From positions 60,365-124,364 of the forward strand of contig CAVTZU010000015.1 in the NCBI GenBank assembly GCA_963739305.1: DNA of 64,000 nucleotides, in the 5' to 3' direction. Shown here one piece after another: positions 1 through 64,000 of this stretch (position 1 is the first letter of the stretch; every line of letters begins with the position of its first letter). The notes beneath the pieces were generated by a model. The model saw nothing but the letters and a program-made list of their open reading frames with translations, did no database searches and was not told where the DNA came from. Made by a program: the position numbers and the translations under genes. This DNA comes from Candidatus Bathyarchaeota archaeon (lineage in GTDB: Archaea; Thermoproteota; Bathyarchaeia; Bathyarchaeales; Bathycorpusculaceae).

Positions 1-2021
1 TGTGGTGCCTGTAAGCGGGAACTCGTAGTATGAGAACACGGGACCCACGGCGGTTACCAGGGTGCCGTTTGGCAACGGGAACAATGCGACCAGGTCGTAT
101 ACGTAGCCTGTGCCCACGTGCAGAATTTGAGGTGGATATTGGAGATCTCCAGGCGGGAACGTTGCGACATCGGCTATCACGGGCGCGTCCAGGATCATTT
201 GATAATCGGCCTCCCTAGCGATGCTGTTCAGCAAGTTTGGGTACCATCCAATGAAGCCTCCGCACATTATCATACAGGAGCTTTGGAGAAATTGAGTTTC
301 GTCGGTTGTAAGTGGCTGTTTCGCTAGTTCTCGTTGGGAGATGTCTTCGAAGGTGCCTGAGTAGTTCGCGATGGTTTCCAGTGAGGAAAGCACGACGCGG
401 TTTGCGTAGATTCCTAGCGTTTTAACTGCGTTGAGTGTTTCTTGCGCGAGCAACTGAAGTCTTGAGTAGAAGGTCGGGTTGGGTTCGACGAATGCCTCTG
501 GGTAGCTGCATGATATTCCGATTCCATACGTTTGTTTTGCGTAGAGTATCGTGTCGTGTCGGAGTTGGGCCCAGCTTCCGAGGGCGGTGTTCAGTTTTTC
601 GTCTTGCCATGCGGTTGTCTTCATGAAGTCTGGGTAGTCGCTGGTGTAGTTTATGTTGACTAGGCTCTGGAGCATGTGTATCCATGATGTGTAGGATGAG
701 TAGGTCCAGTTTTCTTCTGTCAGGCTTTCAAACTCTTGTTGCAGGCTGTTCAAGTTGGCTTGAAAGCCTGTGTAGCTCGAAGTCGGGTGTCAACAGTTGG
801 TAGGCGCGTTGGCTTCCGAGGACGGCGAAGAGGTCTAGGCCTTTGGGGAGGATGCGTCGGTCTTGGGTGCTGTTATAGCCGACTTTGTCCCAGATCAGGT
901 TCTGGAATATGTAGGAGTCGGGCACGAATCTTTGGCCCATGAACTGGAAGACGAGTGGGTAATTTGGCAAAGTGGATCCCGGCGTCTGTGAGATCAGAGC
1001 TTGTGATAGGATTGATTGGCCGTATTCGGGTTTGCTGAGTTCCTGTCTTAGGGTGTTCAAGGCGTTTCCTTGGGTGGCTATATCGAGGTATTCTTGGTGG
1101 TCGCCGAAGGCGTTGTGCAGTGCGGTTTCCAGGCTCAGGAGGTTTATCGAGTCGCTTTTTCCGATGAGGGCGTCGGTGATGTTGTACAGGAGCTGCCAGT
1201 TTTGATATTCATGTTGGTTCCGTTTCATTATGTCCCGGATGTACACGATAGCGACGTCGTCTATGTGTGGGTTGGACCAATCGTAGGTTTCGTTGTTCCT
1301 AGATATGAATACCGGGAACTGGCCGTACCACATCATGGTGTGAAAGTAGTCCTCAAGCTGTGGAACGCCGACATAGTGGCCGCGAACCTTGAACTGGCTG
1401 AAATCATACTTGTACTTCCACATTGTAAGGTGAGACGGGCAGACGCCACATTCCAGCGGACACGAACTGAAGGCTTGCGATGTTGTTGAGGTAGAAGGCA
1501 ACGTCGCTTGACAGTTCCTGTGGCACGGTGACCGTGGTGTTGGTGAGCAGGGACAAGGCAACAGCGAAGTAGACGGTTGAGTTGCTTATGGCCCAGTACT
1601 TCTGTGAGCCGTCATGAGTGATGGCGGCGTAGTCGCTGCACGACGTGTTGTATGCGTATTGTGTCATTTCGAGCAGAATCGGGTAGAATGTTTGGTTCTC
1701 GAGGATTCGAAGGGAGCAGTCGAAGACTACGTGGAACATGTGGAGGATTGAGTCGGTGGTCACTATCACGGGCAGGTCGTCCATGTAGACCATTCCGTAA
1801 TGGTCTTCGAATCTTGGTGTTTTCGAGGAGTCGAGGATTACGAACCCGTACTGGCTGAGCATGTTTTGCTGAGCCTCCGTAAGTCCGAAGACGTTTTTGA
1901 CCTCATCGTAATAGAGTGCTTCTGATGGTGAAAAAGCAGCTTTTACTGGTGAAATGCCAGCGAGGGCTGAGAAGAATAACGATAAAGCGAGGAAAATAAC
2001 GACTAGAATAATTTTCTTCAT
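1..2021 (-). CDS. DUF3160-family secreted protein, two frameshifts, runs off window start
   Basis: Signal peptide MKKIILVVIF; motifs FSQFKVRGHY and FMGQRFVPDSYIF; a third frame read manually gives WQDEKLNTALGSWAQLRHDTILYAKQ; frame changes near 1412 and 779. Confidence 0.75.
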
Positions 2022-2227
2022 GTCTTCATGCGTCCCCCTGAAAGCGTGCTGTCGAAAGGAGACAATGCCGCGCATCCCCGAGACTTCAATCAGCGAGGTT
2101 CTATTTAGTTCTAATCATTGGCACGTCTGGTTCTAGTTGTTAGCACGGTTCACGGTCAGAGTATCGTTCCAACGTGGACTATCGAAAAACCTAAAGCAGT
2201 TGAGTCTGCAATTAGGTCTGAAGAGAA

Positions 2228-2887
2228 ATGAAGCGAATCCTTCTTGTAGTCATAGGTCTGGTATTGATCGCAACAGTAGGGTTGTTATCGTTCTTTGTCT
2301 TCTGGTACGTGCCGAACACGCTTGGCAGACAGTATGTTTCAGTGTCGTTTCAGCCGCTGTTCTACGGCGGGTTTTACGGCGGTGAAAACTTTTTGCATCT
2401 GGTTTATGAGGGCAGAGCAATCAACGCGTCGTTTGTGTCGGTTGCGGTTAACATAACCAACAGTTACTTTGTTCCTGTTCAGTTCGGTTACAACGGGTTC
2501 GACGCGGTTTGGTTGATCTATAGTCAACGTGTCTCTGACCCGTCGGATATCGACGGCAACAGGGCGGCGTTGGTTTATGGGGCGTATTCCAGCTTGAACA
2601 TGTGGATCGAGCGTTACGCAGGGATAAGGGCTTTCTCAACTGGCGGCTACCAAACGTATGATGCTATGAAGAGCTTCGTGAATTTCACGGCAACAATCAA
2701 TCCTGGAACGGCTGTTAGAAATCAGGACTTGTTCTTTACCGGGTCCAACAAGCCTGATTGCTGGTTGGGTCGCTGGTGGCTTAACAATTCTGACGTGTCT
2801 CCTGGCACTTACTTCATGTACTGCATTATTCTAGGCATTCCGACTGGTCCACTGAACGTGACGGTTACTTCAATATCCGACAGTTGA
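2228..2887 (+). CDS. hypothetical membrane-anchored/secreted protein
   Basis: 219-aa ORF with N-terminal hydrophobic helix. Confidence 0.7.
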   Translation: MKRILLVVIGLVLIATVGLLSFFVFWYVPNTLGRQYVSVSFQPLFYGGFYGGENFLHLVYEGRAINASFVSVAVNITNSYFVPVQFGYNGFDAVWLIYSQRVSDPSDIDGNRAALVYGAYSSLNMWIERYAGIRAFSTGGYQTYDAMKSFVNFTATINPGTAVRNQDLFFTGSNKPDCWLGRWWLNNSDVSPGTYFMYCIILGIPTGPLNVTVTSISDS

Positions 2888-3037
2888 TGGCACACACTTG
2901 CCTGAGAAATCGGAAAAGGCCAGCGCGCAAAGTGACTTGTTACATTTTGCTATTCTTCTAGCGTAGACAGAAGTGATTTCAAAATTAATAATTGTTACAA
3001 AACCCTTGTAGAAAAAAGCGCGCTATGTGGAAGCGGA

Positions 3038-3172
3038 TTACTTCAACCCATCCTTGTACCATTTGCCGCACTGTTTACTTTGAGACTCTTTAGAAGATTC
3101 GTCTCGGAGGAAAACCCGATACTTCCTGCAGAAACCTTCGCCCCTGAACTCTGGACAGTTGTCACATGGCAT
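3038..3172 (-). CDS. small Cys-rich hypothetical protein
   Basis: MPCDNCPEF..C..C, 44 aa, C-terminal part of the longer track ORF. Confidence 0.35.
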   Translation of the reverse strand: MPCDNCPEFRGEGFCRKYRVFLRDESSKESQSKQCGKWYKDGLK

Positions 3173-3440
3173 TTTCGGCGTTTTACTGCCTTCTTGATTC
3201 GTCAGGAAAGTCAGCCGCTCCCCATGTTTCCTCTTGCCACAACTAGTATTTATAGCACATGGGAATCGAGCTGGACACGCAACTTCTCGCCTGACAAAAA
3301 TGCCGCCAAGCTGTCTTTGTTGGAACACATGTGCCAGAGATCTAGAGGAATCTCTAGAATTTTGCACTAGCTCTTCTGTTACAAAGCGTTCACTTAGATC
3401 ATGATATATAGAGCGGAAATATAGGAACATCAACTTCAGG

Positions 3441-4013
3441 TTGGTGAGTTTTGTGAAGGCTGAAATTGGAGCGAGAAACTGTCTGTATCCGATGCCAACG
3501 ACTCTGGTTGGAGCGTTGGTGGATGGAAAACCGAACTATGTCACGATCGCGCACGTTGGGATCATGGATCCCGGGTCGGTTTCATTGGGAATGAACAAGA
3601 TGCACTTTACCAACGTAGGCATAAGAGCGAATGGGACGTTCAGTGTGAACATTCCTTCGGTGAAGATGGTTGAGGAGACTGATTATTGCGGTTTGGTTTC
3701 AGGCAAGAACCTGGATAAATCGGGGCTTTTCAAAACGTTTTTTGGGAAGCTGAGGACGGCGCCGATGATTGAGGAGTGCCCGATTAATATGGAGTGCAAA
3801 CTGACGAGGACGGTTGATTTTCCGAGTCATGACATTTTCATAGGCGAAGTCGTTGCGACTTATTGTGATGAAGGAGTTCTCTCGGATGGAATCGTTGACT
3901 TGGCGAAGGTGGAGCCTATTCTTTTCGCGATGAATGATCGAAGTTACTGGAAGCTGGGTGGAAGATTCGCCAAGGCTTGGAGCATAGGCAACAAGCTCAA
4001 GGACAGGAAATAG
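3441..4013 (+). CDS. flavin reductase family protein (flavoredoxin-like)
   Basis: LYPMPTTLVG, FSVNIPS, DYCGLVSG, APMIEECPINMEC, HDIFIGEV. Confidence 0.9.
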   Translation: MVSFVKAEIGARNCLYPMPTTLVGALVDGKPNYVTIAHVGIMDPGSVSLGMNKMHFTNVGIRANGTFSVNIPSVKMVEETDYCGLVSGKNLDKSGLFKTFFGKLRTAPMIEECPINMECKLTRTVDFPSHDIFIGEVVATYCDEGVLSDGIVDLAKVEPILFAMNDRSYWKLGGRFAKAWSIGNKLKDRK

Positions 4014-4042
4014 GGCGCGTTTTTTTGCGGTTTATGATTGGG

Positions 4043-4426
4043 TTAGATGGTGATAACGCGGTAGTTGTCGTCTCTTAGATAGTCGGTTAGTGGTTTACCC
4101 ATGTACTTGACTTCTATGCCAAGTCGTCTTAGGTTGTTTGAAACTCCGTACATGTCTGAGCATTTCTTGCAGGCTAACAATTTCACGCCAGCCTCCTTCA
4201 TTTCGATCACGTGTTCTTGCAGTTCCGTGTCTGCGGCGAGAAGCTTAGCGGAAGGACCCCACACGATGAGGGAAACTTCTTTCCAACCCCACTTGAAACG
4301 CTTGCAGTTGAAGGTGTACATGAACGCCATTTTCAAGGCTACTTCTCGGTCTCCACTTGTCCAGAGAATAACTAGTTCATCTGGTTTGGAAGGCCTATTC
4401 CCTTGACTTGATTCTTTGTCTTTCAA
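4043..4426 (-). CDS. DsrE family protein
   Basis: LVILWTSGDRE, LIVWGPS, ACKKCSD. Confidence 0.8.
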   Translation of the reverse strand: MKDKESSQGNRPSKPDELVILWTSGDREVALKMAFMYTFNCKRFKWGWKEVSLIVWGPSAKLLAADTELQEHVIEMKEAGVKLLACKKCSDMYGVSNNLRRLGIEVKYMGKPLTDYLRDDNYRVITI

Positions 4427-4619
4427 ATTTATTCCCGCCCGGATCTTTTGTGACAGATATTCTTCTTAACGGATATTAGACATTCATCTACAAAAGTTTT
4501 GGTTTGGTGCGTCTTGAGGAATTATGCGTAGGGGCCTGACGAGCAAAATTCAAATAAGGTCCAACTTGCAAGTATCCATCCTCCGATTCGAGCTGTCTGG
4601 GCTTAAGCATTCAGAGGGT

Positions 4620-6548
4620 ATGATGGAAATGTTTGGTTTTAGAGGGCAATTATTGCGGGTTAATCTTTCCGAGAAGAAAATCACGAAAGATGCGTTCGAG
4701 GAGGCTGATGCGAGGAAATTTCTGGGCGGACGAGGCTTGGCAGCCAAGATATTGTTCGATGAGCTCGAGCCTGGAATTGATCCGTTGGGGCCGGAGAACA
4801 AGCTGGTTTATGCTACGGGACCGTTTGCGGGAACCGGTTTCCCCTTGAACTCTCGCTGGATCGTTGCTGCAAAGTCGCCCTTGACTGGAATCTGGGGTGA
4901 AGCTTCCTGCGGCGGCACGTTCGCTGTTCAGTTGAGGAAGGCTGGGTATGACGCGTTGGTCGTCGAGGGCGCAGCTTCGTCTCCGGCATACCTGGATATA
5001 TTGGATGACAGTGTCCGATTCAGAGACGCTTCTCACCTGTGGGGAAAAATGACTCTTGACACTGAAGAAGCGATAGCTCGTGATCTCGGGATTGAAACGC
5101 GCAGAGAAGACGATCCAGCAATCGTCTGTATCGGTCCTGCTGGAGAGAAGCTGGTGAAGATGGCAAACGTGATCCACACCGCTCATCGCGCTGCAGGCAG
5201 GACGGGGTTGGGAGCGGTAATGGGCTCCAAGAAACTCAAGGCCGTAGCAGTTCGGGGAACCAAGAGCATTCCTGTGGCTGACGCGGAGGGTCTGAAGAAG
5301 CTGACGAAGAGCATGGTTACTGAGTGCCTTACGAACAAGAGTCTGGTTTATTTTTCGAAGTATGGGCAGGCTGGGTTGGTGGATGTTTTGAACGAGAGCG
5401 GTATTCTTCCGACCAAGAATTTCCAGAATGGGACGTTTGAGAGTTATGAGAAGATCAGTGGTAGGGCGATGGCTGAGACGATTCTGAAGAAGAAAAATGC
5501 TTGTTCTCAGTGTCCTGTGGCATGCAAAAGAATTGTGGAGGTTAATCAGGGACCTTACGCGCCTATCGAGGCAGGTTACGGTGGTCCTGAATATGAGAAT
5601 GTTGCCTCCTTGGGTTCGCTTCTTCTGATAGGTGATCTGGAGGCGGTTTCGAAGGAGAATCAGATGTGTAACGCGTATGGAATTGACACGATCTCGGTAG
5701 GTGTGATAATCGCTTGGCTGATGGAGTGCTACGAGAAAGGAATAATCACGAAGAAAGACATCGATGGCATCGAAGCGACATGGGGCAACGCTGAAGCTGC
5801 CCTGAAACTCATAGAGAAAATGTCCTTGCGCGAGGGGATTGGGAATCTTCTCGCCGAAGGTATCAGGAAGGCCGCTGCTAAGATAGGCAGAGGATCAGAG
5901 AAGTACGCGATGGAGGTTAAGGGCCTGGAAATCCCGATGCATGAGCCCAGGGGGAAGAAAGGCGTCGGTTTGGCGTACGCGGTTTCCGCGAGGGGAGCGT
6001 GTCACATGCAGGCTTTTCATGACACGGACATCGAAGCTGAAAATGTGGCGCCTGAAATCGGAATCGCGGGAGGACTGAACAGACACGACACGTCCAGAGG
6101 TAAGGTTGACATGATCAAGAAATCACAGGACTGGGTCGCCATCACCAACTCCCTCTGCCTTTGCACGGCGCCCGCTTGGGTCGGGTTTGAGTACACGAAG
6201 CCTTCGTTCCTGGTTAAGGCATTGAACGCTGTTACCGGGATGAACTTCACGGTGAACGAGTTGATGACGATAGGGGAGAGAATGAACAATCTGTGCCGAT
6301 GCTTCAACGTCAGGGACGGCATAACCAGGAAAGACGATTATCTGCCGCGAAGATTCATGGAAGAACCCTTGCCAGATGGACCGTCACGGGGACAGCGAAT
6401 AACCAACGAGGAACTGCAAAAAATGCTCGACGATTATTATGAGCTCAGAGGGTGGAGTAAGAGCACAGGGATTCCGAACAAAGGAAAACTCTTGGAACTC
6501 GGGCTTGAGCGCGCAGCAAAAGCCATAGAAAAACAGCTGCTAGAATAG
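4620..6548 (+). CDS. aor: tungsten-dependent aldehyde ferredoxin oxidoreductase family protein
   Basis: LGGRGL, KSPLTG, GRTGLGAVMGSKKLKA, CxxCxxxC, GPEYE, GIDTIS, DDYLP. Confidence 0.93.
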   Translation: MMEMFGFRGQLLRVNLSEKKITKDAFEEADARKFLGGRGLAAKILFDELEPGIDPLGPENKLVYATGPFAGTGFPLNSRWIVAAKSPLTGIWGEASCGGTFAVQLRKAGYDALVVEGAASSPAYLDILDDSVRFRDASHLWGKMTLDTEEAIARDLGIETRREDDPAIVCIGPAGEKLVKMANVIHTAHRAAGRTGLGAVMGSKKLKAVAVRGTKSIPVADAEGLKKLTKSMVTECLTNKSLVYFSKYGQAGLVDVLNESGILPTKNFQNGTFESYEKISGRAMAETILKKKNACSQCPVACKRIVEVNQGPYAPIEAGYGGPEYENVASLGSLLLIGDLEAVSKENQMCNAYGIDTISVGVIIAWLMECYEKGIITKKDIDGIEATWGNAEAALKLIEKMSLREGIGNLLAEGIRKAAAKIGRGSEKYAMEVKGLEIPMHEPRGKKGVGLAYAVSARGACHMQAFHDTDIEAENVAPEIGIAGGLNRHDTSRGKVDMIKKSQDWVAITNSLCLCTAPAWVGFEYTKPSFLVKALNAVTGMNFTVNELMTIGERMNNLCRCFNVRDGITRKDDYLPRRFMEEPLPDGPSRGQRITNEELQKMLDDYYELRGWSKSTGIPNKGKLLELGLERAAKAIEKQLLE

Positions 6549-6654
6549 AAGAACGTCGGCTCCTCGCGAGATAGTTAGCTCTTCTGGAAGCGTTGGCAAC
6601 ATTGACGCGCGCAATCCTTGAAAAGTGCGTGGGCTTTTGGAAATCCTTATAAGT

Positions 6655-6686
6655 ATGAAGAATTATTCATATGAATAATGTTTCAT
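6655..6686. promoter_or_regulatory. palindromic operator, probably for the ArsR regulator
   Basis: ATGAAGAATTATTCAT-ATGAATAATGTTTCAT, 32-bp imperfect palindrome with a perfect 18-bp core, next to TTATAA and just upstream of the arsR-like gene. Confidence 0.7.
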
Positions 6687-6700
6687 GTGAGTTGACGCGG

Positions 6701-7075
6701 ATGAAAAGAGACTTATCCGAAACGTGCTACGTGTTTTTCAAGGTTCTGGCAAACCCGACGAGACTTGCAGTTCTGGAAGCGCTTCGCGAGAAGCCGAGAA
6801 GCGTCACTGAAATCGCGGACTGTTTGAAGCAGGAGCAGAGCATGATTTCTCATAATCTTGGTGCTTTAGAGGACTGCAGGTTTGTTTTTTCTGAAAGGAA
6901 GGAGAAGCAGCGAATCTATTCGCTTAACAAGGAAATCGCTGAACCCTTGTTTGAACTGTTTGCTTATCATTCGCAGAAGTATTGTCCGACTCGTGGAAAG
7001 TGTCTCACTCAACGCGGGCTGAAAGAGCTGAGAAAGAAGGAGGCTTCCGGTCGGCTTCACGTGACCCATGAATGA
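6701..7075 (+). CDS. ArsR/SmtB family transcriptional regulator
   Basis: FKVLANPTRL, SVTEIA, QSMISHNL, RIYSL. Confidence 0.9.
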   Translation: MKRDLSETCYVFFKVLANPTRLAVLEALREKPRSVTEIADCLKQEQSMISHNLGALEDCRFVFSERKEKQRIYSLNKEIAEPLFELFAYHSQKYCPTRGKCLTQRGLKELRKKEASGRLHVTHE

Positions 7076-7093
7076 CGATGGAGGTGATGGTCG

Positions 7094-7456
7094 TTGAAAG
7101 ATGACAAATTCCTTCTGTATGTTCAAACGAGCGACAATCCAGAAAGACAGTATTCCCCACTTGTTCTTGCTCAGACCGCGAAAGCCATGGGCTTGAAACC
7201 CAAACTGTACTATTTGGGTCAGGGACTTAGAATTCTGCTTCCAGGAGCAGCTGAGAAGATAAAACTCGGAACGTTCCCAACAGTCGCGGAGATGCTTCAG
7301 AAAACAATGCAAGCAGGAATCGAGGTAGACGTGTGTGAAGCTTCCAAACAAATGCTGGGATGGGAAAAGGTCAATCTGATTAAGGGCGTCAAGATCGTGG
7401 GCGCTGCCACGCTGAACGATCTTGCTCTGGAAGCTGCCGCAACGATGTGGTTCTAG
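7094..7456 (+). CDS. DsrE/DsrF-like protein
   Basis: LVLAQTAKAMG, VDVCEAS, VKIVGAATL. Confidence 0.8.
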   Translation: MKDDKFLLYVQTSDNPERQYSPLVLAQTAKAMGLKPKLYYLGQGLRILLPGAAEKIKLGTFPTVAEMLQKTMQAGIEVDVCEASKQMLGWEKVNLIKGVKIVGAATLNDLALEAAATMWF

Positions 7457-7494
7457 ACTGATTGTATGTGAGAGTTGGAAATGGAGGTGATTGT

Positions 7495-7668
7495 ATGAGT
7501 AAAGGTAAGATGAAGACGACGACGTGCCCGGAATGCGGGTGGACTGTGAAGTCGCCGTGGGGAGAGAATGACGTGGTGGATCACGTTACGCTTCACGCGA
7601 AGAACCATCATCCGGAGATGCTGAAGCACAGCAAGGAAGATTTCAAGAAGATGATAAAGGACGCATAG
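7495..7668 (+). CDS. DUF1059-like small metal-binding protein
   Basis: CPECGW...HAKNHH; SD GGAGGTG upstream. Confidence 0.7.
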   Translation: MSKGKMKTTTCPECGWTVKSPWGENDVVDHVTLHAKNHHPEMLKHSKEDFKKMIKDA

Positions 7669-7833
7669 ACGAATCGTACACGCGTGTGTTTGAGTATTGC
7701 ATAGAGCCTTGATTCCCAGTTTCCCCATTTTTTGCATTATCTCTAAGGCGTGCAGACAAAGCACGTCTGTATACAAATGACATTGGCACGGTCTAGCGTG
7801 AAAAACATGAAACTAGAAAGGAGGCGATAATTC

Positions 7834-8238
7834 ATGTCTAAAAACCTGCAGACTCCAGAAGCGCATCATGAGGAATTGGTCAAGGGACTTTACGATCAGA
7901 TGAAGCCGGTATTGGATGGGTCGGAGCAGCCGATATTCATTTATCTGGACGACAATCACAAAGCCTGCAATAATAGACTTGCTTCTATGTTAGGTTTCAA
8001 ATCACCAAAGGAATGGGCTGAAAAGCCAGGCTTTCTGGAAGTCTATGTAGCCGAGAAAAGTCGGGAAACGCTGTCTTCGGCTTACTGGGATGCTATGAAG
8101 AAAATGGCAGCTTCAACAATTCAACTAACTTGGATGAAGAAAGACGGAGCAACCATAGACTCAACGATGATATTAGTCCCAATGTTCTTCCAAGGACACC
8201 TTTTCGCGGTTCACTTCGTATCGAACGTGCGCAAATGA
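7834..8238 (+). CDS. stand-alone PAS-domain-like protein
   Basis: PIFIYLDD..ACNNRLASMLGF, WMKKDG. Confidence 0.6.
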   Translation: MSKNLQTPEAHHEELVKGLYDQMKPVLDGSEQPIFIYLDDNHKACNNRLASMLGFKSPKEWAEKPGFLEVYVAEKSRETLSSAYWDAMKKMAASTIQLTWMKKDGATIDSTMILVPMFFQGHLFAVHFVSNVRK

Positions 8239-8407
8239 GCAATTTCGAATTAAGGTCTCAGACGCATCCTCTTGAAGCGAGATCCAGCTTTCAACCCTTT
8301 TTCTTTCGCGGGTTCCTTTTTTTCACAGACTTTCTTTAGCGCGCGCGTGCTAGAGAATGAGGTTTTTGCTTCTTAGGATTTTAAAGCTGCAGATTGGAAC
8401 GCTTAGA

Positions 8408-9046
8408 CTATCTAATCTTAAGAGGTCTGCAGTAGAATTGATTGAAGCCAGCAAGCAGGGAAGAACCGCTCTTGAGGCCGGTGTAACAGTGTTCTTCGAT
8501 GGTCAAATCGTCAATCATGCGGTGTTTCTGGTAGTCTTCCTGGGTTTTCCATCCCATGAATCCGACAAATTCAGCAGGGTTGTAGTAATCATAAAAAGTG
8601 CGGCAAGAACAGAGTCCTCCAACAGAATGCAAATCCTTGTGCAGTCCAGGTGCCATTTTGTACCATTGATCCAGTTTTTTGGTTGCCACAAGGCCATGGC
8701 AGATCACGACCATTTGAGGTGGATTTTCACCGGGCGGTGTGTACGAAACTTCTTCGATCTCCTTGCAGAAGATTTCAAAGTAAAGTCCAGGTTGAAAGTA
8801 GGCTGCGCCAATCCTGTCGTCTCTTCTCACTTTCATGATGCTTTGAGCTGCATCGTTGTGAGCTTTCTCTTCTGTCCACTTTGTGTTGCTCCAGATAATG
8901 TGTGGTTGTTGGATGCACTGATAAAAATCTCTTTCGAGGACTCCTATTTCCCGAGTGAACCTTTTCTCAGCCTCGCGGAAACCGTCGATCTGTTTTTCAA
9001 GTTCGCCTTCGGGCACGATGGCTGTGCAAATAGTGAACATTGTCAT
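8408..9046 (-). CDS. hypothetical protein, probable duplicated ABM/dimeric alpha-beta barrel fold
   Basis: Two repeats with W-T-EE-A-H and W-K-T-QEDY-H patterns. Confidence 0.55.
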   Translation of the reverse strand: MTMFTICTAIVPEGELEKQIDGFREAEKRFTREIGVLERDFYQCIQQPHIIWSNTKWTEEKAHNDAAQSIMKVRRDDRIGAAYFQPGLYFEIFCKEIEEVSYTPPGENPPQMVVICHGLVATKKLDQWYKMAPGLHKDLHSVGGLCSCRTFYDYYNPAEFVGFMGWKTQEDYQKHRMIDDLTIEEHCYTGLKSGSSLLAGFNQFYCRPLKIR

Positions 9047-9151
9047 CCTTTTCCAACCAGCATTTTCTAGGTATCTTGAACCTCTGTGGGATATAAGTCC
9101 AGCGCGAGTGTTGTTGGCGACATCTGAGGAGTGTTTGGAATGTGATGCTGG

Positions 9152-9406
9152 TCAGTGTATGGCGCCACAGTTGGGGCATTTGTCAAGGGTCTCGTCGTAC
9201 TGGCCGCCGCAGTAACTGCATCTGACTTTGACGATGACTTCTTTTTTCACTATTTCCTCTCTGACTATTTGTTGTTGTGTCTCGGGTGGCGGCGGGTTTG
9301 GGAGCGGCTTGTTCCTGGAGCGGCTTATTCTGATGATGAGATAAGTAATTGTTGCTATGATGGCGGCTGCGAGAATCAGGAAGGTCGGCATAACAATGAC
9401 CATCAA
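9152..9406 (-). CDS. membrane protein with C-terminal zinc ribbon
   Basis: TM helix, Pro-rich linker, CSYC..CPNC. Confidence 0.7.
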   Translation of the reverse strand: MMVIVMPTFLILAAAIIATITYLIIRISRSRNKPLPNPPPPETQQQIVREEIVKKEVIVKVRCSYCGGQYDETLDKCPNCGAIH

Positions 9407-9605
9407 AGCGTCTTACCGAAACGACAATTACACTTGGAGTTATAATAGACTTTCTCTCTGAACCTTAGCGCGCAGTCTTTGATTGGTTTCTCTGTCACTA
9501 ATACAGGCTGAACTCGTTAGATGGGAAACTGAGATTGCGGGCATTAAGGCTTAAAAACCTGTTAGGTTAACGTAGTTCTGCAGAGTTGAAGGAAGCGTTA
9601 CTGAC

Positions 9606-10073
9606 ATGAAAGTTTTAGTTGCGTATGACACGGTCTCAGTTGGCAAGATGACCGGACAAGTGGCCGAAATTATCAAGGAAACCTTGAAAGACAACGGATT
9701 TGACGTGGATTCTTTTTACGTCAAGGACATCGATGTGGCGACGGTTAAGAATTATGATGTTTTGATTGCGGGTGGGCCGACGATGGCTTTTAGGCCTTCA
9801 ACTGGGATTATGGAGTTTCTGAACGGTCTTGCTGATGGGGGGTTTTCGGGGAAGAGGGCGGCTGCGTTTGACACTCAGTTGCAGATGATGATAAGTGGAA
9901 ACGCAACTAAAAGCATAGAAAAGAAGTTGAAGAACCTTGGCTTTACCGTATTCAAGCAGCCACTGGTTGTTTACGTAGAAAGCAAAGGCAAGAACGTTTG
10001 GCAGTTCAAACCGGGCGAGCTGGAGAAAGCCAAGACCTGGGCACAAGAAGCGGCCAAAGCACTTAATGAATAG
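9606..10073 (+). CDS. flavodoxin family protein
   Basis: KVLVAYDT, LIAGGPT, GKRAAAFDT. Confidence 0.88.
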   Translation: MKVLVAYDTVSVGKMTGQVAEIIKETLKDNGFDVDSFYVKDIDVATVKNYDVLIAGGPTMAFRPSTGIMEFLNGLADGGFSGKRAAAFDTQLQMMISGNATKSIEKKLKNLGFTVFKQPLVVYVESKGKNVWQFKPGELEKAKTWAQEAAKALNE

Positions 10074-10237
10074 AAGCAGCAAGTCCTGCTTTCGTGAGCG
10101 CTGCAGAGTGATCTTGAGATAATAGAGTGCGTGGTGTCCGTCTCTTTCCTCGTTTCTTGTGCACGCTATTATCAAAAAGAGCTAAGATTGGTATCGGATA
10201 TGAGTAGTAGCGTGCGCTTGAAAAGAAAAAGGGGGGT

Positions 10238-12965
10238 TTATGGTACGTGTTGGTTGAAGTGGCCTGCCAGTACGATGGCGTCGAAGATGTCTACGAGGCC
10301 GTCACCGTTAAAGTCAGCATCAGCGTTCCAGTTCTTGGAACCTGTCGATGTTCCGAAGGCGCCCGCCAGCTTGATAGCGTCGAAGATGTCCACTAGACCG
10401 TTTCCGGTGACGTCGCCTGCGAGCGTCTTGGCCGTAAGATTGCCGGCTGCTTGGAAGTTGTTGGTTGTGTTGGTGTCGTTTGCTTTGTCGTTCATTGGCC
10501 ACGCTTCACCTTGGACTGAGTAGAGGATGCCAGTACTGTTGCCGGTCATCCCTTGTTCGATGCCGTCACACCACCAGGTCATTGTGACGTTTTTGCCTTC
10601 ACCGGGCCCGAGGGCAACATAGGTGCCGTTCGCGAACTGCTTGTCGCCCGTCGGTGACTTGTAGGACAAGCCGACTGCTGCATACAGAATCGCGATAGTG
10701 TCGTTGGGAACAACATTCCTCACAACGTGGAGGATGTAGGTCCTTGTGTCTGGCGCGGAGTTACCGTTGCCTACCCTCATTTGGTTGTGGAATATGTAGG
10801 TGGTTGCTGGAGTTGGGCTTGCTGGTGTGACCGTGTGGGTCATATCCACGTCCACGGGATCATTCGACTTGTACAGGTCGTAGAAGTAGTCGCCTGGAAA
10901 CATAGCGTTGAAGTACCAGCCTTGTACCCAGTCTCTTGCGAACCTTCTGCCCACGGGTTGAACCAGCGGCAGGGTTATCGCGTCGTTGTAGAACCTTGCC
11001 TGCAGGTCTTTGTACTCTATTCCACGTTGAGTAGCGTTCGTCTCGACTACTGCTGCGTTGATTTCATTGTCGATTGTCGCTTGGTCAGCTGGGAACGGAG
11101 GTCCTTGGGCAGATGGGAAGCTTCCAGTGGACTGCATGTATGGCTGCGCGAAGTCGTGTGGGTCAGCGAAGTCTGCCAGCCAGCCTAGACAGTAGGCGGG
11201 CATGCCAAACGAGTTCATGGCGTCCAGGAACACTGGCCAGTCTAAGCCTACAACGTTACACTTGTATTTTCCGTTGAGGGTCTGGAAGGCCGATGCTATC
11301 AATTGCATCGCGATCATTCTCTGGTCGTTGCCCATGTTATAGACCAAGGTCGTTTCGAACCCTGCGCTGCTGACGTTGATTCCGTCAACGATCGCCTGGT
11401 TCAATTCATTCTGCATTTGAGTGTAATCGAGGTTGCGTAGAGTCAGTGCTGTGTTCTTGTAGGAAGGTGGACTTAATCCGTCTACCCACCACGATGCCTG
11501 CTGCAACCCTTCACCGAAGTACGCCTGCTCGATGTACTGCGTGTAGTTGATGGCCCACGCGAAAGCCCGTCTTACGTGCTCGTTGGCAAAGAACAATGGT
11601 TCCTGTGCCGTCTGGTGAGTTGGGTACCCTACGTAGGATTGGTAGGAACTTGCTCCCGAGACGTTCATGCAGAAGAAAATCATGTCGTTGCTTAATTGAG
11701 CAACGTTGTAGACCAGGTTGACATATGGGGCAGGGTGATACGCGTCGGTCATCAAGAGGTCAAACATGTTGGCTCTCGGAACGGCTGCGACGTCGAATTC
11801 ACCTTCAAGGAACATCATCTTCCTCGTGATCCAACAGTCAACACCTTTCACGATAACCGTTGTCACGTGGTTTCCAGCCCATCCGCCCCAATAGGCGGCG
11901 AACTGGTCGATCCTCCAGATCTTGTTCGTCTGATCCCAAGACGTGAACGCGTATGGGCCTGTGCCCATGATCTCGTTCACGTGCTTGTTGTTGCTCGGAA
12001 ACTTTGAGCCTGCAACTGAGCCGTAGACTGCTGGGTCTTTCCATTGGTCAATTTCGCTGCGTGTGACTGTTGGTTTCCAGTGCCACAGGTTAGTCCAGTC
12101 TGCAGCCATGTTCGTCGTTGAAGCGCCAATGGGGAATTGGCCGCTCCATCCACCGCGTTCCATGACCCATTCTGGCTCGATTATGCTGCCCCAAGTTTGC
12201 GCGAAAATCTGGTTCAGCACGCCTTGAGCCCACGGGTTCAAGAAGTGGAAACTCACGTCGTTAGCACCAGGCCCTGCATAACACCATCCCTGAATCATGG
12301 CTGCCGCTGCGGCTGAGTCTGCCGGATTCTTGAATGTGCCGTTGCCGTATGCTGGGAACGGTCCGCCAACAGAAGTGGTAAGACCCGCCGACGCGGAACT
12401 GTTGAAAGCAGGGCCGAACCACATCCATGTGGGCGCGTAGTATGAGTCGTAGACCATTTGTCTCTGGAACGAGTAGATAACGTCGGACTGCTTTGAGGTT
12501 GCGTGATGGAATGATGCTGCCGTTGCCCGCTGTCCATGGTTGGAACGTGGCATTGGTGTTGATCGTGAATGTATAGTATTCACCAGAGGCGTTAACCACT
12601 ATTGTCGGCAGCGCCGTCGCCAATACAGGCCCGTAGCTGTCGAGGTTAGCGTACTCGGAAATCGTCAGGTTGTGTCCAACGCCAGGCGTGAAAGTGATTG
12701 GGTGTTTGTCATTCCACCATATCAGCGTCTGTGCGACGTTCTGTATCAGCTCGCCGCTTGCTGTGTCGTAGGCACGAGCCGGGTCCATCCTTGCGGGTTG
12801 ACCTATCGTAGCAACATAGTAAGTGCTTGTGTCGATTGGCGGTTGCATTGAGAATGCTGGAATAACCGAGAATATGCTAGTCACTAGCAAACACGCTGTA
12901 ATTATGGTTATCAATTTTAGATTGATCGATCTCTCCTTATTTCTATCGAGTGTTCTTTTCGACAA
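10238..12965 (-). CDS. ABC peptide/oligopeptide substrate-binding protein with C-terminal dockerin-like domain, one frameshift near 12490
   Basis: MDPARAYDTAS, DVIYSFQR, MGTGPY, GWLADFADP, GDVTGNGLVDIFD/ADFNGDGLVDIFD. Confidence 0.85.
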
Positions 12966-13273
12966 TTAGTAATCCCCGATTCAATTGTGTTTTTCATGTA
13001 GATAAAACCTGTGAAACATTGTTCTATCATGGAATACGCTGTATCACTGCTGAATCAATTGAATCAGCAGAGCACGTTTAATGGCGAGTTAGAAAATGAT
13101 CTTACGACAAGGACTCCGCAGCGCGCGCTAGTTACGCGATGTTGCTTTCTATATAGTTCTGCGGAAAACTAGGTCACAAAACCCTCTGCAAATTCCAAAA
13201 ATCTGGGTGTAATCATTGAAAACGTCATTCATGAAAAGGCTTTTCAGAGACCTGTTCTTAACCTTCTAATGGT

Positions 13274-16200
13274 TTGCTGTTATCCGAGGAGTTAAGTGTG
13301 GAGGAGATTCTGCATCAGGCAGAACAGTCAGAGAAGGACTATGATTGGCTAGAAGCCATTGAGTTTTATAAGAAAGGCTTGAGTTTGGTGTCCAAAACGG
13401 ATTTTCTGAAAATGGGAAAGGTCCAAGAGAGTATTGGCTACGCTATCTATCGGGCGGCTATGCAAGCTGAGAATTCTGAACGGTTCAGAGAGAGGATGCG
13501 GGAAGCTGTCACAAACTATGAGAAAGCCAAGGAATCTTACGGAAATTTGACTGAGAAGACGGAAAAGACGCCTAGGGCGCTTCGCTGTGATGCCATGGTT
13601 GCATACATGAACCATTGGCTTGTATCTGACGCCTGTCAAAAAAAGACATTGCTAGATGAGTGCTGGAGCCTTACAAAGGAAACTTTGATGGCTTTCAAGC
13701 AAGCTGACAATGCTCTGGAATATGAAAAAACATACTGTCAACTCTCATCAGTCGCCTACCACAGTTTTGTACTTGGGTGGGACTTTCAAACTCGCATGAA
13801 ATTGGTTGGAGAAGCTGTAGAGTACGGGGAGCAAGCAACGACCTTGCTTTCCGGCGTCGCCAATTCATGCGAACTTGCGAAGGCCTACGCAAAAACAGCA
13901 CTTTACCTAACTGTCTTTGTATGCAATTTCATTTCTGATACGGATGAAAAAGAAAGATATTGCCAAAAGAGTCTGAAGCTGTGGCAAGAGGCCTACAAGC
14001 TTTCGGAAGAGGCTGCCTTGCTTGAGCTGTTAAGCATATTCAGCGAATTAGAGATGATTTTTCAATCTGACGAGTTGCCAAGCCTCTTCAAGAAAGCGCT
14101 GTGTTATGCACAGAAAACCAAAGACAGATATTTGATTGGGTCCGCGTTGGATCAGTTAGCATATGCTACGTTCCTTACTGTATCAGAGGATCCAGACAGA
14201 ATACTGCAGATTAGCCAAGAAGCTCTGCAATACGCTGAAGACGCGAATAATAGCTACTCAGCGATCTCCTTCGTGAGTCCCCGTGTGGGAACACTGTGGA
14301 CAGCGGCCCCTGGATGCGATTACCATACGAGATTGGCCATAATGGTGGAGACTGATCTGAAGAAGAAAAGATCTCTGCTGGAAAAGGCAATAGCGGAAGG
14401 AACTTACGCAATAGAGCACTCTGAGAAGACGGGCTACCCTGAAACCATAAAATATGCGAATTTTACACTAAGTCTGGCACTCAGACGTCTTGGAAGACTA
14501 GAAACAAACCCAAGCGAGAAAAAAGCGTTCTTAGAAAGGGCCTTGGCACACGAGAAAGAAGCTCTCACACTCACCGAAAGAATTCAGCCCTACAATTACT
14601 GGAATCTTGGTTTCCACTGGGGCGCAAGAGCACAACTGCGGGGAGATCTGTCAGCATTTGAAAAAGACCCTGAGAAGAAAAAGACCATTCTTGAAGAAGC
14701 TATCTCAGACGGGGAATATGGCTCGCAATTATACATCAAACAATTGCAGATGTTAGCGTCCGCGCACTACAAGGCTGGTGGAGAAGCAGGGTTTTGGTGG
14801 ACGCACCTCGGGTTCAGTCAGTATTCTCGTGGCGAGTTGCTCAACACTCTTTATGAGTTAACCCGCAATGAGCAACATCAGAGAAGAGCTATAAAAGCCT
14901 TCGAGGAAGCAGTCGAGTCATACCAAAAAGCCAATCGAGTCACCCGAATCGCAGAGTGCTACTGGAAGCTTGCTAGAAGCTATGACGACCTTCATGAATA
15001 TCTAAAGGCGGCGCAAAACTTTGACATGGCTTCTGGCAAATACGAGCAAGCGGCCGAAAATATTCTTCAGCTAAAAAGGATCTACCAGAATCATGCCCGA
15101 TACATGGAAGCTTGGAGTGAAATTGAAAAAGCACGACACCACCACGTGAGACAGGAATACGCCATGGGAAAAGAGCACTATGAAAAAGCTGCTACTATGC
15201 ACGAATCGTTGGAACAATGGAGCTATCTGGCACCAAATTATTCCGCATGGGCTGAGGTCGAAAACGCCGAATACTTGAGCAGAATGGAGAAGACCGAAGA
15301 AGCACTCCAAGCCTTTGAGGACGCAGCCAAATTGTTCACTGAAACTAAGAAATCCCTCGCGACGAAGCTCAGAGAAATCGAAGATCCAGACGAGAAAGAT
15401 GCGGCAACCAACATGATCAAGACGACCGACCTGAGGCACGAATATTGCATCGGAAAAATCGCGCTTGAGGAAGCAAGAATCCTTGACAAAAAGGGAGACC
15501 ACTACTTCAGCTCAGAGAAATATGGCTCAGCGGTTGCAATTTTCCAAAAAATAAGTGAAGCCCTAGAGTCGGACCAAGATAAGAAGGAATTCAAGTTGAT
15601 CATTACTCTTTCTCAAGCTTGGCAAAAAATGACTCGGGGAGAGGCAGAAGCATCACCTGCATTCTACTTGGAGGCGTCCCAACTTTTCGAGGAAGCCAAA
15701 GAGTTCAGTCAAAATGAGAAAGCAAAAATGTTAGCATTGGGTCACAGCCGCTTCTGCAAAGCTCTTGAGGCAGGAACAAAATTCGCCGATACAGGCGACG
15801 CAACACTGTATGCTACGACCACACAATACTTAGAAAGCGCCGCAAAATACTACATCAAAGCAGGCTTCCAGAGCGCATCAGAATACACTAAGGCAACTAG
15901 ATTACTTTTCGATGCCTACATTCACATGGGCAACGCGCAAAAGGAAATTGACCCTGAGAAAAAGACCAAACTCTACGAAATGGCTGAAAAATTGTTGCAA
16001 TCGTCAGCTGGCTCTTTCATGAAAGCGGAGCACCCAGAGAAAAGGGAACAGGCGTTGGGGTTATTGAAGAAGGTGAAAGAGGAGCGGAAAATAGCACTTT
16101 CTCTCAGTGAAGTACTCCACCCACCAACAATAATTTCAACAACAAACGCTTTCAATACGCCGACTCCTACTCAGGAAGAAGCAGTAGGTTTAGAAAGATT

Positions 16201-16600
16201 TGAACACGCTGACATACAAGCGAACCTGATAGTAGCTAAAAAAGAGATAAGGGTAGGCGAATTTCTCAACGTCGAAGTGGAGCTTGTGAACGCCGGAAAA
16301 GGCCCAGCCGTTCTGATTAAACTTGCAGAGGTTATTCCTGCAGGTTTTGACTTGACGGAAAAACCTGAAATGTATCGGGTAGAAGATAACTATCTTAACA
16401 TGAAGGGAAAAAGGCTCGATTCTCTAAAGACAGAAGAGGTGAGGCTCGTTCTCAAACCAAAGGTTCAAGGCGTTTTCCAGCTGAGACCGAAGATCCTCTA
16501 CCTGGACGATGACGGCAAGTGCAAGTCTAACGAGCCTAAACCCATAGAAATCATTGTGAGAGAACTTGGAATCAAAGGCTGGCTCAAAGGAGAAGGATGA
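13274..16600 (+). CDS. large TPR-repeat protein with C-terminal Ig-like domain
   Basis: 1108-aa helical repeats; C-terminal VELVNAGKGPAVL..YLD beta domain. Confidence 0.8.
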   Translation: MLLSEELSVEEILHQAEQSEKDYDWLEAIEFYKKGLSLVSKTDFLKMGKVQESIGYAIYRAAMQAENSERFRERMREAVTNYEKAKESYGNLTEKTEKTPRALRCDAMVAYMNHWLVSDACQKKTLLDECWSLTKETLMAFKQADNALEYEKTYCQLSSVAYHSFVLGWDFQTRMKLVGEAVEYGEQATTLLSGVANSCELAKAYAKTALYLTVFVCNFISDTDEKERYCQKSLKLWQEAYKLSEEAALLELLSIFSELEMIFQSDELPSLFKKALCYAQKTKDRYLIGSALDQLAYATFLTVSEDPDRILQISQEALQYAEDANNSYSAISFVSPRVGTLWTAAPGCDYHTRLAIMVETDLKKKRSLLEKAIAEGTYAIEHSEKTGYPETIKYANFTLSLALRRLGRLETNPSEKKAFLERALAHEKEALTLTERIQPYNYWNLGFHWGARAQLRGDLSAFEKDPEKKKTILEEAISDGEYGSQLYIKQLQMLASAHYKAGGEAGFWWTHLGFSQYSRGELLNTLYELTRNEQHQRRAIKAFEEAVESYQKANRVTRIAECYWKLARSYDDLHEYLKAAQNFDMASGKYEQAAENILQLKRIYQNHARYMEAWSEIEKARHHHVRQEYAMGKEHYEKAATMHESLEQWSYLAPNYSAWAEVENAEYLSRMEKTEEALQAFEDAAKLFTETKKSLATKLREIEDPDEKDAATNMIKTTDLRHEYCIGKIALEEARILDKKGDHYFSSEKYGSAVAIFQKISEALESDQDKKEFKLIITLSQAWQKMTRGEAEASPAFYLEASQLFEEAKEFSQNEKAKMLALGHSRFCKALEAGTKFADTGDATLYATTTQYLESAAKYYIKAGFQSASEYTKATRLLFDAYIHMGNAQKEIDPEKKTKLYEMAEKLLQSSAGSFMKAEHPEKREQALGLLKKVKEERKIALSLSEVLHPPTIISTTNAFNTPTPTQEEAVGLERFEHADIQANLIVAKKEIRVGEFLNVEVELVNAGKGPAVLIKLAEVIPAGFDLTEKPEMYRVEDNYLNMKGKRLDSLKTEEVRLVLKPKVQGVFQLRPKILYLDDDGKCKSNEPKPIEIIVRELGIKGWLKGEG

Positions 16601-16680
16601 TCTGCCAGTTTTCGTGCGCGCTGATGAAACGCATACGTGTCCGAGACGATTTAGCTCTTGGCTGGGGGTTGCACGCGATC

Positions 16681-17622
16681 TCAGACGAGTAGGAGTTCGT
16701 AACTAGTGCTCTTGTGATGGATTTGAAAACCGACTTTTTCGTAGAGTTTTATCGCATGTGTTGGATTTTGATCATCCACATAAAGTAGTGCGTCTTCCAT
16801 TCCTTGGGCTTTCAGGTGAGACATCGCTCGAAACATTAGACTCGTTCCTACGTCTCTTTGTCTATACGGTTTTAGGACGCCGATGTTCAAGATCCACCCG
16901 TGTTTTGCACTCTTTTCTTGATTCAGCCTTTCATCGACTCCGGCTACGACGTAGCCTATAGGCTGTTTCTCAAGCATCGCAAACCACACTTTTTGATGTT
17001 GCCAGAAGGGTGATTTCAACAGCGAGTATCTCGTTTCCTCAACAGTCATCGGCCTGTAGTTGAAGTGTTCCTTGAAAGCCTCATTGTCGAGACGATTAAT
17101 CAAAGCAATCTCTTCATCTTCGGCAAGTCGTGCTTCTCTCAAGTTAGTCGGCTCTTTTTCCTCCATTATTGATGAATCAATGAGGCTTCGTTTCATCAGA
17201 CTCGAGGTTCTCACACGCTTGAAACCGAAGCTCTCGTAAAGATGTGTACAAGCAAGTCTGTCAGTCATTGCCCAAGCAGAAGCAATTTTCATTCCGTCTT
17301 CTCGCAAAACCGCAATAGCAGTTTTCAACAGTTCTCTTGCGATTCCCTTGCGTCTAAACTCAGGCAGAACTGAAAGATGTCCGATAAACCCCTTTTTCTT
17401 CTCTCTCTGCTTGTCAACATGTGCTTGCACCATTCCAGCAACTTGACCGTCCCATTCTCCAAACAAAAGCCCATCGAGGTTGAAGCTCGGAGCGTTTGCA
17501 ATTGTTCTGACCTCTTCAAGAGTCACGCTTCTCATGTCATCGTAGTCTGAGAATGCCGCGTTGAAGATTCTGACGTAGAATTCTTCATCTTCACCCTTTC
17601 GGAAAGGTCTGGTCTTCAACAT
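16681..17622 (-). CDS. tandem GNAT N-acetyltransferase
   Basis: Two GNAT motifs, VLPEFRRKGIA and VLKPYRQRDVG; LYEKVGF. Confidence 0.9.
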   Translation of the reverse strand: MLKTRPFRKGEDEEFYVRIFNAAFSDYDDMRSVTLEEVRTIANAPSFNLDGLLFGEWDGQVAGMVQAHVDKQREKKKGFIGHLSVLPEFRRKGIARELLKTAIAVLREDGMKIASAWAMTDRLACTHLYESFGFKRVRTSSLMKRSLIDSSIMEEKEPTNLREARLAEDEEIALINRLDNEAFKEHFNYRPMTVEETRYSLLKSPFWQHQKVWFAMLEKQPIGYVVAGVDERLNQEKSAKHGWILNIGVLKPYRQRDVGTSLMFRAMSHLKAQGMEDALLYVDDQNPTHAIKLYEKVGFQIHHKSTSYELLLV

Positions 17623-17699
17623 TGCTGCTCACCAGAAAACTCTCAAAAACAAATGCGTTGTCGCACTTAAGCATTGTCAATTCGCAGTTGAACTGGGTC

Positions 17700-17845
17700 T
17701 CAAAGCTGAAACAGTTCTCGGTCAAATCGCGTGAGAAACTCGGATCTCTTTCGTCCAATCAGCACTATGTCTTCCAGTCGGAAATAATATTCCCCGGCAT
17801 TCCACAGTTTCGGTTCTACTGCCATAACCATGTTTGACTGAGGTA
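17700..17845 (-). pseudogene. C-terminal remnant of M24 Xaa-Pro aminopeptidase
   Basis: NMVMAVEPKL..FRLEDIVLI motif with no N-terminal part. Confidence 0.65.
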
Positions 17846-17860
17846 AATCTTTGTTTTCGG

Positions 17861-18012
17861 AGAAGCTGAAGAACCTTGGCTTTACCGTGTTCAAGCAGCC
17901 ACTAGTTGTTTACGTAGAAAGCAAAGGCAAGAACGTTTGGCAGTTTAAACCGGGCGAGCAAGATAAAGCCAAGACCTGGGCACAAGAAGCAGCCAAAACA
18001 CTCTCAGAATAG
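17861..18012 (+). pseudogene. duplicated 3' fragment of the flavodoxin gene
   Basis: 152-bp near-identical copy of 9922-10073. Confidence 0.85.
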
Positions 18013-18075
18013 CATCTTCTAGTCGCGCCCCAATCCTGAGCGTCCGCCAGGCCGGAGTTCGTCTTGGAAGTTTAG

Positions 18076-18480
18076 TTAGCTTGTTTTTTTGATGATTAAG
18101 ATGGCTTCTTTGATGCCTTGGAAGTGGGGGTCGCCCGTCAGGATTTTTGTTCCAAGTTTTCTTGCTGTGGCCAGTACAAAGGCGTCAGCCAGTCCGAAGT
18201 CTTTCTTGTTTTTTCGCATTTCGGCATGGATTATTCCTGTTTGTTTTGACAATTCTTCGTCTACGTCGATGACGTCTGAGTTGCTGAGCAAAATTCGGTA
18301 TGCGGTGCACACGTCCTGTTTTTCACGGGCAATTTTGCTTATCACCTCTCCGAGCGTCACGGCGCTTGTGTAGATCCCGTTGTTTTCATCTTCAAGCATG
18401 GTCTTGACTTTCGCGCCGGTTTCGCTTCCGATCAGATATTCTATCCAGGCGTATGCGTCCACTACGTATTCGTTAGTCGT
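18076..18480 (-). CDS. vapC: VapC/PIN toxin
   Basis: YVVDAYAW, VTLGEV, FGLADA, ILTGDPHF; start uncertain (ACG 18480 or GTG 18462). Confidence 0.88.
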   Translation of the reverse strand, partial: TTNEYVVDAYAWIEYLIGSETGAKVKTMLEDENNGIYTSAVTLGEVISKIAREKQDVCTAYRILLSNSDVIDVDEELSKQTGIIHAEMRKNKKDFGLADAFVLATARKLGTKILTGDPHFQGIKEAILIIKKTS

Positions 18481-18667
18481 GCACGTTCAACTCGTCTTCT
18501 GCTGTGAAGGGTTTAAGTCGTCTGAATGTTCCGAACCCGTCTATTTTGACCTTTTTTACGCTAATCTCTATGAGTTCTCCTTCCTTGATTTTTTTGCTCT
18601 CGATGAGTTTCTTGGGTATTGTCACGACCAGGGAGCCGCCGACTCTTCGGGTTTTCGTTATACTCAT
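18473..18667 (-). CDS. AbrB/MazE-family antitoxin
   Basis: TRRVGGSLVVTIPK..IKEGE, directly upstream of vapC. Confidence 0.88.
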   Translation of the reverse strand: MSITKTRRVGGSLVVTIPKKLIESKKIKEGELIEISVKKVKIDGFGTFRRLKPFTAEDELNVHD

Positions 18668-18884
18668 GAAGTATCACTTATACATAACAAAAATAACACT
18701 AAAGTTACACTTAACTCTTACGGCACGGAAATCATCGTGCGGCCTCTGCAAGCACGACATTTTTCTATGGATAAATGGAGAGAATGTCCGCGCCGCGCGC
18801 GCTCAACATCCAAATCTGCAAAAAAACCATACGAAGAACCAAACCCAAATCTCTGCAAAAACCCATCGAAAGTTCTCTGTGCGA

Positions 18885-19216
18885 AAAAAGGGTAGGGGGT
18901 AGGGTGTTTTAGACTGTTTCTTAACCAAAATCCATGTTGACCAGTCCTTCACTGCGTATCGCGGGCGGTTTTTGTTTCCCCAGTAACCTAACACTCTGAC
19001 TTCATCGCATAAGAGCGGTGCGCTCCTCTAAGTCAAGCTCTCTCCGTAAGGGGAATATCATTTTTGCCCGCGCCCACCGTGTCCCACGCTTGGGTAAACC
19101 CAACATCACAGCAACAAGGCAAGCGGTCGAAGCTTGCCACCTCAGCTGAGTCCGTCTGCGTGAATGTGTCCGGCAGGATCCATCGAAGGCAACAAACGCT
19201 TCGGGCGTTCATCGCC
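18885..19216 (-). ncRNA. unassigned structured ncRNA candidate (~330 nt)
   Basis: TATA-like AAGGTTTAAC upstream, U-rich end, nested long helices whose G-U pairs favour the minus strand. Confidence 0.55.
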
Positions 19217-20958
19217 AAAACAAGACTGAATAGACTTGTAAAGTTAAACCTTCCTACACACCGCTCACTTATTCGCTTAAGCTCACCCAGCTTGCTCATG
19301 TTCAACTCAAGCCCAGCAACCGGATTCTCTAAACCCCACGATTGCAAAACCTTCGGATGAACCTCACCTATGACACCCACTTCCACTCCTTCAACGACAA
19401 CCGCACCGACCCTACCCTCAATAAAACTCGCATGCTTCGTCTCCTTAACCCGCCACTGTAAGCCAAGGTTACTCAACATCGCATCTAGGTCTGACTTGAC
19501 CTCAGTGAAACCCGCGTTAACGTGCGAGACCGCAGCCGCCAACACACTATCATCCCTCGTTCCCGTCTCAGCCGCTTTATCCAACACGGTCACTGAGCCT
19601 AACTCAAAAACCCTCTGCGGATACTCCACATGCAAATTACAGCTAAACAGCTCCATCAAACCAGGCAAGAGCCAACTCCGCAAACACGTCAACGTCTGAA
19701 CCTTCGGATTAGCCAACTCCACTACCCGCTGCTTTTTCAAGTTCATCTTGGCAAATAGGCTATCAGGATTCGTCAAACAATACGAGAGTACCTCCTGAAA
19801 ACCAAGCCCAACCATCAGCTCCCGAGCCACATCTAAAAACGCCTGTTCGGGTCTTGCTGCACCCGTCGTAGGCAACTTACGCCAAAACGGCTTCAGTTTA
19901 TTGTATCCGTACGCGATGGCCACGTCTTCAACCAAATCAACCTGATGCATAATATCAATCCGATAACAAGGAACCCGCAACGTTACCTTGTTCTTCTCAA
20001 CCTTCTCAACGCCATAACCTGCCTTCAACAGCAAATTAGCCATCGCTCTGGCCGACAACTCAAGATCCAGTATCCTGTTCGCATAAGCCACATCCAAAAC
20101 CGCACGGCTACTCTCAAAACTCGGAGTCATCTCCTCCACATCCTCCGCCTCATAATGAACCAAAGCACCATGCGCCTTACCACCACGATCAACCAAAGAC
20201 AACGTTACAATCTTCAACGTGTTCACCACAGTCTCATGAGACGTTCCCGTAACCTCAACCAAAACATTCCTCGTGTTCTCCGTGACTCTGCCCAGATCAT
20301 TCGAATTAATGATCGGTGGAAACGACAACACCTTCCGCTCACTGTCGAACAAAATCGGGTAAACAGGCTTCTCACTCACAATTGACCCGTACTCTATGCC
20401 TTTCGGGTGCTCCCGCAGAATCTCCTTCAGACTTAACTCTTTATCAAACCCTAATGGAACAAAACGAACCTCATTCGGCTTAGCGACGGTGTAGCTGAAC
20501 GGTTGCTTGATCAAGTCAAAATCGTAAAGCCCAATCGAAGCTCGACGCCGGTTCCTCCCATAAGTATGATCCAGCTTGTCTTGAAGCTGCATAACTCCGC
20601 GGATAACCGCATCCGTCAGCTTAACATCCTTAATCACCGAGCAAGCGATGTACGGCCTGATACTCTTCAGCCTCCCGTCAACGTGCACTTCAGCCAACGC
20701 TTTGCCAACGGCATAATGCTTCAACCCCTCTTCCAAACCCAAAAACCCACGAAGACACCGCACCAAACCCTCAACGTTCCACAAGTCCGCCCGGTTCGTA
20801 TCCTTGATCTCAACGCTCATCAAACCCGTCTTCTCATCAATCGCTTTCGTCTCACCCTTCGCAAAAGCCAAGACCTCGTTAACCTTATCCACATCCCGAT
20901 CTAACTCGATTCCAAGCAGCTTCACAAACTCATCAAAATCCAAGTCAATCGTCGGCAC
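19033..20958 (-). CDS. pheT: phenylalanine--tRNA ligase beta subunit (ORF runs ~80 codons past the expected end near 19270)
   Basis: DTNRADLWNVEG, GRNRRRASIGLYD, SFPPIINS, DLVEDVAIAYGYN, IGEVHP. Confidence 0.95.
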   Translation of the reverse strand: MPTIDLDFDEFVKLLGIELDRDVDKVNEVLAFAKGETKAIDEKTGLMSVEIKDTNRADLWNVEGLVRCLRGFLGLEEGLKHYAVGKALAEVHVDGRLKSIRPYIACSVIKDVKLTDAVIRGVMQLQDKLDHTYGRNRRRASIGLYDFDLIKQPFSYTVAKPNEVRFVPLGFDKELSLKEILREHPKGIEYGSIVSEKPVYPILFDSERKVLSFPPIINSNDLGRVTENTRNVLVEVTGTSHETVVNTLKIVTLSLVDRGGKAHGALVHYEAEDVEEMTPSFESSRAVLDVAYANRILDLELSARAMANLLLKAGYGVEKVEKNKVTLRVPCYRIDIMHQVDLVEDVAIAYGYNKLKPFWRKLPTTGAARPEQAFLDVARELMVGLGFQEVLSYCLTNPDSLFAKMNLKKQRVVELANPKVQTLTCLRSWLLPGLMELFSCNLHVEYPQRVFELGSVTVLDKAAETGTRDDSVLAAAVSHVNAGFTEVKSDLDAMLSNLGLQWRVKETKHASFIEGRVGAVVVEGVEVGVIGEVHPKVLQSWGLENPVAGLELNMSKLGELKRISERCVGRFNFTSLFSLVLAMNARSVCCLRWILPDTFTQTDSAEVASFDRLPCCCDVGFTQAWDTVGAGKNDIPLTERA

Positions 20959-20959
20959 A

Positions 20960-22471
20960 CTAAACAACCTCCTTGGTCCTCAACCACTGCAGATCCTTCG
21001 AAAACAAGTACCGAATATCATCCACCCCAGCCCGCATCATAAACAAACGATCAACACCCAAACCCCAAGCAATAACGGGCACCTTGATACCCAGCGGCAA
21101 CGTGACCTCAGGCCTGAAAATCCCCGAACCGCCAAACTCAATCCAGCCTACGCCCTTCATGTAAGCGCTAAGCTCAACGCTAGGCTCGGTAAACGGATAA
21201 TAATCCGGCTTCAACCTGACCTTCTCAGCACCCGCAAACTCCGTCGCAAACGTCATCAAAATCCCCAACAAATCTCGAAGGTTCAAACTCTCATCAACAA
21301 CGATGCCCTCAACCTGATTGAACTCGGTCAAATGCGTCTGGTCCAAAACATCCGGCCTGAAACACCGCGCAATCGAGAAATACCGACCTGGAACTTGCAA
21401 ATCCTTACTCACGAGGGTTCTCGCGCTAAGACAGGTGCCGTGCCCACGCAGGACCAAACGCTTAGCCTCATCAACCGAATACTTGTACCTCCAACCTGTC
21501 GAACCCGTGTTCCAACCGTTCTCATGCGTCTGCTTAACGTGCTCCAAAACCCGCTTGTCTACACCTAAACGGCCATGCTTCGGAGACTTAACGAAATAAA
21601 TGTCCATCGCCTCACGAGCCGGATGATCCTGCGGCGTGTAGAGCGCATCAAAATTGAAGAACGAAGTCTCAACATTCGTGCCCGTCATCTCCCTAAACCC
21701 GAGATTAATCAGCTTCTCCTTCACACCGTCAAGAAACCTTAGGTACGGATGCTTCTTCCCCGCCCAAGTCTTCGCAACCGGCGCCTCAATATTGTACTTC
21801 TGAAACTTGACACCCCGCCACTTTCCACTCACGATCAGATCCGGCGTCAACTGCGTCACCTCAACCGCAGCCTTCGCCTCCTTCTTCAACACCTCTTTAC
21901 CCAAAACGGTGATCTCGATTTCCCACCGAGCCTTCTCCTCAACTTCAAGCAGCTTTCTGCCTTTCAACAAACGAAAAGCATCCTGAAGCTCCCGACTCAA
22001 AGACCCAACCGTCACTTCCTTCCTCTCAGCAAGAAGCTTCACAAGCTTCTCATCATCTCCCGTACTAGGCTTCTCCTTCAACTGCAAAATGCCTGCTTTC
22101 GAATCTAGAACTGCCCACTTCTTCCTCTGAACCCAACCAAGCGCAATAGGCACCGTCTGCTTCCCAAGCCCAGCCTCACCGATCACCTTCTCAACGGAGC
22201 CTTTCCCGCCCAGCCGTTCCAATGCAGAAACCATCTGCCTCTCGGGCAAACCACACTTCGCATAAACCTGGCCCTCAGCGTTGAGCCTCAAAACCGTCGC
22301 TCTTTCCTCACGGATCGCCACAAGACCTTTTTCCTTCAGTGTCAAAGCCGAACGCATAACCGCGGCGTCTGAAAGCCCACTCTCATTCACCAAACGCTCA
22401 GCCGACGCCTTCCCGCCGAGACGCGACAACGTCGCCAGAGTCTTAAGCTCATACTGCCTCAGATCAACCAT
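20960..22471 (-). CDS. pheS: phenylalanine--tRNA ligase alpha subunit
   Basis: FNFDALYTPQDHPARE, HLTEFNQVEG, YPFTEPS, GSGIFRPE, AWGLGVDR. Confidence 0.97.
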   Translation of the reverse strand: MVDLRQYELKTLATLSRLGGKASAERLVNESGLSDAAVMRSALTLKEKGLVAIREERATVLRLNAEGQVYAKCGLPERQMVSALERLGGKGSVEKVIGEAGLGKQTVPIALGWVQRKKWAVLDSKAGILQLKEKPSTGDDEKLVKLLAERKEVTVGSLSRELQDAFRLLKGRKLLEVEEKARWEIEITVLGKEVLKKEAKAAVEVTQLTPDLIVSGKWRGVKFQKYNIEAPVAKTWAGKKHPYLRFLDGVKEKLINLGFREMTGTNVETSFFNFDALYTPQDHPAREAMDIYFVKSPKHGRLGVDKRVLEHVKQTHENGWNTGSTGWRYKYSVDEAKRLVLRGHGTCLSARTLVSKDLQVPGRYFSIARCFRPDVLDQTHLTEFNQVEGIVVDESLNLRDLLGILMTFATEFAGAEKVRLKPDYYPFTEPSVELSAYMKGVGWIEFGGSGIFRPEVTLPLGIKVPVIAWGLGVDRLFMMRAGVDDIRYLFSKDLQWLRTKEVV

Positions 22472-22539
22472 CGCTTTTCCCCTTCTAACACGATATGAAT
22501 AGGAATTGCTAAACTAGTTGTCCAAATCAAAATAAAAGC

Positions 22540-22620
22540 ATGCATGCCCTCAGCTGACTTTCGCTCAGAGGAAACCGGTGGCTTCAACGAAATTGGCAGG
22601 GCATCACGTGACCACGACAA
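22540..22620 (-). ncRNA. candidate small RNA, C/D-like
   Basis: TATA (GATATAAATA) upstream on the minus strand, GUGAUG..CUGA boxes, terminal stem, similarity to the Arch915R 16S-antisense sequence. Confidence 0.3.
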
Positions 22621-22701
22621 CCAAAAGACGACAAAACCGTATTTATATCTTATTCCTCAACGGTTTCTTTGAGCGCCGGCTCCAACCTGTCATTCCTGGC
22701 T

Positions 22702-22962
22702 TCATTGGGTGCTCGGTTGCTGTGTTTTCATAGTTCTGTCGGTGAGCAACTTGATTATTCCCAGCAAGACAAAGAAGAAGCCAACAACCTCGAGCGCATC
22801 TATGATAACCGAGTTCAAGAGGAGAGAACCGAAGACAGACCCATCTTTGAGCAATCCACAAAACCCGGAATACTCTATCAGAGAAAGAACAAGAGCATTA
22901 ACTGCGGAGGCGAACAGGATCGTGCATCCTGCTGCGAGAAAACCAAGCGCCATACGGTTCAC
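22702..22962 (-). CDS. small membrane protein
   Basis: Two hydrophobic helices. Confidence 0.5.
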   Translation of the reverse strand: MNRMALGFLAAGCTILFASAVNALVLSLIEYSGFCGLLKDGSVFGSLLLNSVIIDALEVVGFFFVLLGIIKLLTDRTMKTQQPSTQ

Positions 22963-23153
22963 AAGATTACACCCATTGATGGTACTAGAAGTTACTATTT
23001 ATGATTTGTTGTTTCGTCTTGCGCAGGTCTTGCCAGCCCGTGCGGGAAAGATAACACAACGACCCAGACTTCAGAACGAGAATACTCCGCGCCAACATGG
23101 GCGGAAGATTCGCTGACGACTAAACACATCTCTTCTGCTTTTCAACGAAACCT

Positions 23154-23813
23154 CTAGTCAGCAGATAAATCTGAGAAAGTAGCAGTTTTTGCTCCTTTGT
23201 TAAGCATCTCACGGACCGCTCTCTCGCTATCTCCAGATATCCGGTCTATTCCCTTCGTCGCATCAACCAACAACACAACCTCAAAACCCAGTCTCAATCC
23301 ATCCAACACCGTGTTCTTCACACAATAATCCGTCGCCAAACCCCCCACAAAAACCCGCCGCACACCCGCCTTCCTCAAGTCAGCATCCAACTCGGTCCCA
23401 TCAAACCCAGAGTAACTCTCCCTGTCCGGGTCAGTCGCCTTCGAAATCACCCTCACGTCTTCCGGAAGCCTCAAATCAGGATGAAACCTCGCGCCATCAC
23501 TGCCCTGGACACAGTGAGGAGGCCAAGGACCACCCCGCTCCTTGAACGAAACATGATTCGGCGGATGCCAATCCCTCGTCGCAAAAACCCTCGCTCGGGC
23601 ACTTTTGAAAAGATCGATATACAAATTCAAGACTGGAATTATTCTATCCCCACCTGGCACAGGAACCCGTCCTCTTGGACAAAAATCAACTTGAACGTCC
23701 ACAACGATGAGAGCGTCACTCTCATTTACCTTGAATTTAGTTTTGTGCTGCCCTTTCAGAAGAACAGTGTTAGCGGAAATCTCGACCAAACGACTCCTAC
23801 CTTCTATTTGCAC
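23154..23813 (-). CDS. pncA: nicotinamidase/pyrazinamidase
   Basis: ALIVVDVQVDF, TRDWHP, WPPHCVQ, YSGF, GLATDYCV. Confidence 0.93.
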   Translation of the reverse strand: MQIEGRSRLVEISANTVLLKGQHKTKFKVNESDALIVVDVQVDFCPRGRVPVPGGDRIIPVLNLYIDLFKSARARVFATRDWHPPNHVSFKERGGPWPPHCVQGSDGARFHPDLRLPEDVRVISKATDPDRESYSGFDGTELDADLRKAGVRRVFVGGLATDYCVKNTVLDGLRLGFEVVLLVDATKGIDRISGDSERAVREMLNKGAKTATFSDLSAD

Positions 23814-23882
23814 TCAATAGAACGCGTTGGAATTTCTCGACAAAACTTCATTATAAGTCTATTCATCTCAGAAGGCAGGAAT

Positions 23883-24158
23883 CTACTCCTTGACAACGTC
23901 TTCCTCGGACACTGGTTCAGGCGTTCGATGCGGAAACAGTATTCCCAGACACAACAGTGAAAAACCAGCTATCATTGAAGCTACTCCGAAAGCCACAAAA
24001 GAAAAAAACACAAAGTGGCTCACGTACCCAAATTGTCCAATGTAGTATACGTCTCGGTAATAGAAGGCCTGATCGAGATTGGAAATTATTATCAGAAATA
24101 CTATCATTCCAATGAAATTCAGCACAAGACCCAGACCCAAAGCAAATTGTCGGATCAT
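23883..24158 (-). CDS. small membrane protein
   Basis: Two TM helices. Confidence 0.6.
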   Translation of the reverse strand: MIRQFALGLGLVLNFIGMIVFLIIISNLDQAFYYRDVYYIGQFGYVSHFVFFSFVAFGVASMIAGFSLLCLGILFPHRTPEPVSEEDVVKE

Positions 24159-24275
24159 ATCTTCAGTTCTGAGACTGAATTTCTTTTAAGTCTTACTACG
24201 CCCAGGCTAAATAGAATTCAACGTTTTGCACATCAAAACGCAACTATTCGAAACGCGCGCGTCCAGGTTTTTCTT

Positions 24276-24643
24276 TCAGCCACTAGTTTTCTCAGGTTCT
24301 CCTTTCTTAGGCTTTTCAGCCTCTTCCTTCTTAACGACCAACACTTCTTCGCCAACGGTCTCTCGGGCCACTTTCAACTTGACTTCTCGTATCAACGTCA
24401 CTCCGCGACTCGAAACTATGGACCCCGCCCAAACCACAATTGCAAAAATAAAGAACACCGACAAGACGTTGACAAAGGAAGAAGAGAACACTCTCGTAGA
24501 ATCGGTGCCTGAAGCCGGAACCAACTGGGGCAAGCCCATCCCTCCGAGCAAAATTGAATAAGCCAGCAACATCGGGAAAACGACGAAAACCAAACCGACC
24601 GCGAGCAGAACATAACCCTTGCCAGTTTCACCTCACCCTGCAT
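24276..24643 (-). CDS. membrane protein, possible frameshift near 24625
   Basis: Two TM helices and a charged tail; N-terminus MQGEVK is out of frame with GKGYVLLAVG. Confidence 0.5.
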
Positions 24644-24779
24644 CGATTCATTCTCCAAAAAGCGCGCGTCAAGATGGTAACACGCGCGACCAAAAGCTAT
24701 TTGACCAAAAGAAATAGTCTATCGTAGGGAAGTGTGGGCCGTGAAGACGGTGACCGTAAAGGGAACATCGACAAATGCC

Positions 24780-25049
24780 ATGCCGTGTGAACATGGACGA
24801 AGGGGACGCCAAGACATTATCATGGGCATCCTGAAGATTGCAGAGTATGGAAGCACGAAAGGCAGGATGATTAACAAATTAAATATGAGTTCGGCCCAAT
24901 GCAACAGATATCTCGTGGAGCTTAAGGAAGCAGGTTATGTTACTGAAGTCGGTCGCCTCTGGGAAACAACCAACAAAGGACAGCAAGTTATTGATGCCTG
25001 CAAAATCTGTCACAATCTCATGAGTCTGACAGCACCGCCCACCCGCTAG
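24780..25049 (+). CDS. archaeal winged-helix transcriptional regulator
   Basis: RRGRQDIIMGIL, TKGRMINKLNMS, YLVEL, TTNKG. Confidence 0.8.
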   Translation: MPCEHGRRGRQDIIMGILKIAEYGSTKGRMINKLNMSSAQCNRYLVELKEAGYVTEVGRLWETTNKGQQVIDACKICHNLMSLTAPPTR

Positions 25050-25506
25050 ACGCGCATCGGCGTACAAGTTTCATACAAGTACGGAAATAAGAAGACTTGC
25101 GCGCCTTGTTGTTTTGGGGCAGAATTGAGGAAGGAGAGTGTGCCACGTTCTCATCATAACTCAACATGTACGCGTGCGCGTACAAGGCAAATTAAAGGAG
25201 ATGAGGAATGAGGAGAAGACTAGTTGCGTGGCACACCTCTATTCTATCAATTGATAACTGAATCATATAAATGTGCCATGCAACAAGAGGTTTTCAGGCG
25301 TATCACTTACCATTGATGTTGTCTTCCAAGTTTTCAAAGCATGCATGCGAACTTGCCACTCTGATAACGGCAAACAAAGGGCTTTTGATTCATTCAGCGC
25401 GCGCTAGTGGATGCAAGTCAATCTTGCTGTTTAATTTTTTTCAGCATTGCATTTGCATTTTGGTTATCTGGGTTCAGCTCGCGAAAGTTGACAATGAATG
25501 GAACTT

Positions 25507-26093
25507 TCATTCCAGTGATGCTCTTTCCTTCTTCAGTTTCTCTTGTATCTCAAGGAGCTTCTTCAACGCTTTGTCCATCGTCTCAGCATTCAGCTCTCGG
25601 CCTCTAACCTCTTCTCCAATTTTCTCTAGCCTTTCCGCTATATGTGGCCTCTCAAGCTCAGGAGCAACCTCTTCCTCTTCATCCAACTCATTAGTCAACC
25701 CTGATTTTTCACCGTCCTTCCCATCAACATGCCTCATCATCAATGCCTCTCGAATCTCCATGCGCAGCTTCGAGTCAACAACCTCCTTCAAAGCCAAGAG
25801 CAACACCGTCTCCAAATGAACCTGCTCCGCCATCCATATGCACGAAGTAACGACCTTGCCTAAACCAACCCAGCAAGACTCGACAATAATCCTCAAAGCA
25901 CTCAATGCTCTATTGTCCTCGAAGCAACCATATCCCGCAGCATCGCCAAAACAACCAACGCAGAACCACAAGACAAAACCACCCGAAGAAACCGCTCGAC
26001 CGGCTCACAAGGACGCAGCTCCTCACGCCCACAAACACGCTTATACGCGCCCCAAACCTCAGCATCAACCCAAAAACCCGTCTGCTTCTTCAA
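25507..26093 (-). CDS. hypothetical protein with N-terminal ribbon-helix-helix-like segment, frameshifted
   Basis: KKQTGFWVDAEVW N-terminus; continues across frames to a charged C-terminus. Confidence 0.45.
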
Positions 26094-26174
26094 AAAACCT
26101 TACCAAACAATATTACAACCAACGTTACAAAAAAACCAACCGGACCCTCCAACAACAACCATCAAAAGCACAGC

Positions 26175-26624
26175 CTAAAGCGTCTTCCTAAAAAACGTCC
26201 TCAAAGTCTCATAAACCGACGTAACCGCAGCGATCATGATCACCACCAACGAAAACACGTACTCCCTCGACAAAACCGGCGGCCTCAAAAAAACCGTCAA
26301 AAACACCAAAGAAGACCCAAAAAACACCGCGTAAAAAAAGTTCCTCGGAACCAAAAAACTCCTCAGACGAACCAGATTCTCAAGAACCACACGATCAGCA
26401 ACATAACCATCCAGCTCCTTCCTCACCAACCCCGCCTCCTCAAGCTTACTAATATGATACAAAGCCAAAGTCGGACTGCTCAACCCCAAGCCCCTCTGAA
26501 CCTCACGAATCCCAACAGGACCATCATGCTTCAAAACAAACTTGTAAACCCTCAACGTCAAACCCCTCAAAACATCCCTCGACTCATCACTCATCTCACC
26601 CAAGAGCCTCAGCCTCCACAACAA
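26175..26624 (-). CDS. HTH protein with two C-terminal TM helices
   Basis: GIREVQRGLGLSSPTLALYHISKL followed by hydrophobic helices. Confidence 0.8.
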   Translation of the reverse strand: MLWRLRLLGEMSDESRDVLRGLTLRVYKFVLKHDGPVGIREVQRGLGLSSPTLALYHISKLEEAGLVRKELDGYVADRVVLENLVRLRSFLVPRNFFYAVFFGSSLVFLTVFLRPPVLSREYVFSLVVIMIAAVTSVYETLRTFFRKTL

Positions 26625-26728
26625 AAAGAAATACCCCCTGAACCGTTTAAAAAATCATCGTACAAACAATTAGAACAACCGTACAAAAACATAGAATTAA
26701 CTCCCACACCAGACACACACTACTAACG

Positions 26729-27841
26729 GTGGCAATGAAAACCAGCAAAGAACTCATCATGGCTTCAATCCTAGCAATCGGCCTATCCGCTGGACTTGTG
26801 GCACTAAGCAACGGCCTCTTCTCTGAACCGATGCCCGCCGCCAAACTCACCCTTCTAGACGCCTTCTCCTCAAAAGGCGGCGTAGGCATCAACAACACAG
26901 GTGGAGGCTTCGAACCCCTCGACAACGTCTCCATCTACGCTTATCTAACTCAAGGAGGAAGCGGCCTGCAAAACCACACAGTCACTTTCTACGTACAAAC
27001 CCCAGCCAACACCCAAACCACCATAACAGCCATGACCAACGAGTTCGGCCTAGCCGAAGCAAACATACCCCTCCTCCCCACCGAAGGCCACGTCATCGGA
27101 ACATGGCACATCCAAACAGACACCACCGTCGACAACCAAAACCTCACCGACACCCTCAACTTCCAATGCCAAGCCCAAAAACCCAAGATGGACTTCTTCT
27201 TCGAAAGAAACGGGGTCTCCAGCATCTCCTTTCTCCCCCACGACCTCCTTTCTCTTGAGGCGCAACTCTCATACAGAGACACCTCAATCGCTGGAACCCC
27301 GGTCACTTTTGACGTCAAAAGTCCAAACGGCACAGAATTCCTCCAACAAACAGAGACCACCAACGAAAACGGAACAGCAAACATCACCCTTCAACTGCCG
27401 TGGCCTTCAAACCAAACCCTAGGAATCTGGCAAGCATCCGCAACAGCAGAAGTATTCGAACAACCCCTAAACGCCACCGCACACTGCGAATGCTACCTTG
27501 CCCCAACGACACTAGACGTATTCACCCAAAAAGCCGGCGAAGGACCAAACACCCAAGGCGGAAACTTCGCCCTCAACGAATCCGTAACCCTCTACTCAGA
27601 AGTCCGCGACGACTACAACCAAACCGTACCGGGTCTAGTCATAGGCTTCGAAATCAGAGGCCCAAACGGAACAGATATTGCCTACCTCGTACAGACAACC
27701 AACTCCTCAGGAACCGCCGACGCAACATTCCGAATCCCCCCAGACGCCTCATACATCGGAACATTCGAAATCTACGCAAGAACACGATACAACGACAACG
27801 TACTACTCGACACCCTCACCTTCACAACCACCCAAAACTAA
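26729..27841 (+). CDS. secreted protein with three Ig-like repeats
   Basis: Signal peptide; repeated VTF.V..PNG / TN..G.A / GTW motifs. Confidence 0.75.
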   Translation: MAMKTSKELIMASILAIGLSAGLVALSNGLFSEPMPAAKLTLLDAFSSKGGVGINNTGGGFEPLDNVSIYAYLTQGGSGLQNHTVTFYVQTPANTQTTITAMTNEFGLAEANIPLLPTEGHVIGTWHIQTDTTVDNQNLTDTLNFQCQAQKPKMDFFFERNGVSSISFLPHDLLSLEAQLSYRDTSIAGTPVTFDVKSPNGTEFLQQTETTNENGTANITLQLPWPSNQTLGIWQASATAEVFEQPLNATAHCECYLAPTTLDVFTQKAGEGPNTQGGNFALNESVTLYSEVRDDYNQTVPGLVIGFEIRGPNGTDIAYLVQTTNSSGTADATFRIPPDASYIGTFEIYARTRYNDNVLLDTLTFTTTQN

Positions 27842-27909
27842 CCAACCCAACAGAACAGATCGCTTCTCCAACCTTCTCGAACACCTCTAATTCAAGCCCG
27901 CAATAGACA

Positions 27910-28350
27910 TCATGAAAAGAGCGCTATAGACAAGTAAAGCAAGTACCCAAGAATCAAAGAAAAAACCCACAGCAACCAGAGAGGCCGCATCAGACGCGTC
28001 CTCCTGTAGCACGTCAAGTTGGGTGCACGAAACCGCCATTCCAGAACCAAAAATAATCCCAGAACAAGAACCGTCACCCCGATCGGCACATGAACCCACG
28101 TGATGATAACGGCAGGACTCAAAAGATCCGTAAGAAGAATGTTCAACAAAACTGCAAAAGACGGAACCATAATCACGGGCACCGAGATGCAATGGAGGAC
28201 GACTGCAACGGTGACAGCGAACCCATGTGCTCTGATTCTTCCCTTCCGAGCGAAAACAAAGCGGCCGACAAGCAGAGCAACAGTGACCGCGATTTCTAGG
28301 AAAAGACCGATGTCCGAAGTCCACGGAGCCTTTCCTAAGACACCCACCAT
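27910..28350 (-). CDS. DUF420-like membrane protein
   Basis: ARKGRIRAH, VHVPIG, four TM helices. Confidence 0.65.
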   Translation of the reverse strand: MVGVLGKAPWTSDIGLFLEIAVTVALLVGRFVFARKGRIRAHGFAVTVAVVLHCISVPVIMVPSFAVLLNILLTDLLSPAVIITWVHVPIGVTVLVLGLFLVLEWRFRAPNLTCYRRTRLMRPLWLLWVFSLILGYLLYLSIALFS

Positions 28351-28682
28351 GAAACCGAGTTAGTACATAACACACATTAATATCTTTGTCAGCGCGCCCA
28401 GCACTGACGGGTTCTTCCTCCATGATCGGAACATAAAGCCTAGGAAAAAGTGGATGCTGAACACTAACTAAACTGCCCGAAACCATAATTTGCTTTCCAC
28501 GACCTCACCCTTCCATTTCTGCATTCAACACAAGAAGACGCTTTAGAAGAAGGATCCAGTATCTTTGGCGAAACTCCTCACTTTTGCCATACTATTTTAC
28601 GTTACTGAAGACACGAGACATCAAAAACTTAAGAACCTCCAGATCAAAATGAAAGTGTCCTCAGACAAAAAGGTAGCAGCCT

Positions 28683-29531
28683 GTGTACTCGAAACCGCAG
28701 ACCACTCAGAAAACCAACAATCCGCACAACGTGCCAATCTCGAGCTCAACGAGTATCCGAGTCTACTCGGACACACGACCCCATAACTGGAAAATCTCTG
28801 ATCTACAGAAGGGTCTGATACTCGTTCAAGGCGAAACGGAGACCGTGGGGGAAGGAACCGGTTTTGGAGTTCCCGTGCTATTGTACTCAGATGAAACATG
28901 CTTTTCGGGGACCTCAACAGTTCAGGTCGCCCCGCGAAATGACTGTACGATCATCAGAAAGGAGTTCTTCATGGACAGGATCACAAGGAACAGATTTAGA
29001 AACGTCACCCTTGAAAACCGAAAAGCCCGCGATCTGATCGCCCTCTTGGCCCGACTGTATCAACTCTATCCGAAATTGAGGTCTCTAAAGTTTAAAGGCC
29101 TCGCCAGAAACATCGACATTGACACGGTCTTTGTCAAGAAAAAACCAAGGGGCAAAGTAATCGTGACTTACGTCACAAGTGAGCGGCAAGTCTCAATCAA
29201 CGCCAATTTCAAACACTTGAAAACCGACGATCTTGAGCGCCTGTTCATGCTGAACGAGCAAGGATCAAGATTCTACCGAAGATATTCTGACTCTTCAGGA
29301 ACAGAATTGACGGACACAAAGATAGGAGCCTGGAACGGAATAGACGCAGATTGGGCCGCTCTGACCACCCTGCATGGCGAGCGTGGCTTTCGGCTATGGA
29401 CAAAAGAAAAAAGCATTCTCCGAAGAGGCAGGGAATTCCTAAATGATTCCCTCGACTGGGTCGGCCTAGACTACGAGATACACCCGGGCACCAACGTCTT
29501 CAAATACCGAATCGAAATTCTAGGCAAGTGA
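28683..29531 (+). CDS. hypothetical protein
   Basis: 282-aa ORF overlapping the start of the radical SAM gene. Confidence 0.7.
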   Translation: MYSKPQTTQKTNNPHNVPISSSTSIRVYSDTRPHNWKISDLQKGLILVQGETETVGEGTGFGVPVLLYSDETCFSGTSTVQVAPRNDCTIIRKEFFMDRITRNRFRNVTLENRKARDLIALLARLYQLYPKLRSLKFKGLARNIDIDTVFVKKKPRGKVIVTYVTSERQVSINANFKHLKTDDLERLFMLNEQGSRFYRRYSDSSGTELTDTKIGAWNGIDADWAALTTLHGERGFRLWTKEKSILRRGREFLNDSLDWVGLDYEIHPGTNVFKYRIEILGK

Positions 29532-30895
29532 AGAAAATGACTGAAGTCACCTTGGTCTACCCGTATTTTCATCCCTCAAACGACGATTCGATTTTCCGTT
29601 TTCCACCCCTAGGTCTGGGATACATAGCTAGCTACTTGAAAAAACACGGCATCTCAGTCGAACTCGTTGACTGCACTTTCATGGGAATGAACAGCGCCCT
29701 AGAAAAAATCAGACAGTCACATCCCAAAATCATCGGCATTCAGGTAATGTTTTCGATGAAAGAGAAAGCTCTCCAAATGGCTCAGACCCTGAGAAAAAAC
29801 TGCGACCTTCTCGTCGCGGGTGGACCACTTCCAACCTCAAACCCCGAAGATTTCCTTCAATTCTTTGACGTAGTCGGAATTGGAGAGGGCGAGGAGACGA
29901 TGCTTGAACTTACCAAAGCATTCGCTAATGGAAAAACAATGAAGAATGTGAAGGGAATTGCCTACAAGGAAAACGGCGTAACCGTCTTCACTCCACCGCG
30001 AGATTTTATAGAGAACCTCGACGAGATCCCATTTCCCGCAAGAGAAATTTTCGACAATCAAACCTACAAGACCTATTATTCAAAGAACTTCGGTTACACA
30101 ACCACGTCCGTGATGACTTCAAGAGGCTGCCCATTCGAGTGCGACTTCTGCAGCCGCCCAGTTTTCGGGAACGGCTTCAGATCGAGAACAGCTAAAAACA
30201 TCGTTGAAGAAGTCCAAGCAGTCCACGACCTCGGCTATGAACGTGTGTGGTTCGCCGATGACTGTTTCACCCTGGGCCGAACACGCTTTCTAAACATCTG
30301 CAACGAACTCATTCGCCGACGTCTCGACGTCGGCTGGGAGTGCCTCTCAAGAGTCGACACAATAGATGAAGAAGTAGCCGAAAAAATGAAGAAAGCAGGA
30401 TGTGTCCGCGTATTCTTTGGCATAGAATCAGGAAACGACTCAGTCTTGAAGATTATGAAAAAACAAATCACCATCAAGCAAGCTAAAGAAGCAGTCCAAA
30501 CCTGCAAAAAAGCCGGAATCCAAGTCGGAGCCTTCTTCATCCTCGGCTACCCAGGCGAAACCGACAGGACCATACTCGACACAGTCAACTTCGCGTCATT
30601 ACTACCGCTCGATTATCTGTCCTTCACCTTCCCGTACCCAATACCGGGCACTCCACTGTTTGAAAGAGTGAAGAGCAGCATGATTACAGGGGAATGGACA
30701 GAGCCTGACAACCTGCACGTCATAAAACACAAACTGCTCTTTCAATCGCCCTTCTCGGAGTCTAAACTCAAATTCGCCCTTTTCAAAGGAATGACCCAGC
30801 ACTACATCAGAAAGTACCTCGGGAACACGTTCTACAATCTAATTGGCAACCCATTCGCAAAAACTTCAGAAGCACTGTATCGAGTCCTGAACTGA
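29528..30895 (+). CDS. B12-binding radical SAM protein
   Basis: PPLGLGYIAS, GEGEET, TSRGCPFECDFC, GIESG. Confidence 0.93.
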   Translation: MKKMTEVTLVYPYFHPSNDDSIFRFPPLGLGYIASYLKKHGISVELVDCTFMGMNSALEKIRQSHPKIIGIQVMFSMKEKALQMAQTLRKNCDLLVAGGPLPTSNPEDFLQFFDVVGIGEGEETMLELTKAFANGKTMKNVKGIAYKENGVTVFTPPRDFIENLDEIPFPAREIFDNQTYKTYYSKNFGYTTTSVMTSRGCPFECDFCSRPVFGNGFRSRTAKNIVEEVQAVHDLGYERVWFADDCFTLGRTRFLNICNELIRRRLDVGWECLSRVDTIDEEVAEKMKKAGCVRVFFGIESGNDSVLKIMKKQITIKQAKEAVQTCKKAGIQVGAFFILGYPGETDRTILDTVNFASLLPLDYLSFTFPYPIPGTPLFERVKSSMITGEWTEPDNLHVIKHKLLFQSPFSESKLKFALFKGMTQHYIRKYLGNTFYNLIGNPFAKTSEALYRVLN

Positions 30896-31006
30896 CTTTC
30901 GCGAAAACCTGAAGCCCAGCGGCATGGGTTCCAGATAATTTTGAAGCAACTCTTAAGTTTCACCGTCGCATAAAAGCATAGCAAAACGAATCTGGCTGGG
31001 CAACAT

Positions 31007-32098
31007 TTGGACATCGAAACAAAAATCGAGTTAGTCTGCAGACCTCCGACTGACGAAGTCTTGACTGTGAAGCAATTGCGATCACTCCTTCAAACTGAAG
31101 AGCATCCGATAGCCTACAACGGTTGGGAACCATCAGGTCTGGTTCACCTTGGAACAGGCGTCATCTGCGCCTACAAGATGAAAGACTTCATCCAAGCTGG
31201 AATAAGATTCAAAGCCTATCTATCTACATGGCATGCGTGGCTAAACAGCAAACTCGGCGGCGATCTCAGTCTAATCAAGAAAGCAGCAGACCTCTTCAGA
31301 CACTCATGGATTGCGCTTGGCGTCCCCAAGAACGGAGTCGAATTCATCTACTCAGACCAATTGTATGATGATATAGACTATTGGTCAAAGACGATTCGAG
31401 TCGCCAAGGAACTGACCTTACGAAGAACCAGAAGAACATTGGAAATCGCTGGAAGACAGAAAACAGAGGCGCATCGCGTCTCAGACTTCTTGTACACGCC
31501 CATGCAGGTCGCAGACATATTCCACATGGAAGTCAAGATATGCCAGCTCGGCATGGACCAACGAAAAGCGAATGTGGTGAGCCGAGAGCTAGGCGAGAGA
31601 CTGGGGTTCTGGAAACCCGTCTGCGTTCACCACCATTTGCTCCAAGGCCTGGAAAAGCCATCCACCTGGCCAATTCCGAAAGGTCGAGAAAGAAAAGAAG
31701 CCATATCTTCTGCAAAAATGTCCAAGAGCAAACCAGAATCATGCATCTTCATCTACGACACGCCAGAATCAATAAGGGAAAAAGTGTCCAAAGCCTTCTG
31801 CCCAGAAAAGGCAGTCGAGTTCAACCCGATTGTGGACATAGCAAAACACATAATCTTCAGGGAAAAGAAAACCTTCAGGATTGAGCGACCATCAAAATTC
31901 GGCGGCACCGTGGATTTTCAGACTTTCCAAGAGCTTGAAAAATCTTACTCGGAAGGAAAACTTCACCCGTTGGACCTAAAAAACGCCGTTTCAGATGAAT
32001 TAGCAGGCTTACTTGAGCCTGTAAGAAGATATTTTGACGTCAATAGAGAAGCAAAAGAGTGTCTGGACATCGTAAAGAAGGCAGTGATAACAAGGTAG
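31007..32098 (+). CDS. tyrS: tyrosine--tRNA ligase (archaeal)
   Basis: YNGWEPSGLVHLG, YTPMQVADI, GMDQRK, KMSKS, LHPLDLK. Confidence 0.95.
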   Translation: MDIETKIELVCRPPTDEVLTVKQLRSLLQTEEHPIAYNGWEPSGLVHLGTGVICAYKMKDFIQAGIRFKAYLSTWHAWLNSKLGGDLSLIKKAADLFRHSWIALGVPKNGVEFIYSDQLYDDIDYWSKTIRVAKELTLRRTRRTLEIAGRQKTEAHRVSDFLYTPMQVADIFHMEVKICQLGMDQRKANVVSRELGERLGFWKPVCVHHHLLQGLEKPSTWPIPKGRERKEAISSAKMSKSKPESCIFIYDTPESIREKVSKAFCPEKAVEFNPIVDIAKHIIFREKKTFRIERPSKFGGTVDFQTFQELEKSYSEGKLHPLDLKNAVSDELAGLLEPVRRYFDVNREAKECLDIVKKAVITR

Positions 32099-32103
32099 AA
32101 TTC

Positions 32104-32520
32104 TTGTCTACGCACCTGCGAGAAAAACTGGAAAGGATCCAGCGAGTTCTAGAATGCCTAGTGCAGGAGTCAGCAAGAGGAATTCCAATAATCGTCGAAG
32201 GCAAGAACGATGTTCAAACACTAAGACATTTGTGTGTGCAAGGAAAAATCATGTGTGCCAAAACAGCAGGAAAGTCCAGGCTTGATCTCCTTGGGCAGAT
32301 CGAAGAGGGTAGATTCAGAGAAGTGATATTGCTCTTTGATTTCGACAGACGAGGAAAAGAATGGACCGAGACCATCAAAGAAAACTTGGAAAGGACAAAA
32401 ATAAAGCCGAACCTCGAATTCTCGAATGAGCTTCAAGTCCTAGTTGGGAGGGAAGTCAAAGACATCGAAGGCCTAGCTTCCTACCTTGAAACACTACGTG
32501 AGAAGACAGGGCAAACATAG
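32104..32520 (+). CDS. small toprim-domain protein
   Basis: IIVEGKND, LFDFDRRG. Confidence 0.85.
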   Translation: MSTHLREKLERIQRVLECLVQESARGIPIIVEGKNDVQTLRHLCVQGKIMCAKTAGKSRLDLLGQIEEGRFREVILLFDFDRRGKEWTETIKENLERTKIKPNLEFSNELQVLVGREVKDIEGLASYLETLREKTGQT

Positions 32521-32695
32521 GTTGAGAAGGCTTAAAAGGCAGGTTTGAGTCAGAAAAGCTTAAAATGTTTGAGCAGTAATTCATAAGTGTAATAAGTAGT
32601 AGATGTTAAGACTGAATCTCGTGATTCGAGAGGAAAACAATCTCAATTCACGCGATTAACGAGTTGACCCTTAACTAATCACTAGGAGGTGTACG

Positions 32696-33850
32696 ATTAC
32701 GGGTTCATCACAGACGTTTACTATAAAGTATGTTATAGACGCGAAGTTCGAAATAGAAGGAGTAGTTGAAAAACCCGACGTGATAGGAGCTGTTTTCGGG
32801 CAGACGGAGGGTCTTTTTGGACCGGAGCTGGACCTTCGAGAACTGCAGAAATCAGGAAGAATAGGCAGAATCGAGATAGACCTACATTCTAAACAAGACA
32901 AAACCACAGGCACAATAACGATTCCGACCAGTTTGGACAGGGTCTCCACGGCATTAATTGCCTCAAGCATTGAAAGCATAAACAGGGTCGGACCTTGCGC
33001 TTCAAAAGTGACGCTTGAAAAAATCGAAGACGTCAGAGAAGCTCGAAGAAAAATCATCATTGACAGAGCCAAGGAGATTCTCCATAAATGGACAATTGAA
33101 ACAATGCCATCAGTAGACGAAGTATTCAAAGAAGTTTCAGACACGCTGAAGATTGGCAAAGTCGAAAAATACGGGCCTGAAGAACTGCCTGCCGGTCCAG
33201 AACTCATGAGTGCGAAAGAAATAATCGTTGTCGAGGGCAGAGCAGACATCATTAACCTGATGCGATGCGGACTGTTAAACACCGTGGCGCTAGAAGGTGC
33301 TAAAGTTCCAGAAGCAATCAAGAAACTCTGCAAAGAGAAGGAAGCAACAGCATTTCTCGACGGCGACCGTGGCGGAGACCTAATTCTGAAAGAACTTCAA
33401 CAAGTAACAGACGTGAAATTCATTGCAAGAGCCCCAAGGGGCAAAGAAGTTGAAGAGCTAAACTGCAAGGAAATCTTCGCCGCGATTGAAGCCAAGGTTC
33501 CCTTGTTTGAACAGCAACAGCCAGCGGTCAGACTGCCTAGGAGAGAGAAGCAGAAAGTTGAGTTGCCCAAGGAGATCGCTGACGTAATAAAGGGACTTGA
33601 CGGCACTCTGGAAGCAGTACTAATGAACGATAAACTTGAGACGTTGGAACGGTTGCCTGTCAGTCAGCTCGCCGAGAAACTCCAGCAGACCGAAGGTGTG
33701 GACACGGTAATATTTGACGGTATAATAACGCAGAGAATAGTTGACATAGCGACCGAAAAGAACATAAAAAGGATAATTGCCCCACGTCTCTCAGACGCCG
33801 TCAAACCATCGTTGACCGTTCAGCTCATGACTTTCCCAGAAGCTACATAG
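32696..33850 (+). CDS. dnaG: archaeal DnaG (primase-like, exosome-associated), probable non-canonical start
   Basis: KYVIDAKFEIEGVVEKPDVIGAVFGQTEGL, VVEGRAD, DGDRGG; SD AGGAGGTG at 32684. Confidence 0.93.
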   Translation: MTGSSQTFTIKYVIDAKFEIEGVVEKPDVIGAVFGQTEGLFGPELDLRELQKSGRIGRIEIDLHSKQDKTTGTITIPTSLDRVSTALIASSIESINRVGPCASKVTLEKIEDVREARRKIIIDRAKEILHKWTIETMPSVDEVFKEVSDTLKIGKVEKYGPEELPAGPELMSAKEIIVVEGRADIINLMRCGLLNTVALEGAKVPEAIKKLCKEKEATAFLDGDRGGDLILKELQQVTDVKFIARAPRGKEVEELNCKEIFAAIEAKVPLFEQQQPAVRLPRREKQKVELPKEIADVIKGLDGTLEAVLMNDKLETLERLPVSQLAEKLQQTEGVDTVIFDGIITQRIVDIATEKNIKRIIAPRLSDAVKPSLTVQLMTFPEAT

Positions 33851-33852
33851 CC

Positions 33853-36237
33853 TCAGCCTCCGAAGAAGTCCGTGATTTTCCGAGTTTCCTTCGCGCCCAC
33901 TTCTTTCTGAAGGAGTTGGTCTTCCGTCACGCCAAAGCTCTCAAGAATTCTCGCCGCTGCAGGCACGACTTGCTTTGACACATAATACTCCAAATCTATC
34001 TCGTCGTAAGTGGCGAGCACGTAAGGCTTCACGCGTTCGTAAAGGCGACCTTTGCCAACGACTACCACGAAACCGATTTTGTCGCCTACAGAAAGTGTCC
34101 ACCCCTTTGCTCTCAGCATTTTCGCGGCCTCCACATGGGAAGCCTTGACCGCATAATCTTCAGCCGGTTTGGTCAACGTCTTCCATATAACCAAGTCTCG
34201 GTAGGGAACGCGCCTCTGTCTAAGCTCGTAAATAAATCGCTGCACGAAGTCAGCAGCCTTCTTCGGAGACTGCTCCTTCAGGATAATCTCCAATACTCTT
34301 TCTTGAACTTGCTTGGCAATCGTCGCCCAATCACCACGCACAACCTCCAGGCCCACGATATCCAGTCGACCGTCGGGCAACAGGCCAGCGTAACGTTTCT
34401 TGGCTTCTGTGAAAAAAATCCGCACATAGACCTCGTCGGGCTTGACTTCTAAACCAATCATTTTCATTATTTCGTCTGACAACTTTTCTATCTTCACCGC
34501 CTGATTCTCTACGAAGATGCTGTCAGTATCACCGTAGACAACTTTCAACTTTGCTTTCTTGGCAAGCTCAATGGCAGTCAAAATCGTATGCCTGCCCCAT
34601 GCTGCTGCGGCTTCGGCGACGGGTTTGACGTACCATCTTGCGCCCGTCCAACCGGCATAGCCATAGGATGCGTTAGTGATTATCTTCACAGCCTTCTGGC
34701 GCGCGTCCAGCACGCGGTATTCAGCGCTTTCTGGCTTGAGTTTGCTCATTCTAGGACGTATTTGGTCTCGCACCTGGATTAGATAAGAAAGAACTTCCTT
34801 GTAGAAACCAGGCGGTTCCTTCCTGAACTTGTGTTTTACTTCGGGAGCCTCGAAGAATCCTTCAGGCGGGATTGGATCTTCGGGTGACACGTAGGTGTCA
34901 GGCGAAAGATTGTAGATGATCATCAAGTTTGGGTACATGGACTTGAAGTCTAGAACGGCAATGTTATCGTGCAATCCAGGCGTTGGTTTGAGGACGAGGC
35001 CGCCCGAGTAAGGCCTGTAGGGTTGTTCGATTCTCTTAGGCACGAGTTCGCCTATCGAGTGCGTGCGTTTTATGAGAAACCATTCTACGCGGAAGCCGGC
35101 AGCTGCAGTTCCGACATGATCAAGCGGCAAGCTCACTAAGCTAGACAGTTGAATTGCGAAATTCAATATAGCTTCAGTTATACCCATGACACACACGGTG
35201 TTATCCATCGAGAACTCTTTGAGCAAACCACGTTTTTCTTCGTTGTCCCAATAGTCTGGAAAATCCATGTCCTCAATAGTCCGTCGCTTTTCGATTTTCA
35301 TCACATCCAGATAGTCTGCGAGGTTGGCAAGGGTCTTGACTTTGACTTCAGGAAATTCCTCTACGTAATCAGCGAGGTCCAACCCTGCCCTTCCGGAAAT
35401 GGATACGTGACCGTAAACGCTGGTGTGAGGTTCAGTAGGCGTTCTGTCGACGTTTAATTTTAATCGGTGGTGTTTGCATCTTTCTCTAAGGTAACTCCAA
35501 TCCTGCGTGTTGTTGCCATAGCTTACGATTATGTCTGGATCGCAAGTCTGAACGTATTCCGTGAAATCTGCCAGAACGGACTTGTCATTCTTGTCTTCTC
35601 CCGCCACAAACTGCCTGTGTTCACCATTGTTGGTCGCTGCTGAAATTATCACGACAGGGTTTCGGTCTGACTTGGGCGAGCCTTCCTTGCTGTAATAGAT
35701 TGATGAGAACCCCAATATGCGCAGGGGCGGGGCTTCGGTCATTTCAAGAGCCTTCGGAACCGATTTTGCCAGATAAGTTTTGTCAACGCACACATCCTTC
35801 CTCGCTGCTTCTTCCACTGCTTCCATTTCGTGCCATCCGCACGGAATCACGTTGTTATCAATAAGATAGCGCATTGCGAATCGAATGTCGTCTTCGAGAC
35901 ATTCCTTGATGCCTTCGAGTTTTCGAAGAGCTCTTGCATATTCTGGCAGGACTTCAGGCGTCTTACAGTAGACCTTTACCGCCTTCACGGGTTTTCCAAA
36001 GAACTTTCGATCGACGATTTCAAGCTGGGAGATGCATGGAAAACGGCCCTCATCTATTTCTTCAACAACTTTTCCGGAATTTGCGGTTTCTTCAAGCACG
36101 GCATAGAAGTATGCAACAAGGCTTTTGTCGATGATGAGAACGCGCTCGCGAGAAGCACTCACACCCCAAATCCAGATTTCGGGAACATCATTCTCGACCT
36201 CATAGTTCAGATCCAAGAGCCAAAAAGTGACCTTCAT
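33853..36237 (-). CDS. polB: family B DNA polymerase
   Basis: DFKSMYP, KIITNASYGY, YGDTDS, KKRYA. Confidence 0.97.
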   Translation of the reverse strand: MKVTFWLLDLNYEVENDVPEIWIWGVSASRERVLIIDKSLVAYFYAVLEETANSGKVVEEIDEGRFPCISQLEIVDRKFFGKPVKAVKVYCKTPEVLPEYARALRKLEGIKECLEDDIRFAMRYLIDNNVIPCGWHEMEAVEEAARKDVCVDKTYLAKSVPKALEMTEAPPLRILGFSSIYYSKEGSPKSDRNPVVIISAATNNGEHRQFVAGEDKNDKSVLADFTEYVQTCDPDIIVSYGNNTQDWSYLRERCKHHRLKLNVDRTPTEPHTSVYGHVSISGRAGLDLADYVEEFPEVKVKTLANLADYLDVMKIEKRRTIEDMDFPDYWDNEEKRGLLKEFSMDNTVCVMGITEAILNFAIQLSSLVSLPLDHVGTAAAGFRVEWFLIKRTHSIGELVPKRIEQPYRPYSGGLVLKPTPGLHDNIAVLDFKSMYPNLMIIYNLSPDTYVSPEDPIPPEGFFEAPEVKHKFRKEPPGFYKEVLSYLIQVRDQIRPRMSKLKPESAEYRVLDARQKAVKIITNASYGYAGWTGARWYVKPVAEAAAAWGRHTILTAIELAKKAKLKVVYGDTDSIFVENQAVKIEKLSDEIMKMIGLEVKPDEVYVRIFFTEAKKRYAGLLPDGRLDIVGLEVVRGDWATIAKQVQERVLEIILKEQSPKKAADFVQRFIYELRQRRVPYRDLVIWKTLTKPAEDYAVKASHVEAAKMLRAKGWTLSVGDKIGFVVVVGKGRLYERVKPYVLATYDEIDLEYYVSKQVVPAAARILESFGVTEDQLLQKEVGAKETRKITDFFGG

Positions 36238-36339
36238 CGAACAAACCACCGTCGAGGAATAATACTGGACCGGAGTCTGCTTTTAAATGCTTTACAGTTT
36301 AGCAGGAACGCAAAATACGATTCTAGTCGCTAAAGATGA

Positions 36340-38478
36340 TCAAGAGTTTCTCGTGAGCAATTCGACTATGTCAGGGTAATCTATGCCCAGGGCTTTTGCC
36401 TTCTGTATCGTTGGAACACCGTTCGCGTTCCATCCGCGTCTTGTGTACACGGCATCTTTCAGTTTCTCGTATTCGGCTTCTCTGAACTTTCTCAATTCGA
36501 ATATCTTCTCTTCAGTCGACTTGTCCTTCGGGTCGTAGCCAACTTTCTCTTTGAGCTGTTTGTCATAGCGTTCTGCTCGGCTTTCATACTCTTCCTTAGT
36601 CACTGGACCTACAGCCCGATATGGAACTGTATCGTGCTGTCTTGTGCCGAAACCCATTCTTAGATTAAAGATGCGCTGGAAATTGTAGACCCTTTCACTC
36701 ATGAGGATTATGTCGTCGGACGTGGTCTGCTTGCCGGTGACAGCTGAATAGAATTTAGCGTAGTTTTCAACGTGTGCCATGACTTTGGCGGGTTCTTTCG
36801 TTTGTTTGTTGTCTTCAGGCACGATGTCGTTCCACGGCAGCTTGCACAGCCCGCTGAGACCGAACCAAGTGCGGAACATCGGGAACCAATGAAGTGCTTC
36901 GGCTTTTTTTTCAAACGTCGGGAGCAGGTTGTTTACCATGTCTAGGAATATGAGCCATGCTTCATCGTGTTGAGGCCCTTTTAGAGTGAGACCGTAACCG
37001 CCTTGCTGTGCGAGAGATTCTTTGGTGACATATTCGGAGAACTCGAGACCCTTTGATTCCATGCCGATGTCTTGGAGAATCTTGGAGTCAACGCCGTATT
37101 TCTCCGCAAAGAGCTTCTTCATCCTCCTAATACCTTGCCCCACGGTGATGCCGAACCCTTCTCCTCGTGCCATCTGATGAACGAGTTCCAAGGCTGATTC
37201 TTTGTTACCGAACTTCAAGTCCAGTCCACCTGTTGCTTTTTTGTCGATAAGTCCTCTCTCGAAGCATTCCATCGCGAAAGCTGTCGCTGTGCCGACAGAG
37301 ATTGTGTCCAAGCCATAGGCGTCGCAGTAAAAGTTCATCTCGATCACGTAATCGGCGTCGAAGATGCCACAGCTGCTTCCAACTCCAGCGATCGTTTCGT
37401 ACTCTGGACCTGTTACGAAGACTTTCTTTCCCTTGTAGGGTCCTGTCTTGGGCTCAAAGTCCTTGATGCCGTGGGCGCACGACACAGCACAGCCCATCCA
37501 ACAGCCGTCAAAACCCTTGTCAAACTTCTTTCGATAGATTTCACGGCCAAGTTTTTCGGCTTGAGGGTGGCTTCCGTAAGCGAAGTTGTTAACGGGCAGA
37601 AGGTCAAAATCATTCATTATCGTTACGAGATGTGTGGTTCCAACAGTGCTCATCTCATTCTGTTTCGGGTCTAAACGCCTGATTTCTTGACTATGTGCTG
37701 TGCCTGTTTGCTTAACCATTTCTGGATCTGTTGGACCGTTTGTCTCCACCGAAATCTTGCCCGTGTACTTAATAATCACGGCTTTTATCTTCTTATTTCT
37801 CAGCACTGTGCCTATTCCGCCTCTTCCCGCCTGTTTGAACCTATGGATCTTTCGAGCAGGGTCGTACCATGAGACGTTGAGACATCCAAAACGCGTGTGC
37901 TCTGCGCCTGGGCCAGAAGAAAGGACAGAAATGCCTGGACCGTTGCCTCCGCGGTACTTCTTGCGTAAGGCGTCAACTATCGAATAAGTTTCTGAAGGAA
38001 GTTGAGAAGCATCTTCAATCTGAACTCTGCCTTCGTCTCCGTCTACGAAGATTATGATTTCTGACCTAGCTTTTCCCTGAATCTCAAGCGCGTCCCATCC
38101 CGCAAACTTGAGGTAAGGTCCAAAGTATCCTCCAACGTTTGAATCAACGACGGTATCGGTTAGCGGCGAAATCGACACTGCTATGCTTTTGCCGCTGCCC
38201 GGGTAGACGGGTGTTCCTCCCAGCGGACCGCAAGCGATACAAACTTCGTTTTCAGGATCATCCCACTTCGTGATGCGGTCTTTGGGCAAACTGTTCCACA
38301 GAAGCCAGATGTTGAAGCCGCGCCCACCTATGAAGGTGTCTTTCATTTCTTGGCTGACTGGTTTGCTTGCTATCTGATTGGTCGACACGTTGATGTACAG
38401 GGTCCTGTTGTTGTAGCCTCTATCCACTTTGTCCAGCCTGTACTTGAAATCTGAGATCACCAAGTGCCACACTCTCAC
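36340..38478 (-). CDS. aldehyde ferredoxin oxidoreductase family protein (second paralogue)
   Basis: IGGRG, ISPLT, QAGRGG, CWMGCAVSC, GPEYET, GLDTIS. Confidence 0.92.
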   Translation of the reverse strand: MRVWHLVISDFKYRLDKVDRGYNNRTLYINVSTNQIASKPVSQEMKDTFIGGRGFNIWLLWNSLPKDRITKWDDPENEVCIACGPLGGTPVYPGSGKSIAVSISPLTDTVVDSNVGGYFGPYLKFAGWDALEIQGKARSEIIIFVDGDEGRVQIEDASQLPSETYSIVDALRKKYRGGNGPGISVLSSGPGAEHTRFGCLNVSWYDPARKIHRFKQAGRGGIGTVLRNKKIKAVIIKYTGKISVETNGPTDPEMVKQTGTAHSQEIRRLDPKQNEMSTVGTTHLVTIMNDFDLLPVNNFAYGSHPQAEKLGREIYRKKFDKGFDGCWMGCAVSCAHGIKDFEPKTGPYKGKKVFVTGPEYETIAGVGSSCGIFDADYVIEMNFYCDAYGLDTISVGTATAFAMECFERGLIDKKATGGLDLKFGNKESALELVHQMARGEGFGITVGQGIRRMKKLFAEKYGVDSKILQDIGMESKGLEFSEYVTKESLAQQGGYGLTLKGPQHDEAWLIFLDMVNNLLPTFEKKAEALHWFPMFRTWFGLSGLCKLPWNDIVPEDNKQTKEPAKVMAHVENYAKFYSAVTGKQTTSDDIILMSERVYNFQRIFNLRMGFGTRQHDTVPYRAVGPVTKEEYESRAERYDKQLKEKVGYDPKDKSTEEKIFELRKFREAEYEKLKDAVYTRRGWNANGVPTIQKAKALGIDYPDIVELLTRNS

Positions 38479-38609
38479 GATGTTGTGAAACAGCAGGTAA
38501 ACAGGACGGACAAATAGACTTTTCGAACTGAAACACGAACTTCTAAGCTTGAAATCACACTCTTATTAGGCGTGATTGCGGAATACTTTAGCAAAAGAAG
38601 CTGAGAACC

Positions 38610-39689
38610 CTGAGAATACTCGAAGTCAACCGCAAGAAAGAATACGCAAAGGTCATTCCAGAAACACCAGACGATTTCTGGCATCTATACAATGTGATTC
38701 AAAAGAACGATATGGTTTATGCCAGGACGACGCGTGAGATTAGAACAGACGAGAAATATGGAAGACCCAAACGGGGGGAGAGAATCCCTGTCTTTCTCGG
38801 AGTGAGTGTTGAAGAAGTTGACTGGGACAAGTTTCTGGGCAGACTCAGAGTTCATGGAATAATAAGGGATACGCCTGAAGATGTTCCAGCGGGCGTTCAC
38901 CATACACTCAGTATCACACTGAATACCCCGATCACGATTGTGAAAAAACGATGGGCCGAACATGAGATTGAAAGGCTGCGAAGAGCGAGCAGGACTTCTG
39001 AGAAACCGATCATAATAATATCAATAGATGATGAAGGCTACGCGGTTGCAACCACCGCTCAATATGGCATCGACGTGAAGGTTGAAGAGAGGATTAAGCT
39101 TCCGGGAAAACTGGAGACTGAGAAAAGAACCGCAGCAACCAGCGTTTACTTAAGGGGAGCCCTCGAGTCTTTACGCCGAGTGTGGCAGGAAACGCACTGT
39201 CCCATCGCAATCATCGGCGTTGGATTTGTGAAAAATGACTTTGCCAAGTTCGTGCAAAACGAGGATTCGGAGCTATCCAAATCCGTCGTGGATGTAAAGA
39301 GCGTCAACAACGGTGGAGTCGCTGGGATCCACGAAGCCTTGCGCGCGGGAGTTCTCTTGAAGACTGTGAAACAGTTGAGAGTTTCTGAAGAAGCGGCAGT
39401 CGTGGAGGAGGTTCTGAAGCGATTGGGAAAAGGCGAGTCCACTGTCACTTACGGGTTTGACGAAGTTGAAAAAGCAGGAAAGCTTGGTGCTGTCGAGCAA
39501 CTTGTGTTAGCAGACACTGTGCTCCGAGGATCTGAGGATGAGAAACGTCTTCGAATAGAGGAAATCATGAAGATGGTTGAGCAGAAGGGCGGAGGCACGA
39601 CGATTATCATCAGCACTGAGAACGAGGCGGGTATGAAAATTCTTGGCTTAGGCGGGATCGCTGCACTCCTAAGGTTCTCGGTGCAATGA
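38610..39689 (+). CDS. pelA: pelota (Dom34) mRNA surveillance protein, probable CTG start
   Basis: RILEV..PETPDDFWHLYN, RLRVHG, HHTL, GLGGIAALLRF. Confidence 0.93.
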   Translation: MRILEVNRKKEYAKVIPETPDDFWHLYNVIQKNDMVYARTTREIRTDEKYGRPKRGERIPVFLGVSVEEVDWDKFLGRLRVHGIIRDTPEDVPAGVHHTLSITLNTPITIVKKRWAEHEIERLRRASRTSEKPIIIISIDDEGYAVATTAQYGIDVKVEERIKLPGKLETEKRTAATSVYLRGALESLRRVWQETHCPIAIIGVGFVKNDFAKFVQNEDSELSKSVVDVKSVNNGGVAGIHEALRAGVLLKTVKQLRVSEEAAVVEEVLKRLGKGESTVTYGFDEVEKAGKLGAVEQLVLADTVLRGSEDEKRLRIEEIMKMVEQKGGGTTIIISTENEAGMKILGLGGIAALLRFSVQ

Positions 39690-39794
39690 ACATGCAGAAT
39701 CTGGTCTAAGCCTACGCTCAAAAGCGTAGAAAGCCACTGGCAGAATCACAACTGTATTATATAAAGGCGTTATATATCCACAAGCTAGCTTGAG

Positions 39795-40379
39795 ATGAAG
39801 AAGATGGCGAGGAGAATACCAGTCATACGCATACAAAACATCGTTGCCTCAGCTGCTCTAAACCAGAGGATAAGTTTGGGTAAGATAGTTGAAAAGTTCC
39901 CGTTTGCTGAGTACAGCCCGAGGGTTTTTCCTGGTCTCGTTTTCAGGTTGAAGAAACCCAAGACGGCCACGCTAATATTTGAGACGGGTAAGATGGTTTG
40001 CACAGGGGCGAAATCCGAGAAGGAAGCTATTCAAGCAGTGAACAAGGTGACTCGAGAGCTGAAAAGCCACGGAATCCCACTTGAACACAAGCCAGAGATC
40101 ACCGTCCAAAACATAGTTGCATCAGCGGAGTTGAACGGCGAGATAGATTTGGAAAACGTGGTTTACAAACTGAAGAGAGTCATGTATGAGCCTGAACAGT
40201 TTCCAGGCGCGGTGTTCCGAATGGACGACCCCAAAGTCGTCTTTCTGATTTTTTCGGCCGGCAAGCTCGTCTGCGTAGGCGCAAAAAGAGAACAGGACGT
40301 TTACACCGCCGTGAACAAGCTCCAGCAAATGCTCGAAGAACAGGACCTAATCTACTACACCTCAACAGTCCAAGGTTAA
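39795..40379 (+). CDS. tbp: TATA-box binding protein
   Basis: Two repeats IQNIVAS..FPGL..LIF..GK.VC.GAK. Confidence 0.97.
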   Translation: MKKMARRIPVIRIQNIVASAALNQRISLGKIVEKFPFAEYSPRVFPGLVFRLKKPKTATLIFETGKMVCTGAKSEKEAIQAVNKVTRELKSHGIPLEHKPEITVQNIVASAELNGEIDLENVVYKLKRVMYEPEQFPGAVFRMDDPKVVFLIFSAGKLVCVGAKREQDVYTAVNKLQQMLEEQDLIYYTSTVQG

Positions 40380-41116
40380 GATAGACTTCTGAGCCGTCTT
40401 CGAACCGCCGGATTATTTGCGGCGAGCCTTTCTAGACCCATCTCGAAAGTTTCTTCATCAGAGAGTTCTTCTTTTATGAAAACGCCTGTTCTGCCAACCT
40501 CATCTCTTCTGAAGAGTGCGTGAACGCGGTCTTGCACTGTTTCACAGGAAATGCCGAGCATTTTGGCAACAATCTGTTCACGACCAACAACTGTGCTTTC
40601 TCTGTGACCCTTCCTGGTTGGCTCGATAAGCATGAGTCGTTTGTTGACACCCGGAATTCTCAAATGATTTTCCAATTGCTCCAGTTTGGCTTCGCCGCCG
40701 AACTTGTAGAATTCACTTTCGACCCTCCGCATTTTCATAAGGGGGAAGGCGATGCTTGTTCCCTCATCAATCTCAATGTATGCTTTCATAGCGTATGTCG
40801 GAGTGGCTTGAACAACGAGACGCCTGTTAATCGGCACTTTTGCTTTTTCGAGCGCTGTCTCAACCGAAAATGAGGACGGTCGGATGGATATGAAGAGGTC
40901 GATATCGCTTTTCCTTGACACATCTCCTCTCGCTATGCTTCCGTGCACCACAGTTTCGATATTTGATTCCTGAAGACTCTTCATAATACGCACTGTTTTT
41001 TCTCTCAGTTTTTGAAGAAGCGTCCAACGATCCGTTCCGTAGACTACTTCTCTGATCTCTGGATGTCTCGTTGGTTTTACATTCATTTCTGGACACACGT
41101 TCTCGTCTGATAACAC
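40376..41116 (-). CDS. archaeal predicted nucleotidyltransferase
   Basis: HGSIARGDV..SDID, EFYKFGG, GVNKRL, GRTGVF. Confidence 0.85.
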   Translation of the reverse strand: MLSDENVCPEMNVKPTRHPEIREVVYGTDRWTLLQKLREKTVRIMKSLQESNIETVVHGSIARGDVSRKSDIDLFISIRPSSFSVETALEKAKVPINRRLVVQATPTYAMKAYIEIDEGTSIAFPLMKMRRVESEFYKFGGEAKLEQLENHLRIPGVNKRLMLIEPTRKGHRESTVVGREQIVAKMLGISCETVQDRVHALFRRDEVGRTGVFIKEELSDEETFEMGLERLAANNPAVRRRLRSLS

Positions 41117-41194
41117 TTTTAATGTTTTTCGTGTCGTCCATGAGAAGTTGAAAAAAGTCGGATGTGGTCTCTTTGTTGGAGACCTTCAGCTTGA

Positions 41195-42493
41195 TTAGGC
41201 GTACTTGCATTTGCGGTTTGATGTCTCCGCAACGGTGACAGCGATCAGTGTTATGATCATCATAATTGCAATCGGATACTCGAATTCAGGTATTGGGTTC
41301 GCGTCACCTGTGACTGTTCCCGAGATTGTTCCCGACTGTTCTGGGGGGATTTTTGTCAGTGAAAAATTTGCTCGTGAGACGGTGTTGACTGTTACCAATA
41401 CGTTTTGCGATGATGGTGTGTAGCCTGGGGCGGACACGGTTACGTTGTAGGTGTCTGTTGGCAGTCCGGTTGAGATTATATAGTTGCCCGAGGTGTCGGT
41501 GTGCGTCTCTTCGCTGCTGAAGGTGGTTTGGCCTTTGGCTGCGACGAGAGAGTTGGCTATCGGTGCGTTGCCTGTGTCCGTGACTTTGCCCGTGATGGTG
41601 CCTGAGGTTGTTGGTGAGAGAGTTAGCGTGAAGTTGATGTTGCTGGTTTCTTGGCCTTCGACGACGGACACACCCGTCTGTGGCATGGCGAACCCGCCTG
41701 AGTAGGTTGCGGTTACGATGTAGGTTCCCGTTGCCAGTCCGTCTGTTATGGAGTAGTAGCCGGACGCGTCGGTTTTGGCGATGCCCATCGCCATGGAGGT
41801 GGACACCGCTGCGACGGTGACGTTTGCGAGCGGATTGCTGGAGTTGTCGGTGACTGTTCCGGAGATTATGCCTGAGCTTTCCAAGGCCATGTCTTGCCCC
41901 ATTGTTATCGTTCCCTCGGTCACGGAGATGGACCCGAGCGTCTTGCTGACGTGCCCCTTGGCGAAAATGACGGTGACGTTGTAGGTTCCTGTTGCCAGGT
42001 TGGTCGCGATGGTGTAGTTTCCAAGGAAGTCTGTTAACCCTCCCCAGCGGTACTTGCCGTCCGAGGACACGACCGTGACGGTGACGTTGTTCAGCCCTAT
42101 GTGGGTCGAAGCGTCGCTTATTCTTCCCGAGATTCCGCCTGAGACGTGCATGTAGGCGTTTTCGGTGGTGGTTCCGCTGACCGTGACGGTTACGTTTTCA
42201 ACGGTGACTGTTAGGTATCCCGAGCTAGCGACGGTGAGGGTGTAGTTGCCAGCTGGCAGGCCGCTTGTGATGCTGTAGTGTCCGTTGAAGCCGGCTGTGG
42301 CCTTTCCGAAGCCGATGTCCGACGTGGCCGTGACCACTGCGCCCTGCACTGGCACTCCTGAGCTTGCGTAAACTATTCCAGTGACGTTCTTCTTAGATGA
42401 AACCGAAATTCCGAATATGGTGATTTGAAGTGCAAAGACCAGCAGAATTGTGAGAACCACTGAATCGATAATCAGTTTTCTTCTGAATACCAA
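41195..42493 (-). CDS. surface protein with carboxypeptidase-regulatory-like repeats and a PEF-type C-terminal sorting signal
   Basis: Four G.I.G.VTD..TD..G.Y.I..GL..GTY repeats; IPEF + TM helix + basic tail. Confidence 0.82.
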   Translation of the reverse strand: MVFRRKLIIDSVVLTILLVFALQITIFGISVSSKKNVTGIVYASSGVPVQGAVVTATSDIGFGKATAGFNGHYSITSGLPAGNYTLTVASSGYLTVTVENVTVTVSGTTTENAYMHVSGGISGRISDASTHIGLNNVTVTVVSSDGKYRWGGLTDFLGNYTIATNLATGTYNVTVIFAKGHVSKTLGSISVTEGTITMGQDMALESSGIISGTVTDNSSNPLANVTVAAVSTSMAMGIAKTDASGYYSITDGLATGTYIVTATYSGGFAMPQTGVSVVEGQETSNINFTLTLSPTTSGTITGKVTDTGNAPIANSLVAAKGQTTFSSEETHTDTSGNYIISTGLPTDTYNVTVSAPGYTPSSQNVLVTVNTVSRANFSLTKIPPEQSGTISGTVTGDANPIPEFEYPIAIMMIITLIAVTVAETSNRKCKYA

Positions 42494-42663
42494 TCTATTC
42501 TACCTCATTGCTTCATTAGTTCATTCTGCAGCATATTAGAATCTTGCGCATGGTAGTAAGCCAACAAAATGAAGGGTTTTCGTGCGCGCAAACCGATAAA
42601 TCGACCTGTCAACATATACGCAAGTTGTCTCTCCATTCAATAGCTCTGCCCAGCAAATCGCAA

Positions 42664-43620
42664 ATGGTAGTTGAGATGATAGAAACAGCGAAACTTTGCA
42701 GCATATGCGAATGCCGAGACGCATTCTATCTCAGACCTTATTCTGGAGCAAGACTGTGCAAAAGATGCTTCGTCAAGTCCATCGAGGAAAAAACGAGAGC
42801 AACCGTTGCCAAATACAATATGCTCCAGTTTGACGATAGAATCGCCGTCGCCGTTTCAGGGGGCAAGGACAGCGTCAGCTTGCTTCATGTCTTGGCTAAT
42901 ATTGAAAAGAAGTACCCGAAAGTTAGTCTTGTTGCCTTGACTGTGGATGAAGGAATCAAGGGATACCGAGACGAAGCCTTGAATATAGCCGCAGAGAACT
43001 GCAAAAAACTCGATATTGAACACCTTACGGTTTCTTTCAAGGAGTTATTCGGTTACACTTTTGACGACATGGTCATGAGGCTTCATCGGAAGCGAAGTGG
43101 GCAGGAGACGCCGTGCGCGTATTGTGGGGTTCTCAGGCGGAAAGCGCTTAACGTGGCTGCCAGAGAGGCTCAAGCAGACAAACTTGCGACGGGTCATACG
43201 CTTGATGATGAGACGCAGACGATTCTGCTGAACATTTTCCACGGAGATGTCTTGCGCATTGCGAAGGAGAAGCCTTTCACAGATAATGTGCATCCGAAGC
43301 TCGTTCCGAGAATAAAGCCGTTCTGCGAGATTCCTGAGAAGGAAACTGCGTTGTATGCATACGTCAAAGGAATAAGATTTCAGAGTACGCCTTGTCCGTA
43401 CGCGGCTGACGCCTTGAGGAATGATGCTCGCATTATACTTGACGGGCTGGAAGACAGGCATCCTGGGATGAAGTTTACGATCTTCAAGTCGATTGAGAGA
43501 ATTCGCCCGGCGCTGGAAGCCTTGGCTAACGGAGAAGGACTGAAAGAGTGCGTCGAATGCGGGGAGCCTACGACTGACAGAGTATGTCGTACATGCCAAA
43601 TGTTAAAGCAGATCGAGTGA
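42664..43620 (+). CDS. ttuA: tRNA 2-thiolation protein TtuA/Ncs6 family
   Basis: CxxC, AVSGGKDS, CAYCGVLRR, ATGHTLDD, C-terminal CxxC..CxxC. Confidence 0.9.
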   Translation: MVVEMIETAKLCSICECRDAFYLRPYSGARLCKRCFVKSIEEKTRATVAKYNMLQFDDRIAVAVSGGKDSVSLLHVLANIEKKYPKVSLVALTVDEGIKGYRDEALNIAAENCKKLDIEHLTVSFKELFGYTFDDMVMRLHRKRSGQETPCAYCGVLRRKALNVAAREAQADKLATGHTLDDETQTILLNIFHGDVLRIAKEKPFTDNVHPKLVPRIKPFCEIPEKETALYAYVKGIRFQSTPCPYAADALRNDARIILDGLEDRHPGMKFTIFKSIERIRPALEALANGEGLKECVECGEPTTDRVCRTCQMLKQIE

Positions 43621-43651
43621 TTCCATAGTTCAAAATGGTTGGCATGACGCC

Positions 43652-43882
43652 TTATCTTCTCCCAGCGGCGTCTTGTTTGAGTCTCTGCAGAAGAGTTGAG
43701 GCTTCGAGGCTTGTCTTCGCAGAGCCCAATTTCTTAGCTCTCTCCAGGACTACTTTTGAACCGCAATAGGGACACGTTCGGGTTTTCTGGTCAGCCTTTG
43801 CCAGGAGGAAACCGCCGCACTTGCTGCACACGACGACGAATGTGACGGCCAATTTTTTCACCAGACAGAAAGCCTTTTCCAC
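43652..43882 (-). CDS. DUF1922-like zinc-ribbon protein
   Basis: CSKCG..KTRTCPYCG. Confidence 0.75.
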   Translation of the reverse strand: MEKAFCLVKKLAVTFVVVCSKCGGFLLAKADQKTRTCPYCGSKVVLERAKKLGSAKTSLEASTLLQRLKQDAAGRR

Positions 43883-43918
43883 TTTGCGCTAGATAACGTT
43901 AGTGCTGGAGAGGGAAGT

Positions 43919-44287
43919 CTGACGAGCAGTGAAGCAGAGCAGCCGAAAGCACAGTCCAAGCTTGTTGTGGACGTGACGCGGTACTTCAAGAAAGAAGGCT
44001 ACAAGGTGGAGCCCGACGCGACGACTTTTGAGGGCTTCAGTGGAATAACTCAGAAGTTCGATCTCATAGTTCAGAAAGGGCGTGTGGCGCAGGGAGTCTG
44101 GATTAGAGATTGGAGAAGAACGATAGGCGTCAATATCATCATAAACATAGATAAGGCTTCTTCAGACGTTGGACTGTCAAGCCCGATAATAGTCGGTGAC
44201 AAGTTCAGTGACCACGCAAAATCGTACGCGAACAGGAGAAAAATCACGCTGCTAACAAGGCAGCAAATAGCCTCACGAATGAGGTGA
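43919..44287 (+). CDS. Mrr-like restriction-endonuclease-fold protein
   Basis: EGFSG..KFDLIV, FSDHAKSYANRRKITL; start uncertain (CTG 43919 or GTG 43967). Confidence 0.6.
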   Translation: MTSSEAEQPKAQSKLVVDVTRYFKKEGYKVEPDATTFEGFSGITQKFDLIVQKGRVAQGVWIRDWRRTIGVNIIINIDKASSDVGLSSPIIVGDKFSDHAKSYANRRKITLLTRQQIASRMR

Positions 44288-44293
44288 CGTGAG

Positions 44294-44896
44294 CTACTCG
44301 ACTAGCAAGAAAGCGTATCTGTTCATCGTCTGCGAATAGTCTCGCAAGACCTCGATGGGATAACCGATTTGCTTGACCGTCGAGAAAACGTCAACGGCCA
44401 TGGCCTCAGGAGATGGACGCGCAGACCTCTTTCTTCTGCATCTTAACCTTTGTGCCGTGCAGTTCTTGCACAGGCTGCAGGAATCCATGAACAGAATGAA
44501 GGCCTTCGGATTGCCTGCCAAGAACACTTCGCGCTCCAAGTTGACGAGCTTCTCGTTTATGCCCTTCGCCCATTCGTGCCGTTTCTCGGGTTTCTTAATC
44601 TTCTTTTCAAAATGAAATACGGCGCCAACGGAGTAGTCACCGAAGAATATCTTGCATTCATCAACGGACGGCGTGTTTGGAGGGCAGCACGCGATTCTTC
44701 CGTACTCCATGCAACCGAACATGCATTTCATTCTGACCCATTGGGAAACAACGATGTTCTTCGGGTCAATCCATCTGAAATCTTTGAAGCCATGCTTGAA
44801 GAAGAGTTTCTCTAATTGTTTTCGTTCGCTCGTCAAGATCAACTCCGCAACATCGAAAGGACGATTACGCCTTCGGTGTTCAAAAGACTTTTTCAA
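44294..44896 (-). CDS. DUF2284 metal-binding protein
   Basis: WVRMKCMFGC, CCPP, CSLCKNC, RPSPEAMAVDV. Confidence 0.85.
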   Translation of the reverse strand: MKKSFEHRRRNRPFDVAELILTSERKQLEKLFFKHGFKDFRWIDPKNIVVSQWVRMKCMFGCMEYGRIACCPPNTPSVDECKIFFGDYSVGAVFHFEKKIKKPEKRHEWAKGINEKLVNLEREVFLAGNPKAFILFMDSCSLCKNCTAQRLRCRRKRSARPSPEAMAVDVFSTVKQIGYPIEVLRDYSQTMNRYAFLLVE

Positions 44897-44902
44897 GTTA
44901 TT

Positions 44903-45491
44903 TTAGATTCTTAGGTATTCTTCAAGCAGACCTTCTTTTTCGAGTTTTCCGAGCCAATCGACTATGCCCACGTGACAGCTGTCAAGGTTGTTCAGAAGGA
45001 GTAGAACTTCTTGAACGATGTGGTCAACAGTTTTGCCTGTAACGTCCACTTCGCACACTCTTCTCTGATCGATGAGGTTCAGTGCATCGACTAGGCAGAC
45101 ATCAAGGATTTCGGAAGCCAAATTCTCGAACAGTTTCTTACCAGAAAACCCCGATTGCTCCATAAATTCTCGCAGTTCAACAGGATCTCGCCTCAAGACA
45201 AACACGCAAGTGACAAGGTTAATGGGAACCACACTGACGGCGTAGTGACCGTCAACGACGATGTTGTCTTCTTTTGAATTAGCGATAATCTCGCCTAGCC
45301 TCTTGTGCATTTTGTTTTCGTCAACTATCACGGATGCGCGCTTCTTGTCTTTGCCTGAAACTAGGTTTTCGGTCAATGCCAATTCGGTGAGGTTCAAGTA
45401 CAGACGCGTTCAGGTTTGACGCCAGTGGGCGGGCTACTGAAGTTTTTCCGACGCATGGTGTTCCGGTTACTAGTATGACGCGTTTGGTCAT
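44903..45491 (-). CDS. AK6/Fap7-type adenylate kinase, frameshift near 45405
   Basis: MTKRVILVTGTPCVGKT read manually in an upstream frame; VVDGHY, VLRRDP, ENLASEILD. Confidence 0.88.
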
Positions 45492-45581
45492 TCCGACCCC
45501 TCGATATTCACGCTATTGAGTGTCCTGGGGAAGAATAAGGTTTCCAAAATTCTTATTGCGCACTGCTGCGCATTGTATGGT

Positions 45582-45901
45582 TGGCTGGCGAGTTGGTGTG
45601 TGGCTTTCGAGCCTTTGAATTGAAAGGCTTGAGGAAACTCCGCCCACGCGTAGAATTGCAGCGTTCGCAAGGGCGCAAGGTGAGAACCTTGGCTACGGAG
45701 CAGAAACGAAACGTCCATTCAGCAGGGGACGATGATGCATGTTAAGTTGCTGAGGATGCTGAGTGTGAAGCGGTGAAACGGCCGTCCTGCAAGTGGAAAG
45801 GGCAAACAGACGCTGATGACGTCTCTACCGGAAGCGCGGGTAGCCCGATTAGCCGAATGCCACAAAGAACAAAAGGCGGGTTACGACCAACACGCCAGCT
45901 A
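45582..45901 (+). ncRNA. rnpB: RNase P RNA
   Basis: P4 halves GAGGAAACTCCGCC and ACAAAAGGCGGGTTA; P1 TGGCTGGCG/CGCCAGCTA; GAAACGG motif; K-turn GATGA..CTGA. Confidence 0.92.
45882..45899 (+). repeat. attL, TACGACCAACACGCCAGC
   Basis: Identical to 56238-56255; lies in the rnpB 3' end. Confidence 0.85.
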
Positions 45902-45954
45902 AATTTCCCGTACGCCACAAGTCTGCAAAGGGAATAGACAACATTCTCATCGAA

Positions 45955-46802
45955 ATGAAGCTAGACAACAAATCCGACTACACAATAAACTTCACACGCA
46001 AAGCACTCAACACAATCAGCGACCATGCAGACCTGAACAAACCCGACGAAGTGCGAATGTTCATAGCCATGCACAAAACCACAGACGGATACAAACGAAA
46101 CCTCTGCATAGCCTACAACAAATACGCCAAGTTTTACAACATCGCATGGAACATGCCCAAGTACAGACCAGAAGCGAAGAACATCGCACTACCAACCAAA
46201 GAGAAAATACAGATGCTCATCGCAAGCGCAGGGAAGCTCCTCGGAATGAAACTACAACTGAGCATGGAAACAGGATTAAGACCCGTAGAACTCGCTCGAC
46301 TCAAAGTCAAAGACCTCGACCTAGACCACAAGACCGTTAATCCGACCACAGCAAAGAAAGGCAACGCAAGAACCCTGCCACTTAGCGAAACTCTCACAGC
46401 CAAGCTAAGAGAACACATAGCGAACCACAGCCTAGCACCCACAGACTTACTTTTCAAAGGAACAGATTCAGACCACTACGGAAAACAATACCGCGATATG
46501 CGAAACAAGCTATCCGAAAGAATAAAAGATCCATCAATCCGAACAATAAGACTCTACGACCTGAGACACTACTTCTGCACAAAGAAACTCAATGACATTC
46601 AGAACCCATACATCGTAATGGTGTTAATGGGACACACAAAACTCACAACAACCCAACGATACATGCACCTACTCAACCTCAACGACGACGAATGGACTGC
46701 ACAGGAGCAACAACAGCCAAAGAAGCCACCAAACTCATAGAAGCTGGATTCCAATACGTCACAACAATCGAAGGAATACAACTATTCAAAAAACGCAAAT
46801 AA
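45955..46802 (+). CDS. tyrosine recombinase/integrase, frameshift near 46697
   Basis: ETGLRPVEL, K, LYDLRHY, MGH, TQRY; shifted C-terminus CTGATTAKEATKLIEAGFQYVTTIEGIQLFKKRK. Confidence 0.93.
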
Positions 46803-46898
46803 CCCTCCTTTTTTCTTTATACCATCAAGAAACATCTTATCTTAGTAAGAGCATCATTGGAACTGATAAAACACTAAGTATCAATCCATAGAATAGTG

Positions 46899-47849
46899 TT
46901 ATGAGCGCGATTTCCCAAATGTTTTCTTGTGATATTTTTTCCTGAATAATATCCTTGAAGGAAGAGTGAACGCCTGTCCAATTTTTGAAAACAAATGTGG
47001 AAGCGGTAGCAAAAACGATGTTTTGGAACGATAATCCGAAAATGTTTCACCACAATGCGTATTCATTTTGATATTCCTCTTGCAATGCAATCGCAACGAC
47101 TACCAAAGCAGATATTAGCCATGGGAGAGCTGGAAAAATCAAAGGTGGTCCGCTTATGCTATTGAGGGCATGGAGCGAACCGCTCGAGAACGCTATGCTC
47201 CCGTACGTGAATAGAAGAAACCCAAAATACTGCGGATGTCTGGTATATCTGTATGCCCAAAAATCGATCAATTTGATTTCCCTAAATTTGCCATAGAGCC
47301 AAGTCACGGCACCAAATACGAAAAAGAACATACCAACCCACATCAAAGAAAAAGCCAATAATGGATGCCCCCACCCTACAGCGTTCATCAACGAGTCCGT
47401 CACCATGTAAGGAAGGAAAACTATACTGCCTAAATGCATCACGGTTGAGGAACCGAATGGAGACCACAGCATTAAAAGCGCGCCCAAACCAGCATAAGGG
47501 AACATTGAAGATACGAAATAAGCGAAAACGGGCAAGTGCAGTGTAAAAGAACCTAGCACTGACAAGTAGCCTTTTTCAAAAGCAGACCAACGACGATCAA
47601 GACCGCCGTGATCCCAAACACAACTAGGACGACGGGCTGCATGACTTGCATTATCTGTAATTCTAGTTGTGGATATTCCCAATACTTCAAATTGTTGGGA
47701 AACAGTGCCAATAGCCACTCGTTAAGAATACTGACAAAGGAGAGAGCTGCAACGAAAAAGACAAATGCGAGAACCACCGACGAGAGAACAGCAAGCGCAA
47801 ATCCTCTAGCCAAAGCTGACCCATTTCTATACGTGATCAGGCCAAGCAT
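46899..47849 (-). CDS. ICMT/phospholipid-methyltransferase-like membrane protein, two frameshifts
   Basis: AYRYTRHPQYFG, ALQEE, F.DYRSKTSFLLP spread over three frames. Confidence 0.7.
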
Positions 47850-47948
47850 TAAGAGTTTGGGTGTAGTGCGAGCTAAAGGTCACCAGAAGATTGTTCTATC
47901 TGCACATATTAGCCAAATTAGCTCACCCGCACCATGAAATCATCTTTA

Positions 47949-48000
47949 GCTCGTGAGCCTTTCGGCTCACTCGCACGTTCCAGCTTAATCGATACGCCAA
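47949..48000. repeat. hairpin repeat copy 1
   Basis: GCTCGTGAGCCTTTCGGCTCACTCGCACGTTCCA..GATACGCCAA. Confidence 0.9.
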
Positions 48001-48011
48001 TCGTACGCTCA

Positions 48012-48500
48012 CTAAGAGTTGCTGACGTTTGAATTCGGTCTTATGGTCACGACTGGATAGTTCTTGGCAGCCGCCGTCACCAACTCATTGAACTTATCTT
48101 CCGTTGTCTCAGCTGTAATTCCCAAGCGGTCCGCATGAGAAATTCGCACATACTCTGCAAGCCTAGGCACCGCATCTGTTTCATTGTGTTCGATTGTCCT
48201 TGCGAGGCATTCCATTGATTTCCCCTTGTAAAACAGATCTACCTTTGATTCTTTGCGAAAGTTGCGCCACCAAGTTGGTAGTTCTCCAAAACAGCCAGGC
48301 ACGACGATGAACTCGTCTTTGTACTGCGCGACATGGAAAATCAACGAGTGTTTCTTATGCGTCTTTCTTCCAGTGTAAGTCAGTATCACCCAGTTGTCAG
48401 GTAGCAGTGAGCGAAAAGGTGAACGAAGGATAGTTTCAAGGATAGGATTGAACAAGTTGTTGGCGAACCAGTACATCATCATTTTCTCGCCCCAATACAA
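48012..48500 (-). CDS. split-barrel deazaflavin(F420)-dependent nitroreductase-like protein
   Basis: LTYTGRKT, PTWWRNFR, YPVV. Confidence 0.75.
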   Translation of the reverse strand: MYWGEKMMMYWFANNLFNPILETILRSPFRSLLPDNWVILTYTGRKTHKKHSLIFHVAQYKDEFIVVPGCFGELPTWWRNFRKESKVDLFYKGKSMECLARTIEHNETDAVPRLAEYVRISHADRLGITAETTEDKFNELVTAAAKNYPVVTIRPNSNVSNS

Positions 48501-48535
48501 TCAAAAATTAACTCTTTAAAATAGCTGTTTGTCTA

Positions 48536-48560
48536 TTAGCTCACCCTTCGGCTCACTCGC
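48536..48560. repeat. partial hairpin repeat copy 2
   Basis: ATTAGCTCACCC (also present near 47918) joined to TTCGGCTCACTCGC. Confidence 0.65.
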
Positions 48561-48611
48561 CCGTAAGAGATATCTCTTCGCTAAACCATATTGGGTTAGG
48601 GGAAAGAAAGC

Positions 48612-49781
48612 TTGAATAGGGCATTTTCTGGATTATTGCTTGCACTGCTTTTTTTATGGGTGCTGCTGCTTGCATTCGAGGTTCAGCCAGTCAAAGCCGC
48701 CACATTCACTGTTCCAGATTATTACCCGACAATTCAAGCAGCCGTAAACGCCGCAAATAGCGGAGACGTCATATTCGTCAGGAATGGGACATACAACGAG
48801 CATCTTATCATCAACAAGACTCTCATGCTTGCTGGGGAGAACAGGGCAGGCGTGGCCATCGATGGAAACGAGACAGGACGAGTCATCAGCGTTTTCGCGG
48901 ACAACTGCACAATCACAGGGTTCACGGTGCGAGGAGGAGGTTTTACGCCTTGGGGTTCAGACAGCGGCATCTACATGGCCAGCTCAAACAACCTCGTAAC
49001 CAAGGACAATCTGATCAATAACAAAGACTGGGCCGTCTGGCTTGAAAACAGTTCCAGCAACAACACCGTGTCCAACAATCTCATAGCGAACAACTGGCGT
49101 GGAATCTACTTGAACCACAGCGCAGCAAACACCATAGCTGGCAACAACATTACAGACGCCAATCAGGGAATCTGCTTTGAAAGCTCCAGCTTCAACGTCG
49201 TCTGGAACAACTATATGTCAGAAGGCGCGACCGGCATAGCGGTTTATGATTCTTCCCTCAACAACTCTGTAACGTGCAACACATTCTCAGATAACTCGAT
49301 GGGAGTTGACGTTGGCGGGCAATCAGCTGTAGACTGTCCATCGAACAACACGTTTTATCACAACAACTTCATCGGTAACTATGAAGACATCCGTTTCTTA
49401 ACGTTCTTTGGCACGAATTCATGGGAAAACGGCTACCCTTCTGGCGGGAACTACTGGACTGACTACAACGGCACAGACTTGAAAAGTGGTCCTTATCAAA
49501 ACGAGACTGGAAGCGATGGGATCGGAGACAAGCCGTACATTATCGCTGGCAATGCTACCGACAATTATCCTCTCATGCATTCATTTGTCCCTCTTTCTGG
49601 AGATCTGAACCAAGATGACAAGGTCGATATGTATGACGCTATCCTAGCTTCCAAGGCCTTTGGATCAACGCCTTCCGATAAGAATTGGAACTCGGCGGCG
49701 GACCTGAACGGAGACGGCCATGTAGATATCTTCGACGTTATCATTCTGGCTCAGAACTTCGGCAAGATTTATCACCCTTAA
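48612..49781 (+). CDS. secreted NosD/CASH beta-helix protein with C-terminal dockerin-like domain
   Basis: VPDYYPTIQAA, Asn-rich repeats, GGNYWTDY, GDLNQDDKVD/ADLNGDGHVDIFD. Confidence 0.88.
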   Translation: MNRAFSGLLLALLFLWVLLLAFEVQPVKAATFTVPDYYPTIQAAVNAANSGDVIFVRNGTYNEHLIINKTLMLAGENRAGVAIDGNETGRVISVFADNCTITGFTVRGGGFTPWGSDSGIYMASSNNLVTKDNLINNKDWAVWLENSSSNNTVSNNLIANNWRGIYLNHSAANTIAGNNITDANQGICFESSSFNVVWNNYMSEGATGIAVYDSSLNNSVTCNTFSDNSMGVDVGGQSAVDCPSNNTFYHNNFIGNYEDIRFLTFFGTNSWENGYPSGGNYWTDYNGTDLKSGPYQNETGSDGIGDKPYIIAGNATDNYPLMHSFVPLSGDLNQDDKVDMYDAILASKAFGSTPSDKNWNSAADLNGDGHVDIFDVIILAQNFGKIYHP

Positions 49782-49813
49782 CTTGTGCAACACAGGCGCA
49801 CTAGAACATCTTG

Positions 49814-49847
49814 GCTCGTGAGCCGTTCGGCTCACTCGCACGTTCCA
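49814..49847. repeat. hairpin repeat copy 3
   Basis: GCTCGTGAGCCGTTCGGCTCACTCGCACGTTCCA. Confidence 0.9.
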
Positions 49848-49906
49848 GACGATTGCGCGCGCGGTCGCATTAAGCTTTTAGCAAACCAGTGTGATGTTCT
49901 TTCAAG

Positions 49907-51016
49907 GTGACTAATGTGACGGACCAGAGAATTGAAAGACTCGCGAAACTATGTATTCACTACAGTGTTGATGTCAAGCCAAAAGAGCAAGTCGTGATAC
50001 GGGGAAGCACATCAGCCGTGCCGTTGATCCGCGAATTATATAAAGAATGCCTGCTGCGTCGTGCCCATCCGCTTTTCTTGCCTGTTTCCGATTTCGACTA
50101 TGCTTTCTACAAGTACGCAAAAGAACCCCAACTGGAATTTGTCTCGCCTTTCTCGAAGTTCCTCGTGGAAAATGAGGATGTGACGATAAGAGTAGTGTGC
50201 GACCCAAACCCTAAGCAATTGACAACAATAGACCCTGCAAAAATAAGGAAGCACAGCGCCTCCCAGAAAGAGATCAGCGAGATCTTCCACAAACGCTATG
50301 CCGAAGGAAAACTCAGATGGACAGTTCTGCCCTACCCGATCAATGGTCAAGCACAAGAAGCTGCAATGTCACTCGAAGAATACGAAGACTTCGTCTACGA
50401 TAGCTGCCTGCTTGACAAGAAAGACCCTGAGTTCGAATGGAAGAAAATCCAGAAACAACAAGAAAAGACCTGCAACCTCTTGAACAAGACCAGCCAAATT
50501 CGGATGGTGGGTAAAGACACGGAATTGACCTTCAACGTGAAAGGCAGAAAATGGATAAACTGCAGCGGAAAAGAAAATATGCCAGACGGAGAAGTGTACA
50601 CTGGACCCGTCGAAAACTCGTTGAACGGTACGATAAGATTCACCTACCCAGGAATATACTCTGGCAAAGAAGTAGAGGACATCACACTCACATTCAATAA
50701 AGGCAAAGTCATCAAAGCCTCAGCCGCCAAAGGAGACGAACTACTAAGAGAGATACTGAAGATTGAAGGCGCAAACCGCATCGGCGAAGCTGCCATCGGA
50801 ACAAACTACGGCATAACACAGTTCACTAAGGAGATGCTTTTCGACGAGAAAATGGGCGGAACAATCCACATGGCCCTCGGAAACTCCTACCCAAAAACAG
50901 GAGGACTAAACAAATCGGCCATCCACTGGGACCTCCTCAAAGACATGAAGAAAGGCAGCGAAATCTACGCAGACAAAGAACTGTTCTACAAGAATGGAAA
51001 GTTTCTGAAAACTTGA
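49907..51016 (+). CDS. M29 (AmpS/aminopeptidase II) metalloaminopeptidase
   Basis: NMPDGEVYTGP, GEAAIGTN, LFDEKMGGTIHMALG, SAIHWD. Confidence 0.93.
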   Translation: MTNVTDQRIERLAKLCIHYSVDVKPKEQVVIRGSTSAVPLIRELYKECLLRRAHPLFLPVSDFDYAFYKYAKEPQLEFVSPFSKFLVENEDVTIRVVCDPNPKQLTTIDPAKIRKHSASQKEISEIFHKRYAEGKLRWTVLPYPINGQAQEAAMSLEEYEDFVYDSCLLDKKDPEFEWKKIQKQQEKTCNLLNKTSQIRMVGKDTELTFNVKGRKWINCSGKENMPDGEVYTGPVENSLNGTIRFTYPGIYSGKEVEDITLTFNKGKVIKASAAKGDELLREILKIEGANRIGEAAIGTNYGITQFTKEMLFDEKMGGTIHMALGNSYPKTGGLNKSAIHWDLLKDMKKGSEIYADKELFYKNGKFLKT

Positions 51017-51118
51017 TCCGCGAACGCTCGCGCGCGCAAAACCTGTAAGCCGAGCCTCTTCTAGACTTCGGAAATTATTAAAGCATTATTACGCATATCA
51101 TACCTTCTGGGAACATAA

Positions 51119-51208
51119 ATGCCGAAAAAAGAAAAACCGTTAACTAAGAAAGAGCGAGACGAGAAAAGGAAGAAACATAAGGAAAAGCAAAGCAAAACAC
51201 AGACTTAA
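51119..51208 (+). CDS. tiny Lys/Arg-rich peptide (29 aa)
   Basis: MPKKEKPLTKKERDEKRKKHKEKQSKTQT; T-rich tract downstream. Confidence 0.45.
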   Translation: MPKKEKPLTKKERDEKRKKHKEKQSKTQT

Positions 51209-51379
51209 GCCCCAAGAAAGAGCTTTGCAAAACTCTTTTTCTCTTTTTACCATAAAGTTGGCTTCTTTAATGAAATGAAAGAAAGACGCGTCAGCTTTGG
51301 ATATTATTGGCTTCCTCCATTAATGCGAAAGAAATATGTTTTAGCTTGTTTATTTATCGTTAATTTGTAGCTGAGATTT

Positions 51380-51508
51380 ATGCCGAGTGTAATGAAACGT
51401 AAACAAAAGAATACTCAAATCGCACAACAGAAAAAGATAGAACGGGATAAAGAAGCGAAAAAGAAACAGTTGAGACAGCAACTTCCTGCCAAGGGCAAGA
51501 AACGTTAA
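51380..51508 (+). CDS. tiny Lys/Gln-rich peptide (42 aa)
   Basis: MPSVMKRKQKNTQIAQQKKIERDKEAKKKQLRQQLPAKGKKR. Confidence 0.5.
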   Translation: MPSVMKRKQKNTQIAQQKKIERDKEAKKKQLRQQLPAKGKKR

Positions 51509-51599
51509 AGCCACTAAAGGAGCTATGGTAACCTCTAGAAGCGCGCGCCTTGCGGAACCGCGAGCGCGATGGGAAGCTGTGGTACAATAGGCATCATTT

Positions 51600-51665
51600 C
51601 TACTTCATTGCTTCTTTCTTCTTTTTTTCTTCTTTCATCCTTTCTCTCTTTCTTTTAGTTGTCAT
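51600..51665 (-). CDS. tiny Lys/Arg-rich peptide (21 aa)
   Basis: MTTKRKRERMKEEKKKKEAMK. Confidence 0.35.
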   Translation of the reverse strand: MTTKRKRERMKEEKKKKEAMK

Positions 51666-51837
51666 CGCATCACGTTCTATTTACCATATATCTCTAACAA
51701 TTTCGTAGACTTGTTGTAAAGAATATCTATTTCTATGTTTCCTTGCTAATTTTCCTATTTCACGCGCCCTTACGCGCGCATCGTTTTGGATAAGCAGTGC
51801 GAATACACTATAAGCCGCGAAGCACCTATTATCGGAA

Positions 51838-52035
51838 ATGCAACCTAATCAGCAGAGGAGCCAAATCAATCCTGGTACCCGCGTAAAAATCATCTTGAAG
51901 CAAGACCAACGCAACGGCAAATTAACTGAGGGCATCGTCAAGAATATCCTCACCAACAGCTCAACTCACCCCCACGGAATCAAGGTACGACTAATAGACG
52001 GCAAAGTCGGCAGAGTACAATCAATAATAAAATAG
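51838..52035 (+). CDS. YwbE/DUF2196 family protein
   Basis: LKQDQRNGKLTEG.VK.ILT.S..HPHGIKVRL.DG.VGRV. Confidence 0.9.
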   Translation: MQPNQQRSQINPGTRVKIILKQDQRNGKLTEGIVKNILTNSSTHPHGIKVRLIDGKVGRVQSIIK

Positions 52036-52048
52036 TAGCGCGCGAGGA

Positions 52049-52249
52049 TTAGGGCCGTCTTTGTATGAGTATCCTGTCTATTTTTCCTTCTGCTAGTTGT
52101 TCCTGCAACTCTTTGACGAAGCTGTAGAATTCGTCTGGAAACATGGCGACTTCTGTGTTCATGTCGAACGTTTTTGTCTGGGCCACGGTGTTGGCGTAAA
52201 GGCCGTTCTTGATTCCTTCCACACTAACCCGTACCATACCATCATCCAT
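52049..52249 (-). CDS. hypothetical protein
   Basis: Short ORF between two (GC)n runs. Confidence 0.5.
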   Translation of the reverse strand: MDDGMVRVSVEGIKNGLYANTVAQTKTFDMNTEVAMFPDEFYSFVKELQEQLAEGKIDRILIQRRP

Positions 52250-52295
52250 AGAAAGAAGAAAGGAAGATAGATTATATACATATCTAACGCGCGCG

Positions 52296-52329
52296 CGCAA
52301 ATAACCCTCTTTTTTCTTTATCCATTAAG
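52296..52329 (+). repeat. copy of the integrase stop/terminator region (46794-46829)
   Basis: CGCAAATAACCCTC(C)TTTTTTCTTTAT(A)CCAT(C/T)AAG at both sites. Confidence 0.75.
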
Positions 52330-52340
52330 CGAGCGCAAAG

Positions 52341-53618
52341 TCAATGATCGACACGGAATCCTGCTAATTCTCCGTCTCCAACGACATTCAAATTGTGTAT
52401 GAAGTCGCCCTGACCATTGCTGGTCATGGGAAATGAACCGTGATCAAGCCAACCACTTCCGTAGTATCCGCATGAAAGTGTGTTGTTGTGGATTATGCTT
52501 CCTCCGTATATCAACTGCGTGTAGATATTGATGAAGTTGCAGTTATCAAGTAGGATCATTCTTCCGTCATTTGCGTACTCAAAGTCTGCGGCATGAATCG
52601 TGATCCATGCCGAGTTATTCATGTGCAATGAGAACGACGTTGACAGGTCTGAACTGCGGTCCATTATGTCTAACCGTCTGAACTCAATCAGGTTAAGCTG
52701 GAATTGCCAATCCGTGCCGACCAGTTCAACAATGTTCTTGGATATCTGCAAGCTTGGCGCAGTCCTAGCCAAAACCTCTTCAAATACGGCATCACCGTAT
52801 TTTATAGTGTTGCTTAGGCTTGCAAAATAGAGTGCTGGGCCTCCGAAACTAAACAGCATCTTGCCAGTTATATGCAGAAAATTGACCAAATAGAAACCGT
52901 AGTGGTCTGCATCGTGGCCGAGAACGACAATATTCTCTAATGTAGAGTACAGCAAACCTGAGTTCCCGAAACCAGGATCGCTGCAAATTCCGTTTCCAGT
53001 TCCATTCCCTGAAAACTTTACTACCAAATTCTTGATTGAGACAGTGAGAGTGCCTACTAACGTTATGCCATTTGTATCAGGGGATGTGACCTCAATGACT
53101 GTTCCTCCTGCGGAGGAAAGAATCCCATCGGGATCGAGAGGAAGACTCTGTGGCTCAGTGAAAATCCCTTCGCCGACAATGCTTATACTCTTGTTGACTG
53201 TGAACGGGCCGTACACCCCATTCTTCAAGAAGACAAGACCTCCACTTGGAGTGGAGTCTATTGCTCGCTCGATTATTTGACTGGAATTGTCCCCCGAAAA
53301 GTCTGCTTTTCCTGTGGAGCCGTTGTAGGCTTTCACGGTATTGTTTTCCCAAGAGATTAGGTAACTTGCCTCAAAGCGTGAATCGGCAGTTGTTCCAGGC
53401 GTCCCCTGAGGACCCTGAACGCCCTGCAAACCTTGATCACCCTTGTCTCCTTTAGGACCTACTGCCAACCTCAAAGAAACCAATGAAGAAACAAGACTGG
53501 AAAGTACAACGATTACCGCGAGGCTCACGATGAAAGTGGTTCTTGAAATTCTTAACTCAGAGATCTTCTCATCCTCAAAACCCAAATTCACTCTTGTCTG
53601 TTTAAATGATTTGTCCAT
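52341..53618 (-). CDS. membrane-anchored protein with short collagen-like repeat and pectate-lyase-like beta-helix
   Basis: TM helix, GPKGDKGDQGLQGVQGPQGTPG, IERAID..GGLVFLKNG.Y. Confidence 0.72.
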   Translation of the reverse strand: MDKSFKQTRVNLGFEDEKISELRISRTTFIVSLAVIVVLSSLVSSLVSLRLAVGPKGDKGDQGLQGVQGPQGTPGTTADSRFEASYLISWENNTVKAYNGSTGKADFSGDNSSQIIERAIDSTPSGGLVFLKNGVYGPFTVNKSISIVGEGIFTEPQSLPLDPDGILSSAGGTVIEVTSPDTNGITLVGTLTVSIKNLVVKFSGNGTGNGICSDPGFGNSGLLYSTLENIVVLGHDADHYGFYLVNFLHITGKMLFSFGGPALYFASLSNTIKYGDAVFEEVLARTAPSLQISKNIVELVGTDWQFQLNLIEFRRLDIMDRSSDLSTSFSLHMNNSAWITIHAADFEYANDGRMILLDNCNFINIYTQLIYGGSIIHNNTLSCGYYGSGWLDHGSFPMTSNGQGDFIHNLNVVGDGELAGFRVDH

Positions 53619-53662
53619 AAAACCTTGGCGTGCGCTTTTTATTCCGAAACGAAGAGAAAAAG

Positions 53663-53709
53663 GCTCGTGAGCCGTTCGGCTCACTCGCACGTTCCAAGCG
53701 ATACGCCAA
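53663..53709. repeat. hairpin repeat copy 4
   Basis: GCTCGTGAGCCGTTCGGCTCACTCGCACGTTCCA..GATACGCCAA. Confidence 0.9.
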
Positions 53710-53791
53710 AAAACCGACACACTCAAAACTAACGACGCGCGCACTCGCTAGATTTAAAATGTCGTGTCCCTTTTTCATGTAATGTGTCCTT

Positions 53792-54502
53792 ATGCCGCGA
53801 CCGCCAGAATTCAGACCTGAAGACAAAATGAAGATGCTTCTATGGAGCGATCGTCACTGTTGCCTGTGCAAGAAGCCGTGTGGGATCGACATCGAAATAG
53901 CGCATATTGACCGCAATGCAGGCAACGACATGGATAATGGAATGCCCGCTTGTTATGATTGCCATGCTAGGATTGACCGATACAATCCTGAAACCAAAAG
54001 AGGAAACAAGTATAGGATTGAGGAATTGAAAAAACGCAGGAATCAGGTTTACGAAGAATTCACTAGGAACCTCGTTCCACCCATTCTGTTTCGTCCTACG
54101 ACGGAGAGAACAATGGCAAGCCCTCGAGCTGGAGACACTTTGCCCTTCATCGCGACAATTATCGAGCACAATGGTGACTCTCTGCCCGTGAAACTAAAGG
54201 TCGAGGTCAAGGTGATTCTTGCCGATGACATCAAAGATGTGCCAGATGAAAGCGGATACTATACTGGTAAGGTAATATGGAACATGAATCCTCGCAGATA
54301 TTTCTTCGGAGGGTTCAGCATTGCCAAAGACGACGCCGAACGGGCACGAAAAGAAGAACTTAAGATCGAAGCAAGAATTACCGTCATTGACCAGTTCGAA
54401 AGGGAACATAAGCTTTTACCCGAATGCTGGAGCTACAAGAAAGTGAGAGAAGGTCTTTACGTGTGGAATCTGGAGCCTAGATCCTTTGCAGATTGGACTT
54501 GA
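53792..54502 (+). CDS. HNH-type zinc endonuclease-domain protein
   Basis: CCLC..EIAHID...NDMDNGMPACYDCH. Confidence 0.78.
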   Translation: MPRPPEFRPEDKMKMLLWSDRHCCLCKKPCGIDIEIAHIDRNAGNDMDNGMPACYDCHARIDRYNPETKRGNKYRIEELKKRRNQVYEEFTRNLVPPILFRPTTERTMASPRAGDTLPFIATIIEHNGDSLPVKLKVEVKVILADDIKDVPDESGYYTGKVIWNMNPRRYFFGGFSIAKDDAERARKEELKIEARITVIDQFEREHKLLPECWSYKKVREGLYVWNLEPRSFADWT

Positions 54503-54602
54503 TCGGATCGTGCTACATCAGGCTAGTCGCATGACGCTCGCGCTCCCACACGCGCGCTACAAAAGTTAGGCGCACACCCCTATACAAAAGAAGCGTTAAA
54601 AT

Positions 54603-54980
54603 ATGGCTTCAGGCAACCCATCAACGCATGGTGATTTCTTGAAAGTGGTGAATGAAAAAGATCTAAGGAAGGAAGTTATGTTTCGCGATGTTCGTGTGCA
54701 TTTGGCGAATCTTGTGGAACAACCTGATTTCGTCGTAAGGACAGCAGTTATTCCGCCAAACAGCTCAGTACCTCCGAAGCCGCACGCACATAAGATGCGC
54801 CAGATAAACTATGTTATTGATGGCAAACTGGCGATAACCAACGGCAAAGAGACCGTTGATTTGAGGAAGGGAGATTTCATCATTCTCGAAAGCTTTGAAG
54901 AACATTATTACAGAACAACGAATGATTATGCACACGTCTTCGAAGTGCAGTTTTCGACGCATCTGCGTGTAGAAAAGTAG
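54603..54980 (+). CDS. cupin domain protein
   Basis: PHAH..QINYVIDG..GD....EEH. Confidence 0.85.
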   Translation: MASGNPSTHGDFLKVVNEKDLRKEVMFRDVRVHLANLVEQPDFVVRTAVIPPNSSVPPKPHAHKMRQINYVIDGKLAITNGKETVDLRKGDFIILESFEEHYYRTTNDYAHVFEVQFSTHLRVEK

Positions 54981-55044
54981 CGCGCGCTAATCCTTAAGGC
55001 TTATATGAATGATACTAAAGAGTGTTGCAAGGGGGAAGACAATC

Positions 55045-55620
55045 ATGAGTTTCTTCAAGAAGATTACGGACAGGGTTACGAAACCTAAATCTAATGTGTC
55101 CTTGAGACTTGACAAGAATACCTTCAACTTTGGAGATAAGGTGGAAGGCACATTGACTGTGAGTTCAGAGGAAGAGGTCGATGTCACAGAAATTAGAGCT
55201 GAACTTCGATGCGATGAGAAAAAGAAGGAATATGTACAAATGTCAGACGGGCACGGGGGTGACCAGTGGAAAAATAAAACAATTTATCGTGAAAACCCGC
55301 AGGCCTCGGGACCAATTCACCTTTCCGCAGGATATAGAGGCGAGTTTCCATTCAGCACAAATGTCGCAGGAGGACAACCCAGCTATTCTGGTGACGCTAG
55401 AACCGTCACATGGACTCTCAAGGGTGTTATTGGGATTAAGGGGCGACCTGACGTTACAAGCCCGACAGCGGGCATTCAAGTGGCAGGAGCGCCTACAACC
55501 GTTACCACGGAGAAAATAGTGGAACGCGAAGTCGTTATGATACCCTGTGAATACTGTGGGGGGCTGTTTCCGCAAACGGTGACGACTTGTCCAAGATGCG
55601 GTGCGCAGAGAAGAACCTAA
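55045..55620 (+). CDS. SpoOM/arrestin-N-like protein with C-terminal zinc ribbon
   Basis: LRLDK..F..GDKVEG, EFPFS, PSY, WTLKG, CEYC..CPRC. Confidence 0.65.
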   Translation: MSFFKKITDRVTKPKSNVSLRLDKNTFNFGDKVEGTLTVSSEEEVDVTEIRAELRCDEKKKEYVQMSDGHGGDQWKNKTIYRENPQASGPIHLSAGYRGEFPFSTNVAGGQPSYSGDARTVTWTLKGVIGIKGRPDVTSPTAGIQVAGAPTTVTTEKIVEREVVMIPCEYCGGLFPQTVTTCPRCGAQRRT

Positions 55621-55732
55621 AGGAACTTTTCATACCAGCGCGCGCTATAACTTTTCCGCAAAATCCAAAACGGGCTTAGAAATGATAGTAGAGGACTGTT
55701 GTAGTTATCTTCGAACAGTCTTCCTTCAGATG

Positions 55733-56143
55733 CTATTTGTTTAACGACTTCCGCATTTTTTCCATTGTCTCGTTTTCTTTTGTTCGTTTCTGCTCCCCTG
55801 ATTTCCTTCTCTCTTCAATTTCCTTATTGTGACTTTCAACACGTCTATTTGTCGCCTCTACTAGAGCTTTCACCCAATCAATCTCGCTCTTCATTTCCTC
55901 TGGTATCGTCACGACTCTGAGTTTCTTGCCTACGATTTGTACTTCCCTTTTCAAGGGATAGAGGCTCGTTTTGTGTTCGTTCTGAAAAATCTCTTCCCAC
56001 CCAAAGTCTGGGGTTGAATCCAATTCAAGTTCAAACGCATATGCTTCAGCAAAAGCATCAATTTTCTTGATTTTAATCTTGCTGGCATCAATTGGTTTGA
56101 GATTCACTTTTTTCAAAGGTCTTTCCATCTCTTGAACCCTCAA
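55733..56143 (-). CDS. hypothetical protein with C-terminal coiled coil
   Basis: 136-aa ORF flanked by ~26-bp direct repeats at 55644 and 56165. Confidence 0.7.
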   Translation of the reverse strand: MRVQEMERPLKKVNLKPIDASKIKIKKIDAFAEAYAFELELDSTPDFGWEEIFQNEHKTSLYPLKREVQIVGKKLRVVTIPEEMKSEIDWVKALVEATNRRVESHNKEIEERRKSGEQKRTKENETMEKMRKSLNK

Positions 56144-56237
56144 CTTTTAGATAAGTTCGGTTCAGCTATAACCTTTCCGCAAAACCAAAAAAGAGGGGTG
56201 TTTGCGGATAATGGCGACGTCGCCAGCCTTGCTAGGC

Positions 56238-56255
56238 TACGACCAACACGCCAGC
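56238..56255 (+). repeat. attR (displaced rnpB 3' end)
   Basis: Identical to 45882-45899. Confidence 0.85.
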
Positions 56256-56607
56256 CATTACTGCTGTGATTCTTACGCGCGCGAGCGTGAAGGTGGGATG
56301 GTGGTGGATACCCCTCCTAGGTTTCAATGTACCATGAATATTTGGATCCAAATAGGTCACTTTAGGGTTCATGTAATCAGGGTTATAGGTGGGTTTCCAA
56401 GCAATGATTGCCACGGTCCTTCCCACATGACCTAATGAAGCATTATCCTCAGCATCTTACGGAGTCATGGACGGTTAAGGACTTCAAGTTCTTTGTCAAG
56501 CCGAAGACCATGCATAGACTTTTGAAGAACACGGTGAGAAGCCTCTGCTTACGTACGTGTTTTTGTTTCCTCTCACCATAAATACTTGGAGTGCTAGATT
56601 TTCGTTT

Positions 56608-57474
56608 ATGGGATACCAATCGCGTGGGGGAGGTTCGCCTCGCGGCTCGGGACGAGGACGCGGAATTCAACACGGTAAAAAAGCCAAAGCCAAAGCTAAG
56701 GAGCAGAAACGCCAAAACATGGGAAATTTTGCCTCGCAAGAGGACGTTCTGCCAGCTCCAGAAGAGATTGTGAACAGAACATGCGCAACTCTGCATAATC
56801 TTGGAAGCCAGAGGTTTGCCCTCGCCCCGTTTGGTGAGCACCTCAACCGTTGGCTCGTGAACTTGAAAGATGTCTTGTCCGAGTTCGAATCAAGCCCTGT
56901 AATCACGATGGATGACCAGTTCGTGGAGGAGCGTTTACGGGTAGTCTCAGATGTTGAACTTGATTTTGCCAGAAGGCGAGACAGAGAAGCTTCGCTTAGT
57001 GGTATTGTCAAGAGCCTTTCTGAAAACAGAGCAGTCCTCGAAGAAATCGAGGAGAACTGCGCCGTGACAAAGCAAGAGATCGAGGGACGAAAAGAAGCTG
57101 AAATCAAGCGTCACTCCGCCAATGTCGCCGATATCAAGGAAGAACTGAACAAGATAGTCCAAATGAAGGCAGGCATCTTTAGACGGGTCTCGAAAGAGGT
57201 TAAGGCGCAGAAGGAGGCAGAAGCGACGCAAAGACTGAATGCTGCGCAAAGAGACCTGGCTTCCGCGGAGCAGCATCTAGCTGCTGAACAAGAAGAGTCA
57301 GAGAAGAAATACGAAGAGAAGAAACAGCCTATCACAGAGCAGATTCAAGGGCTGGAGAAGGAGATTGAAAGTCAGGAAATAGATGAATCCGTGGAAGTCA
57401 GACGAGTTGCCTGCGAATCTCTTGTCAACGCAGTGAACTCCTTGATTCAACGGAAAAGCAGTTCAAGTGCGTAG
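56608..57474 (+). CDS. coiled-coil protein with RG-rich basic N-terminus
   Basis: SRGGGSPRGSGRGRG followed by long E/K heptads. Confidence 0.75.
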   Translation: MGYQSRGGGSPRGSGRGRGIQHGKKAKAKAKEQKRQNMGNFASQEDVLPAPEEIVNRTCATLHNLGSQRFALAPFGEHLNRWLVNLKDVLSEFESSPVITMDDQFVEERLRVVSDVELDFARRRDREASLSGIVKSLSENRAVLEEIEENCAVTKQEIEGRKEAEIKRHSANVADIKEELNKIVQMKAGIFRRVSKEVKAQKEAEATQRLNAAQRDLASAEQHLAAEQEESEKKYEEKKQPITEQIQGLEKEIESQEIDESVEVRRVACESLVNAVNSLIQRKSSSSA

Positions 57475-57513
57475 CACAGTCAGCTACAAAGAAGTCAGAA
57501 GCTTCTTCAAGGG

Positions 57514-59262
57514 TTAGATCAGTTTTGTCAAAACAACCTCTGGCTGAAACTCTTCCTGAGATCTGACTGAGGCTTCTTCTACGTAAAGTTGCACCGCGTA
57601 CTTTAGTGCTTCCTCGCTTACTGGAATGTAATCGAAATCAGACTGGAAATAGCTTAGCATCGAAGCGGCACACGCAAAACGCATTGCACGATCCTCGAGC
57701 CTCGCGGAGAAACGAACAGACTCCTTTTCTATTTCGTCCAGGATCGCCCTCCTCGCTCTCGTGAACATCTCCTGTGCCTTTGAGGTGAGCATCACCGGTT
57801 TTTGCTTGAACCTTCCCGCCACCAAAGGATGATTCGTTTGAATAGCGTAGACTAGCGAAAGATGATCCCTCACTCTTTGCGCTCCTTTCTCGATGTCGAC
57901 CTCTCCGAAGGCTAAGCGCATCTGACTTTCTGCTATTTCTACGAAGCGTTGCTTCGTCAGTTTGTGGAGTCGACACAGCATCCTGTCCTCGATCGCACTG
58001 AAGTTCGGGTCTTGAACGGTAACTTCGTAGCCCCTTCCCGACGCGGCGACGTTATAGTTCACGCTGAAGAAGCCAGTGAAACGGTAGGGCCCGATCGTTT
58101 CTCTTTCCGTTTCATACTTGATTTCGCCCCGTTCCATCGCAAGCTTCAACGGTTCGACCATTCCCTTGTACTTGAACCAGTCATTGAATTCAGGAACGAC
58201 GAAGTTGAAAACTCGCCCCGTATAGGCCTGACCGATCCGGATGAATTTTGCCGGAGTAATGCCGCCAGCATAACGGTTGCGACCCGGTATCCCGTGCGGC
58301 GGCACCTTTGCGTCAAATTTTCCCAAGATGAGATCACGTGCCGAGAAGCTCTTGCCCGTTCCAGGTTCACCAAACAGCGAGAGGTTCCATCCTGTTCGCA
58401 TTCCAGTTTTACCGGTCGCATGGATTATTTCAACGTCTGCCAATCCATATTGTTGCGTAAGGCTTAGCAAGCAGTCGAAAAACAGGAGTGGGCCGAAAAG
58501 TTGTTTGAGATAGTCTGCGATGTGATGTATGGAAAAGGACTTGCCGAACTCAACCGTCTGCTCAAGTCGATACTTTAGCAGGTCGCTCAGGTATTGGTCA
58601 AGCTCTTGATCCATTCTTTCGATGAATAGGCGTTCTTCGCTCACCGAGTCAGACTTAATGCTTCCTGAAGGTGCAGAAGGAGAAGTCATAATTGGTTTCC
58701 TTATCTCCTTTCGGCCTATCTCCAGCTCCTGCCGTATTACGGGCAGGGTCTCTTCCAATATTGACCATTCAATCGACTGCTTGCTCTCGTACGACCGCAC
58801 GATCACGCCCGACTTTTCTAAGTCTGACAAAATCTGAGAGGGATCCACGCCTTCAGGAAGGTTCCGTTTGACCTCATTCAAGTTGCAGCCCCTACTGGAC
58901 TCCAAAAGACACTTCAATACTTCTGAACAATTTTTGCCATATTTCATCTTCGCCTTCGCGAGCGCTGACTGAATTGCTTTCCATGAATCTTCTAGCCGAA
59001 ACTCCCCCTTCTCAAACGTGTAGTATTTGCCCCTGAAAACCTCCCACTCGCGTGGTTTGCTGCTTCTAAAGATCACCTTGAGCTGTTCGTCGCTGACGTT
59101 CGATGCGATTTCAAGAGCTGCCTTCTGCTCGTCAATGTCCCATTCGTTATTGTAATTTTGAAAATACAGAATGCCTGACGACTTTCCGACTTTGTAAAGC
59201 ATTGATCTTGGCAAAAGACGCCTGAGAAGAATCTCCCTTTCGAATATCCTGTCATTCAACAT
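57514..59262 (-). CDS. divergent MCM-like AAA+ ATPase
   Basis: Walker A GEPGTGKS, Walker-B-like VVPEFND, LKLAMERGEI, SAIEDR, SARL; no canonical MCM N-terminal Zn/OB region seen. Confidence 0.7.
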   Translation of the reverse strand: MLNDRIFEREILLRRLLPRSMLYKVGKSSGILYFQNYNNEWDIDEQKAALEIASNVSDEQLKVIFRSSKPREWEVFRGKYYTFEKGEFRLEDSWKAIQSALAKAKMKYGKNCSEVLKCLLESSRGCNLNEVKRNLPEGVDPSQILSDLEKSGVIVRSYESKQSIEWSILEETLPVIRQELEIGRKEIRKPIMTSPSAPSGSIKSDSVSEERLFIERMDQELDQYLSDLLKYRLEQTVEFGKSFSIHHIADYLKQLFGPLLFFDCLLSLTQQYGLADVEIIHATGKTGMRTGWNLSLFGEPGTGKSFSARDLILGKFDAKVPPHGIPGRNRYAGGITPAKFIRIGQAYTGRVFNFVVPEFNDWFKYKGMVEPLKLAMERGEIKYETERETIGPYRFTGFFSVNYNVAASGRGYEVTVQDPNFSAIEDRMLCRLHKLTKQRFVEIAESQMRLAFGEVDIEKGAQRVRDHLSLVYAIQTNHPLVAGRFKQKPVMLTSKAQEMFTRARRAILDEIEKESVRFSARLEDRAMRFACAASMLSYFQSDFDYIPVSEEALKYAVQLYVEEASVRSQEEFQPEVVLTKLI

Positions 59263-59312
59263 TTTCAGTTCATGATTTAGAAGCAGACGCCAACTATAAG
59301 ATTTGCTAGAGG

Positions 59313-60965
59313 CTAAGCAGTTCGATAAGCGTTCTCAACCGCCACTTTTTCGTTTGGCTTTATCCAGCCTTCATTTTCAAGTTCTTCAAGCCCCTTCTTA
59401 AGTCGCTTCTCAAAATCTCCCGACGCTATCAGATTATTCGCTGCAGCGACTTTGTCCACGTCAGTTTCGAGTTCCTTGTCGTTTTCAAGCGCCTTTCTGA
59501 GGAGGCTAACCAGTTTCTCGATGCCCTTAGAGCGCGGTCTCAGAAAACTGGAAATTCTGGATCCGAGACCTGAGACGCCTAGGGCGGTTCCGATTCGTAG
59601 AGCAAACCCTTTGTATTCCTGAGCGATGACAGGTTCGAACATTAAATATTTTTTTTCACTGTCTATTTGAAGGCCAGCCAGGTAAATTGGAACGCCAATA
59701 AGCATTGGACTCACGGTCTCCCATGGAACCATCGTCTCCTCTATTTCTGACATGGACAACGTGATTTGCGCGATTAAACCGTTAATGTTTTTTGTGAGGA
59801 CCTGCGTCTTTTCCTGCAATTCCTCAGTCTCGGCGTTCTTCTCTTGAATTTTGAGGTCTCTCGACTTCTCAAGACTGACGATTCTCATCTTTTCTTCACC
59901 GATCAATTTCGAATACCGCTCGTTCAGCTTCTTCGTTGCCTTTTCTGTTTCTTTCTGTGTCTTGGTCATGCGGTCTGAAAGAGATTTTACTTTTCCATTC
60001 ACGCTGGAAAACTGCTTCTTAACTTGCCTAACTCGCACGTTCCACCTGGCTTCACCAGGTTTGTCTTTCTTTGCCCTTCGCAGGTCTCTTCTTTTTTCGT
60101 ACTCAGTTTTGTCTTGTTCAAGTCGGATAAGCTGCTTCTCCAACTCTTGCTTTTCCGCGAGGGTTTCTTCAATTCTCGCGTCGTTGTTTTTTGTTATCCT
60201 AGAGATTTCCGAGCTGCGCTCATCCTCGAGTTTCGACGTCTTCTCACGAACAGTCACGCTCAAAATTGAAATGCGTTGGTTGAAGTCATCTTGAATTTCC
60301 TTGAGTTCTTTCTCAAGCCTATCTCCATGTGCCCGAGTTTCTTCAGCCACGACTTCCATCGCATACTGCAACCCTTTGATTTGTACCTGCAGAGTAGCCA
60401 AGTTTTCTAAGATTTCTTCTGCGATCCTTATGGCATTTTCTTTGTCAATTCGCAAGGGAAGAAAGTAGTCAGGCCATGGCGTTGAAGAAACAGCGATCGT
60501 TTTTGTCTCTCTGAGAAAGCTCGTCAAATCCAAAACTGTCTCTTTGTCCGAAACATACCCTGCAATCGTTATTTGCTTTTGCGTGGAAAACCTATTGAAA
60601 ACTGCGGCTTCGCTACGTAATGCGCTGACGTACTGTTCTTGTTCTCTAGCGCTTCTTTTGATAGTTTCGGCAAGAGCCTCAGGATCTGGCGGTTTCAGAG
60701 AGGAAACGTTGCCAGAGACAAGCTTCATTCCGTCGATTAGGAAGCTCTTCTTTCCGTGGGGAATACACCATATAGGATAGTAAACCTTAGACATGAAGGA
60801 TGGAACCATTGCGTGTTCTCTAGCCCGCCACTTTTTCCATCCGACTTCAATAGCACATGCTATCGCCGCAAGTTCCATATCATCAGACAATTCAGTGTCT
60901 CTATTTTTGTTCTTATCTGCAAAGGGCAGAATTAAGTAGGGTGCGGACATCTGCTTCCACAGCAT
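59313..60965 (-). CDS. long coiled-coil protein
   Basis: Globular termini around a long central coiled coil. Confidence 0.75.
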   Translation of the reverse strand: MLWKQMSAPYLILPFADKNKNRDTELSDDMELAAIACAIEVGWKKWRAREHAMVPSFMSKVYYPIWCIPHGKKSFLIDGMKLVSGNVSSLKPPDPEALAETIKRSAREQEQYVSALRSEAAVFNRFSTQKQITIAGYVSDKETVLDLTSFLRETKTIAVSSTPWPDYFLPLRIDKENAIRIAEEILENLATLQVQIKGLQYAMEVVAEETRAHGDRLEKELKEIQDDFNQRISILSVTVREKTSKLEDERSSEISRITKNNDARIEETLAEKQELEKQLIRLEQDKTEYEKRRDLRRAKKDKPGEARWNVRVRQVKKQFSSVNGKVKSLSDRMTKTQKETEKATKKLNERYSKLIGEEKMRIVSLEKSRDLKIQEKNAETEELQEKTQVLTKNINGLIAQITLSMSEIEETMVPWETVSPMLIGVPIYLAGLQIDSEKKYLMFEPVIAQEYKGFALRIGTALGVSGLGSRISSFLRPRSKGIEKLVSLLRKALENDKELETDVDKVAAANNLIASGDFEKRLKKGLEELENEGWIKPNEKVAVENAYRTA

Positions 60966-61154
60966 ATCGTGTTTCCCAGTTCACTTATAACTCATGCGAA
61001 AAAAGAGCCCACAATCAAATCCATCCAAGAAGACTAGGAGTCAGAGTGATCTTTCTAAGCGATGGAGAAGAATTCAAAATCCCATGAACAAGAAGGCTTT
61101 ATTTTCACCTCAAGAATCGCGCATATACGCCCTTGAACTTGTCCGGCATTGATT

Positions 61155-61931
61155 TCAGCGGTGAATCACCGAATGTTCTCCAAGAAGATCACGTGCGCAT
61201 GCTATGATCCTCTGCAAGTAAGCCGTCAGATCTTCTTCAAACTCCCCTTCGGTCGGGTCTACTTTCAGATTTGTCATAAATTCTCTGAAGTATGAGAATT
61301 CTTTCTTCATTCGAACGTTGCTATGCGCAAGAAATTCCTCGATCTTTGCTTCTGCGCGTCCGTCGATATCCGGCACTCTATGTCTCGCCATGTCACTTAG
61401 GACGAAACAGTTATTCAGCATGATTTGTATGTTCTGCCACACACCCTCTTCATCTTTCGGATCCACAGGGGTTTGGTTTATCCAGTCCAGAAAGAAATCG
61501 AACATTCGGTTGGTCGGAAAAGTTTCTTCTCGAAAAACTTGGAATGCAATGTCGTCCGCGTACAAATCCTGCACGTGGTTAACAGCCTCCTGAATAACAG
61601 TGATCTCATAGCTCCGCGTCAAGTGGTTTTCACGTCCAATTTGCTTTCCAACCTTATCCAGCAGGCGGCGATTGTGCGATGGATGATGCATATTCGTCCT
61701 GTAGACGTGGGACATCTCATGCACAAGAAGCCCTTCGACCATTCCGGATCTCAGAGCCTCTCCCGAAACAACGATGATATTACTGCCACCCCTTTTCGTT
61801 GAGTATCCCATAAAAGGCAGTTTAGGGTCAACCAGAACGTCGAGTTTATCCGAAATTTCAAAACCCGCGTCCTTCATCATCCTTAGAGCTTCATTCGCAA
61901 CTTCTTTCACGAGACCGTTCTCAGAAGACAT
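61155..61931 (-). CDS. HEXXH metallopeptidase-like protein (DUF5781-like)
   Basis: LPFMGY, LVHEMSHVYR..HPSH, HVQDLYADD. Confidence 0.7.
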   Translation of the reverse strand: MSSENGLVKEVANEALRMMKDAGFEISDKLDVLVDPKLPFMGYSTKRGGSNIIVVSGEALRSGMVEGLLVHEMSHVYRTNMHHPSHNRRLLDKVGKQIGRENHLTRSYEITVIQEAVNHVQDLYADDIAFQVFREETFPTNRMFDFFLDWINQTPVDPKDEEGVWQNIQIMLNNCFVLSDMARHRVPDIDGRAEAKIEEFLAHSNVRMKKEFSYFREFMTNLKVDPTEGEFEEDLTAYLQRIIACARDLLGEHSVIHR

Positions 61932-62331
61932 CGCTCTACCACCTTCGCCTAATCATGACTTCACTTCTTTTTACCTTCAAGTACGCACACGAGCAAGATA
62001 AAAACCGATATTTCAAAGCTCGTTTAAGAAAGACCACGTCGTGGAAGCATCTCCTCATAATATTGCTCACACAACAATTGCGTTCCTCCAAAACTCATTA
62101 CGTCCGCCACTCGATACCAGTTAGGTTCGAAGAACAAAATATAAGATTTTTCTGCACCCACCAAGCTCCGGCAAATTTCGTGAAAAAGATCGCACTGACA
62201 CGAAATCTTGTTACTTGCAATCCTGAGGATGTTACTGTGGGGCCACAGTCACAAGACCTTATCTATCCACGCTGATTCAGAGCATAGTCAGATGAAGGAG
62301 TACGAAAAACCGCGATAACTTCCCCCTATTG

Positions 62332-63147
62332 TCAATTTCTCCTTCCTTTCTCCACATTTCGTCGCGGTCTCGCACTCCTGAAATCATTGTCTAGATCGTC
62401 CTTCAGTGGATGTCCTGCAATTTCGCAAGCATGAGCAACGATCCTATACTGTCGCTCATCCAACACACGTCTCACATCAAGAGCTGCCGATGCGAAAAGC
62501 TGAAGCGCTGCATTGCAGGTATCTATAAAGTTCTCATCACCTTCGCCCAACGCAGCGTCCTGTACTTTTGTCCATTTTGGTCCCATTCTTGCCGAAACAA
62601 GGTCCCACAGCTGGCTTTCAGAATCATAGAGGATTCGGTGATGCACCGCTAGAATTCGCGCCAAGTGAATTGCCAGTAGAGACCGTTGAACTGCTGCGGA
62701 ACTTCTTTGCCCTAACTCCAAGTTCCCGATCAATTTGTGAACTTCTTCAGCCCAGCCCGTCAGCTCTTCGGCAACCCATTTGTCTGCTCGTGTGCCCAGA
62801 AGCTCCCAACGCCACTCTTGGGCTTCTCGCTTCAGTGCCTCCGCGATGCTTTTGGGATCATAGATTAGCTTTGCGCTGCGCCACGCGGGGACAATTCCTC
62901 CAACCTTGCTAGGGCTTCTGAAAGCTATACGGTGACTTCGGCCGGTTGCCCAAGACACGGAGATCAAGAATCCCTGAAATCTCTCGAGCGCATAGCGGGA
63001 TCCTCTTCCTATCGCGTGGATGTCAATGTCTGATTCTTTATAGGCGTCGCCTCTCACCCAGCTTCCGAAGAGAACTACTCCTTCAGCACCTTGATCTATG
63101 AGTTTACGAGAAAACTTTCTAGAAACGTCCAAGACTCTTCTGTCCAT
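62332..63147 (-). CDS. nucleotidyltransferase (KNTase-like) domain protein
   Basis: LFGSWVRGDAYKESDIDI; EEVHKL. Confidence 0.8.
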   Translation of the reverse strand: MDRRVLDVSRKFSRKLIDQGAEGVVLFGSWVRGDAYKESDIDIHAIGRGSRYALERFQGFLISVSWATGRSHRIAFRSPSKVGGIVPAWRSAKLIYDPKSIAEALKREAQEWRWELLGTRADKWVAEELTGWAEEVHKLIGNLELGQRSSAAVQRSLLAIHLARILAVHHRILYDSESQLWDLVSARMGPKWTKVQDAALGEGDENFIDTCNAALQLFASAALDVRRVLDERQYRIVAHACEIAGHPLKDDLDNDFRSARPRRNVEKGRRN

Positions 63148-63206
63148 TACTCGAATTCCTCTATTCGACTGATCGCTCTTTGCGCAGGCAAGACGTGTCA
63201 AGATAA

Positions 63207-63294
63207 TGGTGCGGGGGATGGGACTTGAACCCATGAACGCCTGCGCGACAAGGTCCTAAGCCTTGCTCCTTTGACCAAGCTCGGAAACCCCCGC
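63207..63294 (-). tRNA. tRNA-Leu(UAG)
   Basis: Cloverleaf with long variable arm, anticodon loop CTTAGGA, encoded CCA. Confidence 0.95.
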
Positions 63295-63405
63295 TCATCG
63301 ACCAGCTAGGTGTTGAATTTCACCGTCTTCTTTTATATGTTTAGCCCACAACCTTAGGAACGCTTAAAACGTAAGAAACATTTTCGTAATTAGCAAACAT
63401 GAAGT

Positions 63406-63482
63406 GCCTCGGTAGCCTAGCCCGGTGGGGCTCCGCCTTGGTAAGGCGGGGGTCGCGGGTTCGAATCCCGCCCGAGGCTCCA
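63406..63482 (+). tRNA. tRNA-Thr(GGU)
   Basis: Acceptor GCCTCGG/CCGAGGC, anticodon loop TTGGTAA, GTTCGAATC, CCA. Confidence 0.95.
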
Positions 63483-63558
63483 CCTAGCTTTAAGACAGGC
63501 TTCGGAGTACCCGAAAATCATATAACTTGAGGCGTCTAATTCGCGAAGTGGTGTTGCT

Positions 63559-63801
63559 GTGAGTTCTGAGAGACAATTCACCACCGAAGAATTGAAGCAA
63601 TACAATGGGAAAGATGGAAAACCAGCTTACATTGCCTACAAAGGCAAGGTCTATGACGTCACCGATGATTTCCTTTGGGTCGAAGGTGACCATCAAGGCG
63701 AGCACTCTGCTGGCGTAGACCTTACCGAAGAAATGCCGCGTGCCCCTCACTTGGAAGACGTGCTTGAAAGGGTCAAACTGATCGGAGTTCTGACAAAGTA
63801 A
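63559..63801 (+). CDS. cytochrome b5-like heme/steroid-binding protein
   Basis: FTTEELKQYNG, AYKGKVYDVT, H.AG.DLT, APH. Confidence 0.9.
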   Translation: MSSERQFTTEELKQYNGKDGKPAYIAYKGKVYDVTDDFLWVEGDHQGEHSAGVDLTEEMPRAPHLEDVLERVKLIGVLTK

Positions 63802-63909
63802 GAAAAGAAAGAAATCTGCTGTTTTTTTGAGTAGATTTTTATCTCGTCAAATTCGTGGCTCGACAAAACGTTAAAAGAAACTGGACTAGGAAAGTGTTCT
63901 TGTGAGAAC

Positions 63910-64000
63910 ATGAAAGAAGGGAATTGTTTTGGCCTTTACACAGACGGAAAATGGGTTGAATCCGTCTCGGGAGAGACACGCGCGCAGGGTAAGATCCGAT
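63910..64000 (+). CDS. partial ORF with aldehyde-dehydrogenase-like N-terminus
   Basis: LYTDGKWVESVSGET; cut by the window end. Confidence 0.3.
   Translation, partial: MKEGNCFGLYTDGKWVESVSGETRAQGKIR

Follow-up and report, generated by a model that had tools for sequence, protein, structure and literature searches.

A probable two-hairpin box H/ACA guide sRNA encoded downstream of pheT in Bathyarchaeia

Introduction

Several archaeal box H/ACA sRNAs with targets in the large rRNA have been described. HgcG (Pab40, Pf7, Afu4) is described from Thermococcales and Archaeoglobus as an H/ACA sRNA with three hairpins, and its third hairpin is reported to guide pseudouridine 2016 of the 23S rRNA, in stem-loop 69, in Pyrococcus abyssi (PMC2377435). 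In Haloferax volcanii, according to its published description, the 5′ stem-loop of sR-h45 guides a pseudouridine between helices H90 and H93, and its 3′ stem-loop guides two pseudouridines of H69 (PMC7075261). An atypical H/ACA RNA of Sulfolobus islandicus, sR148, is reported to guide U2060 and U2066 of helix 69 (PMC11077068). The rules stated for archaeal H/ACA RNAs place the target at n+15±1, with a GA stem of 9–10 and a lower stem of 7–9 bp (PMC4652768, PMC7075261). Pockets are described as tolerating an unpaired UNUN and ACA distances up to 17–19 nt, with the ACA box present (PMC7075261).

Here we report on an RNA locus of a Candidatus Bathyarchaeota archaeon (GCA_963739305.1, contig CAVTZU010000015.1), encoded on the minus strand of the window, i.e., the whole stretch of 64,000 nt that was analysed. 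A first-pass annotation, made from the letters of the sequence, had described it as an unassigned, highly structured RNA of about 330 nt downstream of pheT, and had proposed a novel large non-coding RNA or a domesticated ribozyme. The analysis led to a different reading. The locus very probably encodes a stand-alone guide sRNA of the box H/ACA kind with two hairpins, which would serve a Cbf5-Nop10-Gar1-L7Ae pseudouridine synthase RNP as its RNA subunit. None of the papers listed by full-text literature searches joined Bathyarchaeota or Bathyarchaeia with H/ACA guides.

Results

Extent, promoter and neighbours of the RNA gene

The features of the locus are collected in Table 1. The RNA begins at GGCGAUGA or a few nucleotides upstream and ends a few nucleotides past the terminal AUA, with its ends predicted at about 19216–19220 (5′) and 18955–18960 (3′); the 5′ end reads GGCGAUGA, GGCAAUGA or UGCGAUGA in all 32 sequences compared. 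The TATA-like box noticed earlier about 30 nt upstream is kept in homologues as (A)AYGTTTAAC, at an equal distance from the RNA. The RNA is a free-standing, conserved non-coding RNA with its own promoter, as had been supposed. It is a real RNA gene, but its length was overstated: the final GACUG...CAGUC stem and the U-run terminator both lie inside a dispersed repeat of ~65 nt, whose copies in this genome share 74–91% identity, and in none of the other aligned genomes is this repeat present downstream of the RNA. Hence, the RNA is ~262 nt long and not ~330 nt. The 3′ motif that had been likened to J8/7-P7 of group I introns sits in the same unrelated repeat, and Intron_gpI gave no match at E ≤ 10; a group I intron or a ribozyme derived from one was therefore rejected.

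Table 1. Positions of the features of the locus within the window.
Feature	Position	Strand	Description
sRNA gene	18955..19216	(-)	~262 nt, ends approximate; block conserved in relatives
TATA-like box TTTAAC	19243..19248	(-)	5′ end of the RNA lies ~27-30 nt downstream
5′ hairpin	19188..19216	(-)	12 bp here; K-loop hairpin GGC-GAU-GA...GA-GCC in most relatives
P2 clamp, 5′ strand	19171..19177	(-)	pairs with 19073-19079; surrounds hairpin 1 and its ACA box
P2 clamp, 3′ strand	19073..19079	(-)	directly adjoins the P5 5′ strand, no linker
Probable H/ACA motif 1	19083..19164	(-)	lower stem P3: 19159-19164 with 19083-19088
Motif 1 pocket strands	19152-19158 (CAGACGG), 19089-19097 (UUACCCAAG)	(-)	
Motif 1 upper stem P4	19148-19153 with 19096-19101	(-)	apical hairpin closes the motif
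Motif 1 K-turn	GA ~19141-19142, UGA ~19104-19106	(-)	
ACA box, motif 1	19080..19082	(-)	directly 3′ of P3; ACA in 32/32 sequences
P5 clamp, 5′ strand	19066..19072	(-)	pairs with 18960-18966; surrounds hairpin 2 and its ACA box
P5 clamp, 3′ strand	18960..18966	(-)	partner of 19066-19072
Probable H/ACA motif 2	18977..19054	(-)	lower stem P6: 19048-19054 with 18977-18983
Motif 2 pocket strands	19038-19047 (ACGGAGAGAG), 18984-18993 (UGUUAGGUUA)	(-)	
Motif 2 upper stem P7	19032-19037 with 18994-19000	(-)	
Motif 2 K-turn	19027-19031 and 19001-19008	(-)	
Motif 2 apical stem P8	19021-19026 with 19009-19017	(-)	
ACA box, motif 2	18973..18975	(-)	1 nt past P6; ACA in 32/32 sequences
Terminal ANA (AUA here)	18957..18959	(-)	directly after P5
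Dispersed ~65-nt repeat	18884..18948	(-)	T-run at its end; outside the RNA; 27 genome copies
pheT open frame	19033..20967	(-)	PheT-like part up to ~19270

Past its PheT-like part, the pheT frame runs on for ~80 more codons, crossing first the promoter and then the 5′ portion of the RNA gene. Such a read-through is unique to this assembly. The frame stops 6–27 codons after the residue aligned to 555 in all 62 loci of relatives, as against 89 codons here. The extension of PheT, present in none of these 62 loci, is thus not conserved as protein.

The term "highly structured" did not hold in the thermodynamic sense. The MFE was −108.4 kcal/mol; shuffled sequences averaged −105.97 (z = −0.43), and 35 of the 100 were at least as stable when folded.

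Contigs from RNA libraries (four runs of three studies) lie wholly inside 18964–19206; they are unable to prove transcription, ends or strand; one of them, of 237 nt, corresponds to the sRNA stretch and nothing else. No RNA-library contig covers 18700–18963 (repeat, intergenic) or 19207–19400 (3′ part of pheT), and this non-cover is no evidence. In X18, one contig shows loose, adapter-like letters right at 18965; at best, these hint weakly that a fragment ended there.

Covariation of the helices

The secondary structure was examined on a set of 32 homologues over 44 pairs, with slid partners and 500 shuffles as controls. Paired cells amounted to 95.0%, compared with 35.9–50.3% when the partners were slid. 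Double (compensatory) changes were found in 17 pairs, compared with 1–6 for slid partners, and the observed pairing values were matched by none of the 500 shuffles. When a wider set was used, 24 of 26 pairs showed compensatory changes. It is clear that the helices covary strongly.

The letters of the sequence and nearly all the helices of the first-pass annotation are present. Among these, CCUGCCG/CGGUGGG (P2), UUCACG/CGUGGG (P3), CGCGGGC/GCCCGCG (P5) and UUCCCC/GGGGAA (P6) have covariation support on the 32 homologues, on which UGACUU/AAGUCA (P7), GAGCG/CGCUC (P8) and the K-turn GA/UGA are likewise supported. The proposed UUGGG/CCCAA had to be given up: its two outer pairs are found in one of the 32 sequences, without covariation, and its site is taken by a covarying helix, GGACUC/GGGUUU. 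The 12-bp hairpin at the 5′ end exists in this genome, but most relatives have a short K-loop hairpin (GGCGAUGA...GAGCC) in its place.

All seven pairs of P2 are 100% paired, with double changes in two. In the wider set, P5 showed double changes in six of its seven pairs, with 97.8% of cells paired. Covarying outer clamp stems round each hairpin are an unusual feature. The terminal ANA is AAA in 15, AUA in 13 and ACA in 4 of the 32 sequences.

H/ACA anatomy of the two hairpins

The lower stems, P3 (5–7 bp) and P6 (7 bp), both covary. Counted from the first base of the ACCCA guide, hairpin 1 has its ACA at 13 nt, so that the first unpaired U would be at n+14, within the published range. In hairpin 2, the ACA comes 16–17 nt after the first guide base, G, in Bathyarchaeia, and 14 nt after it in other classes. 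The GA stem has 10 layers in hairpin 2; that of hairpin 1 has 10 with its two invariant G-U pairs assigned to the pocket, and 12 with these assigned to the stem. The pocket strands are near-invariant across the class (GAGAGAG in 28 of 32 sequences, UUACCCA and GACGG in all 32). Apart from the 16–17 nt of hairpin 2, these spacings and stem lengths fit the published H/ACA rules. The domain that had been taken to resemble P4-J4/5 is hairpin 2 of this arrangement.

Some points count against the H/ACA reading. Whereas the K-turn of hairpin 1 has the tandem GA/GA in 30 of the 32 sequences, that of hairpin 2 has it in 19, and GG replaces GA on one strand in the remaining 13. Both ACA boxes, moreover, lie in internal loops shut by the clamp strands, unlike the canonical free tail, and the ACA distance of hairpin 2 is 16–17 nt in this class.

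A T-box-like double T-loop tRNA binder had been considered from a resemblance, and was set aside when the H/ACA anatomy emerged.

Occurrence among genomes and relation to Rfam families

At the DNA level, matches were found in 31 of 40 relatives. Model CM R1, which covers the 3′ 139 positions (the full length being 233 positions), matched the window copy at 18955–19104 with 120.7 bits. It also matched 131 of the 151 Bathyarchaeia genomes sampled (84 of the 94 high-quality ones), and the sRNA is single copy in every positive genome of the class but one; 28 class-level matches cover hairpin 2 alone. Matches in other classes of the phylum were obtained with this model of the 3′ part (f44, 14 of 15; f45, 8 of 8; f56, 3 of 3), and the spread outside the class is accordingly that of the 3′ part.

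When searched against Rfam, as the first-pass annotation had advised, the window copy gave no match even at E ≤ 10. In the same coordinates, 6 of 14 distant homologous loci matched RF00064 (HgcG/Pab40) with 25.3–30.5 bits (E 2.7e-5 to 1.1e-3), values below the gathering score of 77 bits and covering the third hairpin only; the counterparts of hairpin 2 in other classes align to HgcG positions 198–268. The link from the window copy to HgcG is transitive, the window copy itself having no score, and this counts against the guide reading.

That the RNA is neither SRP RNA nor RNase P RNA, with rnpB elsewhere, was borne out: no Rfam score was obtained, and the genuine genes for SRP RNA (contig C17 of this genome, 168.8 bits) and RNase P RNA (window positions 45588–45895, 197.8 bits) were found elsewhere as full-length Rfam matches. 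Archaeal RNase P RNA and SRP RNA are close in size to the RNA described here, and RNase P RNA too has K-turns bound by L7Ae. An S-domain of RNase P/MRP, suggested by CR-II/CR-III motifs, was rejected, as J11/12 and J12/13 of this genome's own RNase P RNA differ and no model scores.

Candidate targets in rRNA

The guides were scanned against the 16S and 23S rRNA of this genome. In the strict canonical scan (7+7 and 6+5 nt, with no more than UN left unpaired), no convincing site was obtained in either rRNA, the best scores being 11–12 of a possible 28. In the relaxed scan, the two best sites of hairpin 2 both fell in helix 69 (LSU 2041 and 2047), and the best site of hairpin 1 was LSU 2712, in GGGUUUAGACCGUC, the loop between helices 90 and 93. 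By the numbering that we take to apply, the two registers of hairpin 2 are 2 nt upstream of the sites reported for sR148. Both best relaxed pairings leave 5 target nucleotides unpaired. The best relaxed-scan energies were no better than those of shuffled guides, of which 136 of 300 (hairpin 2) and 62 of 300 (hairpin 1) did as well; hence, it is homology and concordance with published work, and not statistics, that back the target assignment.

The 3′ guide of hairpin 2 reads GAUAG in place of GUUAG in 10 of the 32 sequences, which would give an A-A mismatch in the helix 69 pairing. Helix 69 is unchanged in G018, a genome with the GAUAG guide. Across nine genomes, helix 69 and the H90-93 loop are near-invariant, the sole change being C/U at one position of helix 69.

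Proteins of the pseudouridylation RNP

Both cbf5 (332.5 bits) and gar1 (36.4 bits) are present in this genome. For nop10, this assembly gave no match at E ≤ 0.001, and at E ≤ 5 gave only zinc-ribbon-like pieces of large frames; the gene is present in 28 of 30 relatives.

Discussion

The proposal of a new RNA class or a domesticated ribozyme gives way here to a box H/ACA architecture whose distant homologues touch the Rfam family HgcG/Pab40. The RNA kind is well known; this particular family is not yet catalogued. The most likely function of the RNA is to direct uridine-to-pseudouridine conversion at two important sites in the large rRNA. Its transcription would be driven by a TATA box of its own, a short way past pheT. 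The RNA folds into the 5′ hairpin, which in most relatives is a K-loop, and then into two H/ACA units. Every unit has a lower stem, an internal loop that would be the pseudouridylation pocket, a K-turn upper stem and an ACA 3′ of the lower stem. The outer stems P2 and P5 each enclose one unit and its ACA box, adjoining without a linker. L7Ae probably binds the K-turns, and the PUA domain of Cbf5 each lower stem with its ACA box; for L7Ae, three sites are predicted in typical members of the family, but two in this genome. The pocket strands would pair with 23S rRNA: ACCCA and GACGG of hairpin 1 round the UUU in the H90-93 loop, and GUUA(G) and GAGAGAG of hairpin 2 round the helix 69 loop. Pairing would spare several nucleotides of the target, so that one or more uridines there may be isomerised.

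An H/ACA-class RNP might, alternatively, serve mainly as an assembly chaperone that grips two parts of nascent 23S rRNA at once, helix 69 and the H90-93 loop, with its two units set in place by a rigid P2-P5 scaffold; non-modifying H/ACA snoRNAs provide a model for such a role. It would accommodate the atypical guide-target pairings with their five unpaired nucleotides, which are not significant against shuffles, the tolerance of the A-A mismatch in 10 of 32 sequences, and the class-wide near-invariance of the pocket strands together with the conserved clamps. We nevertheless consider it improbable. The same two rRNA sites are described as proven modification targets of related Haloferax and Pyrococcus guides (PMC7075261, PMC2377435), productive pairing of an atypical kind, with additional nucleotides left unpaired, has been documented (PMC7075261), and the ACA spacing fits catalysis.

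Still less credible is a new L7Ae-binding RNP RNA or ribozyme with a function unrelated to H/ACA guides, which was the view of the first-pass annotation. All the architectural hallmarks of H/ACA RNAs occur here twice over, distant homologues align to an H/ACA hairpin of HgcG, the group I-like motif belongs to an unrelated repeat and no catalytic core of a known ribozyme family scored at E ≤ 10. This outweighs the missing Rfam match of the window copy, the three K-turn-type motifs, the long invariant single-stranded stretches and the unusual clamp stems, on which that view could draw. Least probable of all is that the RNA acts in cis within the pheT transcript (as a 3′ UTR or attenuator) or is a PheT coding extension, for although the RNA directly follows pheT in many Bathyarchaeia (its conserved block being 129–290 nt past the stop in 36 of 62 loci with a PheT C-terminus) and is entered by the pheT frame in this assembly, it has its own conserved TATA box, is preceded by a tRNA or other sequence in some genomes (L014, L150), lies 456–3172 nt from pheT in 8 of the 62 loci, shows read-through in none of the 62 loci of relatives, and carries helix substitutions that are compensatory and not codon-like.

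With the guide reading, an apparently orphan large non-coding RNA is assigned to a known machinery, and Bathyarchaeia, a large uncultured group, would gain a class-wide, single-copy H/ACA guide family missed by Rfam and by genome annotation. A covariance model made from these alignments would annotate the family in hundreds of genomes. The covarying clamps round the ACA boxes are a testable oddity for the way in which the PUA domain of Cbf5 reads the lower stem and ACA. There is a small chance that they mark a distinct, clamped H/ACA RNP architecture common to several classes, in which the outer helices would stack end to end into a rigid scaffold for two Cbf5 modules and a third L7Ae site. 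If so, the particle could serve helix 69 and the peptidyl-transferase loop simultaneously within a single nascent 23S rRNA, several neighbouring uridines could be modified via loose pockets, and the arrangement could be an archaeal route to the obligate two-hairpin H/ACA snoRNPs of eukaryotes.

Among the described systems, HgcG, as far as its description goes, shares with hairpin 2 the build of its motif 3, namely a lower stem, a (U)GUUA 3′ guide, a GAUGA K-turn and an ACA box. It has three hairpins, whereas the RNA here has two, and the 5′ guide is GAGAGAG here compared with GGGUUAG in the model consensus, a difference that parallels the deviating 3′ strand of this phylum's helix 69. Judged by the Rfam scores, the RNA is related to the HgcG family and not a member of it. 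The described sR148 comes from the same phylum and likewise has two helix 69 sites six nucleotides apart, as do the two registers of hairpin 2; the clamp is a feature of the RNA here, unlike sR148.

The RNA resembles sR-h45 (compared by its published description) in having two H/ACA stem-loops in one RNA of ~200 nt, with upper-stem K-turns and ACA/ANA boxes. The order is also the same, with the H90-93 UUU loop as target of the 5′ unit and helix 69 as that of the 3′ unit, these targets being predicted here, and more than two target nucleotides are left unpaired at helix 69. In sR-h45, the stem-loops are described as separated by a 56-nt spacer with an H box, whereas here the clamp-closed units adjoin directly, and the RNA here has an additional 5′ K-loop hairpin. 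The guide bases of hairpin 1 beside the upper stem are UU, whereas sR-h45 is described as pairing two A's with the first two target U's. The comparison suggests that one two-hairpin RNA guiding the pseudouridines of both helix 69 and H90-93 is common to Halobacteria and Thermoproteota.

Extent of the RNA

On the minus strand just 3′ of pheT, the first-pass annotation had described a structured RNA of ~330 nt, and the stretch that it read is present in the sequence. The observation mostly holds, but at ~262 nt the element falls short of the length described, its former 3′ part being a repeat. When a 346-nt stretch was searched against its own genome (G000), 26 matches were obtained, and only the self-match extended beyond the last ~65–70 nt. 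This dispersed repeat of ~65 nt has 27 copies in G000 (blastn; 74–91% identity), each with a terminal run of 6–7 T. Its consensus reads GGGMCUNNUCAACAUGG...UCUAAAACACCCUACCCCCC..UUUUUUU, with the T-run at the end. It gave no Rfam match, and copies are also carried by the same-genus genomes G003 and G004. In relatives, other sequence, often with a TTTTAA box, lies directly 3′ of the conserved RNA. The final stem GACUG...CAGUC and the U-run, earlier assigned to the RNA, both belong to the repeat, and the motif UAAGAAA-CAGUC, likened to group I intron J8/7-P7, sits inside it. By raw count, 16 of the 27 copies have the end of a same-strand open frame (60 aa or longer) within 100 nt upstream, and 25 have the end of such a frame within 400 nt. 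Hence, the repeat resembles a gene-end element or one that bears a terminator, and may be a mobile terminator or 3′-end element. Two small frames downstream of it (64 and 128 aa) we take, by eye, to resemble an AbrB/SpoVT-type antitoxin and a PIN-domain toxin (vapBC-like).

The pheT frame of G000 runs without a stop for 89 codons beyond the residue aligned to position 555. At all 62 loci of the relatives, this frame stops after 6–27 codons, before the RNA promoter. Therefore, the PheT extension, whose conservation as protein had been raised as an alternative to an RNA, is not conserved. Since the other two frames have stops at ~19265–19275, the extension probably arose through a frameshift or assembly error, or else through genuine loss of the stop. 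The RNA block lies 129–290 nt after the pheT stop at 36 of the 62 loci. Many Bathyarchaeia families keep the sRNA 3′ of pheT in the same orientation, with PheT identity down to 39%; exceptions exist, a tRNA being found upstream of the RNA at two loci (L014, L150).

Among 20 listed public runs with part of a 701-nt stretch, six were recorded as RNA. In four RNA runs from three studies, every piece fell within 18964–19206 (e.g., contigs of 237, 219, and 198 nt that match over their whole length with 95–99% identity), contigs being no proof of transcription or ends. That three studies yielded short stand-alone contigs of precisely this stretch fits an abundant small RNA.

Coordinates and layout of the features described (window positions unless a contig is named; G000, genome of the window; C, contig; L, fetched locus)
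Feature	Location	Strand	Remarks
Predicted H/ACA sRNA gene	18955-19216	minus	
5′ hairpin			K-loop (GGC-GAU-GA...GA-GCC) in most relatives; plain 12-bp hairpin in G000
P2			closing stem of unit 1 (H/ACA hairpin 1)
Unit 1			lower stem P3, pocket (CAGACGG + UUACCCAAG), upper stem P4, K-turn, apical hairpin; ACA directly after P3
P5			closing stem of unit 2 (H/ACA hairpin 2); begins without linker after P2
Unit 2			lower stem P6, pocket (..GGAGAGAG + UGUUAGGUUA), upper stem P7, K-turn, P8; ACA 1 nt after P6
Terminal ANA			3′ of P5
pheT read-through	19033-19272	minus	~80 codons through sRNA promoter and 5′ half; 0/62 relatives' loci
Dispersed repeat copy	18884-18948	minus	26 further G000 copies, e.g., C36:67733-67798, C15:24675-24745
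Two small frames	18076-18667	minus	
Archaeal RNase P RNA	45588-45895	plus	197.8 bits; K-turn-like GAUGA elements
tRNA gene	63210-63294	minus	
tRNA gene	63406-63479	plus	
cbf5	G000:C26:41766-42739 (L211:1286-2259)		two frames ~23 nt apart; insert ~L211:1478-1502
23S gene, G000	C13:9660-12696		contig different from 16S, unlinked
16S gene, G000	C17:31979-33472		
23S gene, G001	C1:1028718-1031758		same genus, single contig; ~320 kb from 16S
16S gene, G001	C1:707791-709284		
23S match, L210	G216:C1:520423-525074		other class

Structure and covariation

No Rfam match was obtained in the RNA, either in the whole window at gathering thresholds or in 18600–19500 at E ≤ 10. As had been noted, it is neither RNase P RNA nor SRP RNA; genuine genes for both lie elsewhere in G000, that for SRP RNA on a separate contig (168.8 bits). 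The minimum free energy of a 341-nt stretch was ordinary (z = -0.43, with 35 of 100 shuffles folding equally well or better), so thermodynamics alone is uninformative.

On an alignment of 32 full-length homologues (A1), RNAalifold and the hand-curated structure were concordant. The helices covary: for 44 pairs in eight helices, 95.0% of cells were paired, compared with 35.9–50.3% when partners were slid, and two-sided changes occurred at 17 pairs, compared with 1–6. None of 500 shuffles reached the observed pairing values. A wider alignment of 43 sequences gave double changes at 24 of 26 pairs; being fitted to the structure, it is biased towards it. The UUGGG/CCCAA hairpin proposed earlier found no support on A1, where the covarying alternative is GGACYY/RRGUUU.

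Both ACA boxes and the terminal ANA are present in 32/32 A1 sequences. In unit 1, the spacing between the ACA and the first guide base is exactly 13 nt in every A1 sequence; in unit 2 it is 16–17 nt, and 14 nt in homologues of other classes. Tandem GA/GA was found in 30/32 sequences for unit 1 and 19/32 for unit 2. The portions available of PMC4652768 and PMC7075261 give, for archaeal H/ACA RNAs, a lower stem of 7–9 bp, an ACA 14–16 nt from the pocket top, and K-turn G-A pairs 9–10 layers above the pocket; by these portions, the features of the RNA are the defining ones of archaeal H/ACA motifs. The earlier proposal of a novel ncRNA class or domesticated ribozyme is unsupported, a two-hairpin box H/ACA guide sRNA being the best reading.

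Distribution and partner proteins

Of 40 relatives, 31 gave a DNA match to a 421-nt query (70–78% identity), which, copies of the repeat aside, was confined to a single place in each genome. When 185,579 species genomes were scanned with a conserved block of 19 nt, it turned up in many Bathyarchaeota/Bathyarchaeia contigs, along with chance matches in GC-rich bacteria. R1, a covariance model covering the 139 positions at the 3′ end, detected the RNA in 131 of the 151 genomes sampled from the class (84 of the 94 of high quality), as a single copy in all but one. In genome groups from other classes of the phylum, it was found in f44 (14/15), f45 (8/8), f56 (3/3), f52 (2/2), and f60 (2/2), and R1 detected none in f42 (0/13) or f47 (0/13). 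Matches in distant genomes mostly covered hairpin 2. The family varies by lineage: the 5′ K-loop hairpin is absent from 3 of 51 homologues (L014, L026, L055), about one-third have a further small hairpin separating P2 from P3, and the unit 1 K-turn hairpin ranges from 5 to ~35 nt.

G000 encodes gar1 (36.4 bits) and cbf5 (332.5 bits), the latter split over two adjacent frames. No nop10 was found in the G000 assembly (97% complete); 28 of 30 relatives have the gene, among them 10/10 of the genus. The break in cbf5 falls at the codon of the conserved GHGGTLD/PKVTG motif, and the insert holds a small hairpin. A short mRNA intron is known for cbf5 in this phylum, and the insert looks like one. For Sulfolobus, the part of PMC11077068 available refers to two Cbf5 fragments encoded by exons.

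Predicted rRNA targets

A strict scan of the 23S and 16S rRNAs of G000 for target sites found nothing. When up to three extra unpaired target nucleotides and two unpaired guide nucleotides were allowed, the best sites for hairpin 2 were LSU 2041 (UAAC/UCUGA/CUCUCUC) and LSU 2047 (UCUGAC/UC/UCUC; G000 23S numbering), both within the helix 69 region GGGAGUAACUCUGACUCUCUC. For hairpin 1, the best site was LSU 2712 (UGGGU/UUAGA/CCGUC), in GCUGGGUUUAGACCGUCGUGAG. Shuffled guides equalled the best energies in 136/300 cases for hairpin 2 and 62/300 for hairpin 1; hence, pairing alone is not significant. In 10 of the 32 A1 sequences, GAUAG replaces GUUAG, giving an A-A mismatch with helix 69.

It may be noted that, at locus L210, the 23S match is broken in two, and what lies immediately upstream of the AAGGUAGCC anchor is something other than helix 69; this suggests an insertion, perhaps an rRNA intron, in or beside that helix.

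Comparison with known guides

The weight of the target assignment comes from its agreement with known biology, namely sR-h45, a two-stem-loop H/ACA RNA of Haloferax. In the available text of PMC7075261, its 5′ stem-loop directs pseudouridine 2605, which is the last U of the UUU lying between H90 and H93, and its 3′ stem-loop directs two helix 69 pseudouridines, 1940 and 1942, leaving UNUN unpaired in the pocket. That text also shows that, provided an ACA box is present, a guide can be productive with an ACA distance of up to 17–19 nt and with additional unpaired nucleotides. For Sulfolobus islandicus, two guided pseudouridines six nt apart are described in helix 69 (PMC11077068, in part).

When 14 other-class loci found by R1 were run against Rfam, six matched RF00064 (HgcG, Pab40) at 25.3–30.5 bits (E 2.7e-5 to 1.1e-3), all below the gathering score of 77. 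These matches coincided with the R1 coordinates, and HgcG model positions 198–268, the third hairpin, aligned over the lower stem, pocket, K-turn GAUGA, UGUUA guide, and ACA. According to the part available of Muller et al. 2008 (PMC2377435), Pab40 motif 3 guides 23S pseudouridine 2016, one of two highly conserved pseudouridines in stem-loop 69.

We consider it highly probable that the RNA is a two-hairpin box H/ACA guide sRNA, the Bathyarchaeial counterpart of sR-h45 and Pab40 motif 3, with helix 69 and the H90–93 loop of 23S rRNA as its predicted targets. It is an uncatalogued new representative of a known kind; of specialist interest are the covarying clamp stems around each unit and the ACA box belonging to it, as well as the additional K-loop hairpin at the 5′ end.

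Follow-up and report, generated by a model that had tools for sequence, protein, structure and literature searches.

The 64-kb window analysed here (the whole stretch of DNA under study) contains an intact gene for RNase P RNA, rnpB, followed by a tyrosine integrase gene and, about 10.4 kb further on, by a second copy of the rnpB 3' end. The features between and around these landmarks are, in order:

45583-45901, + strand: rnpB (RNase P RNA gene), intact, the attachment target (Rfam RF00373)
45878-45899, + strand: attL core; the exact 18-mer occupies 45882-45899, and the 22-nt GGGTTACGACCAACACGCCAGC is the genus-wide core
45955-46740, + strand: tyrosine integrase ORF of 261 aa, cut short where 1 nt is deleted near 46697 (PF00589)
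46698-46803, + strand: integrase remainder, out of frame, coding for the conserved C-terminal tail, which ends in ATKLIEAGFQYVTTIEGIQLFKKRK and a stop (frame translations)
47047-47849, - strand: two overlapping membrane-protein ORFs, 47047-47718 and 47553-47849 (weak PEMT/DUF1295 and CmpB-like matches, below cut-off)
47948-47988, + strand: hairpin repeat H, copy 1
48012-48500, - strand: F420H2-dependent quinone reductase family protein (PF04075, 27 bits, cut-off 22)
48612-49781, + strand: NosD/right-handed beta-helix protein with a dockerin domain (PF05048, 9e-22; PF13229; PF00404)
49813-49853, + strand: hairpin repeat H, copy 2
49907-51016, + strand: M29 aminopeptidase (PF02073, 1.1e-89)
51037-51523, + strand: conserved module of 487 bp, holding two very small Lys-rich ORFs (about 51119-51208 and 51380-51508)
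51838-52035, + strand: YwbE-family small protein (TIGR03833, 110 bits, cut-off 63.4)
52341-53744, - strand: 467-aa cargo ORF (no Pfam family; only short collagen-like or tail-fibre-like repeat matches)
53662-53702, + strand: hairpin repeat H, copy 3
53792-55620, + strand: 236-aa ORF (weak HNH-like match), cupin protein (54603-54980) and 203-aa ORF
55733-56143, - strand: 136-aa cargo ORF, preceded by a dispersed promoter-like repeat (56156-56191)
56238-56255, + strand: attR core, an exact 18-mer and displaced rnpB 3' fragment, followed by a native-type C

The RNaseP_arch model (RF00373) matched 45588-45895 over its full length (model positions 1-288 of 288) with 197.8 bits, against a gathering score of 84, and the first copy of the 18-mer TACGACCAACACGCCAGC thus forms the 3' strand of the terminal helices. 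The initial annotation had claimed that this 18-mer recurs exactly at 56238-56255, and searches of the window, the assembly and shuffled sequence all agree. Across the whole 64 kb, exact copies were found at 45882-45899 and 56238-56255, both on the + strand, with no third copy at up to two mismatches and no further core-like site at up to six, inside the island or outside it. In the whole 2.3-Mb assembly the sole extra match carries two mismatches and lies on another contig, which argues against a dispersed repeat, and 100 dinucleotide shuffles gave no match, which argues against chance. With one mismatch allowed, the direct repeat stretches to 21 nt. The core is followed by TA at the proximal copy and by CA at the distal copy. 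Read against the rnpB 5' end, TTGGCTGGCG, CA allows Watson-Crick pairs throughout and TA one G-U pair together with A-T pairs, so the pairing described earlier for the two copies was borne out. In nine rnpB loci of other genera the base following CCAGC, or a variant of it, is C, which fits a distal copy that would have kept its native flank. Variant metagenome contigs part from the window directly past 45899 (joints from 45899 and 45903), and the attR junction is spanned by contigs from runs X1 and X3.

The integrase ORF on the + strand starts 55 bp past the first 18-mer, as had been claimed, and its product matched PF00589 over residues 100-239 (E 4.7e-21; 75.8 bits against a curated cut-off of 27.1) and the phrog_1 integrase family (9.1e-29). 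In an alignment of seven sequences, the window integrase and six relatives, R109, R204 and H227 were invariant and a conserved tail of about 45 residues extended past the catalytic Tyr; Y236 of the window integrase sits in QRYMH. Throughout the clade of the window integrase, a Tyr replaces the usual His three residues ahead of R204. The best match in IMG/VR showed 31% identity, those among phage and plasmid records 34% and 29%, respectively. As an identity for the protein, the archaeal XerA chromosome-resolution recombinase was considered and rejected (NF040815, 77.1 bits against an equivalog cut-off of 220).

The integrase ORF is not full length, a 1-nt deletion near 46697 shifting the conserved tail out of frame. 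The metagenome contig L220, aligned to the window, has one extra T at the deletion site, and in runs X1 and X3 contigs making up about 40% of the depth carry an extra base behind 46697; the deletion could stem from an assembly error. Because the observed frameshift removes the conserved C-terminal tail, this copy of the island may be immobile at present.

Same-genus rnpB genes are 91-93% identical to that of the window, and an integrase adjoins the rnpB 3' end in all six same-genus genomes with an assembled rnpB. These integrases fall into two lineages with two orientations, and a genome of another family (G030) also carries an rnpB-adjacent integrase, 50% identical to the window's. Fragments of the rnpB end recur further downstream in three genomes, two each in G001 and G005 and one in G002. 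The extra cores of G001 and G005 are spaced 6-10 kb apart, and after each comes an integrase, the remnant of one or an arm of element type; the right ends ahead of distal cores are common to species (copy 2 of G001 and copy 2 of G005; copy 3 of G001 and copy 2 of G002). Decay was also seen: the integrase of G009 has six stops and that of G002 one, and the third of G005 is truncated. Gene order on the left of the island is conserved throughout the family; on the right, relatives show no synteny with the window. When 20 window ORFs were compared by tblastn with seven regions from five same-genus genomes, the integrase and two left-flank genes were matched, and otherwise merely partial NosD and short N-terminal matches were obtained. 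The cargo is not shared, which goes against the alternative raised initially, that relatives might carry these genes syntenically.

In four genomes of other genera (G023, G018, G013 and G040), rnpB runs straight into flanking genes with no neighbouring integrase, and the genes that follow it there have homologs elsewhere in the window's genome. Of the empty site for which the initial annotation had suggested looking, no example with the window's own right flank was found in same-genus genomes, among the joints listed for run contigs or in JGI metagenome contigs.

These comparisons bear on the idea that the repeat arose by chance or duplication and that the integrase is a resident host recombinase merely lying next to rnpB. 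The best named integrase match is the archaeal XerA model, and the excision product was not seen among the contig joints listed, both of which would suit a resident enzyme. The arrays of two or three cores, the two lineages in two orientations, the pseudogenes, the variable cargo and the integrase-free rnpB loci of other genera all speak against it, and we regard this explanation as highly improbable.

We then surveyed 77 related integrase loci from species-representative genomes, nearly all of Bathyarchaeia. An nhmmer profile placed rnpB within 3 kb in 47 loci, and nine more had the 22-nt core only; the rnpB 3' end or its 22-nt fragment thus adjoins 56 of the 77. One clade of the tree (SH-aLRT 99) has all of its 20 rows beside rnpB or its core, and the window's clade 24 of its 35. 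This survey and phylogeny, proposed initially as a check, indicate that rnpB is the apparent target of two related integrase clades across Bathyarchaeia. Among 27 JGI metagenome stretches carrying the rnpB-end 29-mer, an integrase lies within about 120 bp of the rnpB tail in 20. Two (L214 and L215) carry cores without integrases, and two others (L212 and L222) have neither an integrase nor a second core, their flanks matching nothing informative.

We conclude that 45900-56237 is very probably an integrative genomic island, or the remnant of one, inserted by its integrase at the rnpB 3' end. Directly seen were the repeats, an undamaged target gene with the integrase beside it, the frameshift, and the recurrence of this association among relatives. 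The recombination event itself and the position of the crossover we infer. The tyrosine integrase would recombine site-specifically attP, the copy of the rnpB 3' end carried by the element, with attB, the chromosomal rnpB 3' end, and the crossover would fall within the shared 18-22 nt. A crossover there would let element sequence complete rnpB at attL and displace the gene's former 3' fragment, still joined to its native flank, to attR, 10.4 kb off. Islands at tRNA and tmRNA genes arise in this way, and the mechanism is here seemingly carried over to another structured RNA gene. The initial proposal of an island of about 10.4 kb with a novel target at rnpB is thereby backed by relatives, the integrase survey and metagenome ends. 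A 30-mer across attR and the right flank had no exact match in JGI metagenome contigs. The joint from 45899 to 56256 was absent among the 15 joints listed of 45 (four runs, Logan contigs), and no circle junction occurred among the joints listed from Logan contigs, which drop rare forms. Many run joints at repeats have short sides and perhaps come from other organisms or from assembly.

The G+C content of the island (0.405-0.477) is only slightly lower than that of its flanks (0.469-0.505), and profile searches of the island ORFs found no replication, conjugation or virion genes. The listed start of the 467-aa ORF overlaps H copy 3, and the real start is therefore probably more internal. A 20-nt motif past the integrase stop is repeated at 52296 and, inverted, at 56187. 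The 487-bp module, present as a single full copy in its own genome and with no match in Rfam, was found at 95-98% identity in five same-genus genomes and nine further loci, invariably 3' of an rnpB-linked integrase. In L220, which has the same attL and integrase, about 350 bp separate the integrase from the module, against 4.2 kb in the window; in run X7, one contig lacks the M29 aminopeptidase and joins 49853 directly to 51037. The interior is a mosaic of conserved modules with unrelated cargo between them. Later rearrangement is suggested by the internal repeats and by the modules that relatives have at 95-98% identity, and today's 10.4 kb may therefore differ from the DNA originally integrated.

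An accretion hotspot, in which several insertions at the rnpB end and exchange of modules, with loss of internal att copies, would have produced a 10.4-kb mosaic never mobile as a unit, is a serious possibility, if probably not the correct one. It would accommodate the tandem arrays in relatives, the decayed integrases of G009, G002, G005 and the window, the integrase-free cores of L214 and L215, the differing position of the module in L220, the recurring 20-nt motif, and the conservation of integrase, hairpin H and module around cargo that is unrelated from genome to genome. It is weakened by the lack of any extra core-like site in the window at up to six mismatches, and many of the repeat joints are the short-sided ones of doubtful source. 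As this reading still requires an integrase to drive insertion at rnpB, it would refine, rather than replace, the integrative island.

Hairpin H folds into a stem of 7 bp closed by a 4-nt loop; it scarcely varies and hence shows no covariation. The window's genome has five exact copies of the H core; three are in the island, and each of the remaining two lies no more than 2 kb from another integrase. H is oriented as rnpB in 17 of 17 copies in the rnpB regions of six genomes; 12 of the 77 integrase loci hold H, with 13 of 13 copies co-oriented and 3' of the integrase. It lies between genes irrespective of their strand, and G005, unlike the window, has a copy directly past the 487-bp module. 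Such regularity would suit an integron-like platform, with the rnpB-adjacent integrase and co-oriented H capturing and shuffling single cargo modules. However, the integron-integrase models scored far below cut-off (TIGR02249, 54 bits against 265; NF011946, 37 against 435), H is short and without covariation, only three to four copies accompany about 13 ORFs, which occupy both strands, ordinary attL/attR repeats account for the insertion, and the cassette-like joints come from contigs possibly chimeric at repeats. We consider such a platform quite unlikely. A further reading also seems unlikely to us: the rnpB-linked integrase loci of Bathyarchaeia might be modular gene-capture platforms, their unrelated cargo swapped by a recombinase at H or at flanking GC-repeat sites. 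The backbone would then consist of integrase, co-oriented H and 487-bp module, and would be preserved at 95-98% identity between species, even where the integrase clades share only about 27% identity.

Archaeal integrases that are left intact on integration are known as pNOB8-type. As in these, the island's att core is not part of the coding frame used, the start codon following 55 bp later, and integration therefore leaves the integrase gene unsplit; in contrast to them, the island's integrases belong to Bathyarchaeia-specific clades and carry the tail of about 45 residues past the catalytic Tyr. An SSV-type enzyme, with att inside its own gene, was rejected, as 55 bp separate the core from the ATG and nothing but the frameshift interrupts the gene. 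SSV-type integrases have been termed 'suicidal' (PMC8371274).

Island finding of the Islander type is described as looking at tRNA and tmRNA genes (PMC4383910). The rnpB island resembles tRNA and tmRNA islands in that the integrase lies by the target, the 3' part of a structured RNA is used, the gene is restored and a displaced fragment marks the far end; tandem arrays at one site are likewise described for such islands (PMC4383910, PMC8371274). It differs in its target and in a core that is the 3' strand of terminal helices, with no T-arm or anticodon-arm symmetry. With integrons it shares a recombinase at one end of a variable region and co-oriented short hairpin repeats between genes; unlike them, it shows no IntI-model match and, judged by hairpin size, copy number and strands, no attC architecture, has genes on both strands and is bounded by attL and attR of a host gene end. 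Among border-mapped proviruses, ProBord assigned 13.5% of RNA targets to non-coding RNAs, so that non-tRNA RNA targets are already known as a class; neither 'RNase P' nor 'rnpB' occurs in its main text (PMC13626063). Unlike those proviruses, the rnpB island carries no virus genes. The targets listed in a review of archaeal tyrosine recombinases are tRNA genes, intergenic sites and protein-coding genes, with no mention of RNase P (PMC8371274). Full-text searches of open-access papers, and one review, turned up no naming of rnpB as an attachment site. Thus, the targeting of rnpB is real and, by the measure of those open-access texts and one review, is a new target for a known mechanism.

The gene concerned is a single-copy, essential ribozyme gene, and Bathyarchaeia are a widespread, uncultured lineage of sediment and peat, for which we know of no genetic tools. 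In many of these uncultured archaea, rnpB appears to be the main landing site of two integrase clades. The region downstream of rnpB would thus be the place to inspect as a marker for the bathyarchaeial mobilome, contig breaks at rnpB in Bathyarchaeia assemblies are accounted for, and a natural attB/integrase pair is on offer for the lineage. Should the loci prove to act as gene-capture platforms, they would represent, in Archaea, a counterpart to the cassette exchange of integrons or dif modules, with an essential RNA gene as its anchor. The known preference of integrases for the 3' ends of conserved, structured RNA genes now takes in rnpB as well.

The 18-mer TACGACCAACACGCCAGC occurs twice in the window, both times on the + strand, and no third copy is present even when two mismatches are allowed. 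Chance matches were absent from 100 dinucleotide-preserving shuffles, and across the whole assembly (2.3 Mb, 36 contigs) the sole additional site is a two-mismatch match on a different contig. The exact recurrence described in the initial annotation is thus borne out, and the 18-mer is not a dispersed repeat. With one mismatch allowed, the repeat is 21 nt long. The archaeal RNase P model of Rfam matches rnpB end to end (197.8 bits; gathering score 84), which makes the proximal copy (the attL core) the 3' strand of the terminal helices of the RNA. The proximal copy is followed by TA and the distal copy (the attR core) by CA; in pairing with the rnpB 5' end, TTGGCTGGCG, TA gives one G-U pair and CA gives Watson-Crick pairs, as had been proposed. 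The base following the core is C in all nine aligned rnpB loci of other genera, the same as in the distal copy. The integrase reported 55 bp past the first copy was also recovered, as an ORF with a PF00589 domain. The features of the region are as follows.

45588-45895: Rfam match within rnpB, the RNase P RNA gene
45882-45899, + strand: proximal copy of the 18-mer
45955-46740: tyrosine integrase (PF00589, E 4.7e-21), starting 55 bp downstream of the proximal repeat
47948-47988, 49813-49853 and 53662-53702: hairpin repeat H, with a degenerate copy at 48544-48564
51037-51523: 487-bp module with two tiny Lys-rich ORFs of about 29 and 42 aa
56238-56255, + strand: distal copy of the 18-mer
Cargo (island genes besides the integrase): membrane proteins, an F420H2-dependent quinone reductase family protein, a NosD/beta-helix protein with a dockerin domain, an M29 aminopeptidase, a YwbE-family protein, a cupin and several further ORFs without an assigned function

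The segment between the two copies holds about 13 ORFs, on mixed strands, and its G+C content is 0.405-0.477 as compared to 0.469-0.505 in the flanks. Apart from rnpB, no Rfam-type RNA family was detected in the island at E <= 1. Family searches of the island ORFs revealed no virion, replication or conjugation families, and the integrase had no close relative in IMG/VR, phage or plasmid records; the identification of the island as a virus or plasmid was therefore rejected.

We searched 41 genomes for rnpB and found the gene in 34. Within the genus, rnpB was assembled in six genomes, and in all six a PF00589 gene lies directly at its 3' end. In the complete genome G001, rnpB is followed by an integrase 78% identical to that of the window; a second, 23-nt copy of the rnpB end lies 6 kb further on. 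Another integrase (71%) comes next, and 9 kb beyond is a third copy. Three cores are present in G005, together with two integrases of the second lineage and a truncated integrase of the window's type; G002 has two cores and an integrase interrupted by one stop, G008 a single integrase, and G009 an integrase remnant with six stops. The core of the genus, defined by alignment, is GGGTTACGACCAACACGCCAGC. The arms just 5' of the distal cores are common to pairs of species (G001 copy 2 with G005 copy 2, and G001 copy 3 with G002 copy 2), and those just 3' of the proximal cores are of two types, each tied to one of two integrase lineages. Such shared and lineage-matched arms are the hallmark of element ends. 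No counterparts of the window's cargo genes were found in the rnpB regions of the same genus. To the left of rnpB, the gene order is syntenic throughout the family, and the left flank of the window is also present in peat and wetland metagenomes. In four genomes of other genera (G023, G018, G013 and G040) there is no integrase, and rnpB continues directly into genes with homologs elsewhere in the present genome. In three other genera, a contig break falls at or within the rnpB 3' end (G011:C30, G016:C2/C17 and G022:C11/C35), and G019 and G022 carry separate rnpB 3' fragments of 113-124 nt on other contigs; assembly breaks at repeated att copies would produce such a pattern.

The integrase of the window stops early. 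In an alignment with six relatives, DDEWT is followed by AQEQQQPKKPPNS and a stop, and a conserved C-terminal tail ending in FKKRK or FRKRK extends beyond this point in all six. The missing tail is encoded in the window in another frame, from 46698 to a stop at 46801-46803. The metagenome locus L220 carries one extra T at the frameshift point, and an extra base behind 46697 is present in about 40% of the contig depth in the sequencing runs X1 and X3. The catalytic residues R109, R204, H227 and Y236 are all encoded upstream of the frameshift. With its early stop and its tail in another frame, the integrase gene is probably nonfunctional, barring an assembly error at the deletion, and this copy of the island is probably a decayed member of its family. 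A conserved tail after the catalytic Tyr (...EA..LIE.GF.Y......G..LF.KRK, in the C-terminal 45 columns of the alignment) was seen in all full-length integrases of both clades, and in other integrases of this genome (contigs C13, C25 and C24); the Pfam domain does not extend over it. In the rnpB-adjacent integrase of G008 (L034, 7741-8631), His replaces the catalytic Tyr (MVHTHIV versus MIYTHIV in relatives), and a protein segment identical to this variant was found on a metagenome contig (L233).

The initial annotation had called for a survey of integrases adjacent to rnpB and of their phylogeny. Using an alignment of seven such integrases as query, we searched contigs representing one genome per species and obtained 77 loci, nearly all labelled Bathyarchaeia or Bathyarchaeota. 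With an nhmmer profile of 21 rnpB sequences, rnpB, whole or partial, was detected within 3 kb of the integrase in 47 loci; in nine more, the 22-nt core alone adjoins the integrase, with at most three mismatches in seven and four in two. The survey thus places rnpB or its core beside the integrase in 56 of the 77 loci. Two layouts were seen: the integrase either follows just behind rnpB in the same direction or is convergent with it, so that the two 3' ends face each other. Four loci (L121, L124, L125 and L127) come under bacterial MAG names: one is an rnpB-plus-integrase contig labelled Acidoferrum, probably through a binning error, and three are distant integrase matches, two of which adjoin tRNA genes. 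The rnpB-end 29-mer was also found in 27 stretches on 26 JGI metagenome contigs. An integrase lies within about 120 bp in 20 of the 27 and past a second core in one; four have element-type arms or extra cores and no integrase in the available sequence, and two have none of these.

A tree of 60 rows was built from these integrases, leaving out 18 of the 77 loci in which the open frame around the match was shorter than 200 aa. In a clade of 20 rows (SH-aLRT 99), rnpB or its core is beside the integrase in every row, and its two subclades differ in layout, one being co-directional and the other convergent. The clade of the window has 35 rows: 24 are beside rnpB or its core, one is beside a tRNA gene and ten are beside neither. 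Some of these ten show core-like strings that have diverged, and two are situated behind the 3' end of a protein-coding gene. Window-clade integrases of 44-49% identity immediately follow the 3' end of such a gene at L074, L079 and, on this very genome, contig C25 (about 17.9-19 kb; 44% identical). The gene ends that stand in place of rnpB are ...KYNGRPMSTTEVY / ...KYTGRPITTTEVY, and this placement looks like a target switch. The integrases of two unlabelled loci, L089 and L091, are preceded by a tRNA-like 3' end (GGTTCGAATCC...CACCA); L091 is sister to the rest of the window's clade, and the frame of L089 was too short for the tree. ARAGORN called no tRNA at either end, which may belong to an intron-containing tRNA gene. 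Two outgroup rows of the tree adjoin tRNA genes. Target switching thus occurs, with rnpB still the main target.

The hairpin repeat H is roughly 41-60 nt long, with a 7-bp stem and a 4-nt loop (GTGAGCC-NTTC-GGCTCAC) plus about 25 conserved nt. Its own 22-nt core has five exact copies in the genome, three in the island and two no more than 2 kb from other integrases. Around rnpB in the six genomes of the genus, H has the orientation of rnpB in 17 of 17 copies; it is also present in 12 of the 77 integrase loci, where all 13 copies are downstream of, and co-oriented with, the integrase. No copy of H was seen away from integrases, and each shares the orientation of its integrase, regardless of the strand of neighbouring genes. 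Its likeness to the att core (8/13 positions by eye) was judged too weak. The 487-bp module is 95-98% identical in five genomes of the genus and nine further loci, far above the 70-75% or so of the flanking housekeeping genes, and its position is invariably downstream of an rnpB-linked integrase, which may be of either clade. It has one full copy in the genome of the window and no Rfam match. At L220, one of the 27 JGI stretches and 89.7% identical to the window from the rnpB end through the integrase, about 350 bp separate the integrase from the module, as compared to 4.2 kb of cargo in the window. The rnpB elements thus have a small backbone in common, whose pieces are separated by unrelated cargo. 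Cargo may be exchanged through a dedicated site-specific step or through ordinary recombination at repeats; an integron model did not fit, and cassette joints seen in contigs were set aside, their sides being short and the contigs possibly crossing repeats.

Other repeats were noted in and near the island. Alternating-GC runs of at least 7 nt lie at many island gene boundaries between 49854 and 56290 (for example 49855, 51029, 51541, 52289, 54552 and 56276). Such motifs number 11 in the 10.4-kb island versus 2.2 per 10 kb genome-wide; because they occur at 501 places in the genome, they were rejected as an island signature. A dispersed repeat of 44-46 nt (56309-56354) has seven copies in the genome, one 100% identical copy in G005, and many different neighbours across metagenome contigs. 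A further repeat, at 55644-55670 and 56165-56191 (reverse complement ...GAAAGGTTATAGC), has at least ten similar copies in the genome and lies 22-48 bp upstream of a minus-strand ORF starting at 56143; it may be promoter-like.

The right flank (56256 onward) showed no synteny with five same-genus genomes in DNA and protein comparisons, and no empty site with the same flank was found among them. A 305-aa ORF of this flank has a homolog about 450 kb from rnpB in G001, and a 582-aa ORF was matched in none of the five. Among the joints listed for the contigs of four public runs over 43000-59000, none crosses the island or forms a circle junction, rare forms being invisible in contigs; with 30 joints and 586 loose ends beyond those listed, this result is neutral as evidence. 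An exact 30-mer spanning attR and its flank had no match in the JGI metagenome contigs. At a distance of 7 kb to the right of the island are genes for tRNA-Leu (63207-63294, - strand) and tRNA-Thr (63406-63482, + strand), neither of which has a neighbouring integrase in the window.

Islands in tRNA and tmRNA genes share their integration mechanism with the rnpB island. In the available text of a review of archaeal tyrosine recombinases, tRNA genes are the usual targets, with 3' ends preferred, intergenic and protein-coding targets are added, and the word 'RNase' is absent (PMC8371274). A 2026 provirus survey (ProBord) assigns 13.5% of RNA targets to non-coding RNAs, and the available part of its main text mentions neither RNase P nor rnpB (PMC13626063). 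Both terms are likewise absent from two Bathyarchaeia papers in which integrases come up. We found no statement of rnpB as an attachment site in open-access main texts; the uses of rnpB otherwise met were as a marker or in annotation only. We rate rnpB as a new target for a known island mechanism, an earlier mention, for instance in subscription journals or in the supplementary target lists of TIGER/Islander and ProBord, being possible, and the targeting of rnpB as a family-wide trait is well supported.

Follow-up and report, generated by a model that had tools for sequence, protein, structure and literature searches.

The hairpin repeat described here, H, is tentatively interpreted as the site at which integrative rolling-circle elements have their single-strand origin or are nicked, a reading to which we give slightly less than an even chance, with the island that carries it in the window (the whole 64-kb stretch of DNA analysed) best read as a composite without Rep. 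This takes up, as a candidate, the "origin site" that an earlier note on this DNA had offered as an alternative wording to an integron-like cassette system run by the neighbouring integrase.

The island beside the RNase P RNA gene

The copies of H sit in a 10.4-kb island that has a frameshifted tyrosine integrase as its first gene and a direct repeat of the RNase P RNA 3' end at either boundary. The archaeal RNase P RNA gene (45588–45895, + strand) is full length and scores 197.8 bits against Rfam RF00373 (gathering score 84). Its 3' end is the integration target, with attL (45879–45899, +) and attR (56235–56255, +) forming a direct repeat identical at 20 of 21 positions, whose 18-nt core is exact and absent elsewhere in the 2.3-Mb genome. 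Beyond attR, positions 56288–56421 are homologous to sequence downstream of RNase P in a related genome, G118. Homologous islands in G118, G155, G156, G169, and G180 are also preceded by an RNase P RNA gene, with G155, G169, and G180 holding tandem elements of the same plan, and in relatives up to three tandem att copies mark off tandem elements.

The integrase gene (45955–46802, +; PF00589, 4.7e-21) has a frameshift near 46697. The mechanical ORF stops at 46740, and frame analysis against the G180 homologue shows the conserved C-terminal tail (LFKKRK and stop) running on in another frame to 46802, with contigs from other runs carrying one extra base at 46697. The best NCBIfam model is XerA_Arch (77 bits, cut-off 220), and the integron-integrase model gives 54 bits (cut-off 265); judged by these sequence models the protein is a generic XerA-like tyrosine recombinase and not an IntI, in agreement with the earlier remark that it shows no obvious IntI insertion.

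Eleven GCGCGC-type runs (49855, 51029, 51541, 51773, 52038, 52288, 53736, 54551, 54980, 55638, and 56276; span 49855–56283) mark every module or gene junction of the ORF map, with such motifs also being a gene-boundary signal genome-wide. Runs of this type bound a shuttling 515-nt module (51037–51550, +) with two tiny Lys-rich ORFs, which is 94–98% identical at five other loci, at a variable distance after the hairpin. The last codons, stop, and T-run of the integrase form a motif (46794–46813, +) that also follows other integrases. A 95% match to it at 52296–52315 (+), 1.35 kb upstream of the third H copy, and similar remnants ahead of internal hairpins at loci L049 and L058, point to tandem accretion and decay.

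Copies, unit, and fold of H

The 26-nt H pattern has exact + strand matches at 47949, 49814, and 53663, bearing out the conserved, uniformly oriented repeat first noticed there, with no match in 100 dinucleotide-preserving shuffles. The corresponding units, all on the + strand, are H1 (47947–48000; loop TTTC, tail broken after CCAG and resuming with CGATACGCCAA), H2 (49812–49854; GCGCGCGC directly after, at 49855–49862), and H3 (53661–53712; complete tail). The partial copy suspected near 48540 proves to be a degenerate unit (48537–48571, +) that has lost its left arm, its 21-nt part at 48544–48564 being 90% identical to the reference. A CTAGAAC...GTTCCAG frame said to enclose the third copy belongs instead to the second (49814). 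All copies had been called intergenic; the mechanical ORF 52341–53744 overlaps copy 3, which is nevertheless probably intergenic because the likely start of that ORF is Met43 (53618). Confinement to the island is true of full copies within the window and fails for the source genome, where two more (C15:6996–7035 and C25:16169–16209) each adjoin another integrase. An 18/20 match to the 3' half of H outside the island (60028–60047; E 0.68) is probably due to chance.

A profile of 96 unique contexts gives a unit of ~50–52 nt, from 8 nt before GAGCC to ~43 nt after it, with a sharp 5' edge and unrelated flanks, conservation inside the 27-nt search core being by construction. Both strands fold into a hairpin with a 7-bp stem and a 4-nt loop, GC..GC closing across a 2x2 internal loop that on the bottom strand is GA/GA; the bottom-strand fold with tandem G-A mismatches proposed earlier is thus reproduced by computation. 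At least five different stems (GTGAGCC, GACCCGC, GTAAGGC, GCGTCGC, and GGCG-GA-GC) all pair while leader, loop, and flanks are conserved, and these compensatory changes, read from sequence, argue for selection on the fold.

Bottom-strand loops are GAA(N), most being GAAC, and three variants contain a GCGAAGC or GCGAAAGC mini-hairpin, motifs described in PMC13037366 as extraordinarily stable in DNA and present at ssDNA replication initiation sites. The minimum free energy of the bottom strand lies below that of the top strand in five of six variants and ties in one, with small margins, and when folded as RNA the bottom strand is the more stable in all three window copies (−17.5 versus −14.8 kcal/mol for copy 1). 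Features of the bottom strand in DNA favour it as the one that folds. Among single-base stem variants, three lineages show the wobble pairing on the top strand and one shows it on the bottom strand. Symmetric changes in the H palindrome could also come from a dimeric dsDNA-binding protein.

Association with the integrase

Of 201 genomes of the family, 14 carry H, which was also found in at least 120 metagenome stretches. Each of the 39 sites in these 14 genomes has, upstream on its contig, an integrase in the same orientation (within 3.2 kb for 27 of them), and an integrase match shares the contig with 46 of 82 metagenome instances, in every case upstream and on the same strand, with none of these 46 having an integrase on the strand opposite H; one contig, L063, has an additional second integrase 5.9 kb downstream. 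Where at least 2 kb of upstream sequence is available, an integrase is found in 27 of 31 instances, the least spacing being 32–44 nt past the stop codon and T-run. The check on co-occurrence suggested in the earlier note thus speaks against a repeat scattered independently of integrases.

This strict co-oriented association is what would be expected if the folded bottom strand were a secondary site of the neighbouring integrase, at which circular cassettes were captured into co-oriented arrays. The copies in arrays are indeed co-oriented, with spacings of 472–1275 nt that suit single genes, and the fold is kept while the stem varies. Gene content between and beside copies also differs, where invariance had been named as grounds for abandoning the idea, and reassortment of flanks is seen at either edge of H, with locus pairs sharing a right flank diverging exactly at the 5' edge (four pairs), and those sharing a left flank diverging at either the tail or a GCGCGC motif (five pairs). 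Canonical integrons in Archaea, reported in PMC9668308, provide a precedent, and attC/attI sites with IntI, as presented there, resemble H in combining co-oriented repeats beside a tyrosine recombinase, a plausibly folded single strand, and variable genes.

We nevertheless consider capture by this integrase improbable. The window integrase lies outside IntI, showing no IntI-specific domain or membership by comparison with the integrons of that paper. H accompanies integrases that share 23–100% identity with one another and already have their own att site in the RNase P RNA 3' end, to which H shows no similarity above shuffled controls; the source genome has at least 8 integrase copies, of which only 3 stand beside an H. 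The H stem (11 positions including the 2x2 loop) has room for one recombinase monomer and not two, and lacks R/L boxes. Unlike in the integrons so described, the integrase lies upstream of and co-oriented with H rather than divergent with an attI, the H copies are near-identical, and the segments between them carry genes on both strands, some with several genes. Furthermore, the first H is often separated from the integrase by cargo, and the integrase-end remnants ahead of internal copies fit accretion and decay. The proposed cassette system run by this integrase is not supported by the integrase score, by a hairpin without the length for the double binding site of an attC, or by module junctions, which carry GCGCGC motifs instead of the hairpin; the island is not an integron, with neither an IntI, nor attC architecture, nor integron-like cassettes.

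A convergent Rep-like protein

A Cys-rich Rep-like family of ~330–410 aa is encoded on the strand opposite H, downstream of it, in all 23 instances with the protein on the contig. Where at least 2.5 kb of sequence follows H, 14 of 26 instances have the protein. In genomes the two share a contig in eleven pairs, one of them formed with a remnant that lies 2.5 kb past the C15:7000 copy of the source genome, which holds only this 38–40-aa rep remnant; the window island has no rep. The tie between H and integrase is the tighter (27/31 versus 14/26), and the Rep-like protein is found in 90 of the family's 332 genomes compared with only 13–14 for canonical H. At Rep-anchored loci in genomes without canonical H, a convergent integrase is present in 11 of 12 and an H-family hairpin in only 2 of 12, with unrelated hairpins after the integrase in two others. 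A variant hairpin in G019 is on the rep strand, 79 nt past the rep stop.

The protein has no match in Pfam, PHROGs, or a PDB sequence search, and Foldseek returned nothing at E≤1e-3. Its invariant motifs, among them those of HUH and Tyr type, are, in order, EH..S, HxH, and Y...H. A structure search with the domain from AF2 models (pLDDT 87) found only five chains with Z≥5, all HUH endonucleases and all below Z 6, comprising pMV158 RepB (8amu, Z 5.8, rmsd 3.5, 111 aligned; 3dkx, Z 5.8, rmsd 3.8, 116 aligned), SIRV1 ORF119 (Z 5.8), and Vientovirus Rep (Z 5.4–5.5). The named ESM-Atlas look-alike clusters carry Rep_1 and Zn_Tnp_IS91 (score 0.96). Taken together, the modelled fold suggests that the protein may have HUH activity.

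The position of H between convergent genes, downstream of both stops, might instead reflect a structured bottom-strand RNA, such as a hairpin serving the rep transcript as 3' end or insulator, or else a small RNA or a protein-binding motif with tandem G-A pairs and a GNRA-like loop. The bottom-strand advantage in RNA folding would suit such a role, as would H-containing sequence among RNA-library contigs, which are contigs only and could reflect DNA carry-over. We regard it as unlikely: most loops are GAAC and hence not GNRA, an Rfam search with H gave no family (best match E=2, 13.7 bits), and T-runs precede H on both strands. Archaeal transcription terminates at oligo-T, and therefore transcripts would tend to stop ahead of H. 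An RNA role also leaves the sharp-edged reassortment junction and the co-oriented arrays of rep-less islands unexplained.

Many H-bearing islands lack rep, and H is present in one and absent from the other of the window and L057 between the same two GCGCGC sites. Near-identical H sequence in at least 96 unrelated contexts, in 7 of 70 genera, suggests recent spread or one common recognising factor. H could accordingly be a packaging, transfer, or resolution site for a helper element, or a functionless REP- or MITE-like selfish repeat spread by inter-island recombination. We give this little credence, as an integrase accompanies H at every genome site and never in opposite orientation, unlike REP/MITE repeats, the compensatory stems indicate selection on the fold, and no helper element was identified.

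Proposed mechanism and related systems

Under the favoured origin reading, H is a structured cis element of ~50 nt belonging to a widespread family of Bathyarchaeia integrative elements, which insert at the RNase P RNA gene 3' end and other sites and carry a tyrosine integrase, with fuller forms adding the convergent Cys-rich, putatively HUH-type Rep. H lies between the two convergent genes, co-oriented with the integrase, with its bottom strand running with rep and presenting a conserved leader (TCTGGAACGTGC-GA) followed by the hairpin with its GAA(N) loop and tandem G-A pairs. Rep may recognise this structure, with nicking a few bases to the 3' side of the hairpin, at the unit's sharp edge; alternatively, H may be a priming site on the displaced strand. 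The 4-nt loop is small for nicking inside it. Pile-up of tandem elements would leave several co-oriented copies, with initiation at one H and termination at the following one, or simple recombination inside the identical 50 nt, reassorting the intervening content. The window island, where the integrase is frameshifted, rep is missing, and three H copies are accompanied by a degenerate one, reads as such a composite.

The closest known systems are SNJ2, an integrative archaeal virus in which a hairpin downstream of rep is an experimentally defined rolling-circle origin that tolerates structure-preserving mutation (PMC13107129), and a cryptic element integrated in a thaumarchaeal genome, whose RCR Rep is related to SNJ1 and IS91 (PMC6563490). 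Origin systems of this kind share with the present elements integration, an integrase, a replication initiator, and, downstream of rep, a conserved hairpin whose structure is kept rather than its stem sequence. They differ in that the target here is the RNase P RNA gene, and in that H, known from sequence alone, occurs as several copies in arrays that are tandem or decayed and persists in islands without rep. Rep-Arvir of SNJ2 is moreover described as non-HUH, whereas the Rep here is of another family, with no Pfam annotation and an HUH-like look.

The protein next to H finds its closest fold matches in RepB and other HUH nucleases, which recalls pMV158 RepB-type double-strand origins, and H, like HUH and single-strand origins, pairs a hairpin with a conserved single-stranded flank. 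Differences are the weak fold scores (Z 5.8) and a 4-nt loop, and H may be either a nick site or a priming site. The G4 complementary-strand origin and ssiA, given in PMC13037366 as single-strand initiation sites with GCGAAAGC-type mini-hairpins, have counterparts in the GAA(N) loops of the H bottom strand.

IS91/ISCR elements, with their oriIS and terIS, offer a further comparison (PMC13181058), in their HUH enzyme with a Zn-binding N-terminus (here an Atlas lead only), the subterminal palindrome next to a putative cut, the end downstream of the gene, the bottom-strand ssDNA active form, and the movement of adjacent genes by failed termination, the last two being proposed here. Unlike the elements portrayed there, those described here have one kind of end only, are bounded by att repeats, and contain an integrase. 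CTCG and GTTC tetranucleotides in H add a resemblance by eye, and in the profile of unique contexts CTT(G/A) is weakly preferred just outside the sharp edge of H.

The RNase P RNA-targeting island

Positions 45588-45895 of the window are occupied by an archaeal RNase P RNA gene (197.8 bits). A tyrosine integrase gene (PF00589) begins 60 nt past the end of this RNA gene, whose last 18-21 nt are repeated at 56235-56255; the 18-mer has no further occurrence in the genome. The repeats of the RNase P 3' end and the adjoining integrase therefore define 45.88-56.26 kb as a 10.4-kb integrated element, the island. Its organisation is that of a tyrosine-recombinase element at an RNA gene, with direct repeats of the target's 3' end bounding the element and the integrase lying by attL, and the flank past attR matches the downstream flank of the RNase P RNA gene in the related genome G118. 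The island cargo, encoded on both strands, comprises a membrane protein, an F420H2-quinone-reductase-like protein, a NosD/beta-helix/dockerin protein, an M29 aminopeptidase, a YwbE protein, a collagen-like beta-helix protein, a cupin, and several unknowns. The integrase is generic (XerA_Arch 77 bits, cut-off 220), and is 261 aa long as called; a single-nucleotide frameshift near 46697 moves its conserved C-terminal tail into another frame, and reading through it would give ~282 aa.

Mobile elements have scarcely been described in the Bathyarchaeia, an abundant and uncultured group; the islands defined here form a large family of small RNase P RNA-targeting elements with a conserved cis element. 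Several genera of Bathyarchaeia have an integration hot spot at the RNase P RNA 3' end, with up to three tandem elements at the RNase P loci of relatives (loci L049, L056/L057, L051, L058, and L059) and integrases 26-78% identical to that of the window. Frameshifts are also found in other integrases of the genome (G000), with four of nine copies interrupted just before a conserved tail of ~35 aa ending (F/Y)(R/K)KRK (the window copy at 46697, and those at C15:5095-5935, C15:3564-4229, and C26:11117-11866); these frameshifts could reflect decay, assembly error, or programmed frameshifting.

The hairpin repeat

The 26-nt pattern reported in the earlier note is present exactly at 47949, 49814, and 53663, always on the forward strand, with none of 100 shuffles matching, and forms part of a repeat unit of ~50 nt (H). 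A degenerate copy that lacks the left arm lies at 48537-48571. All copies in the window fall inside the 10.4-kb island, and the 2.3-Mb genome holds five full copies only, the remaining two being at C15:6996-7035 and C25:16169-16209. The overlap of the third copy with the ORF 52341..53744 is merely a mechanical N-terminal extension of that ORF, and the CTAGAAC...GTTCCAG frame previously assigned to this copy belongs to the second.

In a search of one genome per prokaryote species, the exact 29-nt core of H was found solely in Bathyarchaeia MAG records (13 stretches), and allowing up to three mismatches gave 39 sites in 14 of 201 family genomes and 7 of 70 genera, with zero matches to a reversed-pattern control. 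The exact 27-nt core is present in at least 120 metagenome stretches, from which 80 loci were fetched. A profile over 96 unique contexts places the unit between 8 nt before GAGCC and ~43 nt after it, with a sharp 5' edge, a fading 3' tail, and unrelated flanks; conservation within the 27-nt search core is by construction. No Rfam 15 family matched near its gathering score (best 13.7 bits, E=2), and at the sensitivity of the searches used the exact core was not found in viral_contigs, nor was H found in plasmids by megablast.

Either strand of H folds into a 7-bp stem with a 4-nt loop, a 2x2 internal loop (GA/GA on the bottom strand), and a 2-bp GC..GC closing helix. Scans in which the stem was left free recovered other stems within the same leader, loop, and flank frame, namely GACCCGC (G021), GTAAGGC (G019), GCGTCGC (G188), and GGCG-GA-GC (G079, G129, G157, and G166), as well as single-base stem variants and one form with a 3-nt loop. 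Covariation is given variant by variant here because the MAFFT alignment misaligns the variant stems. All six variants tested fold at the same place, with the bottom strand at least as stable as the top in each, albeit by small margins; the folded bottom strand proposed earlier is plausible. A dimeric DNA-binding protein could alternatively account for the symmetric changes of the palindrome; the conserved 2x2 loops of purine-purine pairs, asymmetric as a duplex, appear to favour a folded strand. The bottom-strand loops read GAA(N), and three variants spell GCGAAGC or GCGAAAGC, sequences of a type described in PMC13037366 as unusually stable DNA mini-hairpins reported at ssDNA replication initiation sites. 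Two sets of scan matches were set aside: ~10 extra matches to the leader pattern proved on inspection to be copies of a conserved but unrelated locus (TCTGGAACGATGCC...) that lacks a hairpin, and 25 bacterial loci from the all-species free-stem scan, with 0-4 complementary positions, represent chance or coding matches.

Several ordinary explanations of such a repeat were considered. A REP/MITE-like repeat would be scattered between genes in either orientation irrespective of recombinase genes, whereas the five genome copies all lie beside integrases and no oppositely oriented H was found among the metagenome loci. Coding sequence was rejected: the forward frame of H is open, yet neither the stops and starts upstream nor the lengths downstream agree between contexts, with an in-frame start in 44 of 96. 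A copy of att in the H tail was likewise rejected, the local alignment score being 16 against a shuffle mean of 15.2, and a CRISPR remnant is contradicted by the lack of an array. In the simplest layout the integrase stop codon is followed by a T-run and, 32-44 nt on, by H; a terminator was also rejected, the T-runs preceding the hairpin rather than following it.

Association with integrases and comparison with integrons

The suggestion that the repeat is tied to integrases was borne out by co-occurrence, an integrase homologue lying upstream of all 39 genome sites, on the same contig and in the same orientation, and within 3.2 kb for 27 of them; at three sites on G156:C11 the integrase is frameshifted and was found by separate tblastn. 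These integrases are 23-100% identical to that of the window. Among the metagenome loci an integrase is present on the contig for 46 of 82 H instances, in every case upstream on the same strand and in none on the opposite strand, and for 27 of the 31 instances whose contig extends at least 2 kb upstream; one contig, L063, carries a second integrase 5.9 kb downstream of H. Within G000, three of at least eight integrase copies are accompanied by H. The integrase C-terminal tail was also considered as a specific partner of H, and was rejected on the grounds that integrases without H possess it too.

In genomes G180 and G169, two or three elements, each with its own integrase followed by H, stand in tandem and are marked off by copies of the RNase P 3' end. 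Furthermore, internal H copies are preceded by remnants of integrase ends, made up of the last codons and the T-run, in the window (at 52296-52315, before the third copy), L049, and L058. Part of the apparent array therefore consists of leftovers of stacked elements.

The earlier note envisaged an integron-like gene-cassette capture system. The island is not an integron, whether judged by the integrase family, the site architecture, or the organisation of the array. IntI enzymes carry an additional domain around patch III, whereas the window integrase falls well outside the integron-integrase models (TIGR02249 54 bits, cut-off 265; NF011946 37 bits, cut-off 435). On inspection and folding, H did not show the R''-L''...L'-R' arrangement of an attC site, in which there are two boxes for recombinase binding as well as extrahelical bases. 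Integron arrays consist of mostly single, co-oriented, promoterless ORFs, each with its own site, in contrast to the island, where genes occupy both strands and the segment between the second and third H copies holds at least four ORFs. Additionally, intI is divergent and has an attI in integrons, whereas the window integrase is co-oriented with H and upstream of it.

Exchange of flanks and gene modules

The content between H copies varies, as had been anticipated. Over the 96 contexts, four pairs with a common right flank diverge exactly at the 5' edge of H, and five pairs with a common left flank diverge at the H tail or at the next GCGCGC; H thus constitutes portable homology at which flanks reassort. 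Gene modules exchanged across genera at 94-98% identity are exemplified by a 515-nt module at 51037-51550, which is 94-98% identical in five other loci or genomes from at least two genera, contains two tiny Lys-rich ORFs only (51119-51208 and 51380-51508), and lies 37 to 1191 nt after the hairpin, with the M29 gene intervening in the window. The module also appears in RNA-library contigs.

Between 49855 and 56283, a GCGCGC-type run is present at each junction. Both neighbouring modules are common to the window and L057, with L057 having the arrangement GCGCGC-H-GCGCGC as opposed to a single run in the window. Contigs of other sequencing runs show an inversion between the GCGCGC runs at 52043 and 52288, as well as forms without the M29 gene; these are Logan contigs from mixed communities, for which uncovered parts, depth, and short-sided joints were not counted as evidence. 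Genome-wide, GCGCGC occurs at 744 non-overlapping sites, 58% of which are intergenic compared with 10-27% for 15 control hexamers, and 17-22% of intergenic regions contain it, whether these are tandem, convergent, or divergent. This intergenic bias therefore indicates a general gene-boundary signal rather than an island-specific one, and the motif poses a separate, testable puzzle. Alternating-GC runs with the consensus A-(GC)3-5-T number 899 in G000, of which 472 are intergenic.

Alternating-GC runs in the window span 2923-63984. Islands and contig ends are hot spots for them, and such runs form the endpoints of module indels, and of one inversion, seen in other metagenome contigs. A 27-nt direct repeat (89% identical) at 55644-55670 and 56165-56191 flanks a 136-aa ORF, each copy lying just past a GCGCGCGC run, and the intervening 485 nt are missing from other contigs.

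A Rep-like protein family

Apart from the integrase, clustering of all ORFs around H revealed a single recurrent family, of Cys-rich proteins 330-410 aa long, termed Rep-like here (for example L111:1533-2531 and L054:9531-10772, with their relatives), with at least 513 proteins in a large collection. In all 23 instances having the gene on the contig it is found downstream of H and on the opposite strand, and 14 of the 26 H instances followed by at least 2.5 kb of sequence have it. Rep-like proteins occur in 90 of 332 genomes of the archaeal family, including 13 of the 14 genomes with H. The window island carries no rep gene, and G000 retains only a remnant of 38-40 aa, 2.5 kb after the H copy at C15:7000.

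Searches against Pfam and PHROGs gave no match and the protein belongs to no curated family such as Rep_1, with none of the best 120 of the at least 513 relatives carrying a Pfam domain. Its conserved motifs nevertheless run in the order EH..S, HxH, Y...H (E125-H126..S130, H180 and H182, and Y240..H244) without variation across 13 sequences, and reproduce the motif 1, HUH, and Tyr order of the HUH superfamily. AF2 models of the protein are confident (pLDDT 87), and an exhaustive VIA search with the catalytic domain returned five chains at Z>=5, all of them HUH nucleases (pMV158 RepB and Vientovirus Rep, two entries each, and SIRV1 ORF119), although at Z 5.4-5.8 these are weak matches; the whole protein scores Z 4.0-4.7. 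A Foldseek search of the PDB returned no hit at E<=1e-3 with either the whole protein or the domain, and a PDB sequence-profile search gave nothing useful. Those ESM-Atlas look-alike clusters that are named carry Rep_1 and Zn_Tnp_IS91, which are regarded as feature leads only. At the sensitivity of the searches used, tblastn recovered no Rep-like protein in phages or plasmids, and viral_contigs held no close relative. The family is probably one of HUH Reps. This widespread protein family, hitherto without annotation, is probably the replication initiator of the islands.

H as a candidate replication origin

We tentatively read H as the single-strand origin of integrative rolling-circle elements, the best-supported reading of the repeat even though doubt still slightly outweighs confidence. 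It is favoured because H has a fixed orientation to rep, because a conserved single-stranded leader accompanies a structural hairpin with mini-hairpin loops, and because a sharp edge lies just 3' of the bottom-strand hairpin and the flanks reassort. This is consistent with SNJ2, an integrative archaeal virus for which PMC13107129 describes a hairpin downstream of rep as the experimentally defined origin, and with a thaumarchaeal cryptic integrated element whose RCR Rep is presented in PMC6563490 as related to IS91 transposases. Against an origin stand the tighter bond of H to the integrase than to Rep, the lack of rep in the window island, and the weak fold matches of the Rep-like protein. The origin role, one of the options in the earlier note, agrees with the reading preferred here. 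The system would be of a kind already known, with an origin-type hairpin on rolling-circle elements that bear an integrase, in a lineage and with a Rep family absent from the papers searched. The main texts covered by the literature search gave no description of the H repeat, of RNase P-targeting islands in Bathyarchaeia, or of the Rep family, and the archaeal-integron MAG list of PMC9668308 may bear on this.

IS91-type enzymes are described in PMC13181058 as using bottom-strand circles and as moving adjacent DNA on failed termination, and exchange between co-oriented H copies could be modelled on these processes by analogy. It is conceivable, if rather improbable, that co-oriented H copies are substrates for an HUH Rep that would start at one H and end at the next, freeing ssDNA circles of the intervening DNA that would re-insert at other H copies, and that H and the GCGCGC junctions together form an archaeal gene-shuffling platform run by an HUH nuclease rather than an integron integrase, a functional analogue of ISCR/integron complexes. 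IS91-family elements have oriIS and terIS flanking the transposase and a specific target tetranucleotide; here a single kind of hairpin was seen per element, and CTT(A/G) is present outside the H edge at frequencies of 0.38-0.71. Should the hairpin prove to be the Rep origin, it would provide a handle for finding such elements and for building replicons or vectors for these archaea, as well as a way to test HUH-mediated movement of cargo genes.

Twelve Rep-anchored loci from other genomes have a convergent integrase in 11 cases, with a hairpin of the H family in only two and other hairpins in two. The Rep-bearing elements without H in L211 and L217 (genomes G088 and G226) have unrelated hairpins ~15-65 nt from the integrase stop, and in L211 the hairpin is followed by sequence resembling the 3' tail of H, GATACGC..AAAAGCCG.
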